64,000 bases of DNA, taken from assembly GCA_043228905.1 (NCBI GenBank), contig JBHGNT010000017.1:13516001-13580000 (forward strand), in the 5' to 3' direction. The notes beneath the pieces were generated by a model. The model had not been told where the DNA came from. It saw only the letters and a program-made list of their open reading frames with translations, and made no database searches. Within the stretch, counting starts at the first letter, position 1. The number at the start of each line of letters is the position of its first letter. Shown here in pieces: positions 1 through 64,000 of this stretch. Position numbers and translations under genes: made by a program. Source of the stretch: Azolla caroliniana. Its lineage: Eukaryota; Plantae; Polypodiophyta.

Positions 1-671
1 TTTCTAATGCACTAGTTGCATTCCCTTTTTTTCTATCTATGTTGCCATCAATCAATTGTGATCTTGTATCTACTTATGATCTTCCAAGTGAGGAGTGTTG
101 ATCTTGTTCCACATTAGATGAAGACGCTCCCAACATTTGGTATTAGAGCATGGTTTTGTTTGATTTTGCCGCCACCATCTATCTAACCTCCATCAACAAC
201 TCTTCTCCTGTACACCTTGAAGATCTTGATTGGCAACTCCTCTTGAAATCATATTTGACGAGAGAGACACATGAAGGTTTGCACTCCACTGTTCGAAATC
301 ACTCTTGAAGCCACACTTGTGCCTCACTCGGTTAGGCAGAAATCGAATAGGTCCTCTGACGCTATCCCCTCACTCATCGTAACCACTCGAAGCAAACATG
401 ACTCTAGGGGCAACCCCAATTTGTGTTTCATTCGGTTGAACGACTTTCGGGAGGACCAGTTGGCTCCGTCCCTCTCATTGGTGAAGTTACCTGAAACAGG
501 ATCGGCTTGGAGAATCACACATAATCCGTGTTGGGAAACTCGGGAAATCGATATTCGAAACTGACACGACTTGTGCCCAACTCCAACTAGAACGAAATAG
601 AGTGAGCATGACTGCTGCACTCCACCAAGGTTTGTAGCTGACTCCGGATAAAGTCTATTAAACCAACACAG

Positions 672-3600
672 ATGGCATCAACATCCGGCTCGTCAGAGAT
701 GAGTCTAAGGAAGTTCGACGGATCAAACTTCAACTTCTGGAAGGAGCAGATGCAGTACTATTTAATAGTCAAGGGGTAAATTGACCCCATTGAGAATGAA
801 GACCCTCCAGAAGGATACACGCCGCTTGAATGGGCAAAGCTCAATAAAATCGTCCGAGTAACCATTCGAATGCACCTATCGGAGTCCATGTACTTCACAA
901 TGCAATTGTGCTCGACTGCCTTCCAACTGTGGATGACACTTTCAAACACTTATGAAAAGAAGGTCGCCGCCACCAAGATATACCTGATTCAACGCCTTTA
1001 TAACCTTCGGATGAAAGAGTCTAACTCGGTCCAAGCACACCTGAACGAGTACGAAAACTTAAGCTCCCAAATTGCGGCCCAGGGGACGACAATTGAGGAT
1101 GAACTAAAAGCCATGTTTTTTAAGAGTAGTCTGCCCCCTTCTTGGGAAACTTTCGTTACAATCATGTGCAATGCGTCGATAGCTGTCATCAAGTACTCCT
1201 CAGTCACGAGTGCAAATTTGATTGAAGCAGCTCAAAGAAAATCATTTGCAAATGATTCAGCCAACAACGCCTACGTAGTACAAGGTTTGATTGACCGATC
1301 GAACAACCGTGGAAGAGGTTCTTCACGATAGCCAAACAATCAGCGAAGTCGGAGCAAGTGCCAGGATAATCGAGTCTGCAACTACAACAAGAAACCCGTA
1401 CACATCAAAGCCGATTTCCGTGCACTCAAGGCCAAAAACGATAAGGCTCAATGAGCCGATCAGAAGAAAGGCCGACACGAGAAGATCAACTACGTCGGCT
1501 CTACAGCCGAAGTATTATCAAATGACCCAAACATATTATTAATTGAGAACCCAGTCGAATCAGAAGTTTTGATTACGACCGAAGAATCGAGCGCATGGCT
1601 CTTAGATTCGGGTGCGTCCTTTCATGTGACTCCTCATCGATCCCAATTCTGGCAATACACGGCCTGACATTCCGACTCGGTTCGAGTAGGAAATTCGCAA
1701 CACTGCGACATAATTGGAATTGGCACGATAGAGCTCAACCTTGCGGGTGGCTCTACATTAGTACTACGCAATGTCTGACATGTACCTGAGTTCTCCAGAC
1801 CATTGATCTCAGTCGGACAATTGGATGAAGATGGTATTCGTGTTGGCTTCTCATAAGGAGGGTGGACGCTCCACAGGGGGAACCTCTTGCTTGCTTGAGG
1901 ACTAAAGATACACTAATTGTATCCATTGCACGTCACACTCAGAGAGGGTGACCTATTTTTGGTTGACATCCTCGTGTCATCACTATGGTATGGACAATTC
2001 GGACACCTCAGCAAGGCCAACATCACACACACTTATCTAGAGCCGGATACATCCCCAAACTCTCCTTCTTGGATCATCAGTACTGCGAGCATTGCCAATA
2101 CGGCAAATAGACAGTCGCGACACACCCGTCATCCGCCCCGAGAGAATCAAGCCCGCTCGATTTGGTCCACCGGATGTTTGTGGTCCTATGCCACATCAGT
2201 CTCTTGGAGGTGTGGGCTTATCCGATCAAAACCAAAGATCGAATGTTCTCGATCTTCTCTAATTGGCTCGCTATGGTTGAGAACCAATCCCGTCAAAAAC
2301 TGAAATGCTTTTGAACCGATAACGGGGGAGAGTTCAAATCAGAGGAATTCGTCAAATTTTGCCGACAACGCGGCCTAAGACGTGAATTTACGACACCCCA
2401 CAGTCTGGAGCAGAATGGAATCGTTGAGCGAATGAATCAGACAATTCAAGAAAGGATGGTTTTCATGCTCCAACACTCCGGACTGTCAAATGGCTTCTGG
2501 GCAGAGGACCTACTTACGGCAGTACACATAATCAATATGTCGCCGAGTACGCCTCTAGGACTTCGGATCCCTCCGGAATTATGGATTTTCGGATGTGAGG
2601 CGTACGCCTTCATCCCGAAAGATGATCGCCGCAAACTTGCACCAAGGTTCAGGAAATGTAATTTCCTCGGTTATGGACCATATCGCGAAATTGGATACCG
2701 ACTTTGGGACCTCGAGCACAGACATATCATTAGAAGTTCGGACGTCGTGTTCAACGAGTCAACCATGCATCGATCGGTCGAAAAACCGATTGAAGTCCGA
2801 CGGGTAATTTTCTCCGATGTGCCAACCCTTCATGAAGGCACATCTCACAACACGCGGTCAGCTTCACGGGTAGTTGAACCCTCTAACACCGACTCGGCAA
2901 CGTTAGAAACGACACAACCAAATGACTCGGACTTGGAACATCCGATCACGACACTCGATGCGACTAGTCCAGTCATACCTCGACGCTCCAAGAGATTGTT
3001 GCAACCCTTGGAGAGATACTCTCATGGTATCTTCTTTACGGACACTGGAGAACCGACGTCATATGAAGAAGCGTCGACATCAGCCGACTCGGCCTCTTCG
3101 CATCTGGCAAGGGAATCCGAAATCAACTCCATTCATGCAAACAACACTTCGGACTTGGTTGAATTACCGAAGAATCAACGTGCTCTTCTGTGTAAGTGGA
3201 TCTATCGAGTTATGGAGATGTCCGATTCGGCCACCCCGAAATTCAAGGCCAGATTAGTAGCGAAGGGTTTTCGACAAGAATACGGCGTCGACTTCGACGA
3301 TTTTTTTTTACCAGTGGTGAAAATGACCACCCTTCGCTTTATGCTTGGTGTAGTGGCCGCCGAGAATTTGGAGCTGATTCAGCTAGATGTCAAAACGGCT
3401 TTCCTCCATGGTGATCTTGAGTAGTAAATTTACATGGAGTAGCCGAAAGGCTTCGTGGTATCCGACCAAGAACATCTAGTCTGCCGACTTAGGAAGAGCC
3501 TTTACGGCCTGAAACAGGCGTCGTGACAATGGTACAAGAAGTTCGATGACTTCATCCAATCGATCGACTTCTCAAAGAGTGATGAGGACCACTATCTCTT

Positions 3601-4600
3601 CATGAAAACAGCTCGGGATGGATCACCCATCTTTCTCATCATCTATGTGGACGACATGCTCATCTCAGGTCACCATGTCGGAGAACTCGCCGAACTTGTT
3701 TAACAACTGTGGTTGAAGTTTACCATGAAGGATCTTGGTCCGACTCGACACATTCTTGGCATGAAAATAAGTCAGAATCGAAATCGAAGAAAATTGTTCA
3801 TGTCTCAATTCGACTACGTTGGACGTGTCTTGGAACGCTTCAACATAGAATCGGAAAAATCTACTTCAATCCTGCTCCCCATTAGTACAAGACTGTCTCA
3901 GCGAGGCTACCTGACATCTGGTCCGGAGGGGGAGATTATGAACTCAGTACCGTATGCATTGGCAACAGGCTCCTTGATGTACGCGATGGTCGCGACATGG
4001 CTTGACATCGCTCACGTTGTTGGAGTCGTCAGCAGATTTATGCACAATCATGGCCGATTGCATTGGAACGCAGTCAAGCATGTGTTCAGATACCTGGTGG
4101 GCACAAAAGACCTTGGTATTCTATTAAGCCTGAACGACATTTCAGGCATAGTCGAATACACTGACTCGGACAGTGCAGGTTGCGTAGACAAACGTAAATC
4201 GACAACTGGATATTGTTTTAAACTTGGTAATGGAGTGATCTCATGGAAATCGAAACTTCAGGAGTGCACCGCCACATCTACAACTGAGGCCGAATACATA
4301 GTCGTGTCCGATGCTGCAAAAGAGGCGTTATGGCTTAGTTAGCTGGCCTACATGTTTCGACAAGCCGTAATCAAATCGATTCCAATTGTTTACAATGATA
4401 GTCAGGGTGTTGTTGCTTTGTCAAAAAATCTGGTTCATCACAACGCCTCCAAGCATATCGATGTTCGATATCATTTCGTTCAGGACTGTGCCATTTTAGG
4501 GAAAATCGGCCTTGAGAAGGTACCTACAGCCGATAACGTTGCGGATGCAATGACTAAGTGTCTCTCGGCGGATCGATCTCGATGCCTTCGGCAATAATGA
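672..4600 (+). pseudogene. copia gag-pol polyprotein, multiple stops and frameshifts
   Basis: KFDGSNFNFWK, WLLDSGASFH (protease), QNGIVERMNQTI (integrase), KARLVAKGFRQ/QLDVKTAFLHG/YVDDML (RT), SWKSKLQ..STTEAEY/KHIDVRYH (RNase H). Confidence 0.93.
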
Positions 4601-4826
4601 AGAATCAGTCCGAATAAATCGGACACTCAAGATGTTTCTCGGACAATAGACCTGGAAAGTTTGAACTTCGGCTTCAGTCTCTCCGAACTCAACCAATCCA
4701 ACCTTCTGCTCTTCGGAGTTTACCGATTCGAATGAATTCTCGATTGTTCGGAAACCTTATATCAAGTTGTATTGTATGTTCATTTCGGTTTATAGATTTC
4801 AGATGTATACGCCCATTATGGGGGAG

Positions 4827-5159
4827 TGTTGAATACAGGCTTCTAATCGACGTATTTACATTGTCTCCTTTGTACACACTAGGCTTAGGCTACCAATGTA
4901 AATAGTGAGAAGGGTAGTTTCCCTAAGTCAGTTAGTATATAAATTGACTTTGTAACCTAGTTATGGAGTTGTTGTTCCGTGTGGTTATTGCAATATATTC
5001 TGAGTTGTGTTTAATTGTTTCTCTCTTTCTAACGACTAGTTGCATTCCCTTTTTTTCTGTCTATGTTGTCATCAATCAATTGTGATCTTGTATCTACTTA
5101 TGATCTTCCAAAAGAGGAGTGTTGATCTTGTTCCGCATCAGATGACGACGCACCCAACA
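4827..5159 (+). repeat. 3' LTR of copia A
   Basis: TGTTG...CAACA termini, follows the PPT, direct repeat of 1-135. Confidence 0.93.
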
Positions 5160-5609
5160 GGGTGCTCGGTGACTGAAAAATCAAGGGTGAACTTTGGCAT
5201 CTCCTTTGACTCCAGATCTTGCAAGGTTTGATCCTCAAGGAATACCACATCCCTACTTCTAATGAACTTCTTCTCTACTGGGTCATAAAGTCTATAGCCG
5301 AATTCCTCATGGCCATATCCTAAAAATGTGCATGGTTTGCATTTTTCATCAAGCTTGGATCTTTCATCTTGTGTGGAATAACACTCGGCCACAACCGAGA
5401 CTCAAACACTTTATGGAAGAACAAAACAGAAATGGAGGTCCGTACACTTACACAGAAGAGACGACACATGATGTTTACGTGGAAAACCCTAATAGGGAAA
5501 AACCACGGGAGCCCACAAACTCCAACTATCACTATATGAGAAAGGGGGTACAATAGAAGACTCAGAGGCAACGACCTCGAGCTTTGTATCTTCGCCAACC
5601 GGCGGCTTC

Positions 5610-5651
<42 letters not shown>

Positions 5652-8350
5652 CAACTACCAAATTCTAACTTTTCAATAATGATCACTAACTAACATTATA
5701 AGATTTTCCCTAGTTGCTTATATACTAGTACAACTTTCGGACTATTTACAAGTATATCCCACAGAGGCTTATTTCGACTATTTACAGATATAGTCTCCCA
5801 AGTTGGCTGTCTACACGATTTCGGTTTCGACCTTGGCCTATCGGCCTCGAGTGATTTTCTCATCAACTCGGCTCTTCTCTCTTTCTGTAGGGAGGGACCT
5901 ATTTCCCAACAAATTCCCCCTTCACGCCGGCATGGGGTACTTCACCAGTCTGACCCTCTGTCGGCACGCGTTCAACTTTTCGGTTGACAACACCTTCGTC
6001 AGCATGTCCAATCCATTCTCGGTCATGTGAACCTTAGTAAGAGCAAACTCCTTCTATTCTACTCTCTCTCAGAACCAATGGTATCTCCTCTGGATGTGTT
6101 TGGTCCTCGAGTGGTAGGCGGCATTTTTCACAAGGTGGATGACACTCTGATTATCATAGTAGAGTCGGAATTCTTCTTGCCGAATTCCCAGTTCACTTAT
6201 AAACTCCTTCATCCATATGATTTCCTTACTGGCTTCCATTGCGGCCATATACTCGGTTTCTGTGGTCGATAGAGCCACGATCTTCTGCAACCTCGATTGC
6301 TACGAGACAGCTTCCCCGACATGAGTCATTACGTATCTGGATGTGGATCAGCTGGTATCTTCATCAGCCGACATGTCTGAATCCATGTAACCTTCCAATG
6401 TGGGGTTATTTGAGCCGAAACAAAGACACATATTCGAGGTGCCTCTCAGGTACCGAAGTATCCACTTCATAGCAACCCAATGCTCTCTACCGGGATTGCT
6501 CATATATCGGCTAACCACTCTGACTGCGTATCCTATGTCCGGCCTCGTACAAACCATACATGAGGTTTCCAACCGCCGAGGCATAAGGAACCTTTTCCAT
6601 GTCGGACTTTTCTGTTCTCGATTTCAGACATTGGTCTTTACTTAGATTGCAATTCATCGGCAGTGTCGACCCGATAGGCTTCGCATACGACATGTTGAAC
6701 CGTCAAGCACCTTTGTCACATACTTCTGCTATGACAACCGTAGCAATTTTTTCGACCAGTCCTGGTTTATGTGCATCCCCAGTATCTGTCTTGCTAGACC
6801 CAAATCTTTCATTGCGAAGGTTCGGTTCAAAGCCTTCTTCAGATTTCAGATTTTGGTTCAGTTCGGTTCGACAATCAACATATCATCTACATACAATAGG
6901 AGTACTAGGAAGTCACCTCCATCAAATTTCTTCACGAACACCCAGTGGTCGGCTTGCGTCTTGTGGTACCCTTGGTCGATCATGAAGGAGTCAAACTTCT
7001 AGTACCATTGCCGGAGAGCTTGCTTCAGTCCTTATAAGCTCTTCTTCAACCGGCACACTAGGTGCTCCTTCCCTTTCTTCTCAAATCCTTCCGGCAGTTG
7101 CATGTAGATCTCTTCTTCGAGGTCGTCATGTAGGAACGCCTTCTTGACGTCTAGTTGCTCTACTTCGAGGTCCATGCTTGCTACTATGCTCAACACTGTC
7201 CGGATGGATGCCATCTTTATTACCGGGGCAAAGATCTCATCGAAATCCACTCCTTTCTTCTGTTGAAAACCCTTCACCACGATCCTGGCCTTGTACCTCG
7301 GTGGATTTCTGGCGTCTCCCGATTTTAGCTTGTACACCCACTTGTTCCGAAGTGCCCTCTTTCCTTTTGGCAACTCCGTCAGTTCGTATGTGTGGTTCTC
7401 ATGCAGGGAATCCATCTCGTCATGCATGGAACTCAACCACTTGCGGTTGTGGGTGTCTTTCTTTGCTTCTTCGAAGCTTTCCAACTCCCCCTCATTGGTC
7501 AGCAATACGTGCTCTGCATCCGGAAATCTCCGTGGGGCTGTTCTCTCTCTGAGAGGATATCTTTTTCCTTGGTTCTCGGCTACCGGTTCCTTCGTTTGTT
7601 CTTCATCCGAATCCGATTCGGGGTCTTGTCTGGTTCCGGTGTCCAAAACTTCTTCTTCAGTAAGTTCGGATTCTTGTCTGACTCTGACCGGTTCTTCGAG
7701 TGTCTTCCTGCTTCCGGCCGGATGAGTCCTTGTGTCTTTCGACCGATCTCTGTTGGTCAATCCGGAGTCCGTTATCTTCTTCTCCGACTCCCAGTCGGCA
7801 ATAGTCTTGTGTTCCATGAAGACTATGTCTCAACTCCGGAACACCTTCTTGTCGCCCAAATCCCACACTAACAGGCTCATGTTGATGAATCATCGTATGT
7901 ATGTCGTCATCTTCATGTGCATCACCTCCCATGTTGTGACATCGATCTTGTCCGGTTTCTTGTCCCCGAATTGTACCGGCAACCAAAGATCTTTGACCAC
8001 GAGCATGTCCCTCATCTTCGACTTCCACATTGGGTGGTTGGAGCCGGTGAGCTTGAACATGCTTCCGAATGACTCTTCTATTTTCAACCTTGCTCTGATA
8101 CCAATTTGTACGGGAATAGCACTCGGCCACAACCGAGACTCAAACACTTTATGAAAGAACAAAAACAGAAATGGAGGTTCGTACACTTACACAGAAGAGA
8201 CGACATAGGATGTTTACGTGGAAAACCCTAATAGGGAAAAACCATGAGAGCCCACAGACTCCAACTATCACTATATGAGAAAGGAGGTACAATAGAAGAC
8301 TCAGAGGCAACGACCTCGAGCTTTGTATCTTCACCAACCGGCGGCTTCAC

Positions 8351-8385
<35 letters not shown>

Positions 8386-11324
8386 GAGGCAACTACCACA
8401 TTTTTACTTTTAATTAATGATCACTAACTAACATTATAAGATTTGCCCTAATTGCTTATATACTAGTACAACTTTCGGACTATTTACAAGTATAGCCCAC
8501 AGAGGCTTATTTCGACTATTTACAGATATAGTCTCCCGAGTTGGCTGCCTACACGATTTCGGTTTCGACCTCGGCCTATCGGCCTCGGGTGATTTACTCA
8601 TCAACTCGGCTCTTCTCTCTTTCCATCCGGAGGGACATGTTTCCCAACACGTCTTTCGGGATGTGGACATAAGCCTTGCAACCAAACACTCTTAAGTGTT
8701 TGTAGGACACCTTCTTACCTGTCCACACCCTCTTGGGTACATCACCATCCAAAGTGATTGATGGGGACATATTTATGAGGTCAACGACAGTCCTCATTGC
8801 TTCACCCCGAAAAGATTTAGGCAATTTTGAGTGGGATAACATACATCTTATCCGCTCACAAATTGTCCTATTCATCCTCTCAGCCACACCATTGTGTTGA
8901 GGTGTTTTTGGAACGCTCCTCTCAAGCCTAATACCATGCTCATGAAAATATTGTTCAAATTGTCCTTGGTACTCACCCCCATTATCTACACATATACATT
9001 TAAGTTTTCTCCATGTTTCCCCTTCAAAGCGACTATGTGTTGTCTGTCGGCCAAGCAATCAACACAAGTCTCCAAATGCATACCTTTTATGTCTAGCAAG
9101 ATGTTCTTCTTTGCTAGAACATCGAGTCCCTTTTGACTTATGTGCCCAAGTCTCTCGTGCCATAGCTCAATCAAGGCATCGTTGTTGACTACGTTTACCT
9201 CTCCGTTGGACACAACATCATGCAATACATAGAGGGAATTTTGTTTTAGACATTTTGCTAATACTAGAGAGCCTTTGATAAGCTTCCATTTTCCTTCACC
9301 AAAGGAATTTGTGTAACCCTCGTCATCTAGCTTACCGGCTGAAATAATATTTAGCTGAATGTCTGGTACATGCCTAACATCTTTTAATACTAGTTTGCAA
9401 CCCATGTTTGTGGTCAGAATTATGTTTCCTATGCCAACGACCTCTATCATGCCGTGGTTAGCCATTTTGACTTTACCAAAGTCACCCCCAGCATATGACG
9501 AGAACATCTCCTAATATGGGGTAATGTGGTATGAGGCTCCCGAATAAAAAATCCAATCGGTTTGTTGGCATGCTAAACTACATCACACACAACGATAATA
9601 TCCCCATCACATGTGGTTGTCATGGAATCATTTTTCTTGTTGTCAGTAGTTCCACTCTTTTGGTCCCTCTTTTTCTTCCTACAATCTCTTTCAAAGTGGT
9701 TTGGACCACCACAATAATGACATGTGAATTCTTTCTTAGAGTCTTTCCTATTTCTAGATTTAGACCTCCCCTTAGAGTTATTCCTATTATATTGTGGGCC
9801 CCGACCCGAGTATGGCTTCTTCCTCTATTCGAGGCTTTTCCTGAGACGAAGACTTTGTGCTTATAGTTGAACTCATGCTCCTTTCGTCGTGCTTCTTCAT
9901 GTAGAAGATTCAACTTAAGCATGTCCAATGTTAGCTCTTTTTGTTGTGTTGCAGTCCCAAGTGTCACAACAAGGGTTTCCCAACTATCTGGGACAGAGCC
10001 TAACAATAACAAGGTCAACACCACATTTGCTAGAGGAGCGTATATCTAGAGAGATAGTTTGACTTATTAGTCCTTGAAACGTGTTTAGATGCTCTGCCAT
10101 ACTAGAGCCATCTTGATGTCTAAGTCTTACAAGTTTCATAAACACGGAGACTCTATTTAAGGCATTTTTGGTCTGAAACATAGTTTCGATTTCCCCCCCT
10201 AACTTGTGTGCTTTGGTTTCATCACCGAAATTATTATATAAACTCATGTCTACAAAACAACGTATGTATGATGTTGTTTTTAGATGCATTACTTCCCAAG
10301 TTAATGCTCTATGTTCTCGGGTTTGCTTATGCCATGTAGTATGGGCAACCACAAGTCCTTACATACCAGCATGTCCCTCATTTTGGACTTCCATATGGAG
10401 CAGTTGGGTTCGGTCAACTTAATCATCCCCCCTAATGATTCATCCATATTCCAAGTTTTGCGGAGGGTATAAACCTCGGCTCTGATACCACTTATTAGGA
10501 ATATGGGATTGAATCGGGATGATTTGGACTACCAATACAAGTAACAATAGATGAAACCACAAGACAAAAATGAGAGCACACCGAAATTTAACGTGGAAAA
10601 CCCAAAAATAGGGAAAAATCAGGGAACCCCTTAGGGTTCGAAACAAATTCACTATTTTTCTTAGTACAACTGAATACAACCTCTCTAGTTTTGATTAGAG
10701 GGATGTATATGCTAAGGCAACAACCTTGATTACAATTCCTCACCCAACTAGGTGGATAGAAAAGCTAGCAAAAATGGAAACAAGAAAAACACGAAACGAA
10801 GAAACCTGATGCAAGTAGACAGGATAGGTGTTGTTCAATCGTGGTTCTCTGATAGCACGAACAACCCCTCGTAGGTCTCTATCTCCACTTTGGTAGAACA
10901 CTCTTCCTCTTACTGTCACTCTTTGGTTTTCTGTTTTTCTCTTTGTTTTCTGTTTTTACTATGTGTTCTCAGAAAAATAGGTCACGTTGTGTTTCTTCCT
11001 TCTCTTTTTTTGTTTTTCTCCTTGTAGTCCAACGTCTATATACATGTGTTCACACACGCACACACACACACACACACACATAAAAGACAAACCAAAAAAA
11101 CACATACAAAAGAAAAAGGGCATATATATATATATACACACATATGATTATAAATAATTATAACTTTGCTCTGTTTTGGCCCTAAGCCAATTCGACATTC
11201 AACCGACTACCAATCGACTTTATGCTAAGCCGACTGCTGACACACACAATCAACTCTCAATCAGCCCTTCAGCTCTCAGCCGATTCCATGTTGTGGGCTC
11301 CACTTGAGGGGACAAGCCCCAACA
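5160..11324 (-). mobile_element. Ty1/copia element C (host of B and A), gag-PR-IN portion
   Basis: 5' LTR about 10493-11324, PBS (revcomp GCTCTGATACCA) 10479-10490. Gag, protease and integrase ORF fragments at 8650-10440. Integrase reads VHIPKD|ERSKLDEK across insertion B and continues at 5160-5369. Confidence 0.9.
5370..8649 (-). mobile_element. Ty1/copia element B, internally deleted (lacks most of gag, PR and IN)
   Basis: LTRs 5370-5911 and 8107-8649, PBS 8092-8103, PPT at 5912-5920, TSD CATCT/CGTCT. RT (YKARIVVKGFQQ, QLDVKKAFLH) and RH motifs at 5950-7500. Confidence 0.95.
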
Positions 11325-12299
11325 GAAGTTAGAAGATTGTTTGTAGGTCGAGTCACTACATGGTTAACTTCAAATCATGTAAAATAAGAAATCCAAGAAG
11401 CACTAACTAGTGAATCGGTCTTGTTGAAAGCAATTCAAGTGCATAACAATGCTACTTGTGATACCACATGAACAATTGAGCTTCAAGGACATGAAGACAT
11501 GATGTATGGACTTCTACACATGTCAATCCTAAATCCTTCCACCTCATTGAACCTCTTGAGTTGTTTGCTACATTATGATGTCATAAAAATTATTCACATT
11601 ATCTATACTAGATTTTTGCAACAAAACAATAATCACTTGGTTTGATATATTAAATATGTATGCGTTGAACAATGGCAAAGACTTTTGGTCGAGCAAATTG
11701 CAAACTAGTTGATCAAATTGTGGATATATTGAGGCAAAACCTTCTAAATGTGAACATATGTCCAAAGAACAATGGTTAAAGAGGCTAGAAATTATCTCGG
11801 TATATCTCGTAATAACGATATGTAATGGAAATTTGAAATTTCAAAGAAATTGGTAAGGAGACTTTAACATGAAAGTAAATGTAGTGGAATAAAACAATGA
11901 ATATGCATATGAACACATTATAAAGAAAAAGAAGAAGTTAGTATAAGTGAACACATTTAAAGAAACTAGTTATCATGCCAAATATGGATATTTCATTTTG
12001 GTTGTGAAAAATAGGACATTTTACTTGTAATGTTTGCTATCATTTTTTTTAAACTTCCTCACACTTGTTTCCTCCTCCCCTTCCATGTGGTATTGACATC
12101 ACATGGTGGCGCATCCCATCACCCATCGCTAGAGACTCTTAAAGAATTAAGGAGACATTGGGTGAGTGATCTTTGTGATCATGGTGCATATATAAAAGAA
12201 CTCATTTAACATTGTGGTTGCCAATCGGTGTCCAAGGCAACAACAAACTACATTTTGGGAATGAGCATAGTCAAATATAACAAGACTAGTCCCATAGAA

Positions 12300-15200
12300 G
12301 TGATCTATGTAGAATCCCCTAATTCAGATGATGCACTCACTGATGTTTAAACCAAGTATCACACTTTTGGAAAGGAGTTCAAAAGGGTGCGTGTGTGACG
12401 AGGTATAATTGTCATTGCATTGGTTCATTCTTGCACTCACAAGCAAAGGAGTTCATCGCGGTGTGGGTGTAGCTTCTATGTCCGAGTTAGAAGGAACGTG
12501 GGGGTTGACCATGGGACCATGACCATTTCAATATATGGACCTCATAATGGTCATGTTCCAAGAAGTAAAAGGAGGCCGGATGTGTAACATTTGCCAACAC
12601 ACCCAAATGTCATAAGTTGTCGCAAAGATGACCTATTTGATGTTGGTTGTGCAAGGCACGTTGCACGGATGAGCAAGCGCAAAGAAGCATATCACAAGTC
12701 AAAGGCTAGTCCATTAGAACTTGTCAGTCATATGTTCTTTATGATACCAAAGGAGGTTAATAACATGACAAATGTGTTAAAATTTGGGAGTGCCATGTCA
12801 AAGGTTGATTGATCTTTGATGATGCACACTGCCTATACACTACGAGATCTTGGGAAAGTGGCTCATGTCCAACCCTACTTGCCTGTGAATGTGGATCTCT
12901 AGCCAAGCAACAATTTATCGTGATACTTCAAGATCAATGGATGTTGGAAATGTGTGAGAGGTTGTTGCAAAACAACTCTTGGGCAATTGACTCCACATTT
13001 AAAACAAACCAATTTGGGTTGTCAATATATGTAGTGGTTGCCCCAAACGCCATGGGAATTGGGATCCCATTATGGTACATGATTTGTAGATAGACAAAGG
13101 GGTCAAACCGTGAACAAATTGCATTAAAAACTTGCTTGAGAGTCATATTCGCAAGGATGTAGAAGGTGAGACCAAATGCAATGGTGATCAATAAAATGTC
13201 GGACATCATATAATGTCATATCTAATGTGGTTGCCCAATTCCGTCATTCTTGGCAAGTTACAAATGGGCAACGTGTCGAATACGAGTGTATAATGGCCGT
13301 ATTCACACTGTCCCTTTGGACAGCCCAAGTTTGGGCTCTTTCTGTAAATAGCATAAAGGGCAATTGCCCTAAGATAGTCACTATATAAAGTGACTTTGTA
13401 ACCTTTAGTTAAGGGTTTAGGCTCTACTTACGGAAGTACACATAATAAATATGTCGCCAAGTAGACCTCTAGGACTTAAAATACCTCAGGAAACATGGAC
13501 CAACAGTAAGCCGAATTATGACAAGCTGAGGATCTTCGGTTGCAAGCCGTATGCCCTCATACCGAAAGACGATCGCCGGAAACTCGAACCAAGATCAAGG
13601 AAATGCATTTTCCTTGGATATGGACCCGATGGCGAGATCGGATACCGACTCTGGGCCCGAGCACAGACAAATCGTCTGAAGTTCGGACATTGTGTTCAAC
13701 GAGTTGGCTATGCATAAAACGGCCGAAAGGCCTATTGAAGTCCGAAGGGTAATATTTTCTGAAGTGCCAACCCTTCATGACGGCCTAGCCCACCACACGA
13801 GATCGGTTTCATGGGTAACCGACAACTGTGGCACCGAATCCACCGATTCGGCATAGCCGAATGGCTCGGCTCCCGACCATCCAACATCGACACCCGTTGC
13901 GACTAGTCCAGTCATACCCCACAGATCCGAGAGACTGTTGCAACCTCCGGCGAGGTACTCTCTGACGCCGGCGAACCAACGTCTTACGAAGAAGCATCGA
14001 CATCTGTCGACTCAGCCACTTGGCATCTGGCTATGGAGTCGGAAATGCACTCCATTCGCACAAACAAGACTTGGGACTTGGTCAAATTACCGAAGATTCG
14101 ATGTGCTCTTCCGTGTAAGTGGGTCTATCAACTAATAGAGACGTCTGACTCGACCAACCCAAAGTACAAGGCCAGATTAGTTGCGAAGGGATTTCGACAA
14201 GAATATGGCGTCGACTTCGACGAAATCTTTTCAACAATGGTGAAAATGACAACCCTTCGTTTCATGCTTGGTGTTGTGGCCGCCGACAACTTGGAGCTGA
14301 TTTAGCTAGATGTAAAAACGACATTCCTCCACGGTGACCTACAGGAGGAAATCTATATGGAGCAGCCGAAAGACTTTGTGGCATCCGGTCAGGAACATCT
14401 AGTCTGCCAACTCAGGAAGAGCTTATACGGCCTGAAACAGGCACCTTGACAGTGGTACAAGAAGTTTGACAACTTCATCCAGTCGGTCGGCTTCTCCAAG
14501 AGCAATGAGGACCACTGTCTCTTCACAAAAACAACTCAAGATGGGTCTCCCATCTTCCTCATCATTTACGTGGACGATATGCTACTCTCCGGCCGACATG
14601 CCGGAGAGCTCACCGAACTCGTTTGGAAACTGCGGTTGAAGTTTGCCATGAAGGACCTCGGTCCGGCAAGACACATACTTGGTATGAAGATTAGTCGGCA
14701 TCGCGATAAATGACAACTTTTCTTGTCTCAAACCGACTACATCGGACGTGTATTGGAATGCTTCAACATGCACTCGGCCAAATCTGCTTCGACCCCGCTC
14801 CCCATTAACCTTCGGCTGTCTCAACGAGACTGCCTGACATCTGGTCCGAAGGGGGAAGATATGAAGTCGGTATTGTACGCACCGACAGTTGGCTCCCTTA
14901 TGTACGGGATGGTCGTGACACGGCCTGATATTTCTCACGCCATAGGAGTTGTCAGCAGATTCATGCACAACCTAGGCCGATCGCACTGGAACGCAGTCAA
15001 GCATGTGTTCAGATATCTAGCTAGCACAAAAGACCACGACATTCTTTTCGGCCCGAACTCAACCTCAAGCGTAGTCGGTTACACCAACTCGGACTTCACC
15101 AGCTGTGTGGACAGTTGGAGATCAACAATAGGATACTGTTTCAAATTCGGCAATGGAGCAATCTCGTGGAAGTCGAAACTTCAAGAGTGCACAACCACCT

Positions 15201-17364
15201 CAACGACCGAAGCGGAATATGTAGTTGCGTACGACGCGGCAAAAGAAGCTTTATGGCTTGGTCGGCTAGCACACATGTTTCAACATGTCGACTCCGACTC
15301 GGCTCCAGTTGTCTACAACGACAGTCAGGGTGTTGTTGCTTTGTCAAAGAATTCGGTTCACCACAACGCCTCCAAGCATATCGACATTCGATATCACTTC
15401 GTTCGAGATTGCGTCATTTCAGGGAAAATCGGTCTCGAGAAAATATCCACAACCGATAATGTCGCAAATGGAATGACCAAGTGTCTTTTGGCGGATCATT
15501 TCCGGTCCCTTCGGCACCAGATGGGCGTAACGAAAAATCGGTCCGGTTAAAGTCGGACACACATCACAGGATGGTTTCGAATCACCGACATCGGTTCTTT
15601 GAGGATCGGCTTCAGCTCTTCCAACCCGACTGGTTTGGTCTTCTGTCTTCAAATCTTGCCGACTCTAACAAAACCGATATGTCCGATAAACCTTGTATAT
15701 ACCTGTAATTTTTTAGATAACCCATGTATACGCCCATTACGGGGGAGTGTCGAATACGAGTGTATAATGGCCGTATTCACACTATCCCTTTGGACAACCC
15801 AAGTTTGGGCTATTTCTGTAAATAGCATAAAGGGAAGTTGCCCTAAGATAGTCACTATATAAAGTGACTTTGTAACCTTTAGTTAAGGTGGTTGTTGGTT
15901 GTCATTCTTTTTGTAACTGTTGCTATTGGAATATAACATTTGTTTTGTGCCTATCTCTCTCTCTATGTGTGTGTCTATCTTGCTTATGCGCATACACTGG
16001 TTCTTCTTCATCACAAATGTTGCTTGCACTTCCGCATTGACGGCCATGTCCCCAACACAACGGTTCCAAACACATTGTCGCCTTTTGTTGTGTTAGTTCC
16101 ATGCAAAAAAATCATGGATGGACAACTTGTTGCCCAAAGTAAGCGTTGCCGAGAGAAATCATCTCTATCAACAGATGTGCCAACTCATGCATTGCATTGC
16201 GAAATTCACGTTCCATGCGATGTGCGAGGAGTTAAAGTTAGAATATGTGGACAAACCCAATGTTTGGCAATATATAGGAGGATGGTGTGGCTTGACATGT
16301 GTTTGGAGGAAACAATGGCTCAAGTTTGGTAGATTATTCAAAACTACGGACATGTTGACACTACCAATATTTTGGAGAGACATTGGCAGTTTATCAAGTA
16401 TATTGCCTTGAGAGGAAGAATAAACCATTCTATTACTGATCTTGTGCATGTCTTAATTGGGGACAGTGAATCTAACACTTGCATTGGAGGGATTGTCATA
16501 GGATGGTACATGCAACGACAAGAAATATGTGAGAGTGGTAGATTTACACCTCGTGTAAATTGTAGTGATCAAATGTCAAGACTTAAAGAGAACGAGAGGA
16601 TATTGAAAGGTATGTGATTGATACCAACACATGCAAATTGTGGATGATGCCCAATATTGGTTTAGAATATTGTGTATGAAGATTCCCACTCTATGGTATA
16701 ATGTCTCACTCCAATGCTCATATTGTGATTGCCAAGACCTTGCAAGTAAATGTAAGCATTGACTCAAAATTTGAATGATCATTGAGACACATATGCCAAC
16801 ACTATGTGGGTCATTACCATTTATAGATAATGATGCCCAAATGCAAATGCGAGATATCACAGAAATAGAAGTGGAGACAGAGGCAGAACTAGATGTAGAG
16901 ATAAACCTTACTAAATTTGACATGGAATCGTGGAAGTCTCAAATATAAACAACCAAGGAAGTTATTCAATGGCTCGAGCAAGGGTTAAGATTTAGAGCTT
17001 CTTGTTGAGGATTGTATGCAACAAAGGGTAGATCTGTGGTAGAAGATGTACGGTTTAGATGCATCAAAATCAACCAACGAAGAAGGCGCAAGATCCGTAA
17101 ATCGGAAGCAACAAATTGGTGTCAAAAGAGGAGCGACGGTTGATATCTCGCAAGAACTTTTTGGCAGCTCCCCAAACACTTCCAAATCCACACCGGAAAA
17201 CTACAGAGAGGTGCAAGTTGGGCAAGAGGTAGTTGTCAATATGGGAGACCGAGAAGGTTCGGTGTTTGCATAACAATGGCTTGACCTTGACTTCAAGGAA
17301 CTCGAATGTTGAGTGTTGCAAAAATTGTGGGTGCCTTTTGTCATCATTGCCACATGAGCCATAA
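12300..17364 (+). pseudogene. Mutator-like (MULE) DDE transposase with SWIM finger and C-terminal C4 zinc ribbon, split by copia D
   Basis: WAIDSTFKTNQFG (first D), AMVINK (decayed second-D region), LLC*FHAKKSW (CxxH) resuming right after the copia TSD, TTNILERHWQFIK (E), SWIM-like YCDCQD..KCKH near 16720, terminal CKNC..EP*. Start is approximate. Confidence 0.8.
13274..16057 (+). mobile_element. Ty1/copia element D (same family as A), 5' half deleted
   Basis: Perfect TSD CAACG on both sides. 3' LTR 15748-16057 after PPT GGGGGAG. The 5' LTR matches only 13274-~13414, then jumps into integrase (LLTEVHIINMSPS). RT/RH at 14033-15550. Confidence 0.95.
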
Positions 17365-18059
17365 TCTTTGCTTATGTGTGTATTCATATTTCATCTTTAG
17401 GTTTTCTGACTGGACTTTGGACATTTTTTGTCTTTGAAATCAAAACTACATAGCTTGGGATGTCATAAACATTTTGTGGAAGGAAATTTGCGTAACTTGA
17501 AGTTTTATGCTTTAAGGTAAGTGTAATTTGAAATTTTAAGTTTTATCTAATCAGAAGTTTTAGATTTTTTTGAGGAATTTTTGTTTTACAATTGGGATTT
17601 TTTGAAGTTTTTGATGTCAAATTTTGAGTCGGGTTCCCATCCCGAGTCGGCCGGACTCTTGATTTGAGTTGGATTCTTGCCCTAAGACAGTCGGCCTCCT
17701 AGTGATACATAGAGGCTAACAACGGGTCGGGCTCCTAGTGACAGAGGCTATCAAAGTCAGGCCAGTGATATAGGCTATTAGCTTTTTTTGGTGACGCGTA
17801 GTTTTTTTTATCTAGATCGGACAGTGCATATCACATGCGCCCTCTGTGATGCACCCTGCACCATCCATGCCTGCGATTCCCTCGCAAGCCCTCTTTATGA
17901 TTTGGTAACAATTACAGAAGAGCATAGATACATATATGGATACATACACACACACACACACATACATACATAGATTGACATATTTGCATTCGTGGGGCCT
18001 CCTCCACGGATACCAATGAATACACATAAGAATACATCTTCCAATATTCGTTAACTTTT

Positions 18060-20300
18060 TTTTTTCCCTAATGTTTTTTTTGAAAAAATGTATTCAACGA
18101 GTAGCGAATAGGGAAGAGCTTTGCAGGGAATAGCAATCAATAGGGAACAATGAACACCATCAAACATCGGCTCCTTCAAATTTAGGGTTCGCCTACGTCC
18201 TTTCCTCCTCCTGCGTAATACATACGTTTGGGCAAAACCCGGGCAAAACTCACTAAGACTGTCTCTCTTCTACATTTCCTCATACTTTGTGATGTTTGAC
18301 GTCCCAACCTCCTGCTATTGATAATTGTGTCTAGATAATGAATTTCTAGTCTTTTTACTCCTTTGAATGCATATAACCCCACACAATTTGGTTAGTGACA
18401 GTCCTACTAAGGCATATAAAGAAAATGATAAGTTGTGTAATTGAACCAAATTTGAGAAAAAGGTATCCTATCTCCCCACCTATGCTTGGTAATGATGAGG
18501 ATCATATGGAAATAAATCCATGGAATTATGAAGATGTTAGGAGCTATGGTGATGAAAACATATTGAAAATAATTGCATGGATTATGAATATGTTGTGGGT
18601 TTTTTATCAATTGGGTCATTTAATATAGTGTATTTTGTTGCATAATTTAGTCATAGTATCCTGAGTAAATTGGTTGTGGAGGCATTCTATTTGAGACCTC
18701 TTTCTACATATTGCTTCCTGAAAATTAGGGTTTGGGCAAAACTCGGTAAGTCTCTCTTTTCATCTCAGTTGTCCAATAATCCATGATTTATTCATGCAAT
18801 GATCATAAGATTAGATTTTAATTAGAGGCATTGTAGGATCATCCAAACTTAATTAGATTTTAATTAGAGGCCGGATTAATGAAGATTTTGGATCAAAAAG
18901 TCTCTTAAAATTATTCCCTGAAAATTAGGGTTTTGCCAAAGCTCATTAAGTCTCTCTTCTCATGTCAATGTTGTCCAATCTTCTGTGATTTATTCATGCT
19001 AGCATTGTAGGATTATGCAATCATAATAGATTTTAATTAGAGGTAGGATTAATGAAGATTTCGGCTAACGATGGTTTTAATTCATTTTTAGGTATCAAAT
19101 TAATCTCTTTCAGGATCAATTGAAGGTTAATTTACTAAATGGTGAAGCAAAAGAGCTTCGAATGGAATCATGTGTCTGTTTTGAGAAAACATGATAAGGG
19201 TATGCCTGTTGTTCAATGCAAACATTGTCACCGTGTATTTGTTGGTGGCCCTTTCGAATTAGAGCTCACTTGTTGGACTTGAAAGGTTTAGGTGTTGACA
19301 AATGCCGTCAAATTGATGCTGTTATAAAAGCTGAAGTACAAAAAATGGTATCTGGTTGTAAAAATGTTGACATGAATGGTGAGTCATCAATGGAATGCAA
19401 TGCTGAAATTTGTAATTGAAGAAATAGGTCAGACGCTGGTGTATCACCTAGGTGCACCGAAGAAGACCGTGGATCCATAGGGCGTAAGCAAGCAATTGGT
19501 GCCAAAAGGGGAGCATCAATCAACATTTCACAAGATCTTATTGGCAGCTCCCCAAACACTTGCAAGGCACACACAGGAAAAATGCAAAGAGGCGCAAGTC
19601 AAGCTAGGAGGCGGTTGCCAATATGTGCAACAGAGAAGATGCAATGCTTGCATTGCAATGCCTTGACCTTTAGATCAAGGGACTCAAATGTTGATTGTTG
19701 CAAGAATTGTGGTCGCATCTTGCCATCATCTCCGGATGAGCCATAAACATAGCTTGAGTGGTTTTGCGAACCGGTGCATTTGGGTTTACAATGTTTCAAG
19801 TGGATTTATGTTGATTTATGAGTGCATTTGGGAGTATGTCATATGTTGATTTATGTTTTAAGTTTCCTTATTCAAGTATGTCATCCTTTGATTTGGGTTT
19901 ACGGTGTTTAAAGTGGATTTACGTTCTCTGTTTTAAGTTTTATGTTTTTCAACTTTTAACTTTTATCTTTTAATATGATTATTTGTTTTAACATAAGTAT
20001 GGTAAAGATCGTCGATTTTGAATAATTTAACGTTGGATTTTGTGACTGTTTGATATGTTATTGTAAGTTTTAAGGGTAATGAACAAGCTTATTTGAAGAT
20101 TTTGGTCGAAATGATACATTTGGCTGGGCGACTTGCAACAGTCAGAGTTGGGCAGTCAGAGTTGGGCGACCTCTGACAACAGTTTTTTTCGCGTGTTCTT
20201 CCTTATCGAAATCTGACGGTGCAGATCGCACGTGCCTTCCTCTAAGCGACCTACACCGTCTGTGGCCGCGATTCCCTCGCCAGCCCTCTTTATGATTTGA
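18060..20300 (+). mobile_element. Non-autonomous element sharing its 3' coding tail and terminus with the upstream MULE-like element
   Basis: 19480-19746 is homologous to 17095-17364, and 20268-20299 is 31/32 identical to 17873-17904. Internal repeats contain ATTAGGGTTT. Left boundary uncertain. Confidence 0.65.
19139..19746 (+). pseudogene. BED zinc finger + C4 zinc ribbon small protein (one frameshift, one stop)
   Basis: MVKQKSFEWNHVSV..VQCKHCHRVFVGGP/RIRAHLL..GVDKC (BED finger), then GAKRGASINISQDLIGSSPNT..CLHC..CCKNC..EP*. Frameshift near 19252, TGA at 19417. Confidence 0.7.
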
Positions 20301-20319
20301 TGCAGAATAGACACGAGCC

Positions 20320-20461
20320 ACACACACACACACACACATACATACATACATACATACATACATACACACAGACACATACATACATACATACATACATACA
20401 TACATACATACATACATACATACATACATACATACATACATACATACATACATACATACAT
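20320..20461. repeat. (CA)n/(TACA)n microsatellite
   Basis: Direct reading; about 30 TACA units ending about 115 bp upstream of the Sec23 ATG. Confidence 0.98.
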
Positions 20462-20574
20462 AATGCTATGTATATACTATACCCATGATATGTGTGTGTA
20501 TACAGTATAGAGTCTTAGAGAGACAAACATATGGTCTTGGAAGAGCAGGAGCAGGAGCAGGAGCAGGAGAAGCC

Positions 20575-23500
20575 ATGGGGGATGCACAGGAGAAGAAGAA
20601 TTTTCCTGTTCTCCACCCCCATCCCCAACCTAATCCCCACTCGCCTACCACCATAGCTCGCCAATTCTCCTCCTCTGCAGAGATCCCTCTGTCAAATGGT
20701 CCTTGGATGGACCCACACTATCAATCTGCTACACCAGAGACAGGATCGGGATCAGGATCGACGATTGGCAGGATGTATTTGCCCCCACCTCCTCCTCCGC
20801 CGCCTGATTTCTCCCCTGCTGCCATCGCCGCCCTCTATTCCTCTCCTTCTTTCACCTCCCCTCCCCCTCCCCCTTCGTTTGCATCCCCTTTGGCTTCTTC
20901 TCCGGCTTCTTTTCGAGAAATCCCTGTTGCTTCGGGAACGCAGCATCATCCAGCCGCAGCAGCGATGATGACGATGACAATGAATGGCAATGAACAGTTA
21001 AGCACCGATTTTTCTGATACACAGATGGATTCTTCGAGCTGGTCTGCCGCTTCCTCATTTGTTCTCTTCTCCGCCCACACTGTAAGTAGCCTGAAATCCT
21101 GTATGGTTGTTTACTTTTTTTGTTTTTTTGGATCTATGTTTTGTGTATGGTTGCCTTTTCTGGATATGGAAACTTCATTAAAATTGAAGGCAAACATTTG
21201 TGCTACTAGTCTTATGGGTTCGTTTCTCCTGTAAAAGACATTGTAATGTCTGAGTTCTGTGAGGAAGGATCAGAGACAGGGGTCTCTTTCTGACACAGGG
21301 AAAATGTTGCAAACCTTTGTATTCGGATACGTATCCTTTGTTTTCATGGCAGAGATTGGCTAGATTCGCAGAGCTTTGCATGTAAGAAGATAATAATGTT
21401 GGGCACTCACTAGGAAACATGAAGGAAAGTAGGATTTTGTTTTTTGTCACAAAGTAAATTGCATAAAAGGACTTATTGGTGGATCAATCAATGAAGATCT
21501 TGTGCTTCCATTGGCAATAAGTAAGTCACATAGCTAAACTGATCTCACACCAAAACATAGATAGCTACTTATCTTAATGTCTGCTTTTGAACTAGAGTTG
21601 TTTATTGACCCAACTCTTTTCCATACTCATGATCCTAGGGTTCTTTCGTTTAATTTTGTGACAGGCATTGAAGGAGAAGAAGACATTGAATATTCCAAGT
21701 CTCGGATTCGGTGCGATCATCTGCCCTGCAAGGGAGGTGATCCCAAGCCCGCCCATCATAAGAAGAAGCCCTTTCCGGTGCCAGAACTGTGGTGCTTTTT
21801 CTAACTTGTATTGTAGTATAGATCCTAACACAGGACAATGGAAATGCCCCTTTTGTGACAAGATGAATAGTAGCTCTGGGGAATACAGGGCAGCAAGCAA
21901 AGAAGAGCTTGTTAACTGGCCAGAACTTGTTACTTCTGTTGTGGATTATGTCGAGGTTAGCTCCCGACGCCCTGGATTTATACCAGTTTCTGAAACAATA
22001 ATGGCAGCTCCATTGATGATCCTTATCGATGAGAGTCTAGATGAAGCTCATTTGCAGCACCTGCAAAGCTCACTTCATGGGTTGCTCGATTCGTTAGCAC
22101 CTGCCACTCGACTTGGGATTATCACATATGGAAAGACAGTTTCAGTATATGATTTCTCTCAATCTGGGGTAGCGGCAGCTGATGTCTTCCCAGGAAATGC
22201 GCTTCGAAGTCATGAACTTCAGAAGACTTTACTCTATGGGACAGGAGTATATCTTGCTCCTTTGCATGTTTGTTTGTCTGTGGCTCATTCTATTGTATCA
22301 TCGTTACGCCCATATAAAGGGAGTTTGTCAGAAGCATCAAGAGACCGCTGTATGGGAACAGCAGTAGAAGTTGCTCTTTCTCTGATCCAAGGACCCTCTA
22401 TGGAAATGCCTAGAAGCATGGTGAAAAGGTCTGGGGGCTGTAGTCGTTTGCTGATTTGTGCTGGTGGACCTAACACTTTAGGTCAAGGTTCTGTGCCTCA
22501 TTCTCAAAGCCATCCAAACTACACATATTTGGAGCGAAAAGCTATCAAGCAGATGGAGCATTTAGGTCAAGAAGCTCGGAGACAGGATGCAATTGTGGAT
22601 ATACTTTGTGCAGGGACATGCCCTGTAAGAGTGCCAGTTGTTGAACCTTTGGCTACTGCTTCAGGGGGTGTGCTTATCTTGCATGATGATTTTGGTGAGT
22701 CCTTTGGTCTCAATTTACAGAGAGCAGCTAAAAGAACATCAGGATTCCGTGGTATTTTTGAATCGCGCTTTTCAGAGTGTTTTACAGCTAATCATGTCAT
22801 AGGACCAGGAAAAGCAGCTACCTTTAGCACTCATGAGACTGCCAAAAATGATAAGTCAGTCTCCATGGAGGTGCCCACAATGGAAGAGTGTCAGAGCTTT
22901 ACTATGTGTTTTGAACTGAAAAAAGATATAAAGGAAGAAAATGTTTACTTTCAGTTTGCAGCTCAGTACACCAACTCATATCTAATGAATGTTACACGTG
23001 TGATCACTGTAAGGCTGCCAACAACAAGCAGTTTGGCGAGCTATATACAGAGCATTGATGATGAAGTAGCTTCTGTGATTATTGGCAAGCGAACAGCAGC
23101 ATTTGCAAAGAATGCTTCAGACACTTTAGATATGCAAGGTTCCATTGATGAAAGGATGAAACAGATTGCGGCGAAGTTTGGCAAATCATTAAGTAAGACC
23201 TCCTTGCGTAGTTTTCCAAGAGAATTTCCCAAATTAGGAGAGACTCTGTTCCACTTGAGACGAGGTCCTTTGTTGGGAAGCATCATTGGTCACGAGGATG
23301 AAAGAGTTGTTCTTAGAAACATGTTTTTGCATGCCTCATTTGATATGTCTTTGCGTATAATATCTCCTCGAGTTCTTATGCATCGTGATGGTGGTACTTT
23401 CGAAGAGCTGCCGGCATATGATCTTGCAATGCAGTCAGATGCTGCTATTGTTCTTGATCATGGCACAGATGTTTTTATCTGGATGGTAATCCTTCTTTTA

Positions 23501-26500
23501 TCCAGCTTAGTCTCTATCATCTTGAGGATTGATTGTGCTTTCTTTGTATCTCTAATAGGCTTTATAAATTTTTTATATTTGAGTAGGGCTCTGAACTAGC
23601 TGCAGACAAAACACTGTGTGCATCTGCTTATGCAGCATGCAAGACACTTGTTGAGGAGCTCACAGAACAACGATTCCCGGCACCCCGGATTCTCTCCTTT
23701 AAGGTAATGTCAATTTACTTTATTAATTCCAAAATTTGATCCGCTTAAATGTGATTCAATTACACCTCTTGAAGTCTGGATTATTGTTCAAGTAGTTATA
23801 TAAGATATGATTGACATGTTGGTTGTATCCTATTACTTCTCTTAAGAAAATAAGGTCGGAAGTAATACCTTTCATGTCTATATCTTTAAAAAGAATATTC
23901 ACAAGATAGGGTTTCTTGAAAGTCTTTGTACATATACTCAAATATTAGGGATTCCTATTATCTTCATTTTTGAAGGAACCTTTGACACAATGCATTTTAA
24001 CTCCCATGTCTTCTTTTGCCCATCTATAGTTTCTTCTTTTCTGCGGAGAGTTGAATATTTCCACTCTATTTCTTTTATCTATATTGCTAATTGTGGGCTT
24101 GATAATCATGATGTGGGCAACAAGCAACTGGATTGTGACTGTCAAATAGGTTGCAATCAGGCATGGAAAAACTTGGGAACCACCAGTTCTGGAATTGCAT
24201 TCTTAAATTTTGAGAGAGTTGTCTAGGATGAGTACTTTCATAATCATGTAGTGTATGTAAATGTTTCAGACATACTAAATAGAGTTTCGCTCCCCATGGG
24301 ATGTAAATAGTCATGAATGATGAAAATATCAATTTTAAATATGCACAAATATTGCATCTGTACAGGATATATGCATATTAATCCTCACAAGGAAGAGATA
24401 AATTAGCTTCATGCTGATTGAGTTGAAGAGCAAGAAATCGAAAACCAAATTAATTTTGTGCTAATTGTGTAGTTAACCTTGCTAATCCTCTTGGATTAGT
24501 GCTCCTTAATCTTCTTTTTGTTCAAATGATTCCTGAAGAATAGGTGTTTTGCATTTTTCCTAAAATAATTTCAGCTTTTCCCCCTGTTTTAGACATTCAT
24601 CTAGCCTTTTGTCAATTTGGTTGATTCTAGCATTTTAGGTTGATTCCAGACCTCAAAAGATCGACTGTAAGACACCTTAATTTTCCTTCCCTTTTGCAAA
24701 TCGTGCAAATGACCACTTTTGGCCCATGTTGTATTTGAACCTATGTTGTGTTGACAAGACACTCTACCAACCAAGCTAGCATGCTTGAAGACATTTTTAT
24801 TTATTTTTCTTTTTCCCTTATCCTCGTCTGCCCTTTTGACTCAACAAAAATCCAAGCTATATTGGAATAGGGGTAGTGCATTTATGGTTATGCCACGTGA
24901 CTCGAAAAATATTGCCTTTCAGCATACCAACAATGAATATCTCTATGTTCAGCAAGTTATTTTGACTCCCAAAGCCGTTCGATACCGGTCATTGATCAAA
25001 ATAATGACTCAGTGATTCTTGGGGCTGCTCCCATCTCCACCCAAATTATATCATGGGGCATCAGTACTTTGCACGTTATGTGTAGAATTGTGTGTATGCC
25101 ACCTTTTCCTCTCCCAATAAGAATTCTAGCTCTGATCTTGTTACCCATGCTTGAGCAGTATTACATACCATCACTTTATTGCTATGTAGGTTTGCCGAAA
25201 AACTTTGTTGCTACAAAATGTTTTTTTAAAGGCGTTTCGATGTCTTTGTAGTACCTTAGGAAAGTTGGAGATGAACACAATATCATCAGCTTATAGTAAT
25301 ATTTGTATGGGTATATCAGCTAGGCATCAAACCGCGGATTCTCTCCATGTAATGCGATACCTCTTCTATATAGAGACCACAGAGAGTGGGCATCCGTGTT
25401 TTACTCCAGTTCTGCTAGCCACAGCCTTCCACAACCCATTGGGAGATCGCACTTTTGTTGACACAGATTCATACAGTGCATAGATTTACCATTGCATATC
25501 TATGGGGACAGCCAAAACATCTAGCTGCTGAAATGACGGAGCGTGCGATAGTGTCAAAGGCTTTTCAGAATCTACAAAGTAGCAATAATATTTTTTTTAA
25601 GGGGGCTGCCCTCGATAAAGGCTCAGAGAGTCGGGTTCATATTTGAAAAAAGACAGGAATGCCTTTCGAAAGAAAACCTGCTTGTCTAGTTGAATGGCAG
25701 CCATTCCCCTCCGCTCATAAACTCAATTCTTACTCTAGGATTGAGCCCATATGGTTACACGTAATGACATCCGGACAAATTGAGTGAAGAAAGCCTTAGT
25801 ATCTGCAAATGAGAAGCTCCGCCGATCCACCTGTGAAAAGAACCCCGTAAGCCGATTCGGCTACGATGAGTATATGGCGTACCATTACGCCTTTATGATG
25901 AAGGTAGCAATTGTATGGGAGCCGGAAACCTTTTCCGAAGCCGCGAAGGACCCGCGATGGATCGAAGCAATGAACAAGGAGATGCGTGCCGTATGCAAGA
26001 ACGAGACATGGGATCTCGTTCCCCACTCACCGCACAAGAAGACAATTGGCTGCAGATGGATTTACAAGGTGCCCTGGAACAAGTGATGCACATGTGCTTC
26101 AAATTTCGCCAAATATAATATCTTGTTCTTCCTCACAAGGTGTTGGAAGGTTTCTCTTGCAAGCGTCTCCTTGTATATGACATTCTGCATCACTCTACCA
26201 GGTTTCGGTTCAATGCTTATCGTGTGGGAAAAGGCATTTGTGGGTGCATTATGCAATGACTATCCTTGTGTGACTTCCTCTAGGGGTGTGAAAGGATCCA
26301 AATTTAGGATGCCATTGTATATTCCACAACTATATGCATCAACTGTCTCCCAGTTAAATTGGTATTTAGACAGCCCACTCTCGTTCTTAGCATATGCATC
26401 TGTTGTGCATCTATCCTTCACCTCAAAGCATAGATATGCATGATCTGCTGCCAAGCCAATAGATCTACCAGAGATATTGAACTCCATTATTTCGGGTATA

Positions 26501-29500
26501 TGGGATGGAGATCAAATCAGGTAATCCATTGTGCTGGAATCTCCCTTTCGGTTCCAAATGTCAAAGCATCTGATCTGGGCCATTGTGACAAGCCAGTATA
26601 TATCACAAATGCATGTGCATTTCCCAAGGCTAGAAAGTGTATGTCATATTCTGTTACTTCTCTCATATCTTGAGTTTGGTGCTTTAGATCAACTTCTGCC
26701 ATAACTTCTCCATACATAGTCTCTCATGTGTCAAACATAATTGTTTGTTTGTCTTTAGTTTGTGCTTTGAAGTCTCCTAATAGTACAAAATCCGCCCATA
26801 GTAGCAAAACTTTGTGATATCATCATATCATGGTAGACATGGTGATTCTCTGAGAGGTGCAAACCTCGAGTAGGCAGGTGGAAAGTAGCAAATTGCAATA
26901 TATAATTCTCTAAGATTCCCTCGAGCCTCTAGTATTTTGTGGTATCCGTGTTTGGGGGTGCCATACTGATTCCCATCTATATAGCGATATTTATTTTCTT
27001 GAAGGTATCTTCAAATACCTGGCATCTGTCCTTAGAGATCCATTGCAATTCCATATAGTCATGCATCTCATAGGCCATACAGATAATAAAATGATCTTTG
27101 TGTCTTTATATACAGCCCATTTTTCTGCCTTTTTTGTGTTGAGCACTCATGGCATGTTTCTTTGTGGGGGTGCTACTTGAGCTGGAATGAGATCATCATG
27201 TAAATATATATTGTCACCCTTGAGCGCCCTTCTCTTGGATAGGAAAGAGATGTAAAATGATCATGAATGATGAGAATATAGACATATGTACACAAACTCC
27301 AACATTTCATCTTCCTCATAGTAATTTAGCTACAGATATGAGTGTATCTAAGGTGTAGGTTGCAATCTTATTTGTACTTGTTTAGCACTTCTTTGCTATT
27401 CTAGAATGGGTTACAATAAGCCGAGCATTAACAATCTATCATTCAGCAAAGCTGTGCCCACCTGAACCATGATCTCATCACCCTTTTCATTGACAAGCAT
27501 TATCACCCAACACTGAAATTCTTTCCTTGCTTCAGAGCCCTCCCCATCTCGCACTGACCTATAGTGGAGTTATGTCACCGGGGGAAGTTTCAATCAAGCT
27601 AATCTTTACGACGCTACATGATTATCTAACAGAAATATCGATATTTTTGCAAGACCATGGAATACCTATATATATATCCTTACCCAATTGCTTGATGGAT
27701 AACCAGGGTATCATGGAACGTTTTAACATTTATTAATCTTTACCTATTTAATGGTTCCAATGCGGAACAACATTTTCAGATGTTAACTATTTGCTGAATG
27801 ATATTAGTCATTTAATCTCTTCATGAACAACTGATTTTGTTAAGGAAACTCCTTGAATAAGGATGCATATGCTAGAGTTTAGGATGTGGTGTATATATAG
27901 GGAGACATATTCATGAATTGGGAGCTTTTTTTGGCTACATATCAATTTGTAATACATATTGAAATTCAAGTATGTCATATAAAGTTTACGGTAGCTTCAA
28001 ATATTCGATTCAAGATTGAAGTAATTATAGAAATATGCTGCTGTAATTGATGACAGAGGGTAAATTAATAGATCACTAATGATAAGAATGGGAAAAATCA
28101 GGAAAACGTTGGCTGTTTGGAAATGTTTGGTGCAAGGAAGGGGATTGTGGTGAATCTAGCCATAGTATAAAGTCTACCCTAGCTGTAATTATAGAAAATC
28201 TAACCTAAAACAAATCTATCCTAGCTGTTTGAAATGACTGTTTCCCCAGAGGGAAGTGATTGATGACTGATTTATTTAAAGCTAAGACATGTGCATTTTC
28301 TGGAACCTATGCCACATCCAGAGGCTAACCACAAAGTGTCAATCTTTGTGATCTCTCTTGCCAAAGGCACCTGATAGACATAACCAAGTTGTGACGTGAT
28401 TTCGATAAGACATTTCCAGAAAAAAGTACATAATGTAATGTATTCTTTGAGGGAAAGAAAAAAAGATGTAACATCTTTTAAGAAGTTAAGGCCCTTGCCC
28501 TCCTCTCGAGCTTGCCGGCGAGCTGGGAGGTATTTTGCACAACATTCGCCAATAGTTGTCCAAATCTCAATTTGGATGAAACAATCGGACAAGTCCTGAC
28601 TGAGAACATTCGGCGACGATCGATGGGTCTCACCATCGATGATTCGGTAGAAGTTCACCACTCAACTGAGCAAAGTCGGAAGAGCCGCCCGAAGTACTAG
28701 TCGGCCAAAGAGGAAGGAAGATTGGCAGCGGTCGAAGTCGAGAAATAGTCGGTCGAACACCTTCTGCACACATTGCAAAAAGGCCGGCCACAATGTTTCC
28801 GACTGCTGGTTGATAAAGAGAAAGGAGAACAGTCGGCGATTCGATCGGACACAAGGACAATCCGATTCGAATCATTCCCCTACTGGCAACCAAGTCAATG
28901 TTGTTGAATCCCGGTCTGGAGAAGTTCTCTCCTTGGAAGACTCCTTGACTGGTTAAGTCCTCAACAGCGTGCAAGACGCACGAACGTGGCTGTTGGACTT
29001 TGGGCCACATTTCACATGACCCCCGACATCGAATGGTTTTTGGACTATTCGGCCGGAGCCGGTGGCACAGTTTGACTCGGCAACGGGCAGGATCAGCTAG
29101 GTCCCCATTCAATTGCCGAATGGCAATTCAGTCACCCTGCACATAAAAATCCCCCTTATGAACAGGTAAATGAGGTCCTTTGGTAGGTTAAAAATTGTTC
29201 ACATTTTTTCACATCATGCATTAGCTTTACCTTCTAGGGTCATGTTGCAAACATTACTAAATTCTTTTACTTTTTGTTGTGCCGGTGCTTTGATGAAACT
29301 AATATGGGTTTTTCTTGTTTCATACATTAGCATGAATAATAATTTAAGAGAGTCAATACTGTTCTTTGATTTGCAGGAAGGTACTTCACAAGCAAGATAT
29401 CTTCAAGCAAGACTTATTCCTGCACATAAAGATCCCCCTTATGAACAGGTAAGTGAGGTCCTTTGGCAGGTTAAAAATTGTTCACATTTTTTAACTATCT

Positions 29501-29789
29501 TCTCATGATTTGAGGTTTTATTTGTTTAATGTGAGAATCAGGAAATTACTTATGTTTTTTGCTTATTTGTAGTTGGGGTTTCTAGTTTCAAGGTTTTTCT
29601 TTCAGTGTGAAATTCTCTACTGAAATATGCACGTTCCTCGTTTTCTTTTAGGAAGCAAGATTTCCACAATTGCGGACTTTGACGCCAGAGAAAAGGGCAA
29701 ATTTAAAAAGCAAGTTTTACTATGTGGATGATTTGAGTTTTTGCGAATGGATGCGGAGTCTAAAGCTTCTCCCAGCTGAGCCTCATTGA
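20575..29789 (+). CDS. SEC23: Sec23/Sec24-family COPII coat protein (plant SEC23A-type with Pro-rich N-terminus), about 884 aa. Exons 20575-21081, 21665-23485, 23587-23703, 29377-29448, 29652-29789
   Basis: Zn finger RCQNCGAF..WKCPFC, vWA trunk (ILIDES, GIITYG, RCMGTAVEVA), LRRGPLL, LDHGTDVFIW, RFPAPR, EGTSQARYL.ARLIP. All introns are GT-AG phase 0 and the joined frame is open. Confidence 0.93.
25190..27120 (-). mobile_element. Highly decayed non-LTR retrotransposon (APE + RT) in Sec23 intron 3
   Basis: Minus-strand remnants TIWNCNGS, ICYFPP, LLGDF, TVDYL (endonuclease) and GVKHGCPLS, ILL*ADDIV (RT). Confidence 0.7.
25783..26070 (+). mobile_element. copia IN-RT linker/RT-start fragment (family of E/F/G) inside the intronic LINE
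   Basis: EKLRRS..KNPVSRFGY, EPETFSEA..W.EAM, TWDLV, GCRWIYKV; homologous to 47960-48140 and 56580-56830. Confidence 0.85.
28592..29143 (+). mobile_element. copia gag-protease fragment in Sec23 intron 3
   Basis: Zinc knuckle CTHCKKAGHNVSDCW followed by TWLLDFG..FHMTP protease motif. Confidence 0.8.
29136..29209 (+). repeat. 74-bp duplicate of the Sec23 exon 4 3' end plus donor site (29419-29492)
   Basis: 71/74 identical by manual comparison. Confidence 0.92.
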
Positions 29790-31535
29790 GTTAAGATGGG
29801 GTGGGCTGAGAGAACAAGAAAAAGAAAACTATATGCATTTATTCTTTTATGTATTCCCCCTTTGTCTCTCCCATCTTTGTCAAAATTCGGATGTCCTCGA
29901 GATTATCTCTACAACAGGTTGTTAATGTAGGGGTTGTTAATGTGGAAGACGGATATTGAGTGTAGGGAAATCAAAAAACAATTCTTCTAGATATTCAACC
30001 ACATATTGTTTTTACTTGATAATGCGTCGGTAAATGTTTTTCCATACATTTATGGATCAAGTCCCTATATCATCACTTCTGAAAAATGATGGTACTTATG
30101 GGAGAGGATCATGTAATTTGATTAAGGTTCATTCCTTAGGAATGGTCATAATTTTGCTCATTTGAGCCACAACTTTATATGATGTGCACCAAGTTCCTAC
30201 TTGCATTTGTTATTTTTGATTAAACACCATTTTTGTTTCCTAATTGTACGCTTAGTTGCTATCTGCTTGATCCTCACCCACCGAGCAGTAGTAAGTACAT
30301 GTCGGGAGTTGAAGAATTTAAAGATTCTGTTGAAAACTTAATATGAATTGTTAATGAGGCAATAATGGACATTAAAGGGCCCACACTTCCTTGTTATAGG
30401 TTTAGAATCAATTTGATTGTTTGAGTCAAATTGGTGTTCATGAGTAGAAATGAACTCACAAGTCAAATAAACAAACTACCTACCTATTGCCATGAACCTA
30501 GTTATTGTGGTGTGGGTGGTGGTATCTTGGCACAAGGTGTAAAACAACAAATTTGGCCTCTTTTCTACCTTCCCACAAGGTTGTAGTGAGGCAAAGCTTG
30601 ACGCCTAGTTGTGTGAAGAGTTCCGTTCCTTCATTACTATTCAACTCCCCACATTATCCACAATTTTCCCTACCTACACATCGACCTTGACAAATGACAT
30701 CTTTTGATACGGAATGGTAGAAAATGTTTTAGTCTTGTTTCTCAGCACTCTCCCTTCAACTTGGTTCGTAAGGTCCAATCCCCAATCCTATGCACTAACC
30801 ACTTATGTCTTCCAATGAATGGGCACTAACCACTGTGTTCACCATGCATCTGTAGCACACTACTAGTGAGTAGGTTGGGTGAATCTCATCCTCGTGTCTC
30901 GGATTTAAGCATATATTGGCAAGCCGTGTACGACTCTACGAACTGCGACAGATCTTCGTATATCCGCAGCCACTCACTGTTAGTATGGTTTTTCCTTGAG
31001 GTTTAGGAACATCGCCCGAGTGGCTCTCTGTGCCCTGCCCATGGGCTATTATTGTATTGTGGAATTGTGTCCGAAGATTGGGTCTTTCTTTCGTCGGCAT
31101 TACCACTTCACATCTTCTTCTCTTGTGTGCCTCCTCTTTATAGTTTTAAGGGCTCCATCTTGTTGCAGTCATAATCAATGAGAGCTATATGTATAACAGT
31201 ATATATACATAATACATATATAAGACCTGACTGTGGTGAATCAGGTAGATCTGACTCATGCCATGTATATCGCCCACTTCAGAGCTTTCCCCCCGCATGT
31301 AAGGTTTCCACCTGCTTCAATTTCTATCCATGGCTCTCTGCACCCCCCCCCCTCCCCCACCCCTTGATCCTTTCCTCATCGCTCTGGTTTGATCCGATCA
31401 GAGAATCCATGGACACTTTTCCCATGTAAGAACCTTTAGCCTTCACATCATGCAAGATTGATTCTTGTTTGTTAGAAAAAGACTGGATTGCGGAAAAAAG
31501 GAAAGAAGCTGAATATCAAACTATATAATTCCGGC

Positions 31536-34370
31536 ATGGCTTCCACCATCATGGAATCCTTGTTTCAACGAACCTTAGAAGACCTTGTGAAAGGGTTAAG
31601 AGTGCAAATGATCGGAGAATCCAGGTACATTTCTAATCATCTCGATGAGATCAGGAAAGAGATCAAATCCACAGATTCAAACACAAAAGCGGTTGCATTG
31701 CAAAAGCTTACATACATAAACATGCTTCAAGGTGTGGATATGGAATGGGCAGCTTTTCACGTCATAGAAGTGATGAGTATGACTAAATTTGAGCATAAGA
31801 AGATAGGGTATTTGGCTGCATCGCAGAGCTTCCATGAAGGAATAGACGTGATTTTGCTCGCCACGAATCAGATTCGTAAGGATCTTTGTAGCACCAATGA
31901 GTATGAGGCAGGTCTCGCATTAGAATGTTTGTCATGTATAGCTACCCATGACTTGGCACAAGAACTCACCCCAGAGGTTTTCACATTGCTGGCTAACGGA
32001 CGACTTTATGTCCGCAAGAGAGCCACACTAGTCATCTTCAAGCTTTTTGCAAAGTATCCCGAGGCCGTCCGAATTGCTTGTAAACGATTAGTGGAAAAAC
32101 TAGAAGATTCTGACCCTACGGTTGTGTGTGCTGCTGTTTGTGTTTTTTGTGAAATGGCTTTGAAAGACCCTCGGTCTTGTATACCTTTGGCTCCAGAATT
32201 TTACAAGCTTCTTGTTGATTCAAAGCACAATTGGCTTACCATCAAAATCGTGAAGATCTTCGGTGTTTTGACTCCTCTCGAGCCAAGGCTTGTTAAGAAG
32301 ATTGCCGAGCCTCTTTGTGAGCTTATGAAAAAAACAAATGCCAAATCATTGCTTTTAGAATGCATCCGAACTATAATTTCAGGGCTCCCTGATCATGCCG
32401 AAGCTATGAAGCTCGCAGTCGAGAAATTGAAAGGATTACTATTGGAAGAGAATGATCCAAACTTGATTTATTTAGGCCTTCAGACACTGGCAGCCCTGAT
32501 GGTGTCTCATCCTTGGGCTGTTGCAGAGAATAAGTCCATCATTGTAAGAAGCTTAAATGATGAAGATCAGAACATTCAGATGGCTTCGCTTCAATTAATA
32601 CTAGGAATGGTCACAGACACTAATATTATAGAGACTGTTCAAATTCTAATGCAGTATGCAGAGAAGTCACATCCATTGTTTTGCAATGAGCTTATCGGTG
32701 CCATACTTGCAACTTGTAGCAGAGGCCTATATGAGCTTGTTCCTGATTTTGGCTGGTATGTTTCTATACTCGGTAACATTGCTCGGATACCTGGCTCTAC
32801 ACATGGAAAAGAGATAGAGAGACAGTTTGTGGATATCGGCATGAGAGTTAAAGAGGTGAGGGCGGATTTGCTTGCAGTTTCAAGATGCATATTACTTGAC
32901 CCAACTTTGCTAGAGCATGATTCTTTGCACAGAGTTCTATCTGCTGTTGCTTGGATTGCAGGCGAGTATGTTGGATACTCTGCAAATCCTGTTGAGCTCA
33001 TTGAAGCTTTGCTTCAGCCGCGAACTAAGCTTTTGCCATCATCAGTCCGTGCTGTCTATCTCCAATCAGTTCTGAAGGTATTTGTCCATTTCACATTCTT
33101 GTATTTGAGAAACATCCTTGAAAGAAGTGAAATGACGATTATGACAGAAAGTCTCGCATCGACTTTCTCTGATAAAGGAAGCGATCCAGATAACATTAAG
33201 CCAGAGGAAAAAATCGATGTGGCTCTTAAACAGGAAGAAAATGAGGCATTGCCTATGAACAGGTGTATGAATGGCGAACCTGTGGTGAATGACTCTCTTG
33301 AAAGGGTATTGGAGCTCCTAGATATGAATGTAGGCCCACTTGCATTGTGTGATGATGATGTGGAAGTACAAGAACGAGCTTGTAATCTTCAGGGTGTCAC
33401 GAAGGCATTGAGAGAAAAGATGATATTTTCAGAGGTGAAGGGAAATTCTTTGAACAGAGAGGACTCAATTCGGAAGGCATATATGCTGTTTGATTTTCTT
33501 AAGGAGGTTTTCTCTCAGGATTTTGGTCCTGTATCAGTGTTTGCTCAGAGCCGAGTCCCTCTACCTGATGGCTTGGTTCTAGAAGAGAATTTGAATAGCT
33601 TAGATGTGTTGTTTAAAGATGAGGAGAAACTCAGGGAAAGCTGGAAAGATTGGAGCATTGGTGAACATTCACAACTAATACAAGAATGGGAATTGGCTTC
33701 TATATCTGGTGTGGGAAAACGTGAGGTTTCTTCCAAGAATGAAGAGTCATCGGCCCTCTTAACTGAGCACCGCCAGCGTCATGGAACCTTTTATTTACCA
33801 GTTGAGAAGGAATCCTCAAGAGGTAATGAATATCCTCCGCCTCAAATGGTGAATTCAGACGACATTCCTGATACATCAGGAACAGCATCTGAGGGTATAA
33901 TGAAGCTAGCAGATCAGCCATCTCTCTGGTCGAAAACTCGTCGAACTACACCTCGTCCTGTAATCATTAGGCTTGATGATTCCGAGGAAGCTTTAATGAT
34001 CCCGTCAATTAAACCAAAGAAAGACTTGAAGGATGATGTTATATCTAGTGCCATCAGGGATGTTCTTGTGGGAGAAAAAAGCAAGAAATTATCAGAAGGT
34101 GAAGGTAAAGTAATGAGCATGGTTTCACATCATCATAGAAGAAGTCATCGTAAAGGTCAACGAAGTGATAAGAATGGATCAGCTCAAGATTTTATCGGTG
34201 CCGAGAACATTGTAGAAGAAGGGATGAAGAAGAAAAGTAGACGAAAATCAATTTCCTCTTCTGTGACGTCTGAAGGGGAGAACAGTAGAAAGGGAAGAAC
34301 ACGACAAAGGGCTAAAAGTCCGGTTAGTTTGCCACCTCAAGCAGCTGTCATTCCGGATTTTCTCTTATAG
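31536..34370 (+). CDS. AP3D: AP-3 complex subunit delta (delta-adaptin), intronless CDS, 944 aa
   Basis: MESLFQRTLEDLVKGLR, KKIGYLAASQSF, PLAPEFYKLL..NWLTIKIVKIFG.LTPLEPRL, WIAGEY, DVEVQERA, PVSVFAQSRVPLPDGL.L, C-terminal IPDFLL. First ATG at 31536. Confidence 0.95.
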   Translation: MASTIMESLFQRTLEDLVKGLRVQMIGESRYISNHLDEIRKEIKSTDSNTKAVALQKLTYINMLQGVDMEWAAFHVIEVMSMTKFEHKKIGYLAASQSFHEGIDVILLATNQIRKDLCSTNEYEAGLALECLSCIATHDLAQELTPEVFTLLANGRLYVRKRATLVIFKLFAKYPEAVRIACKRLVEKLEDSDPTVVCAAVCVFCEMALKDPRSCIPLAPEFYKLLVDSKHNWLTIKIVKIFGVLTPLEPRLVKKIAEPLCELMKKTNAKSLLLECIRTIISGLPDHAEAMKLAVEKLKGLLLEENDPNLIYLGLQTLAALMVSHPWAVAENKSIIVRSLNDEDQNIQMASLQLILGMVTDTNIIETVQILMQYAEKSHPLFCNELIGAILATCSRGLYELVPDFGWYVSILGNIARIPGSTHGKEIERQFVDIGMRVKEVRADLLAVSRCILLDPTLLEHDSLHRVLSAVAWIAGEYVGYSANPVELIEALLQPRTKLLPSSVRAVYLQSVLKVFVHFTFLYLRNILERSEMTIMTESLASTFSDKGSDPDNIKPEEKIDVALKQEENEALPMNRCMNGEPVVNDSLERVLELLDMNVGPLALCDDDVEVQERACNLQGVTKALREKMIFSEVKGNSLNREDSIRKAYMLFDFLKEVFSQDFGPVSVFAQSRVPLPDGLVLEENLNSLDVLFKDEEKLRESWKDWSIGEHSQLIQEWELASISGVGKREVSSKNEESSALLTEHRQRHGTFYLPVEKESSRGNEYPPPQMVNSDDIPDTSGTASEGIMKLADQPSLWSKTRRTTPRPVIIRLDDSEEALMIPSIKPKKDLKDDVISSAIRDVLVGEKSKKLSEGEGKVMSMVSHHHRRSHRKGQRSDKNGSAQDFIGAENIVEEGMKKKSRRKSISSSVTSEGENSRKGRTRQRAKSPVSLPPQAAVIPDFLL

Positions 34371-36677
34371 ATAAAACCAGTTATTTTTTACTCAGAAGCA
34401 AAGTTGTGATGTGACATCTTTCCTTTGGTCATTTTTCTCCATTAGTCAAATATAATTTCCCTGAGTAATTTTAGAAGATTACTCCCGTTACCTGGTGATT
34501 ATATTCATTTTTTGCATCATGCAGCTCTTGTCGTGCACATGTTATGATGATGTCATTCAGAAATCCAAATGTGACTATAGGATGAAGGAAGAGGGTAGCT
34601 AAATGAAAGGCAGAATGAGATTAGATGATGTATTTTTCCAAAATCATCAATGATATAAGGATGTTGTTGGGTTACATGTGAATGCTTTATCTGTTATGTA
34701 TCCCTCTCAAGACTTCTAATTACCTGTAAAACTTGCATAATTCATGAACGATGAGTATATGAATAATATATTTAATTATTCATTGATTACTGATTCAATT
34801 TGAAGCGTATTATGGCTAGCAAGAAGAATGTTGAACCTTATCATTGATGTCATCTTGTTCATTATCCATACAAGTTTGTGGTTGCCTTTTTATAGTGCTG
34901 TTCAGTTTCCAGCCTTTGTTGGATTGAGTACACTTTGATTGAAGTGGTAATAGCGTGTGCACAGTATTGTACCAACAGAGTTCCCTGATTCTTTTTGCTA
35001 ATGATTCCCTCTCTTGCACTATATAATATCATATTGATCCCTCTCTTCCAGATATGCATCAAACAGAAACATCTGGAGTACAGAATCACCACTGCTCTTT
35101 CTTCTCGCACCCTTCATTAGTATTTAAGTAAATAGAAAAACTTAACATAATCTATGCCCTTTTTGGGGCACATCTTCAGAGAGACTGCTAAATGTAAACC
35201 AGTTGCTTAATTTTTCAAAGCCAAGGATTTCGAATAAGGGGACTTCCCATATTGAACAATGGTCTTCATTCTTATGGTTTGATCCAGTTTTAGTATTCCA
35301 TGAAAGTTTAGGATGGAGTTCACGCAGTACATTTACCTTGGTCATATCTTCTGTATCTACTTCAGAGCGGTCATCCTTGTGGCCATGAAGTCCAATTTAG
35401 TTTCATTTTATGCCTATTTATGGGAAAATGTTATTGCGAATTTTTACTGAAATAGCAGGTATGAGGTTGTGCAATTTTATTCTGAGTATCAGTGTCACAA
35501 TACAGGTAACAGCAGCAGTGCCCAAATGCATGAACTAGAAACCGGGCACACCACATCCTGAACAAATTAGTGAAACGGAACAGTAAAAGTATTCTGCTGA
35601 TCTTACCAGCAATCTTATTTACTTTGTCGACATGGATACGCAGACCACACAAAATCTGGTATTTCTTTCCTTGGCTTGAACTTGGAAACCATTGATTGAA
35701 ACCACTAAGTTCATAGCTCGATTTGATATATTCACACATACATACATAAAACTAACAAAAAGCAATTATCTATGAACAAGGTAAATTGTAGGAAATTTCC
35801 CCAAATACATACTGTTTCCCCTTTTCTGACTTTAAAATTGAAAATTTTGGGCATTGTATTATTCAGTTCCTGACTTCGCTCTTGGTTCATGCTCTATGTA
35901 TGCCAAGTTTTTTTTAACTCCTTCCAACACCTTTTCATGGATAAGGTTCAGGAAAACTAAACAACTTCCTGACCATTGTTATATTCCCTTTTGTTGAGTT
36001 TGAAGGTAAGTTCCACACAGACCAACGAGGTCCAAGTAGGTAAAAAGATCATTAAGGTTAGATAGACGTAGCTATATTTAATTCAAAATGATCCAAAAAG
36101 ATTGAAACGTATCATGAAGACTAGCCAGAAGTAACAGAATTTAGTGAAGAACTAGACGACGAGAAAGACATTCCAAGAGTGAAGAGAAGAGAAACCAACC
36201 AACGGATGGAGGAAGAGGAGATCATTCAAAATTTGATGTTCAACAAGCAATCCCATTTGATTTAGATCCATAGTCAAATACAATGAATGATTTCGTCTTG
36301 GTTCACCATTTCATTTTGAAACAACTTGCAAGGGCATCTACACAACTAAGCTGGGCATGACCAGCTTAATGATTAGAATCTTATATAATCACAGTATATA
36401 TCAAACTTTGAAGGTCCAAACAGCAATGCAACAAGCTTTCATTACTCGGATCTACGAGAATTTTCTGGAATTACAAAGAAAACATTTAATAAAAAGATCC
36501 GGATATTTTCACCAACACATTAATGAGTATTGAATATCATAAGATCACACAAAAATGATACAAACTTCAACATCCATTACAAATCATATCGACTTCATTA
36601 TCACAGAAGTCGTTGATCATTTATACCTAGGGGTGGCTCATTTCCTTCTTTAGTAATTATCTCCTGTCATGTATGTA

Positions 36678-38792
36678 TCAATATTTGTTCTTGCTATCAC
36701 TATAATCCCCAAAAGAGTCATCCTCAAATGCATTTCCAAATGAATCGTTCTCAAATGGAAAAGATTCCTTCTCGGATTTCTTTCCAAAACCAGAGCTCCC
36801 AAAATCACTACTGTCAAAAGTGTCTTTGCTTGAAGATTGGAAGGAGTCGTCGTTATCAAAACTATCTTTGGAAGAGTCCGTGCCAAGGCTACCAGAAGAA
36901 CCTCCAGACCCAAATGCAGATGCATTGCTAAATGAAGAGCTATACGATGAATCACTGCCACCGCCACCAAATGAAGAGCCAGACCTTGACTCTCCATATC
37001 CCATGCTTCCTCCACCATAGCCACCAAAAGATCGTCCAGAAGGAGCTTTCTCGATCGCAAAATCCACCCGAACATTTCTACCATTCAGAGTCTATATAAA
37101 AACTCATTTGAGTAAGACAAATGACCATTAACCATAGGACACATTCATGAAATTTACTTTATTTCCCCAAGTATTTAAGTTGTTTTTTTCCTGATCTCCC
37201 CACATGCACAATTATATGGCCATTCATCTTTCTTCAAGTGAGTAATAACAAAAACCTAAGGGCATTTAAGGAAATGCAGAAAACCCCCGGGAATTTCTGA
37301 GATTTCACCCAGATTACTTTAGCACTAATACAATAAAGAGAAAAAAATCCCAATCCCCTTAACTTTTGAGCTATTTACCAGAAAATCCCTTACAGTTTCC
37401 AGAAACTATAAGGGGTATTCTCATAAGGAGTCAAAACATTAGGAGGTACTTTGGTATTTTTCCCACTATAATAGAAGAGTCTTGGGCCTCTACTTGTCCA
37501 TCCATGCTCTTCTTGGCCGATTCAGCATCATCTGTAGACATAAAACTGACAAACCCAAAGCCTTTAGACCGCCCCGTCTCTCTATCTTGCACCACTTTGA
37601 CTGTATCGTTCCAAAAAGATGGTGTACTTACGTTAGTTGAGCAAACACAAACAAAACAAATACACAGGTTGAAATTACCAGAAAACATGCATACCTTCAG
37701 ATATTTGACCGTATGATGAGAAGGCATCTCTCAGGGAATGCTCATCAGTAGACCAGGAGAGACCTGAATTTCAAAACAAAATTAAATTCAACAAATCTCT
37801 CACTCTGTCACATATATATTCTAATTGTAAGTCGTATATTAAGGTCAAGATCCTGCAGTTCCTGCCAGACAGCCTTATCTGAACTACCCCCTTTCGCATT
37901 CTCATATTCCAGTTTTGGCTTTTACCGATACTAATATTATAACTTGGCTCATTTCTTCTTTCTATTTATTTCATTTATTTTCACTTCTTCTCTGTATTTC
38001 CTTTCCTTTCTTCTCTCTCATGTGACCTTTTGAGCTTTTAGCAAACATTGATACTACAATTCATTTAATGGCTTCTCTCTTTCATTCCATTTCCCTTTTA
38101 TTTCTTCAATCCACTTCATTTCATTGCCCTTGATTTCTCCTCTCTTTTGTTTGTTTCCTTTCATTCTTTCTCTCTTTCGTTCATTTTCTTTCATTCTTTA
38201 TTGCTATCATTCATTTCCCTTCATTCCTTTTCTATTTCATTTGTGTCCTTTCATTCCTTGTCTCTTTCTTTGGCTTCTTCACTCTTTTTTTCATTTCTTC
38301 TCTTTATTTATCTATATTTCTGTGGCTGATGCAGATTTTGCTGCTGCAAGATTCATCTTATCCAAGAAAATGCCACTGATCCCTCTTCCATATAACAGTC
38401 ACCATATTTGCATACCAATTTACTTGTATGTGTGTCTGTAAGAAAATGCCACTGAACCCCTCTTCAAAATGGTCGATATAATCGCATACCAATTTCCTTG
38501 TATGTATGTATGTAAGCATTTATGATTGTATGTATGGTAAACGCAGTCCCCCTGAAACAGTATGTATGTATGTATGTATGTATGTATGTATGCATTTATG
38601 GTTGTATGTATGGTAAACGGAGTCCTCCTGAAACAGAGAGAGGAACTAACCTCCAATGAAGAGTTTGTGGGAGACTCCCGAAGACATGGAGCGGCAGAGG
38701 AGGAGTTGGTGATGATGATGACACTGGTGGTGGTTCTGAAGGCGGCCAAGAAGGGAGCGCCAAAGGGTGTTGGTGGAGGACCTGAAGGCCAT
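36678..38792 (-). CDS. Mitochondrial glycine-rich RNA-binding protein (single RRM; GR-RBP3/5, ORRM3/4-like), 243 aa. Exons 38792-38651, 37763-37695, 37600-37494, 37091-36678
   Basis: Transit-peptide-like MAFRSSTNTLWRSLLGRL..RSMSS, RNP2 KLFIGGL, RNP1 KGFGFVSF, LNGRNVRVDFA, Gly/Ser-rich then acidic tail. GT-AG introns give an open frame. Confidence 0.9.
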
Positions 38793-39171
38793 CGCAGGAG
38801 GTGCTGGCTACTGCAGGAGCCCTACACAAATTACAGACAGAAAGAGATAGGGAGCGATGGAGGGAGAGGAGAGGACTCTGTTCTGTGCCGCCGCCGATGA
38901 ATGGATGGATGGATCGATTTGCAGGCGTAATAGCGTCTTCTTCTTCTTTCTTTCTTTCTTTCCTTCTATTTTGTTCTTCTCTGATTAAAAGTTAAAAGAG
39001 TGTTCATTGAGAGTTAAGAGTGTGTAGGGTTTTTTTAGTTATAGTTTTGTGTGCTTTTCTTATTCTTTTTTGTTTACATGTTAGTTTCCTTTCGTCGGAG
39101 GAGGAGCCGATCGATTGACCGACGGAGAGATGAGTCCCAGACATCTCTGCTTCATTCGGAGATAGATAGAT

Positions 39172-39390
39172 AGATTATATTATCGTCTTCGGAGGTCAAA
39201 TATGACCTATGAGACCAAAAATATTACATTTTCACGTGATACGTGTGAAAGTGAGTAGTGACTCTCGACGTTCAAGATCTTTACCAATGAATGTTGCCAT
39301 CGGGAGTGCACATTGTGGTTGTGAGAGAAATTCGTGCAAGGATTGGGCTCGGTCGAAGAGATGTGGAAAGCATGGTCGAATATGATCAAA
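39172..39390 (-). mobile_element. 5'-truncated RTEX-like LINE stub (3' end only)
   Basis: Near-identical to 42682-42900 and 52365-52583; (ATCT)n tail. Confidence 0.9.
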
Positions 39391-39403
39391 GCTAATTACA
39401 ATA

Positions 39404-39479
<76 letters not shown>

Positions 39480-39482
<3 letters not shown>

Positions 39483-40316
39483 AGAATTAGAATTAGAATT
39501 TTTATCGTCCATAAAGAGGCCAATTTTGACCTATGGGACCAAAGTATACATGTGTTCTTGATATATGTCTCCTTCCTAAGAAGGGGTATTCATACGTTGA
39601 AGCACAAAGTCTTTATGTGTTAGTAAAGCATACACATATGAGCTCAACCTTCTAGGTGGTGTCTTAAGTATGGCACTTAAATTATCACTCCCTCTTAGTA
39701 TGTCAGCATATCTTGAACGAATTGCACTATATGTCGAGCATGTGAAGAGCAAGTGACGTTCATCCTCTACCATGCCTTCGTTGCATACTTTACATGTCTT
39801 CAAATTCGTTACATTTTGATGCCATGATGCAACTTCAATATCTAACTTGTGAGATCGAGTGTGAAGTAGTGTAAGGGCTCTACGAGCATTACTCCTCATA
39901 TTGGTAATGAGATAAGGTTGGATACGATCAATAGACATTCTTGCTTTATATTGAGACTAACATTCAGGGTTGACATTTGCAATGTAGTATTCTAGCTTTG
40001 TCCTCTTAGCATCCTCCCACTTCATCCTTAATGATTCCACCAACCTTTCCTCAATCATTACATACTGCATAGCATTGCCCGAAAGCTCTAAAAGATCATC
40101 CACACCCCATCTTCTAAACCATTTCCTTATGTCAACAACCCAACCAGACGAGAGAATCTTACTTTTATGATTCTTTTGTAGCTTACATCCAACATTCCAA
40201 GCAAGATGTGGTAATCGATGATTCGGCATATTCTTGACTTTTGTAATGTATTTATATACTCTTTGGAGTGCCAATAGTTTTATGGGTCGAACACCCGTTT
40301 CCAAGAGCATAACCTG

Positions 40317-40318
<2 letters not shown>
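39480..40318 (-). mobile_element. 5'-truncated RTEX-like LINE, second subfamily
   Basis: MLLETGVRPI..HRLPHLAW..RSHKLDIE..CKVC..EDERHLLFTC; (ATTCTA)n tail; flanked by (GA)n on both sides. Confidence 0.85.
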
Positions 40319-40376
<58 letters not shown>

Positions 40377-40379
40377 AAG

Positions 40380-40731
40380 AGAGCGCTTCAATTGGTAAGG
40401 TTGCTCAATGGAGACCAGGAGGTCATCTAGTGAATTAAGAGATATGTATGAAGTATGTAATAGAGAGGTGAGAAAATTGTGTTTCGAACCCAAGATGTAG
40501 TGCTTGTAGTGTGACAACTTACTAGTAAGGTAAGCTAATTACAATAAAAAAAGACCGAGAGGGAGGGAGAGAGATGCCCAGACCGAGAAGTCATGGGTTC
40601 AACCCCTAATTCCATAGAGTGACATGTATTGAATTAAGAGATATGTATGAAGTAATAGAGAGGTGAGAAAATTGGGTTTCAACCCAAGAACTAGTGCTTA
40701 TCGTGTAACAACTTACCACTAGTGTAAGCTA

Positions 40732-40783
<52 letters not shown>

Positions 40784-40866
40784 GAGAGGTGAGAAAATTG
40801 GGTTTCAGCCCAAGACCTAGTGTTTGTTGTGTAACAACTTACCACTAGGGTAAGCTACTTACAATA
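40380..40866. repeat. Three copies of an ~85-bp tRNA-like (SINE-head-like) unit separated by microsatellites
   Basis: Units at about 40460-40545, 40655-40735 and 40782-40866. Minus strand reads TAGCTTAC..AGTGGTAAG (A-box-like)...GGGTTCGAAAC/GGGTTGAAACCC (B-box-like). Confidence 0.6.
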
Positions 40867-40884
40867 TAAGAGAGAGAGAGAGAG

Positions 40885-42600
40885 GTCACCCACTAACTAT
40901 ATGGGTAGTGGAACATGTTCAATGGCAAGTGGCAATTTAGAATGCCAACTCCGTTTTAAGATTTGCCACCATCCATGATCAGAGTTATGTATTTTCCATT
41001 ATTTTTCAGTCGTCGATGATAGTCATCCAAGAGACTCAATGGTGCAATGATACAGAATATTAGTAGTCACTTGTAAACCGGTGTCTAACCCCCTAAACAC
41101 CAATCAATCCACAATTGTTCTTTTTTTTGTAAAGGTAAAGAACCTTGGATCAATGCAATATGTTGTAGTTATTGCCCGATAAACCCATAATTAGGCGATA
41201 TGAGTAATAATTGTTCCGCGTCAACAAACTCCAAATTCTTTGAGATGGAACCTCAACTATATCTCTCACCTCATTGACCCCGAAACGATTAAACTAATAG
41301 CTTAATCTCTCCTTTCGAAGCCAACATAATATAATTGAGAAGACACAAGTAAATCTTTTTGCAAGGAATTACAATGCTCTCTACTAGATGTTGGTTTCTA
41401 TATACATAACAAGAGTGCTTCTTGCCATGAGATAACCAAGTGTTGAAAACATGAAGAGGCAAGAATCTTAAGTGAAATACATTCGTTCAGTAATTGTCAC
41501 CATGAAGCGTTAATTGTTGTCCTCCCATGTGTTAAACCCTTGTTCACAATGAAGTATTGGACAATAGATATCCATGGTTGTGAGTCTGAACACATGTCTT
41601 GCAATAATGAAAATCCACAAATCATCGTATGCATCCAGATAAATGGGAGATAAGTCCAATACTCCAGCTCCGCCCAAGCGCTTAGGGGTTGCTAGATGAT
41701 TCCATGTAACCCATGCAATTCCCATCTTATCCCTCTTCCTCCACAACAAATATCAAAGAGGTTGCAAAACAGATTGCAAAGCCTTCTTTGTCCATGGCAA
41801 CAATGACATGTAATATAATATCATGGGTTCCATAATACAATGTACAACCTTCAAGCATACATGAAATTGCCAAGATTGTTACTTCCAATACATGAACTTA
41901 TCCCTTAAGTTACTAGACATCTATTCAATCAATTAACCATTTGTAACATTCATCCCCAATGGATATCCCAAGTGTCGAAAAATGGAGCCTTTCCTAACCA
42001 CAAATCCTTGCCATCCTAAACATTCCAAATTCCTTTCAGTACATGAGATGAGACTAGAATTCCTCCAATTAATATATAATGCGAAAGCCAATGCAAATTT
42101 GTTTCATACAAGCATCGCCCTCTCAAGATTCTCTCGTGAGGCTTGTAGAAACATGAAAGAATCATTTATTGAAGCTTGTGCTACTAGTTGCCCTCCAGAT
42201 GGAAGGCGTAAACCCACAATGTCACCATTTTTTGCAAGCCTTGATAACATCACTAACCAGGGATGAGTAACAATAGCAAACAACAATAGGCTAAATGGGT
42301 ATCATTGACAAAAAGATCTTGTGACGGTAATATCTTATGTAATTCCCCCATTAAGCATGACTCAACACACTACATCTTGTCTTGATAAAAATATGAGGCG
42401 AGACAAACATGGTCCAAAGCCCATTGTATGCATTAACCCAGAAACAAAGGACCAATTAACATGATCATAACCTTTCTCCAAATCTAACTGCACCATAGTC
42501 AATTCTTGATGACTGTGTTGTGCATTATCCATGAACATTCAACACATTATGCAATATATTCCTGTAAATAATTATGTTGAGTATCTATGTTAGGTGGAAT
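40885..42600 (-). mobile_element. Decayed L1-clade LINE RT fragment
   Basis: QLDLEKGYDHVNW, LLFAIVTHP, FRHLGYPLG, AWVTWNHLATPKRLGGAGVLD. Confidence 0.8.
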
Positions 42601-42628
42601 AGATTAGATGTGTGTTTGTGTTTGTGTT

Positions 42629-42683
<55 letters not shown>

Positions 42684-43642
42684 TTATATTATCGTCTTCG
42701 GAGGTCAAATATGACCTATGAGACCAAAAATATTACATTTCACGTGATACGTGTGAAAGTGAGTAGTGACTCTCGATGTTCAAGAACTTTACCAATGAAT
42801 GTTGCAATTGAGAGTGCACATTATGGTTGTGAGAGGAATTCATGCAAGGATTGGGCTCGGTCGAAGAGATGTGGAAAGCATGGTCGAATATGATCAAAGG
42901 TAGAGCATTGTATCAAAGTGTGATACTCAGACTCGCAAACTTGTTTAGGTCAAAGTGTGCATAGTTGGCTCATCACTTGTGCCCCAATGTTGTCTCACAT
43001 CACAATGCATGTGAGCTAAGTCGGATGGAAGCAATGGTTCGAATGGTAGATAACGGTATGGGGTCTAACATGTATCGATGTGTACGATTTCCCCGTTCCG
43101 CAAAGAATATGGTTTTGTGGTTAGGTGCAACATGTGTAGTATAATGTGTGAAGCGTGAGCCTCCACATTTGTCCCATGTCATGATACATTGGTGTTGCAA
43201 AAATGCCTCATTTACAAAGGAATCTAATGATGCATCATGAAGCAAGTGTCTCGCATCCCATCTACCAAACCATTTTTCTATATCTTGCATCCAATCAGAA
43301 CACAAAATTTTGCTTTTATGTGTCTTTTTGCTTGCTTCCCATGCAATTCTAGGAAGTCGATGTGAGGGACTTTTTTGAACCTTAAGCATGTATTCAACAA
43401 CCCTTTCCATGGCCATGATCTCAATGGGAAGTGATCCCGTCTCAAGGAGGACTAACCCTAAAACCTACAACAGGAGGAGGAGGAGGGTGTAGGGCGTTTG
43501 TTTCTTAACTTGTAGAAACTTTTTAAGAAAATGTTTTTGGACATTTTCAAATTCTTTCCACATAGATTTAGGGATGCTACCGCCCCATACTTCCACCCCA
43601 TAGAGAAGAACCGGTGTCACCAAAGTGTCGAAAAGATATTTC

Positions 43643-46484
43643 TGTCAGAACCAAGGATAAAAGATAGAGTGATGGAAGAAGGATAGAGAAGAATGGATGT
43701 ATAAGATAGAGAAAGAAAGAGAATGGATACAAGATATGTAATGAGAGCTAAAGACTGGTGTTGATTCGAATTGATTTGAGAATACATGTATGCGCTTATT
43801 TATAGGTTCCTATAGAATAGCTTAGAGATTTCTAGAATGTTCTAGAATGTTCTAGACCTAGAATGCTCTAGGACATTCTAGAACATTCTAGAATAATCTA
43901 GAGTTTTTACAATAATCAATGTAATACAAGAAGTAGCTTTTATTGTTTCATATAACAATAAGTTATCTTAATGGTTGAGGTTTTCAAGTATGAATTACAA
44001 GGTTCGAGGTTCAAGTCCGGGTGACGCCATAATGGTCATGTGTTCATGACACTATCCCTCCTTCGAGAACGCCGAGTGGAAGTCGGTGTTAACATTGTTG
44101 GGCCGGGCTTGTTTGGATAGTGACGATGGAAGTCGTTGACCAGAGCTTCAGCATTACAAATGTTATCGATGGGTTCCCAAGTGCGATCACTCGGAGGATA
44201 ACCAAGCCAATCAACTAGATAATAAAGCTTATTGCACACAATCTTAGAATCGAGAATAGCAGCTACCTCGTATTCGGGGCCGTCCACAAGTTGTACAGAA
44301 GGCGATGGTGGCACGACACGATCAGGAATTAAAGAGGTGTGGCAAGGTTCCAAAAGAGAGCTATGAAAGACAGGGTGAAGCCGCATATGTGCAGGAAGGT
44401 TAAGACGAAATGTTGCATCATTAATCTGCGCCGTGATGACAAAAGGACCTAAGCGTTGATAGTCAAGCTTAGCACACGGTCGGGTAGTCTTGATGTGACG
44501 ACGAAGCAACCATACACGGTCACCAACCTTAAACGGAGACTTAAGACGATGTCGATCGGCATTGGTCTTATGGTGTGCTTGCGCTTTCTGAAGATGTGAC
44601 GATAACTCAAACTGGATTTGTTGTAGTCGGTGGAGGTGATGCGCCGCACTAGGGTTTCGTGACACCTCGGGAAGATCCAGTATACACCATCGAGGGTGGT
44701 TGCCGGTGTAGGCAAAGAAAGGTGTAACTTTGGTAGAAGAGTGGACCGTGTTGTTGTATGCAAACTCAGCAAGATGTAAAATTTTACTCCAATCATCTTG
44801 TTGATAACTAATGAAACATCGAAGATATTGCTCGAGCGTTTGATTTGTGCGCTCTATTTGTCCGTCAGTTTGTGGATGATAAGCCGAAGAGAGTTTGCAA
44901 GAGATTTTGAGGCCTGCCCATAGGTGCTTCCAAAAGTGTGAGATAAATTGAGGACCTCGATCGCTAATAATATCATTCGGGAGACCATGATGGCAACACT
45001 TCACGCATAATGAGATCTGCAGTTTCTTCACTATTGATGGTCTTTACACATGGTACAAAATGTGCCATCTTGGTGAACCGATCCACTACTGTTAAAATAG
45101 TATCAAAGCCTTTGGAAGGTGGCAGATCCATAATGAAATCCATAGAAATAGACTGCCATGGCTTGTTGGGAGGGGGTAATGGTTGTAGTAAGCCATAAGG
45201 GTGATGTCGGGGTATTTTGGCGCGACAGCAGGTGTCACAAGTGCGAACATAATCTTTGACAAATTTTTGTGATCACTATAAATGATAATCTGATGAGGTG
45301 ATCCTTCTAGAAAATGACGCCATTGCTCGAATGAGTCGACCACAGCTAGTAACTCCTTGTCATGCACCTCATAGTTTATCTCCGAAACAGTAAACTTTCT
45401 CGAGTGAAACGCGACTGGATGTATCTGCCCGTCCTCGCCTGGTTGCGATAGGATACTCCCCAATGCAAAGTCTGATGCATCCGCCTCAATAGTAAATGGC
45501 TTTTCAGGATCAATATGTGCTAGGATGGGTGTTGATGTGAATGCCTCTTTTAGCTGCGTAAAAGCCTTGTCCGCTTTGATACTCCAAAAAAATGCTTGAT
45601 TTTTCTTGGTGAGTTGAGTAAGGGGCAACACAATGCTTGAATAATTATGTATGAATTTGCGATAGAAGTTCGCAAATCCGAGGAAACACTGGACATCCCG
45701 AACTGAGCATGGGGGTTTCCATTCCAATATTGTTTGGACTTTTGCCGGGTCCATGAAAACACCCTGGGATGAAATAGTGTATCCCAAAAATTCGACTTGT
45801 TTGCAATCAAAACTGCATTTCTCAAGTTTGGCGTAAAGACCATACTTCCTTAGGCATTCAAGTACTTGCCGCACATGTATATCATGCTCCCCCTGTGTTT
45901 TAGAGTAAATCAATAGATCATCTAGGTAGATGATTAGAAAAATATCCAAGAAATCCCGGAAGATGTCATTTGCCATATGTTGGAATACGGCAGGTGCATT
46001 TGTGAGCCCGAAAGGCATGACTGTATACTCGAAATGACCATACCGAGTACAAAATGATGTTTTCCACTCATCTCCTGGCCGAATTCGAACAAGATTATAT
46101 GCACCCCTTAGATCAATTTTGGTAAAATGCTTTGCCCCACCAATGCGTTCTAAGAGATTGGAGATTAAAGGTAAAGCATACCTATTCCTTATGGTGACTT
46201 TATTTAAGCCTCGATAGTCCACGACCAAACGAAGGGAGCCGTCCTTTTCCTTCACAAAAAAGATAGGAGCACCAGCTGGAGACTTTGAATGTCGAATAAA
46301 CCCATGTGCAAGATTTTCCTCGATGTATTCTCGAAGAACCTCAAGCTCAATGGGTGATAAATTGTAAATCGGACCCCACGGAGGCTCTTTTCCTGGTTGG
46401 AGATCAATAGGACAGTCGTACGGCCGATGCTTTGGAAGAACACTAGCTTTGACTTTGTCGAAAACATCAGCATAGTCTTGATAT
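43643..46484 (-). mobile_element. Ty3/gypsy chromovirus (Tcn1-like), 5'-deleted: RT-RH-IN-chromodomain + 3' LTR
   Basis: LRLVVDYRGLN, PFGLTNAPAVFQ, YLDDLL, EADASD, YHPQTDGQ.ER, chromodomain EYEVAAILDS..YLVDWLGY..TWEP. LTR 43643-44051 (TGTCA...TGACA), PPT AAGGAGGGATAG. Confidence 0.93.
43797..43903 (-). promoter_or_regulatory. LTR promoter: TATA box plus upstream heat-shock-element (nGAAn) array
   Basis: TATAAATA on the minus strand at 43797-43804; TTCtaGAAtgTTCtaGAAtgTTCtaGA at 43830-43856; TTCtaGAAcaTTCtaGAA at 43876-43893. Confidence 0.75.
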
Positions 46485-47331
46485 CTCCAAGATTGCATGT
46501 GTTCTCAAATGCATAGTATGCTCGCTTACCCGCCTCTAAGCGGCGTGGAGCACATTCATTCCATCTATGATTTGAAGGAACTTGAAGGCCAAGATATTTG
46601 AAGCTTTCCGCACATTCAAGTGGCTCATTGTTGTACATAATGCATAATTTATCTCTTTTTTGGCTCTTCACAAGCATAATCTTTGTTTTAGAGCTATTGA
46701 CACTTAATTTAGTATGCATGCAAATTTTTTCCAAATTATGCCTTCATAAGCTTTTGTGCATCTCCTAAAGTATTTGCAAAAAGCACTATATCATCTGCAT
46801 ATAGCAAAAGCATAATCACAACATTCCCAATGACAACTCTTCAACACATTCTTCCTTTGCAAACTTGGATACCATTTCTTCCAATTCATCAATGCATAGA
46901 CCAAATAGTGTTGGTGAGAGTGGGCATCCTTGCTTAACACCAATAATGCTTTTGAAAAAATCTGAAAGTTTATCTCTCATGTGCACACAACATATAACCT
47001 TCTCATAAATTTGGGAAATTGCAAGCATATATTCACTTGGCACCTCAAGTTCTTCCATTCGCCTCCAAAGATGCTCACGAGGTACGATATCAAAATCTTT
47101 CTTGAAGTCTACAAAGCAACAATATAAACCTTTACCTCTAAGGCGACTTTCCTCCATTAATACTCGAAGGGTGACAAGGTGATCAATGGTGCTATGGTAT
47201 TTTCGAAAGCTAGCTTGTCCATAAGCTCTCTTACCATTTTTTTCAGCCCATACACTTATCTTTGATTCCATTATACATCCAAACAGTTTTGCCATTAATG
47301 AGCCAACCATGATGGTTCAATAGTTGTTTAC

Positions 47332-50300
47332 TGTTAAGAATTAGGTAATTAAGGATGGGTTAATTAGTACCTAATTATGTGATTAGTTGATAAGCGGAAG
47401 ATTAAGTGATATGTGTGTGTATATGTGTGAGAGGAAGAGAGATAGAGAGAGAGATACACTTATGAAGAACAAAAGATGGGGGATGAGTAACTATATTAAA
47501 TTAGCATTATCATCATCAAATACAAAAATACCCACAATGAGGTATATATACATCTCATGTGCAAGAGTGCACATGTGTGAGTGGATATATAGGTACTAAG
47601 GTGTAAGTCCTATATTAAATGTACTTAGGAGTGGAGGATCTAGAATATCCCACTTAAGTACAAGGTCCTATTTAAGGTGTTATAGTCAACACTCCTAACT
47701 AGATTCTATCTAGGTAACTACGAAGTTACATGGTTGACTAACTAACTAAACTAAGTTGAGCTTGATCTCTCAACACGCCCCCTCAAGCTCAAGTGTGAGG
47801 CGTCTGACATCCGCTTTGGCTTTTGGCGTTGTCCGGCTTTCGATGTCGGCTTCTGTGCGGCTTCCGTCCGGCCTTCAGCTTTCTTTGCTGTGACAATCTC
47901 GGGTCCTCCCCCTCAAGCCGGTGAAGAAGGCTTGTAGTGTGTGGGTGAAGGCCGACTACTTCCACCCATCGTGGATTACGAGTCACTTCGGTGGAGCTCT
48001 TGGGCTCTTGTTCGGCCGCCACCTTCATCGCGAAGGCATAGTGATAGGCCATGTACTGTTGTAGCCGTGCTGAGTGACGGGGTTCTCAGCTCTAGATGAG
48101 CGTCGAAGTTTTTCGCTCGCCGATGTGAGCGCCTTCTTTGCTCTGGGTGTCTGCATGATGGTTACACCGAACTCACTGTCTAGTGAGGGAGCAGACACAT
48201 CCGAATCACTGTCGTCGGGGTGGTCGACTTCGTATTCGAGCATCTTACCTTTGCCTTTGTCCAAGTTCGTACTTGGCTGCGACGTGCTTGGGTTGCGTGG
48301 GGGCTCTTCTAGCCCACTAGGCCTTGCCGTAATCGGACATTCTTCGAACATTTGTTCGAAGTGATGCCCATCTTCTACCTCTTGTTCGGCAGATTCCGGG
48401 TCGAGCGTAGTCAGAGTTGAAGTTGTCTCTAGTGCGTACCAGGATGCGGACTCGTCGAAGACTACGTCTCGACTTACCCGAACCACTCGGGTAGAAGGGT
48501 TGTAGCAATTGTATGCCTTCTTCTCAGACAAGTATCCTATGAGGATACATTCTTTCGACTTCGCGTCGGGCTTCTGTCGTTGTTCGTTTGTGATGCGTAC
48601 ATTCGCAATGCTTCTGAACACCTTGAGGTGCGACAGGATAGGCTTCCTTCTGACCAAGAGCTCATATGGAGTTAGCTCATGCACTCCATTAGTGGTGCAC
48701 CGGTTCATGAGATAGACGGCCGTGGATGCCGCTTCGGCCCAATAGAAGTTTGGCATGTGCTTCTCATGCACCATGGTGTGTGCTACCTCGAATATTTGCC
48801 GATTCTTCCTTTCGGCGACTCCATTTTGTTGGGGTGTGTGTCGGCATGAGAATTCTCTCCGAATGCCTTCACTTTGGAGGTAGGAGGTGAATTCGTCGGA
48901 GAAGTACTCCTTGCCTCCATCTGATCGTAGGCATCAAATGTGCCGAATGGTTTCTTTTTCGACTTGCCCCTTGAGCTTTTGGAAGTGGGAGAACACTTCG
49001 CTCTTCTTCTTCATTGGGTAGATCCATGTGTAGCGCAAGTAGTCGTCGATGAAGGTTACGTAGTATTGGCATCTGCCAATCGTCGGCGTTTGAGCCGATC
49101 CCCATACATTCGAGTGTATGACGTCGAGGAGGCCTTTGCTTGCGGAGCTCTCCTTCGGGAATGGGAGTCGATGTTGTTTGCCGAGTTGACACACTTCGCA
49201 TACTCGGTCGACTTGTTTAGACTCGAATGCCGGAAGTCCGAGGACGACTCCCTTGGTTTGCATCGCTCTAAGCCGTTGGAGGTTTATGTGGCCGATTCTC
49301 TTGTGCCACAACTCGATGCTTGTCTCAGTTTTGAGACCTTTGGCATACATTGCCGATTTCATCTCGTTCGAATCAAGGATGAACATTCGGCCGTCTCTCC
49401 GCCCCTTACCTATGAGTCGGCCATCTTTCTCAATGAAACAACCTTCATTGTTGAAGCGGACTTGCATGCCTTGCTCCACGATTTGGCCGACCGAGACCAA
49501 TTCTTCGTTATTGTGGGCACGTGCAAGACATTCTTGATGCAAGTTTTCTCGCCTTCTTTCCCGAATGGGACATTGCCAATGTGCCGAATGGGGTGCGTGA
49601 TGTCATCTCCCGTCTCTATGAAGCCGAGTCAATCCGGTGTATGCAAGTCATTGAACCACTCCTTGTGGGATGTCATGTGATGTGAGACGTCGGAATCGAC
49701 GAACCACACGTCTTCCGAATTGGAGGTGCTTGCGGAGTTAGAGGCCACCATAGAGTTCGCTCTATGCCTCATTACGAACATTCCGCCACGATCGCCGTAG
49801 TTGGAATTCGTGGCATAATTTGTAAACATTTCACTACGATCGTCGTAGTTGGAATTCGATGCGTGATTCGTGAACATTCCGCTATGATTGTCGTAGTTGG
49901 AGTTCGATGCGTAGTTTGTGAGTTGTCGACTTGTTGAAGCCGACTCACTTCTTTTTTTCCGACACTCCACCTCGTAGTGGCCGATTTTGCCGCACTATTT
50001 GCAAGTTGCGGGCCTCGTTTGTTGAGCATGTTCGGCATGGAAGCTCCCCCTTCTTCTGAAGGTTCCTCGATGGCTTCTGTGAAGGTTTGAATTCCCTTCG
50101 TGTGATGGGCCGAATTGGCCTCTTCTACTGCCGTGACCTCCTCCTCGGCCACCGTCCGAATTCGAGAAGAACATTTGTCCTTCCGACGTCTTGCTTTTGG
50201 TTTGGACGTGGTTCTCTTCGACCAATGGCATTGATTGGAGGTCGAAAAATGAAGGAGGGTTTTTTCTCGCCAAGATTGCCGTCCGTAATGGATCAAATCA

Positions 50301-51385
50301 TTGTGTGAGGCCACCCAAGCATACTTGAACCATCTCGTCTTCGTCGGCATTTATTTTGATGGAGCCAAGTGAGTCGCAAATGCTCTTGATCTTGGCGGTG
50401 TAGTCCGACATGGACATGTCTTTTTGCCGAATGTTGTTCAACTCTTGTCGGAGTTGAAGCTTTCGAGCGGTCGTGTTGGTGGCGAACATTTTCTTTAAGT
50501 TCGCCCACGCTTCTTTAGGTGTCTTGGCGTCTCAAATGTGGCTAAGCATGTGGTTGTGGACACATGTTGCTAAGCAATACATGACTCGACTCACCGCTTG
50601 CTCCCATGTTGCGTAGTCGGCGTTCTTTGAGTCGGGTCGATTTTCTTGAGTACCGTTGATGTAGCTCCAATACCCTTGGCCGACGGGGTATTAGGTCATC
50701 TTGTACTCCCAAGATGAATAATTGCTCCGATCTAGCTTTTCACTAGGGAGCAAGCTACCCATTTGTGTGTTCATGTTGATTGTGTCTTCTCTTCTTTTGC
50801 TTTTCTTCCTTCGATCGCGTACATGTGCTACATAGCGGCACTATGGTGGCCAATAGCTAGATTTTTTCGTCAGCGTCTCGAACACACAATTACGGAGTCG
50901 GGTGGGCTTAGTGGATTTTCTAAACCACACGCTCTAATACCATGTTAAGAATTAGGTAATTAAGGATGGGTTAATTAGTACTTAATTATGTGATTAGTTG
51001 ATAAGCAGAAGATTAAGTGATATGTGTGTGTATATGTGTGAGAGGAAGAGAGATAGAGAGAGAGATACACTTATGAAGAACACAAGCTGGGGGATGAGTA
51101 ACTATATTAAATTAGCATTATCATCATCAAATACAAAAATACCCACAATGAGGTATATATACATCTCATGTGCAAGAGTGCACATGTGTGAGTGGAATAT
51201 AGGTACTAAGGTGTAAGTCCTATATTAAATGTACTTAGGAGTGGAGGATCTAGAATATCCCACTTAAGTACAAGGTCCTATTTAAGGCATTATAGTCAAC
51301 ACTTCTAACTAGATTCTATCTAGGTAACTACGTAGTTACATGGTTGACTAACTAACTAAACTAAGTTGAGCTTGATCTCTCAACA
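47332..51385 (-). mobile_element. Ty1/copia element E (gag-PR-IN retained, RT/RH deleted)
   Basis: LTRs 47332-47775 and 50943-51385, PBS 50931-50942, PPT 47776-47787, TSD TTTAC/TTTAT. WFVDS (PR), LWHKRIGH/CEVC and FIDDY (IN). Coding stops at RNPRWVEV. Confidence 0.95.
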
Positions 51386-52364
51386 TTTATATTATTTACA
51401 TCTCCACCTTTATGGAAAGGTTTGATCCAATTTGTAGTCCAATCGTACCACATACCATGTTGCAATGCATCATTAAACATATCGCTTATCCATACATGTG
51501 CTTCTTTTCCTGTCCATTTTAGCATTTCAACCTTTATACATTGAAGATCACTTGCCTTTCGAGAGGCCAATTTCTTAATTCCTATGCATATATCTTCAAT
51601 TGTAAAGAAGGGAGACATATGTGAAAGAGAACCATAACACATCATCTTTCCGGCAAGAGATAACTCATATAAATTCTTACAATGCATAGACAAGTCGTGA
51701 ATAGTTAAGTCACCATAACTCTCAACACGTTTCCCCTTTAGATTTCCCCAAAATTTAGCACATGCATGTGCTTTCTCTTGCGTTTCGATAAATTGTTGAG
51801 TAACTTCCCATATTCTTCTCTTTCTTTTAATAAGCCTTTTATACACATGCAAATGCTTTTGGTAATTCTCTTTATCCTTAACTACATCCAAAACCATAAG
51901 GCACTTTCGAGCTTCACGACATTCTTTATCAAACCAGTTTTTCCTAAGTTTCTTGGTGCATTTCCAAGATGTGCAGTTGGTCGAAAAACATTTGTTTGTA
52001 CATGAGAGAATGACTTTCTTGAAAGCTTCCCATTTTCATTCTAGTGTGGCACTATGTTGTGTCTTGGTCATTTGTAACATATCCTCAACCATCTTGGAAT
52101 ACATGGGCACTTGCTTAAGGTTCATGCTCAAGTGCGGTTGTTTATTATCTTCAATAGCCTTCTCACAATCAAACCTATGCATACATTTGAGATCAATACA
52201 TAAACTTGGCCTACGATTGGATTCCGGTGTCCATTCACCAAGTGAGAATTTATGTATACAATCCAAAATACCTTCGGAAAGTAGCACATAGACAATCACA
52301 CTATTTCCGTTATGTTTTCTACATGTAAGAGAGAGAGAGAGATAGATAGATAGATAGATAGATA

Positions 52365-54272
52365 GATTATATTATCGTCTTCGGAGGTCAAATATGACCT
52401 ATGAGACCAAAAATATTACATTTCACGTGATATGTGTGAAAGTGAGTAGTGACTCTCGATGTTCAAGAACTTTACCAATGAATGTTGCAATCGAGAGTGC
52501 ACATTGTGGTTGTGAGAGGAATTCATGCAAAGATTGGGCTCGATCGAAGAGATGTGTAAAGCATGGTCGAATATGATCAAAGGCAGAGCATTGTATCAAA
52601 GTGTGATACTCAGACTCGCGAACTTGTTTAGGGCAAAGTGCGCATAACCGACCACTCTCATCACTTGTACCCCAACGCCCTGTTTCACATCGCAATGCAT
52701 GTGAGCTAAGTCGCATGGAAGCAATGGTTCGAATGGAAGATAACGGTATGGGCTCTAACATGTATGGATGTGTACGATTTCCCCGTTCCGCGAAGAATAT
52801 GGTTTTGTAGTTAGGTGCGACATGTGTAGTATAATGTGTGAAGCGTGAGCCTCCACATTTGTCCCATGTCATGATACATTGGCGTTGCAAAAATGCCTCA
52901 TTTACAGAGGAATCTAATGATGCATCATGAAGCAAGTGTCTCGCATCCCATCTACCAAACCATTTTTCTATATCTTGCATCCAACCGGAACACAAAATTT
53001 TGCTTTTATGCGTCTTTTGGATCTTTTTGCTTGCTTCCCACGCAATTCTAGGAAGTCGATGTGAGGGACTTTTTTGAACCTTAAGCATGTATTCAACAAC
53101 CCTTTCCATGGCCATGATCTCAATGGGAAGCGATCCCGTCTCAAGGAGGAGGAGGGGGTAGGGCGTTTGTTTCTTAACTTGTAGAAACTTGGTAAGAAAA
53201 TGCTTTTGGACATTTTCAAACTCTTTCCACATAGATTTAGGGATGCTACCGCCCCATACTTCCACCCCATAGAGAAGAACCGGTGTCACCAAAGTGTCGA
53301 AAAGATATTTCTTGAGGACCCAACACTTAATATCTCCAAGATTGCATGTGTTCTCAAATGCATAGTATGCTCGCTTGCCCGCCTCTAAGCGGCGTGTAGC
53401 ACATTCCTTCCATCTATGATTTGAAGGAACTTCAAGGCCAAGATATTTGAAGCTTTCCACACATTCAAGTGGCTCATTGTTGTACATAATGCATGGTTTA
53501 TCTCTTTTTTGGCTCTTCATAAGCATAATCTTTGTTTTAGAGCTATTGACACTTAATTTAGTATGCATGCAAAATTTTTCCAATGCCTTCATAAGCTTTT
53601 GTGCATCTCCTAAAGTATTTGCAAAAAGCACTACATCATCTGCATATAGCAAAAGCATAATCACAACATTCCCAATGACAATTTCTTCAACACATTCTTC
53701 CTTTACAAACTTGGTAACCATTTCTTCCAATTCATCAATGCATAGACCAAATAGTGTTGGTGAGAGTGGGCATCCTTGCTTAACACCAATAGTGCTTTTG
53801 AAAAAATCTGAAAGTTTATCTCTCATGCGCACACAACATATAACCTTCTCATAAATTCGGGAAATTGCAAGCATATATTCACTTGGCACCTCAAGTTCTT
53901 CCATTCGCCTCCAAAGATGCTCACGAGGTACCATATCAAAAGCTTTCTTGAAGTCTACAAAGAAACAATATAAACCTTTACCTCTAAGGCGACTTTCCTC
54001 CGTTAATACTCGAAGGGTGATAAGGTGATCAATGGTGCTATGGTGTTTCCGAAAGCCAGCTTGTCCATAAGCTCTCTTACCACTTTTTTCAGCCCATACA
54101 CTTATCTTTGATTCCATTATACATCCAAATAGTTTTGCCATTAATGAGCCAACCATGATGGTTCGATAGTTGTTTACATTATTTATATCTCCACCTTTAT
54201 GTAAAGGTTTGATCCAATTTGTAGTCCAATCGTACGGCATACCATGTTGCAATGCATCATTAAACATATCGC
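52365..54272 (-). mobile_element. RTEX-like LINE, 5'-truncated, with uninterrupted RT-CCHC reading frame
   Basis: ORF 52423-54270: NNYRTI, QAGFRK, FVDFKKAFD, GVKQGCPLSP, LLYADD, FKYLG, SSHALRCETGRW..CALC..ESEYH..C. Flanked by (GA)n/(GATA)n. Confidence 0.93.
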
Positions 54273-54393
54273 AGAGAGAGAGAGAGAGAGGAGAAGACAC
54301 AAAAGATAGGTAGAAGACAAAAGACTCAAATGTATATTAATCAAAGAATAAGAAAACAAACTAACAATCAACCAAATACAAAGGAAGGGGGGA

Positions 54394-54706
54394 GGTGTTT
54401 TATATAAGTGAAAAGTACCAAGATACCCTTGGAAGTTCCAAATTTACTAAACTACCCCTATGTCCAAAAAAGTACACTTTATAAAGTAATTATACACTCA
54501 AATCTACAAGCCCTATTTACCAAAGATAGAAGAAATGGACCCGAACTAGCCCTATTTACCAAAGATTTGAGTGTATAATTACTTTATAAAGTGTAATTTT
54601 TTGGATATAGGGGTAGTTTGGTAAATTTGTCACTTCCAGGGGCATTCTGGTAAATAGATGAACTTCTAGGGGTATCTTGGTACTTTTCCCTTTATATAAA
54701 GGCACC
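54394..54706. mobile_element. Foldback/MITE-like element with ~110-150 bp imperfect inverted arms
   Basis: TATATAAGTGAAAAGTACCAAGATACCC...ACACTTTATAAAGTAATTATACACTCAAATCT is mirrored at 54563-54700; no coding capacity. Confidence 0.8.
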
Positions 54707-54759
54707 CTCTCTCTACATTATCTCACTAGAACTATCTCTCTCTCTAGAGACTCATTAGT

Positions 54760-56907
54760 TATGTGTCATGGGGAATATAGAAACTCATTAGTTATGTGTC
54801 ATAGAAAGTAGTGGTGACCTTTGAATGTTCATACATTCTCAAAAGGTGTGTTCACACACTAGACTTAGGTTGAGTTTGATTCTCAACACGCCCCTTCAAG
54901 CTCAACTATGTCATGACTGAGTTAGCTGTTAGGTCGGCTATCACTCCCCCTCAAGCTTTACAAGTCGTAGGTCGAAAGGCCAAGCTCAATCGAAAATTGT
55001 CGAAGCTTGTTGGTCCCCAAAACTTTCGTGAAGATGTCAATTGTTTGAGGATTGGTATTGATATGTTGAAGGTCGACATCCCCTACAATGACACATTCCC
55101 GTATGAAGTGGTAGTGCACCTCGATGTGCTTTGTCTGAGCATGAAATACTGGGTTCTAAGCCAAGTGGATGTTAAGATTGTCACAATAGATTAGAATTGG
55201 GTCGTTGATGGAGATGCTAAGGTCTTTCAGGATTTGCTTAAGCCATATGGCTTCACATATAGCCACAACTGTGCCTTTGTATTCTACCTTTGTGCTCGAA
55301 AGTGCAATGGTCAACTGCTTTTTATTTCTCCACGATATTGCTCTGTTGCCGAGGGAGAAAACAAATCCGGAGGTCGATCGTCTATCCGCCTTATAGCCGG
55401 CCCAGTCGGCATGTGTGTACCCTTCGAGTCGAATAGGAGTAACTGTTTTGTAGAGAATGTTGTAATCCATCATACTACTTACATACCTTAACATTCGCTT
55501 AGCACAATCGAAATTAATGTCGCGAGGTGTTTGCATGAATTGGCTAAGGAGGTCGACCAGATAATTGAGGTTGGGCCGGGTAATGGTAAGGTAGATCAGA
55601 CTTCCGACCAGTTGTCGATAATGAGTCAGGTCACACTCTTTTGTGACAAAGGTTGCAACTATCTTTAGGTTCCGGTTGAGAGGGGTTGTTGTTTATGGGT
55701 GGGGGGTGGAGCCAAGTTTGGGTCCACCCCCCTCCCAAGGGATTTTGAATGTGAGAGAGGAGAGAGGGAGATATGCACAGAGAGATAGAGAGAGAAAGAA
55801 TTGAGACAAACACGGTTTGAGGGTAACTTCAATATATTTTTCCTCTTTTTTCATACCCCATGGGTGGGGTTTAAATAGAATAAGATCTAATCATTACAAA
55901 ATCCGAATGGACGTACACCTACTTACCCCACCTAACACTCACACATTCACATTTCATATTACACCTTACACACCACCTTCCACATTACACCTAACCCTCC
56001 CATACACCTATATGGGTAATAGTTGCCACATATTTTCACTCAATCATTTAGAACTTATACTGTAGGTTCAAAATGTAGTGTCGTTGGGAGATCACGATAC
56101 CGTTCGGAGTTCAAATTACTTCTATACCAAAGAAGTAATGGAGCCCCTTCATATATTTCATTTTTAATTTTCCAGATAGAAGCATCTTGATCTTATTGAT
56201 GTCTGCTATGTGTTCTCCACCAATCACCAAGCCATCCATGTAGAAGATGATGAAGATCAAGCTTCCGGAATTTCTCCTCACATAGAGAGAGTTGTCAAAT
56301 TTAGACATTTGAAAGCCAATTTGGTGAAGGTATTGTGTTATCTTCGAGTGCCATGCTGCTTAAGGCCGTTCTTTACATCCATTTGATGGAGGTGCCACCC
56401 TTTCACTACTCAAGCACTATCACAATCTGCATAGTTGTCATCTTTGCCACCGGTGCAAATGTCTCTTCATAATTGACTCCATGTGTGTATGTAACCTTTT
56501 GCTCCGAGACGAGCTTTGTGACGGTTGACGGAGCTGTCAACATTATACTTCACCTTGTATATCCATCTGCAACCGATTGCTGAGGTGAGTGGGGGACAAG
56601 ATCCCATGTCTCATTCTTACTGAGAGCTTGCATCTCCTCATTCATCTCTTTGACCCATCACGGATCTTTAGTGGCTTCGGCCAAGGTTTCCGATCCATGA
56701 ACAACTGCCACCTTCATCATAAAGGCATAGTAGTATGCAATGTAGTCATTGTAGGTGAATCATCTAACTAGATTCTTCTCACGGGTAGAGTGTCGGAGTT
56801 TTTCATTTGCTATGGCAAGGAATTTCTTTACACCAAGTGTCCTTGTGATAGGCACATCAAAGCCATTGAGCTCACTGTCAAGTGAGTGAGCTGATTCGTT
56901 GTTGTCA
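54760..56907 (-). mobile_element. Decayed copia element F (RT/RH + LTR remnant; family of E)
   Basis: CAACA+CGCCCC PPT junction near 54887; ADWAG..RRSTSGF, ALSSTKVEY, YRQLVGSLIYL, WHLHQMDVK. Confidence 0.85.
55642..56096. mobile_element. Probable solo LTR inserted in copia F
   Basis: Non-coding ~450 bp interrupting the RT; TGTGA...TCAC(G) ends and a TATA-like TATTTAAA on the minus strand. No clean TSD. Confidence 0.45.
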
Positions 56908-59900
56908 GTAGCAATGGGCCCGGTTCGGTTTTTTGGCCTTGAAACCAAACCAAACCAAACCAAATCACTTATTAAGAAAAAAAACCCAACCAAACCGTTT
57001 GAACATTTTGAAGCCATTTAAACCAAACCATTTAAGAAGTATGAGAAACCAAACCATTTAAGCCAAACCGTTTAGGAACAATTTAGAACCAAACCAAAGC
57101 ATTTATGAAAAAATCAGAACCAAACAAAACCATTTACGAAAAAACCAAAACTAAATCAAACCAAACCACTTTAAAAAAATGTAACAAAAGACATTGCAAC
57201 ATCTAAACTAGAACCAGAGATTCGTTAGACATAATAAACATAAGTAGAGGTTAGATAAACATAAAAACAAAACCAAAGACAAATAATAATAAACAAAACG
57301 AATTAGAGAAAGAAAAACAGAAATTTAGACATTTTAAATGTTTTTTGAAGAAGAATACCATAATAATCAGAAATTTTTTGATATTAAAGTTTTGTGGAGA
57401 ATGTATAGATAATACACAAAAAACTAAAAGTTTTTTGGAATGAAATCCTAGAGCTTATGACCAACAATCGATCATATACAGTTCACGTCAACATTTAAAT
57501 TTGTATCCACCATTTACAACAAAGTCAAAAATATAAGAAAAATGTGAAAAACCTCTACATAAACTAATGCTCCTCTTTTAGTTTCCAATGTTTACTTTCA
57601 GCTTGAATTACGGATTCCTGGAAGTATAAAATATGTAAAAGAAGTAATTAGTAATAAAATAATAATAACAAATTCATAAAAGTAATAACAAATTACAATG
57701 TCTTCGAGGATCTCCAATTGCAACTTGCATTTCATGGACTTGTGAAAAAGTATCATGATTCCTATACCATGTACATATAAAAAACATCAAATAAGTAAAA
57801 AACTAGTAATGAAAAATAAACTTAAAGAATGAATTAAAAGGTATGCACACCTGATCTCCCATGATTATCACGTAACATGTAATCTATTACCTCGTCTTCA
57901 CCAACAAGATCATCTAGATTAAATTTTAGTTCTTCATAAGCCATGTGAAAGTTATCTGTTATTTGAACATCCGATTCTTGCAAAACTTGCATCTATGATC
58001 GAATACACATTTCGGCCTTGAATGTGCATGAATGTAGTTTGATCCTATCATCAAAGGTCATTTTTGCTGCTGAATTTGCCTCTTCAGCAAGTACTGATGA
58101 TGCTAGTATAGCAAGGTAATCACATGCCATCCTATACAGTTGTGGCATTGCAGATTTATTATCATGCCACCATTGTAAAGGATCCTTGTCTGTGCTAGCT
58201 AAAGGAAGTCTTATGAACTGCTCAATTTCTAATCGTGAATCAGAAACAAGACTTTTATTGTGTACACCCATTAACCTCCAAATTTTAGAGTTATTATCAA
58301 TAGGTTGTATTGTGGTTGAAGGTGGCTCAACACCACTCGAGAATGAGTGGTAATGGGACTCAATCATGCCTTCAACCAACTTAATATCCAACTCTCTTTC
58401 GATATGGTCATTTGGAATAGGCAATCTATAAAGGAAAAATATTATTAAACTCAAATAAAATATCAAAAATCATGAAGACAATTGTAAAACTTAAAGGAGA
58501 GTATTACCTGAGATCAAGAAACATTGCAATGCGCGATGGAATAGACTTTAACGATTCTTGATACTTAATTAAATATTGTAAGCAGTTCTCAGACGCTTTT
58601 TGAAGCACCTCTTGTGTGAATCTAGATGATCTCGGAAGTGAAGAATCTAAAAACTGATTACAATGATTAAGTAAACAATTATAAGCTAGTGATGCTAATG
58701 ATAATGTAGGATATCTTGATCCTCCTAGAAAGGTAGAAACCTCTGCAGGTGTTTCTAACCATTCCTCCATAGCATGTATGTGACTCCAATCTTCTACGGT
58801 CAAGACATAACCATTGAAATCACTTGAAATTGTTAGATCTGAAATTGTAAATTTCAATATATCTCTATCCTTGATAGCTTGCCTAAACATCTCCAAAGTA
58901 GAATTCCATCTTGTAACAACATCAAGCCTTGGAGGTTCCTTTTCACGATGTTCAACCATCATAGCATACTTCCTATGAACCTCCCTTTGAACCTTGCTAG
59001 ATCTAATAGTTTGGAGCACTGTTCTCAACTTTTCCGTTGAGGGTGAGATAATCTGTAATGTTGACTTTACGCCCAATTGAAAAGTGTGCACATACACCTT
59101 AACATGTGTGAGGGAGCTAAAATTTCCTTACCATGTTCATTTTGTAACAACATGCTCAATTCCTTTGCAGCCATTTGTGAATCACTAGCTCCATCAAAAT
59201 TTGTAGCTAATAATCGACTTGAAATATTAAAAGATCCAAGTCGACAAAAGAGGGCATGTGCACAATGTTTCCCTGATACAACACCTGGAAATACATGCAC
59301 AAAATCCAATAGCATGGACCTTGATCTTGCTGCCTCGTGACATGCCCAATGAAGTGTCACTGAGTAGAAGCCCTTTAGACTACTATTTGACCAACCATCA
59401 AAAGTAATAGAAAATCTTGATTGACTTTTTGATAACAAATCTATCACTTGATGGCGCAACACCACATACATTTCTAAGATGGAACGTTTAATCGTGCGCC
59501 TTGTCTTCATCTGATATCCAAGTACAAGATGGTGTACGAACTCTTTAAATGCATCTGATTCCACATGTGCATGGGGCAAAGTTCCCTTGATAATATACTT
59601 CGTGATGAAACAATCAATTTTCTTCTCTAAAACACGAGATACTTTAGTAGACTCTATAGAAGATTGAATAATCTTCGAAATACCTGAATTTTGATTTGGT
59701 TCCTCTAATAGATGATGTTTTTCCGTTAAATGTTTAGCTATAGTACCTGTGGATGTTGTTGAAGACCAACAAACATGACAATGATGGTATCGTCGTCGAG
59801 GTGTGCCATTATCCATATAAGATATGATGTGAGCATCTGTCCATGATGTACGCTGCCTTTTTCTTGACATGCTTGTTTGCCCATGGTTAACATTAATTGA

Positions 59901-61187
59901 TGATGAGTCCATCGCTGCATGAGTTTGAGAAGATGATTCCATTTAATGTTGTCCCTATAAAACATAAAAAAGAAAGCATAATTATGTATATAATACACAT
60001 ATTTTGTCCATAAGATAGTAACTTACTAACTACCATGACTATGACTCATATATGCATGATTGCATCCTCTTATTAATTAAAATGGTCATATTGCATACAC
60101 ACATCTACATATTCTTTATCACACCCTATAAGCCATGTGCATGCATGTTCATATCAAATTGGGAAGTAGGAATAACTAATTGCCTCTTCATGAATTTGTT
60201 TAGTGCTGAAAATTGGCAATAGAACATAATAGGAATACATGGTTTAGATAATCAAAATAGACAATCTCCTTTTGCATAGGCAACCAGGACCATACTAACA
60301 TAAGGCTATGCCATTAATAACAATAGTAAACAACATTGTAAGTACTATGCAAATACAATGCAAACAAGTTAAAAAGCTCACAAAAACTACTAGATTCGAA
60401 TGATCTCAAGCAAGAGAAAATATGCACAAGTAGAGGCAACACCAATATATACAATCAAACTAGGAAATATATACAATATAAGCCATTTTTAAAACATTCC
60501 TAAAGAATCCATGGTAAGCTTTCGGTTCTTTCAATCTTTGATTTTTGAGAAGTGAAATACCATTAAAGAATATATTCCAAAAGGGCATGATAGAGTAATT
60601 TTCTTTGCGAAAGTTTTTGAGAACTATTTAATTCCAAATGCATCGCATGCAACTCTTTGTTGGCTTCAATGTGGTGAAAGGAATGAGATGAGAGACTTAA
60701 CTGATGACTTGAGCTAAAATCTAAAATAAAAATGAAGAGAACAACCATTCTATTTTTGTTAATGCATTTGTTGGGAACCCTCAATCTGAGGAAAAAACTC
60801 ACAAAACATGTTCTAATACCCGTGTAATGGTGACTATACTCGATCCTAATACCCAACACACACATTTACTAATATAATTGTATGTTTCACACGAGAGAGA
60901 GAGAGAGAGAAATGCAAGGAAAAAAAGAACCAAATTTCGGAATCGGTCTCTCAAGTCGTAGTGTCTGTGTGTGTTATGTTTTGTATGTGTGTGTGTGTGT
61001 TTTTGCGAGGCGGTAATTTTGATTCTCGTTAAAGAAAATAAACTTTCCTACTTAACCCAATTATCCTTTTCCTTTTCCGTATTCATTCATTCTTAACTAT
61101 GTTTCTTTCTTTCTCTCCCTCCCTCACTTTCTTAATTTCCTTTCTTTCTCTCCATCTCTCCTCCCGCCACCGCCGCCAAAATTCTCC
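56908..61187 (-). mobile_element. hAT DNA transposon (decayed)
   Basis: Subterminal GGTTCGGTTT/AAACCAAACC arrays at 56920-57170 plus transposase exons; exact termini unresolved. Confidence 0.8.
57850..59942 (-). pseudogene. hAT transposase (BED finger, DDE, dimerisation domain), frameshifted, with intron about 58425-58507
   Basis: W..H..CHVC..HLTEKH, ITFDGWS, NFDGASD, RCMC/HTFQL, DVVTRWNST, YPTLS, DPLQWW..YLAILASSVLAE. Confidence 0.88.
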
Positions 61188-64000
61188 CTCGACGGAGCCA
61201 TCGGTGTTGTATTTCACCTTATACACCCATCTACATCCGATCGGCTTTACACCTTTCGGTACGTCAACCAGGTCCCAAGTCTCATTGTCCATTAAAGCAC
61301 ACATCTCTTCCTCCATCGCGGCACGCCAATTGACGTCTTTCGCCGGTTCTGCATAGCTCTCCGGCTCATGCACTTCTGCCACTCGTGTCATGTACACGTA
61401 ATGGTGCTTCATGTATTCATTGTACCCATACCTCTTTACGAGGTTCTTTAGGGGGGTAGATCGGCGTAATTCGTGATTACCCGATTTCATGACCTTTTCG
61501 GTCAATTTCGACCCCTTCCATGGAGGTTCCTTCCCGATTGCCCCAAAATCATATTCACTCCGATCAGACTCAGCACTACCGAAATCGTATTCCGACATTT
61601 TCTTCTTCCCTTTTCCTTTACGCTTAAACCGTCTCCTCGGTTCTTTACGTGAGGACAACATGGCCGAGTCTCCACTATTCGCCACCTCTTCATTTGGTTG
61701 GCCATTTCGGCCCAACTCCTCATTCAGGCCGCTTAGCCAAAATGAGATCGGACTCTCTGTCAGAGCTCCGATTTCCTCATCATGTAGAGGCATCTCAGCC
61801 TCGATGACCTCCTTTTCAAAATTCAGAATGGATTCTTGAGGTGTTGGAGGTGAAGGCAAGTACCACGAAGTGGACTCGTCGAACACGACATCTTGGCTTA
61901 CGTGAACTTCCTTCGTTCGGGGGTTATAGCACTTATACCCCTTTTACTCATCTGGATAGCCAACCAAGATACACTTCTCAGCTTTGGCGTTCAGCTTCCT
62001 CCGTTTCTCCTTCGGCACATGCACGTACGTGATGCTGCCGAAAATCCTCAAGTGTGCCATGTTCGGCTTCTTGCCATAATACAACTCATGTGGCCACACT
62101 CCTCCATTAGCAGAGGTCCGATTCTATAAGTAAATAGCCATCCTTACAGCTTCAACCCAGTACAACTTCAGCATATGCTTCTCTTCAAGCATTGCCCTAG
62201 TAGCTTCTTCGATTGTCCGATTCTTCCGCTCAGCTACGCCGTTCTACTCCGACGTATATCTACACGAGAATTCGCGTCGAATTCCCTCCTTTTGTAGATA
62301 ACTCGTGAACTAGTTGGAGAAGTATTCCTTCCCGCCATTGAACCGTAGACACTTGATCTTATGCCCAATTTCCCTTTCTGCAAGGGTTTTCACCTTCAGG
62401 AACCATGCGAAGACTTCGCTCTTTTTCGCGATCAAGCATGCCCAAGTATGCCAAGGGAAGTCATCGATGAAGGTTACGAAGTAACGGCTTCCACCGAGAC
62501 TCACATTCTATGTCGGTCCCCACACATTCGAATAGATCAAATCCAACGGATTTCGACTACGATTACGCTCATTGGGGAATGGAAGTCGGCACTGCTTACC
62601 AAGTTGGCAGGCTTCGCAGACTTGGCCATTAGGGGCCCGAAATTTCAGCAAGCCGAAAACAATATTCTTCGTCTGCATTTCACGAAGCCGTGGGAAGTTG
62701 ACATGGCCGCTTGTGCTAGAGGTCAATGTCCGACTCGACCTTCTATCCTTTCGCAAACAATGTGGTTCCAACTTGATTGGTGTCGAGGATAAACATCCTC
62801 CCTTCACGACGCCCTTGCACAATAACTTGCCCTTCCTCTTCAATGTAGCACCTGAGGTGCGTGAATCGACGATCTGATTGACTGACACCAGGTTCTTGGT
62901 TATTGTGGGGACGTGAAACACGTTCATAAGTTTCCCTTTTGCCCGATGTGGCTAAGAGGAATTTCTCCGACATGTTCGATGGTATGCGGAGTGTCCTCTC
63001 CCATTTCACCGCTCCTTGCTTTTCCGGTTTCTCCAAATACGAGAACCATTCCTCATGACTCGTCATATGATTTGACGTTGCGGAATCAACATACCACACC
63101 TCGCTCGATTTCGAGGTGTTCATGGCCATCAAATTGGCCTTGTGCTTCATTACGAAGGCTAGGCCCGATCCATTTCCGACTCGTTCGGAGCCTTCGGCGT
63201 AGTGTGATTTCTGACGCCTTCTTGCCTCTCTTCCGCTCGATTTGGCTTTGTCCAAATCGGTTCTCTTCTTCCAACACTCGCTCTCCCTGTGGCCTTTCTT
63301 GCCACAATACCAACATCCGTCGCGGTCTTCTCATGCCGACTTCCAGCACCACTATGACTCCCCCTGCTTCCAGAGGGTTCGGAATTGCTTCCGGAATTTC
63401 CATTATGCCTCATGTTCTGCTCTTTTCAACCGCCTCCATTGCGCGTTGATCCACCTCGTCCGCCACAACTACGGGGCCTATCTTCCTCCGTGTACAACAT
63501 CTTGCTATCGGTGCGCGTACTCGTTCACGCACCTGCGTGATTTTCCTCCTCGAGCAACATCGACTGAAGCTCGAAGAACGAAGGCATAATCTCCCTTGTG
63601 TAGACCGTTGTCCAGAACGCTCCGAACTTTGACGCTAACCCACCAAGAAAAACCTAGACCATTTCACGTTGACGGAGGTGAGAGAGTCGCAGATCTCCTT
63701 TATTCGGGTCGTGTAATCGGCCACAGACAGATCTTTCTATCGGACATTACTGAGCTCCTATCTGAGCTGCAGCTTCCTGGCCATTGTGCTAGCGGCAAAA
63801 ATCCTCTTGAGATTTCACCCACGTGTCCTTTGGCGTATTCGCATCCCGAATGTAGCTCAAGAGCTGGTCGCTCACACAGGACGCAAAGTAATAAAGAACT
63901 CTGCTTGTCGCTTGTTCCCAAGTCGAAAAGTCTCTGTGTGTCGATTCGAGTGTTGCATCATTAGCTCCATCGACATAACTCGAGTAGCCATGACCAAGCA
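61188..64000 (-). mobile_element. Decayed copia element G (gag-PR-IN-RT start), continues past the window
   Basis: WYVDSATSNHM, CEACQLGK, YFVTFIDDF, EPESYAE..W..AMEEE..TWDLV..GCRWVYKVK; truncated at 61188. Confidence 0.9.

What the first reader, a model, noticed from the sequence alone, without database searches (positions are those of the whole stretch)
43797..43903. Chromovirus LTR built around a long heat-shock-element array just upstream of its TATA box
Seen: a 10-bp-periodic run of alternating TTC/GAA units (5 perfect units at 43830-43852, 4 at 43876-43893, plus degenerate units) starts about 25 bp upstream of TATAAATA in the LTR's own orientation. Established: alternating nGAAn pentamers are the HSF binding site, and heat-activated copia elements such as Arabidopsis ONSEN use LTR HSEs. 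Inference: this Tcn1-like gypsy family is heat-inducible, a gypsy/chromodomain analogue of ONSEN in a probable non-seed plant, and its LTRs may spread heat responsiveness.
Basis: partly seen in the sequence, partly recalled or inferred. Interest (0 to 1): 0.8.

Follow-up and report, generated by a model that had tools for sequence, protein, structure and literature searches.

The report
Fern chromovirus clade with heat-shock promoters
A large, recently active group of fern jumping genes carries textbook heat-shock-factor motifs at a fixed spot just before its promoter, in thousands of copies, so heat likely switches these elements on, though this is untested.

Summary
Window 43643-44051 (minus) is the 3' LTR of a truncated chromovirus nested in a LINE, in a fern. 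Perfect nGAAn runs of 5 and 4 units end 25 bp before TATAAATA; 0 of 20,000 shuffles reach 5.

The TATA is very likely the real promoter: a 12-nt self-primer 32-33 nt after it pairs with the PBS, with compensatory changes (21 of 24 perfect).

The motif is not special to this family. In LTRs sampled without using the array, GAA/TTC/GAA sit at -38/-33/-28 from TATA in 43/42/44 of 58 promoters, across families about 50-97% identical in integrase; the window's family expanded this core. The genome has 5,872 perfect 4-unit sites against 54 for a control pattern, and 14 of 15 fetched lie in these LTRs. Host small heat-shock genes use the same word.

Heat induction is inferred, not shown; no RNA data were available. 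Spreading heat control to host genes is unsupported so far. Precedents: ONSEN and flatworm Ty3 elements; I found none for a plant gypsy. The scan noted HSE-laden mobile elements in other genomes, not this one.

The parts
43643..44051 (-). 3' LTR, 409 bp, TGT...ACA
   Evidence: Ends fixed by 5-bp target-site duplications in other copies and solo LTRs; 40 best genome hits 99-100% identical
43856..43903 (-). Distal HSE block: 10 pentamer positions, perfect 4-unit run at 43876-43893
43815..43852 (-). TATA-proximal HSE block: perfect 5-unit run at 43830-43852 (units at -48 to -28 from TATA), then degenerate units; contains the clade-wide core
43797..43804 (-). TATA box (TATAAATA)
   Evidence: conserved 32-33 nt before the self-primer
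43761..43772 (-). Predicted 5' end of the transcript: 12-nt self-primer complementary to the PBS of full-length copies
   Evidence: compensatory variants in three sequence types
44052..44064 (-). Polypurine tract
44036..45043 (-). Integrase C-terminal part with SH3 and chromodomain (about 44120-44272; aromatic cage Y/W/Y present); stop codon lies in the first bases of the LTR
45263..46484 (-). RT and RNase H; about 540 bp missing between RNase H and integrase; 5' LTR, gag and protease absent
42661..43642 (-). LINE 3' part into which the element inserted (continues at 46477-47331)
   Evidence: 91-96% match to the uninterrupted copy at 52344-54177
36678..38792 (-). Nearest host gene found downstream of the LTR promoter: RRM plus glycine/serine-rich protein, same strand, probable start codon about 5.0 kb from the predicted LTR start site
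   Evidence: exon structure read by eye

Best explanation
The array is a set of canonical heat-shock elements in the promoter of a fern chromovirus clade, and it likely lets the host's heat-shock factors switch on element transcription during heat or related stress. Shown: LTR anatomy, motif, conservation, fixed position relative to TATA, copy numbers, very young copies. Strongly inferred: transcription starts 32-33 nt after the TATA, because the self-primer must be the 5' end of the RNA. Inferred: HSF trimers bind the core at -38 to -21; the window's family gained extra sites by block duplication in U3; the lack of CG and CHG sites in the 100 bp before TATA would blunt methylation silencing; the chromodomain would steer new copies into heterochromatin. 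The window copy is a broken 3' LTR, so it could at most give read-out transcription or enhancer activity.
For: (1) Motif far beyond chance. (2) PBS-anchored sample: 21 of 24 anchorable 5' LTRs (30 fetched) pair perfectly over 12 nt, in three co-varying sequence types; 3 have one mismatch. (3) TATA-anchored promoters chosen without the array (58 of 75 anchorable): GAA -38 in 43, TTC -33 in 42, GAA -28 in 44, TTC -23 in 37; they form 19 clusters, most only 37-55% identical to the window promoter. (4) 12 of 16 clusters with a two-unit site share one 10-bp phase to TATA; 47 of 58 promoters do, while the rest of U3 and U5 varies widely in length. (5) Integrase tree: inside a 56-row clade, 36 of 43 scored rows not picked by the motif have 3 or more perfect units; 0 of 9 scored rows outside it do. 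(6) 356 of 474 family LTRs keep the core at exact spacing. (7) 5,872 four-unit sites against 54 control; 14 of 15 fetched are this clade's promoters. (8) 9 of 29 host HSP20 loci carry 3-4 unit HSEs with nearly the same word. (9) In Brassicaceae copia elements 4-unit perfect HREs went with up to 1000-fold induction (PMC5059998, passages); in flatworm Ty3 elements mutating HSEs abolished induction (PMC12801592, passages).
Against: No expression or binding data. Clusters share ancestry, and slippage of a 10-mer keeps a 10-bp phase without selection, so the phase simulation (0 of 1,000,000) overstates significance. Core columns are only modestly more conserved than spacers (0.73 against 0.59 among 19 representatives). 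One subclade has mostly degenerate units (L061, L070, L112). The 56-row clade has support 93/77, below the starred threshold, and several outgroup rows show no clear LTR. In the flatworm 2 of 6 HSE-bearing families were not induced. The moss chromovirus RLG1 is repressed by heat (PMC7466625, passages); its LTR was not examined. Lack of CG/CHG is not clade-wide: the commonest family has 4 CHG sites.
Confidence: 0.66

Rival explanations
1. HSFs bind the array, but the main output is not heat induction: it gives basal, developmental or other-stress (oxidative, drought, light) expression, or repression by class B HSFs.
For: A motif kept for a very long time across a whole clade fits a core promoter role. 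RLG1 is expressed unstressed and repressed by heat; RLG2 answers to ABA as well as heat. That class B HSFs repress, and that HSFs act in other stresses, is recalled knowledge.
Against: Perfect 4-unit elements beside a TATA predicted strong heat induction in the two tested systems. Host HSP20 promoters use the same word.
Confidence: 0.15
2. The array is a neutral or structural 10-bp tandem palindrome in U3, produced by slippage and template switching, and spread only because the elements amplified.
For: Array length varies by block duplication and deletion among copies (L043, L096, L101, L119). Slippage keeps the phase by itself. Spacer letters inside the core are also fairly conserved.
Against: The most abundant family has no tandem 10-mer array, only a compact 4-unit site, at the same distance from TATA. 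The core persists across integrases 50-70% identical while neighbouring sequence turns over. Other LTRs in the window have none.
Confidence: 0.1
3. The sites are real HSEs but nearly all copies are silenced in heterochromatin, so there is little induction in living plants today.
For: Intact aromatic cage. Copies are depleted from the distal 10 Mb of C1 (2 of 80, 21 expected; boundary chosen after seeing the data). 5 of 6 full-length copies examined have stops, frameshifts or deletions.
Against: LTR pairs differ at only 1-2 of 409 sites in 6 of 6 copies examined (picked for closeness to the window LTR), so transposition was recent. The window family has no CG or CHG in the 100 bp before TATA.
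Confidence: 0.09

Closest known systems
ONSEN/COPIA78 and other Brassicaceae heat-responsive copia families (PMC3907296, PMC5059998; passages read)
   Same: Perfect 4-unit nGAAn elements in the LTR; no CG/CHG around the element (true for the window family's 100 bp before TATA).
   Different: This is Ty3/gypsy with a chromodomain, in a fern. The site is shared across a deep clade and thousands of LTRs, not gained family by family. The whole LTR has 5 CG and 3 CHG. Induction is untested.
HSE-bearing Ty3 elements of Macrostomum lignano (Mag, CsRN1, Gmr1/Osvaldo; PMC12801592, abstract and passages)
   Same: Ty3/gypsy LTRs with canonical HSEs upstream of the start site.
   Different: Animal, non-chromovirus clades, 6 of 137 families with 4-20 copies each, independent gains, experimentally validated. 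Here one large plant clade, no experiment.
Tcn1 clade chromoviruses (SM-Tcn1, moss elements; PMC6317226, PMC2864245, PMC3350952; passages)
   Same: About 5.5-5.7 kb, two ORFs, about 410-bp LTRs, 5-bp TSD, class I chromodomain, predicted self-priming, non-seed plant host.
   Different: No HSE is mentioned in the passages read ('heat' occurs 0 times in PMC2864245). REXdb listed Tcn1 only in mosses and club-mosses. No named reference was in my tree.
Caenorhabditis Helitrons carrying most genomic HSEs (PMC6927752; abstract and section 6)
   Same: One transposon group supplies most strong HSEs of a genome.
   Different: DNA transposon with HSF-1 binding and gene rewiring shown. Here the share is estimated from 15 loci and rewiring is not shown.
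Cryptococcus TCN3 and TCN12 (PMC12810828, PMC9942834; passages)
   Same: Heat-mobilised fungal LTR elements with putative HSEs in the LTR.
   Different: TCN12 is described as copia-like with one imperfect step-type HSE; Hsf1 action untested. The fern sites are perfect and position-fixed.

Membership tests
Ty3/gypsy chromovirus | RT-RNase H-integrase order with C-terminal chromodomain, PPT, TG...CA LTRs, TSD | tested here: met
Tcn1 clade | Class I chromodomain with aromatic cage | tested here: met
   Y, W, Y align with CDY/CDYL chromodomains, E 2e-9; criterion from PMC3350952 and PMC6317226
Tcn1 clade | Self-priming: PBS complementary to the 5' end of its own RNA | tested here: met
   21 of 24 perfect 12-nt pairings with compensatory variants; sequence-level prediction only
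Tcn1 clade | Non-seed plant host | tested here: met
   Sec23 best named hits Adiantum 81-83%, Ceratopteris 79%, seed plants and bryophytes 60-64%
Tcn1 clade | Groups with named Tcn1 elements in an RT-RH-INT tree | not tested
   No named references were available; the homologues found were nearly all unnamed
Heat-activated (ONSEN-type) retrotransposon | Perfect 3-4 unit HSE upstream of the start site | tested here: met
Heat-activated (ONSEN-type) retrotransposon | HSF binds the LTR | not testable with these tools
   needs EMSA, DAP-seq or ChIP
Heat-activated (ONSEN-type) retrotransposon | Heat-induced transcript and extrachromosomal DNA | not testable with these tools
   no heat-treated RNA run was at hand
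Heat-activated (ONSEN-type) retrotransposon | LTR free of CG and CHG | tested here: inconclusive
   0 and 0 in the 100 bp before TATA, but 5 CG and 3 CHG in the whole LTR; 9 of 19 cluster representatives have none in that stretch
ONSEN/COPIA78 family itself | Ty1/copia domain order | tested here: not met
   gypsy order with chromodomain

The most novel reading that the evidence does not exclude
A whole Tcn1-like chromovirus radiation in ferns has run on a host HSF promoter since its origin, with the HSE held in helical phase to the TATA box. Its LTRs supply most of the strong heat-shock elements in the genome, about 100-fold over background, so one heat wave would fire thousands of promoters, titrate HSF and drive transposition bursts aimed at heterochromatin.
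Probability: 0.3. Interest if true: 0.78.

Novelty: new variant of a known kind. Interest (0 to 1): 0.56.

Why it matters
The validated HSE-driven retrotransposons I found in print are Brassicaceae copia elements and flatworm Ty3 families, where the trait was gained piecemeal and in few copies. A plant gypsy clade that keeps the site in a fixed position across deep divergence and thousands of copies would show heat responsiveness as a stable ancestral strategy. It would extend it to ferns, pair it with heterochromatin targeting, and raise the question of how the host heat response copes with a large excess of transposon-borne HSF sites. One heat-shock RNA-seq experiment tests it.

Tried and rejected
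Sequencing runs: no RNA holder listed on record; 6 runs listed, all contigs. Four were laid: they hold pieces of related elements, carry no treatment information and cannot show level or start; not used for or against. Viral contigs: no relative. Integrase homologue search gave almost only unnamed proteins, so no clade naming. LTR promoters against 30 HSP20 loci (1.5 kb each side): no blastn hit, so no sign that these host HSEs came from the element. The six-unit pattern search (100 sites, 0 control) selects on the motif and was not used as a conservation test. Dropped rows: 17 of 75 promoters lacked the TATA-primer anchor and one (L114) was anchored on the wrong TATA; 6 of 30 PBS loci had no anchor; 17 of 90 loci were left out of the tree; three of the seven in-clade negatives (L057-L059) are one tandem-duplicated place whose last LTR has a 4-unit run. 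A paper search for HSE-TATA helical phasing found nothing relevant; that idea rests on recall. RNA folding of the array was not done. No supplements were read; those of PMC6317226 and PMC2864245 may hold Tcn1 LTRs that bear on how far the HSE extends.

Full report
Observation. The finding lies in a 409-bp LTR at 43643-44051, minus strand. Perfect alternating GAA/TTC runs are at 43830-43852 (5 units) and 43876-43893 (4 units). With degenerate units they form two phased blocks, offset by 1 bp. The proximal run ends 25 bases before TATAAATA (43804-43797). In 20,000 shuffles of the LTR none reached 5 units and 3 reached 4. The rest of the window has two 3-unit runs, and eight other repeat-end stretches have none of 2 units.

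The element. Upstream are a PPT, an integrase with SH3 and chromodomain, RNase H and RT. The chromodomain keeps the three cage aromatics. This copy lacks the 5' LTR, gag and protease, has lost about 540 bp between RNase H and integrase, and sits inside a LINE whose uninterrupted copy is at 52344-54177. The host is a fern: the neighbouring Sec23 gene is 79-83% identical to Adiantum and Ceratopteris proteins and 60-64% to seed plants and bryophytes. The genome is 523 Mb. The family is young: the 40 best hits are 99-100% identical, and 28 of the 30 fetched keep both runs intact. Six full-length copies are 5.45-5.70 kb, with LTR pairs differing at 1-2 sites and 5-bp TSDs (exact in 5 of 6); 1 of 6 keeps both long frames. 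These were picked for closeness, so they lean young.

The TATA is very likely the working promoter. Full-length copies have, 2 nt after the 5' LTR, a 12-mer complementary to the sequence 32 nt after the first T of the TATA. In 30 loci fetched by a PBS pattern, 24 could be anchored: 21 pair perfectly, in three sequence types whose differences are matched on both sides, and 3 have one mismatch. Self-priming is what Neumann et al. predict for Tcn1 elements (PMC6317226, passages). That the primer is the first bases of the RNA, as in Tf1, is recalled. This places the predicted start near 43772, with the HSE core about 55-80 nt upstream.

The HSE is clade-wide. I sampled LTRs by PPT (1,495 sites, 13 control), by PBS (2,578 sites, 34 control) and by integrase similarity in metagenome contigs, none using the array. 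Of 75 promoters 58 could be anchored on TATA plus primer. GAA at -38, TTC at -33, GAA at -28 and TTC at -23 occur in 43, 42, 44 and 37 of them. They fall in 19 clusters, most 37-55% identical to the window promoter. The commonest family has only a compact 4-unit site; the window family and its sisters have longer arrays made by block duplication. Twelve of 16 clusters with a two-unit site keep one 10-bp phase to TATA. Shared ancestry and 10-mer slippage weaken this figure, but the rest of the LTR changes length freely. On an integrase tree, 36 of 43 scored rows in a 56-row clade (support 93/77; five motif-picked rows and the window excluded, seven without visible LTR) have 3 or more perfect units, against 0 of 9 outside, several of which show no clear LTR. 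In the window's family 356 of 474 LTRs keep a perfect 3-unit core at exact spacing.

Genome scale. There are 5,872 perfect 4-unit sites against 54 for the reversed pattern; long arrays can count more than once. Of the first 15 on C1, 13 match the clade anchor, one more is visibly the same promoter, and one is not. As a positive control, 9 of 29 host HSP20 loci have 3-4 unit HSEs with nearly the same word, farther from their TATA boxes where one is seen. These loci show no similarity to the LTR promoters.

Mechanism. Most likely (0.66) host HSF trimers bind the core and induce element RNA under heat, which then self-primes and integrates under chromodomain guidance. Anatomy and conservation are shown; binding, induction and targeting are inferred. 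Calibration from print: 4-unit perfect elements went with up to 1000-fold induction in Brassicaceae copia families (PMC5059998, passages). HSFA2 binds the ONSEN LTR, which lacks CG and CHG (PMC3907296, passages). Four of six HSE-bearing flatworm families were induced, and HSE mutation abolished it in the one tested (PMC12801592, passages). Against: moss RLG1, a chromovirus, is repressed by heat, while gypsy RLG2 is induced (PMC7466625, passages). Rivals are HSF use for other outputs (0.15), a neutral repeat (0.10) and silenced HSEs (0.09).

Effects on host genes. Not shown. PPT-marked copies avoid the distal 10 Mb of C1 (2 of 80, 21 expected; boundary chosen after the fact), where four HSP20 hits lie. 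The window LTR faces an RRM gene on the same strand about 5 kb away, across LINE debris; any effect is speculation.

Novelty. HSE-driven retrotransposons are known, and gypsy examples exist in an animal. Searches returned no report of HSEs in a plant chromovirus or a fern retrotransposon; the library lacks most subscription journals and I read no supplements. Transposons as the main source of HSEs is known for Caenorhabditis Helitrons (PMC6927752, abstract and section 6). Earlier scan notes list HSE-laden elements in other genomes but nothing on this sequence. Verdict: new variant of a known kind, interest 0.56. The deep, position-fixed conservation and the scale are the notable parts; function awaits one experiment.

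Noticed in passing
window 43761-43772 and PBS of L031-L036, L084-L113: Self-primer and PBS co-vary across three sequence types: direct comparative support for Tf1-type self-priming in a plant chromovirus (PMC2864245 found no priming site for SM-Tcn1).
   Followed up: yes
window 42661-54272: Nested cluster: a LINE interrupted by the chromovirus and by a copia element with 98% identical LTRs (47332-51385), followed by a second copy of the same LINE.
   Followed up: partly
window 46477-46484: The 5' truncation joins element and LINE at a short shared stretch, with about 18 bp of LINE lost: likely a microhomology-mediated deletion.
   Followed up: partly
G000 C9:17.89-18.26 Mb (L174-L193): Cluster of at least 16 HSP20 matches, several with 3-4 unit HSEs.
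   Followed up: partly
L164 (G000 C1:1725538): A 4-unit HSE of a different word type, without this clade's promoter; similar words recur in the list and may mark a second HSE-bearing repeat.
   Followed up: no
L057-L059 (G000 C1:3016851-3017572): Chromodomain-PPT-LTR start segment repeated in tandem three times at 354-bp spacing.
   Followed up: no
L054-type LTRs: In the commonest family the stretch just before the self-primer forms an inverted repeat with it, resembling a second copy of the PBS inside U3.
   Followed up: no
window 21662-23599 and 31476-34370: Long single-frame host genes: Sec23 and an adaptin large subunit.
   Followed up: partly
window 40424-40885: Three copies of a roughly 90-120 bp repeat with microsatellite flanks, possibly a SINE.
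   Followed up: no
window 54416-54652: 90-nt inverted repeat, 90% complementary, 57 nt apart; MITE-like.
   Followed up: no
L037-L038 (G000 C2:11099350-11113500): A family copy spanning 13.5 kb because another gypsy element (RT 45% identical) is nested in it.
   Followed up: no
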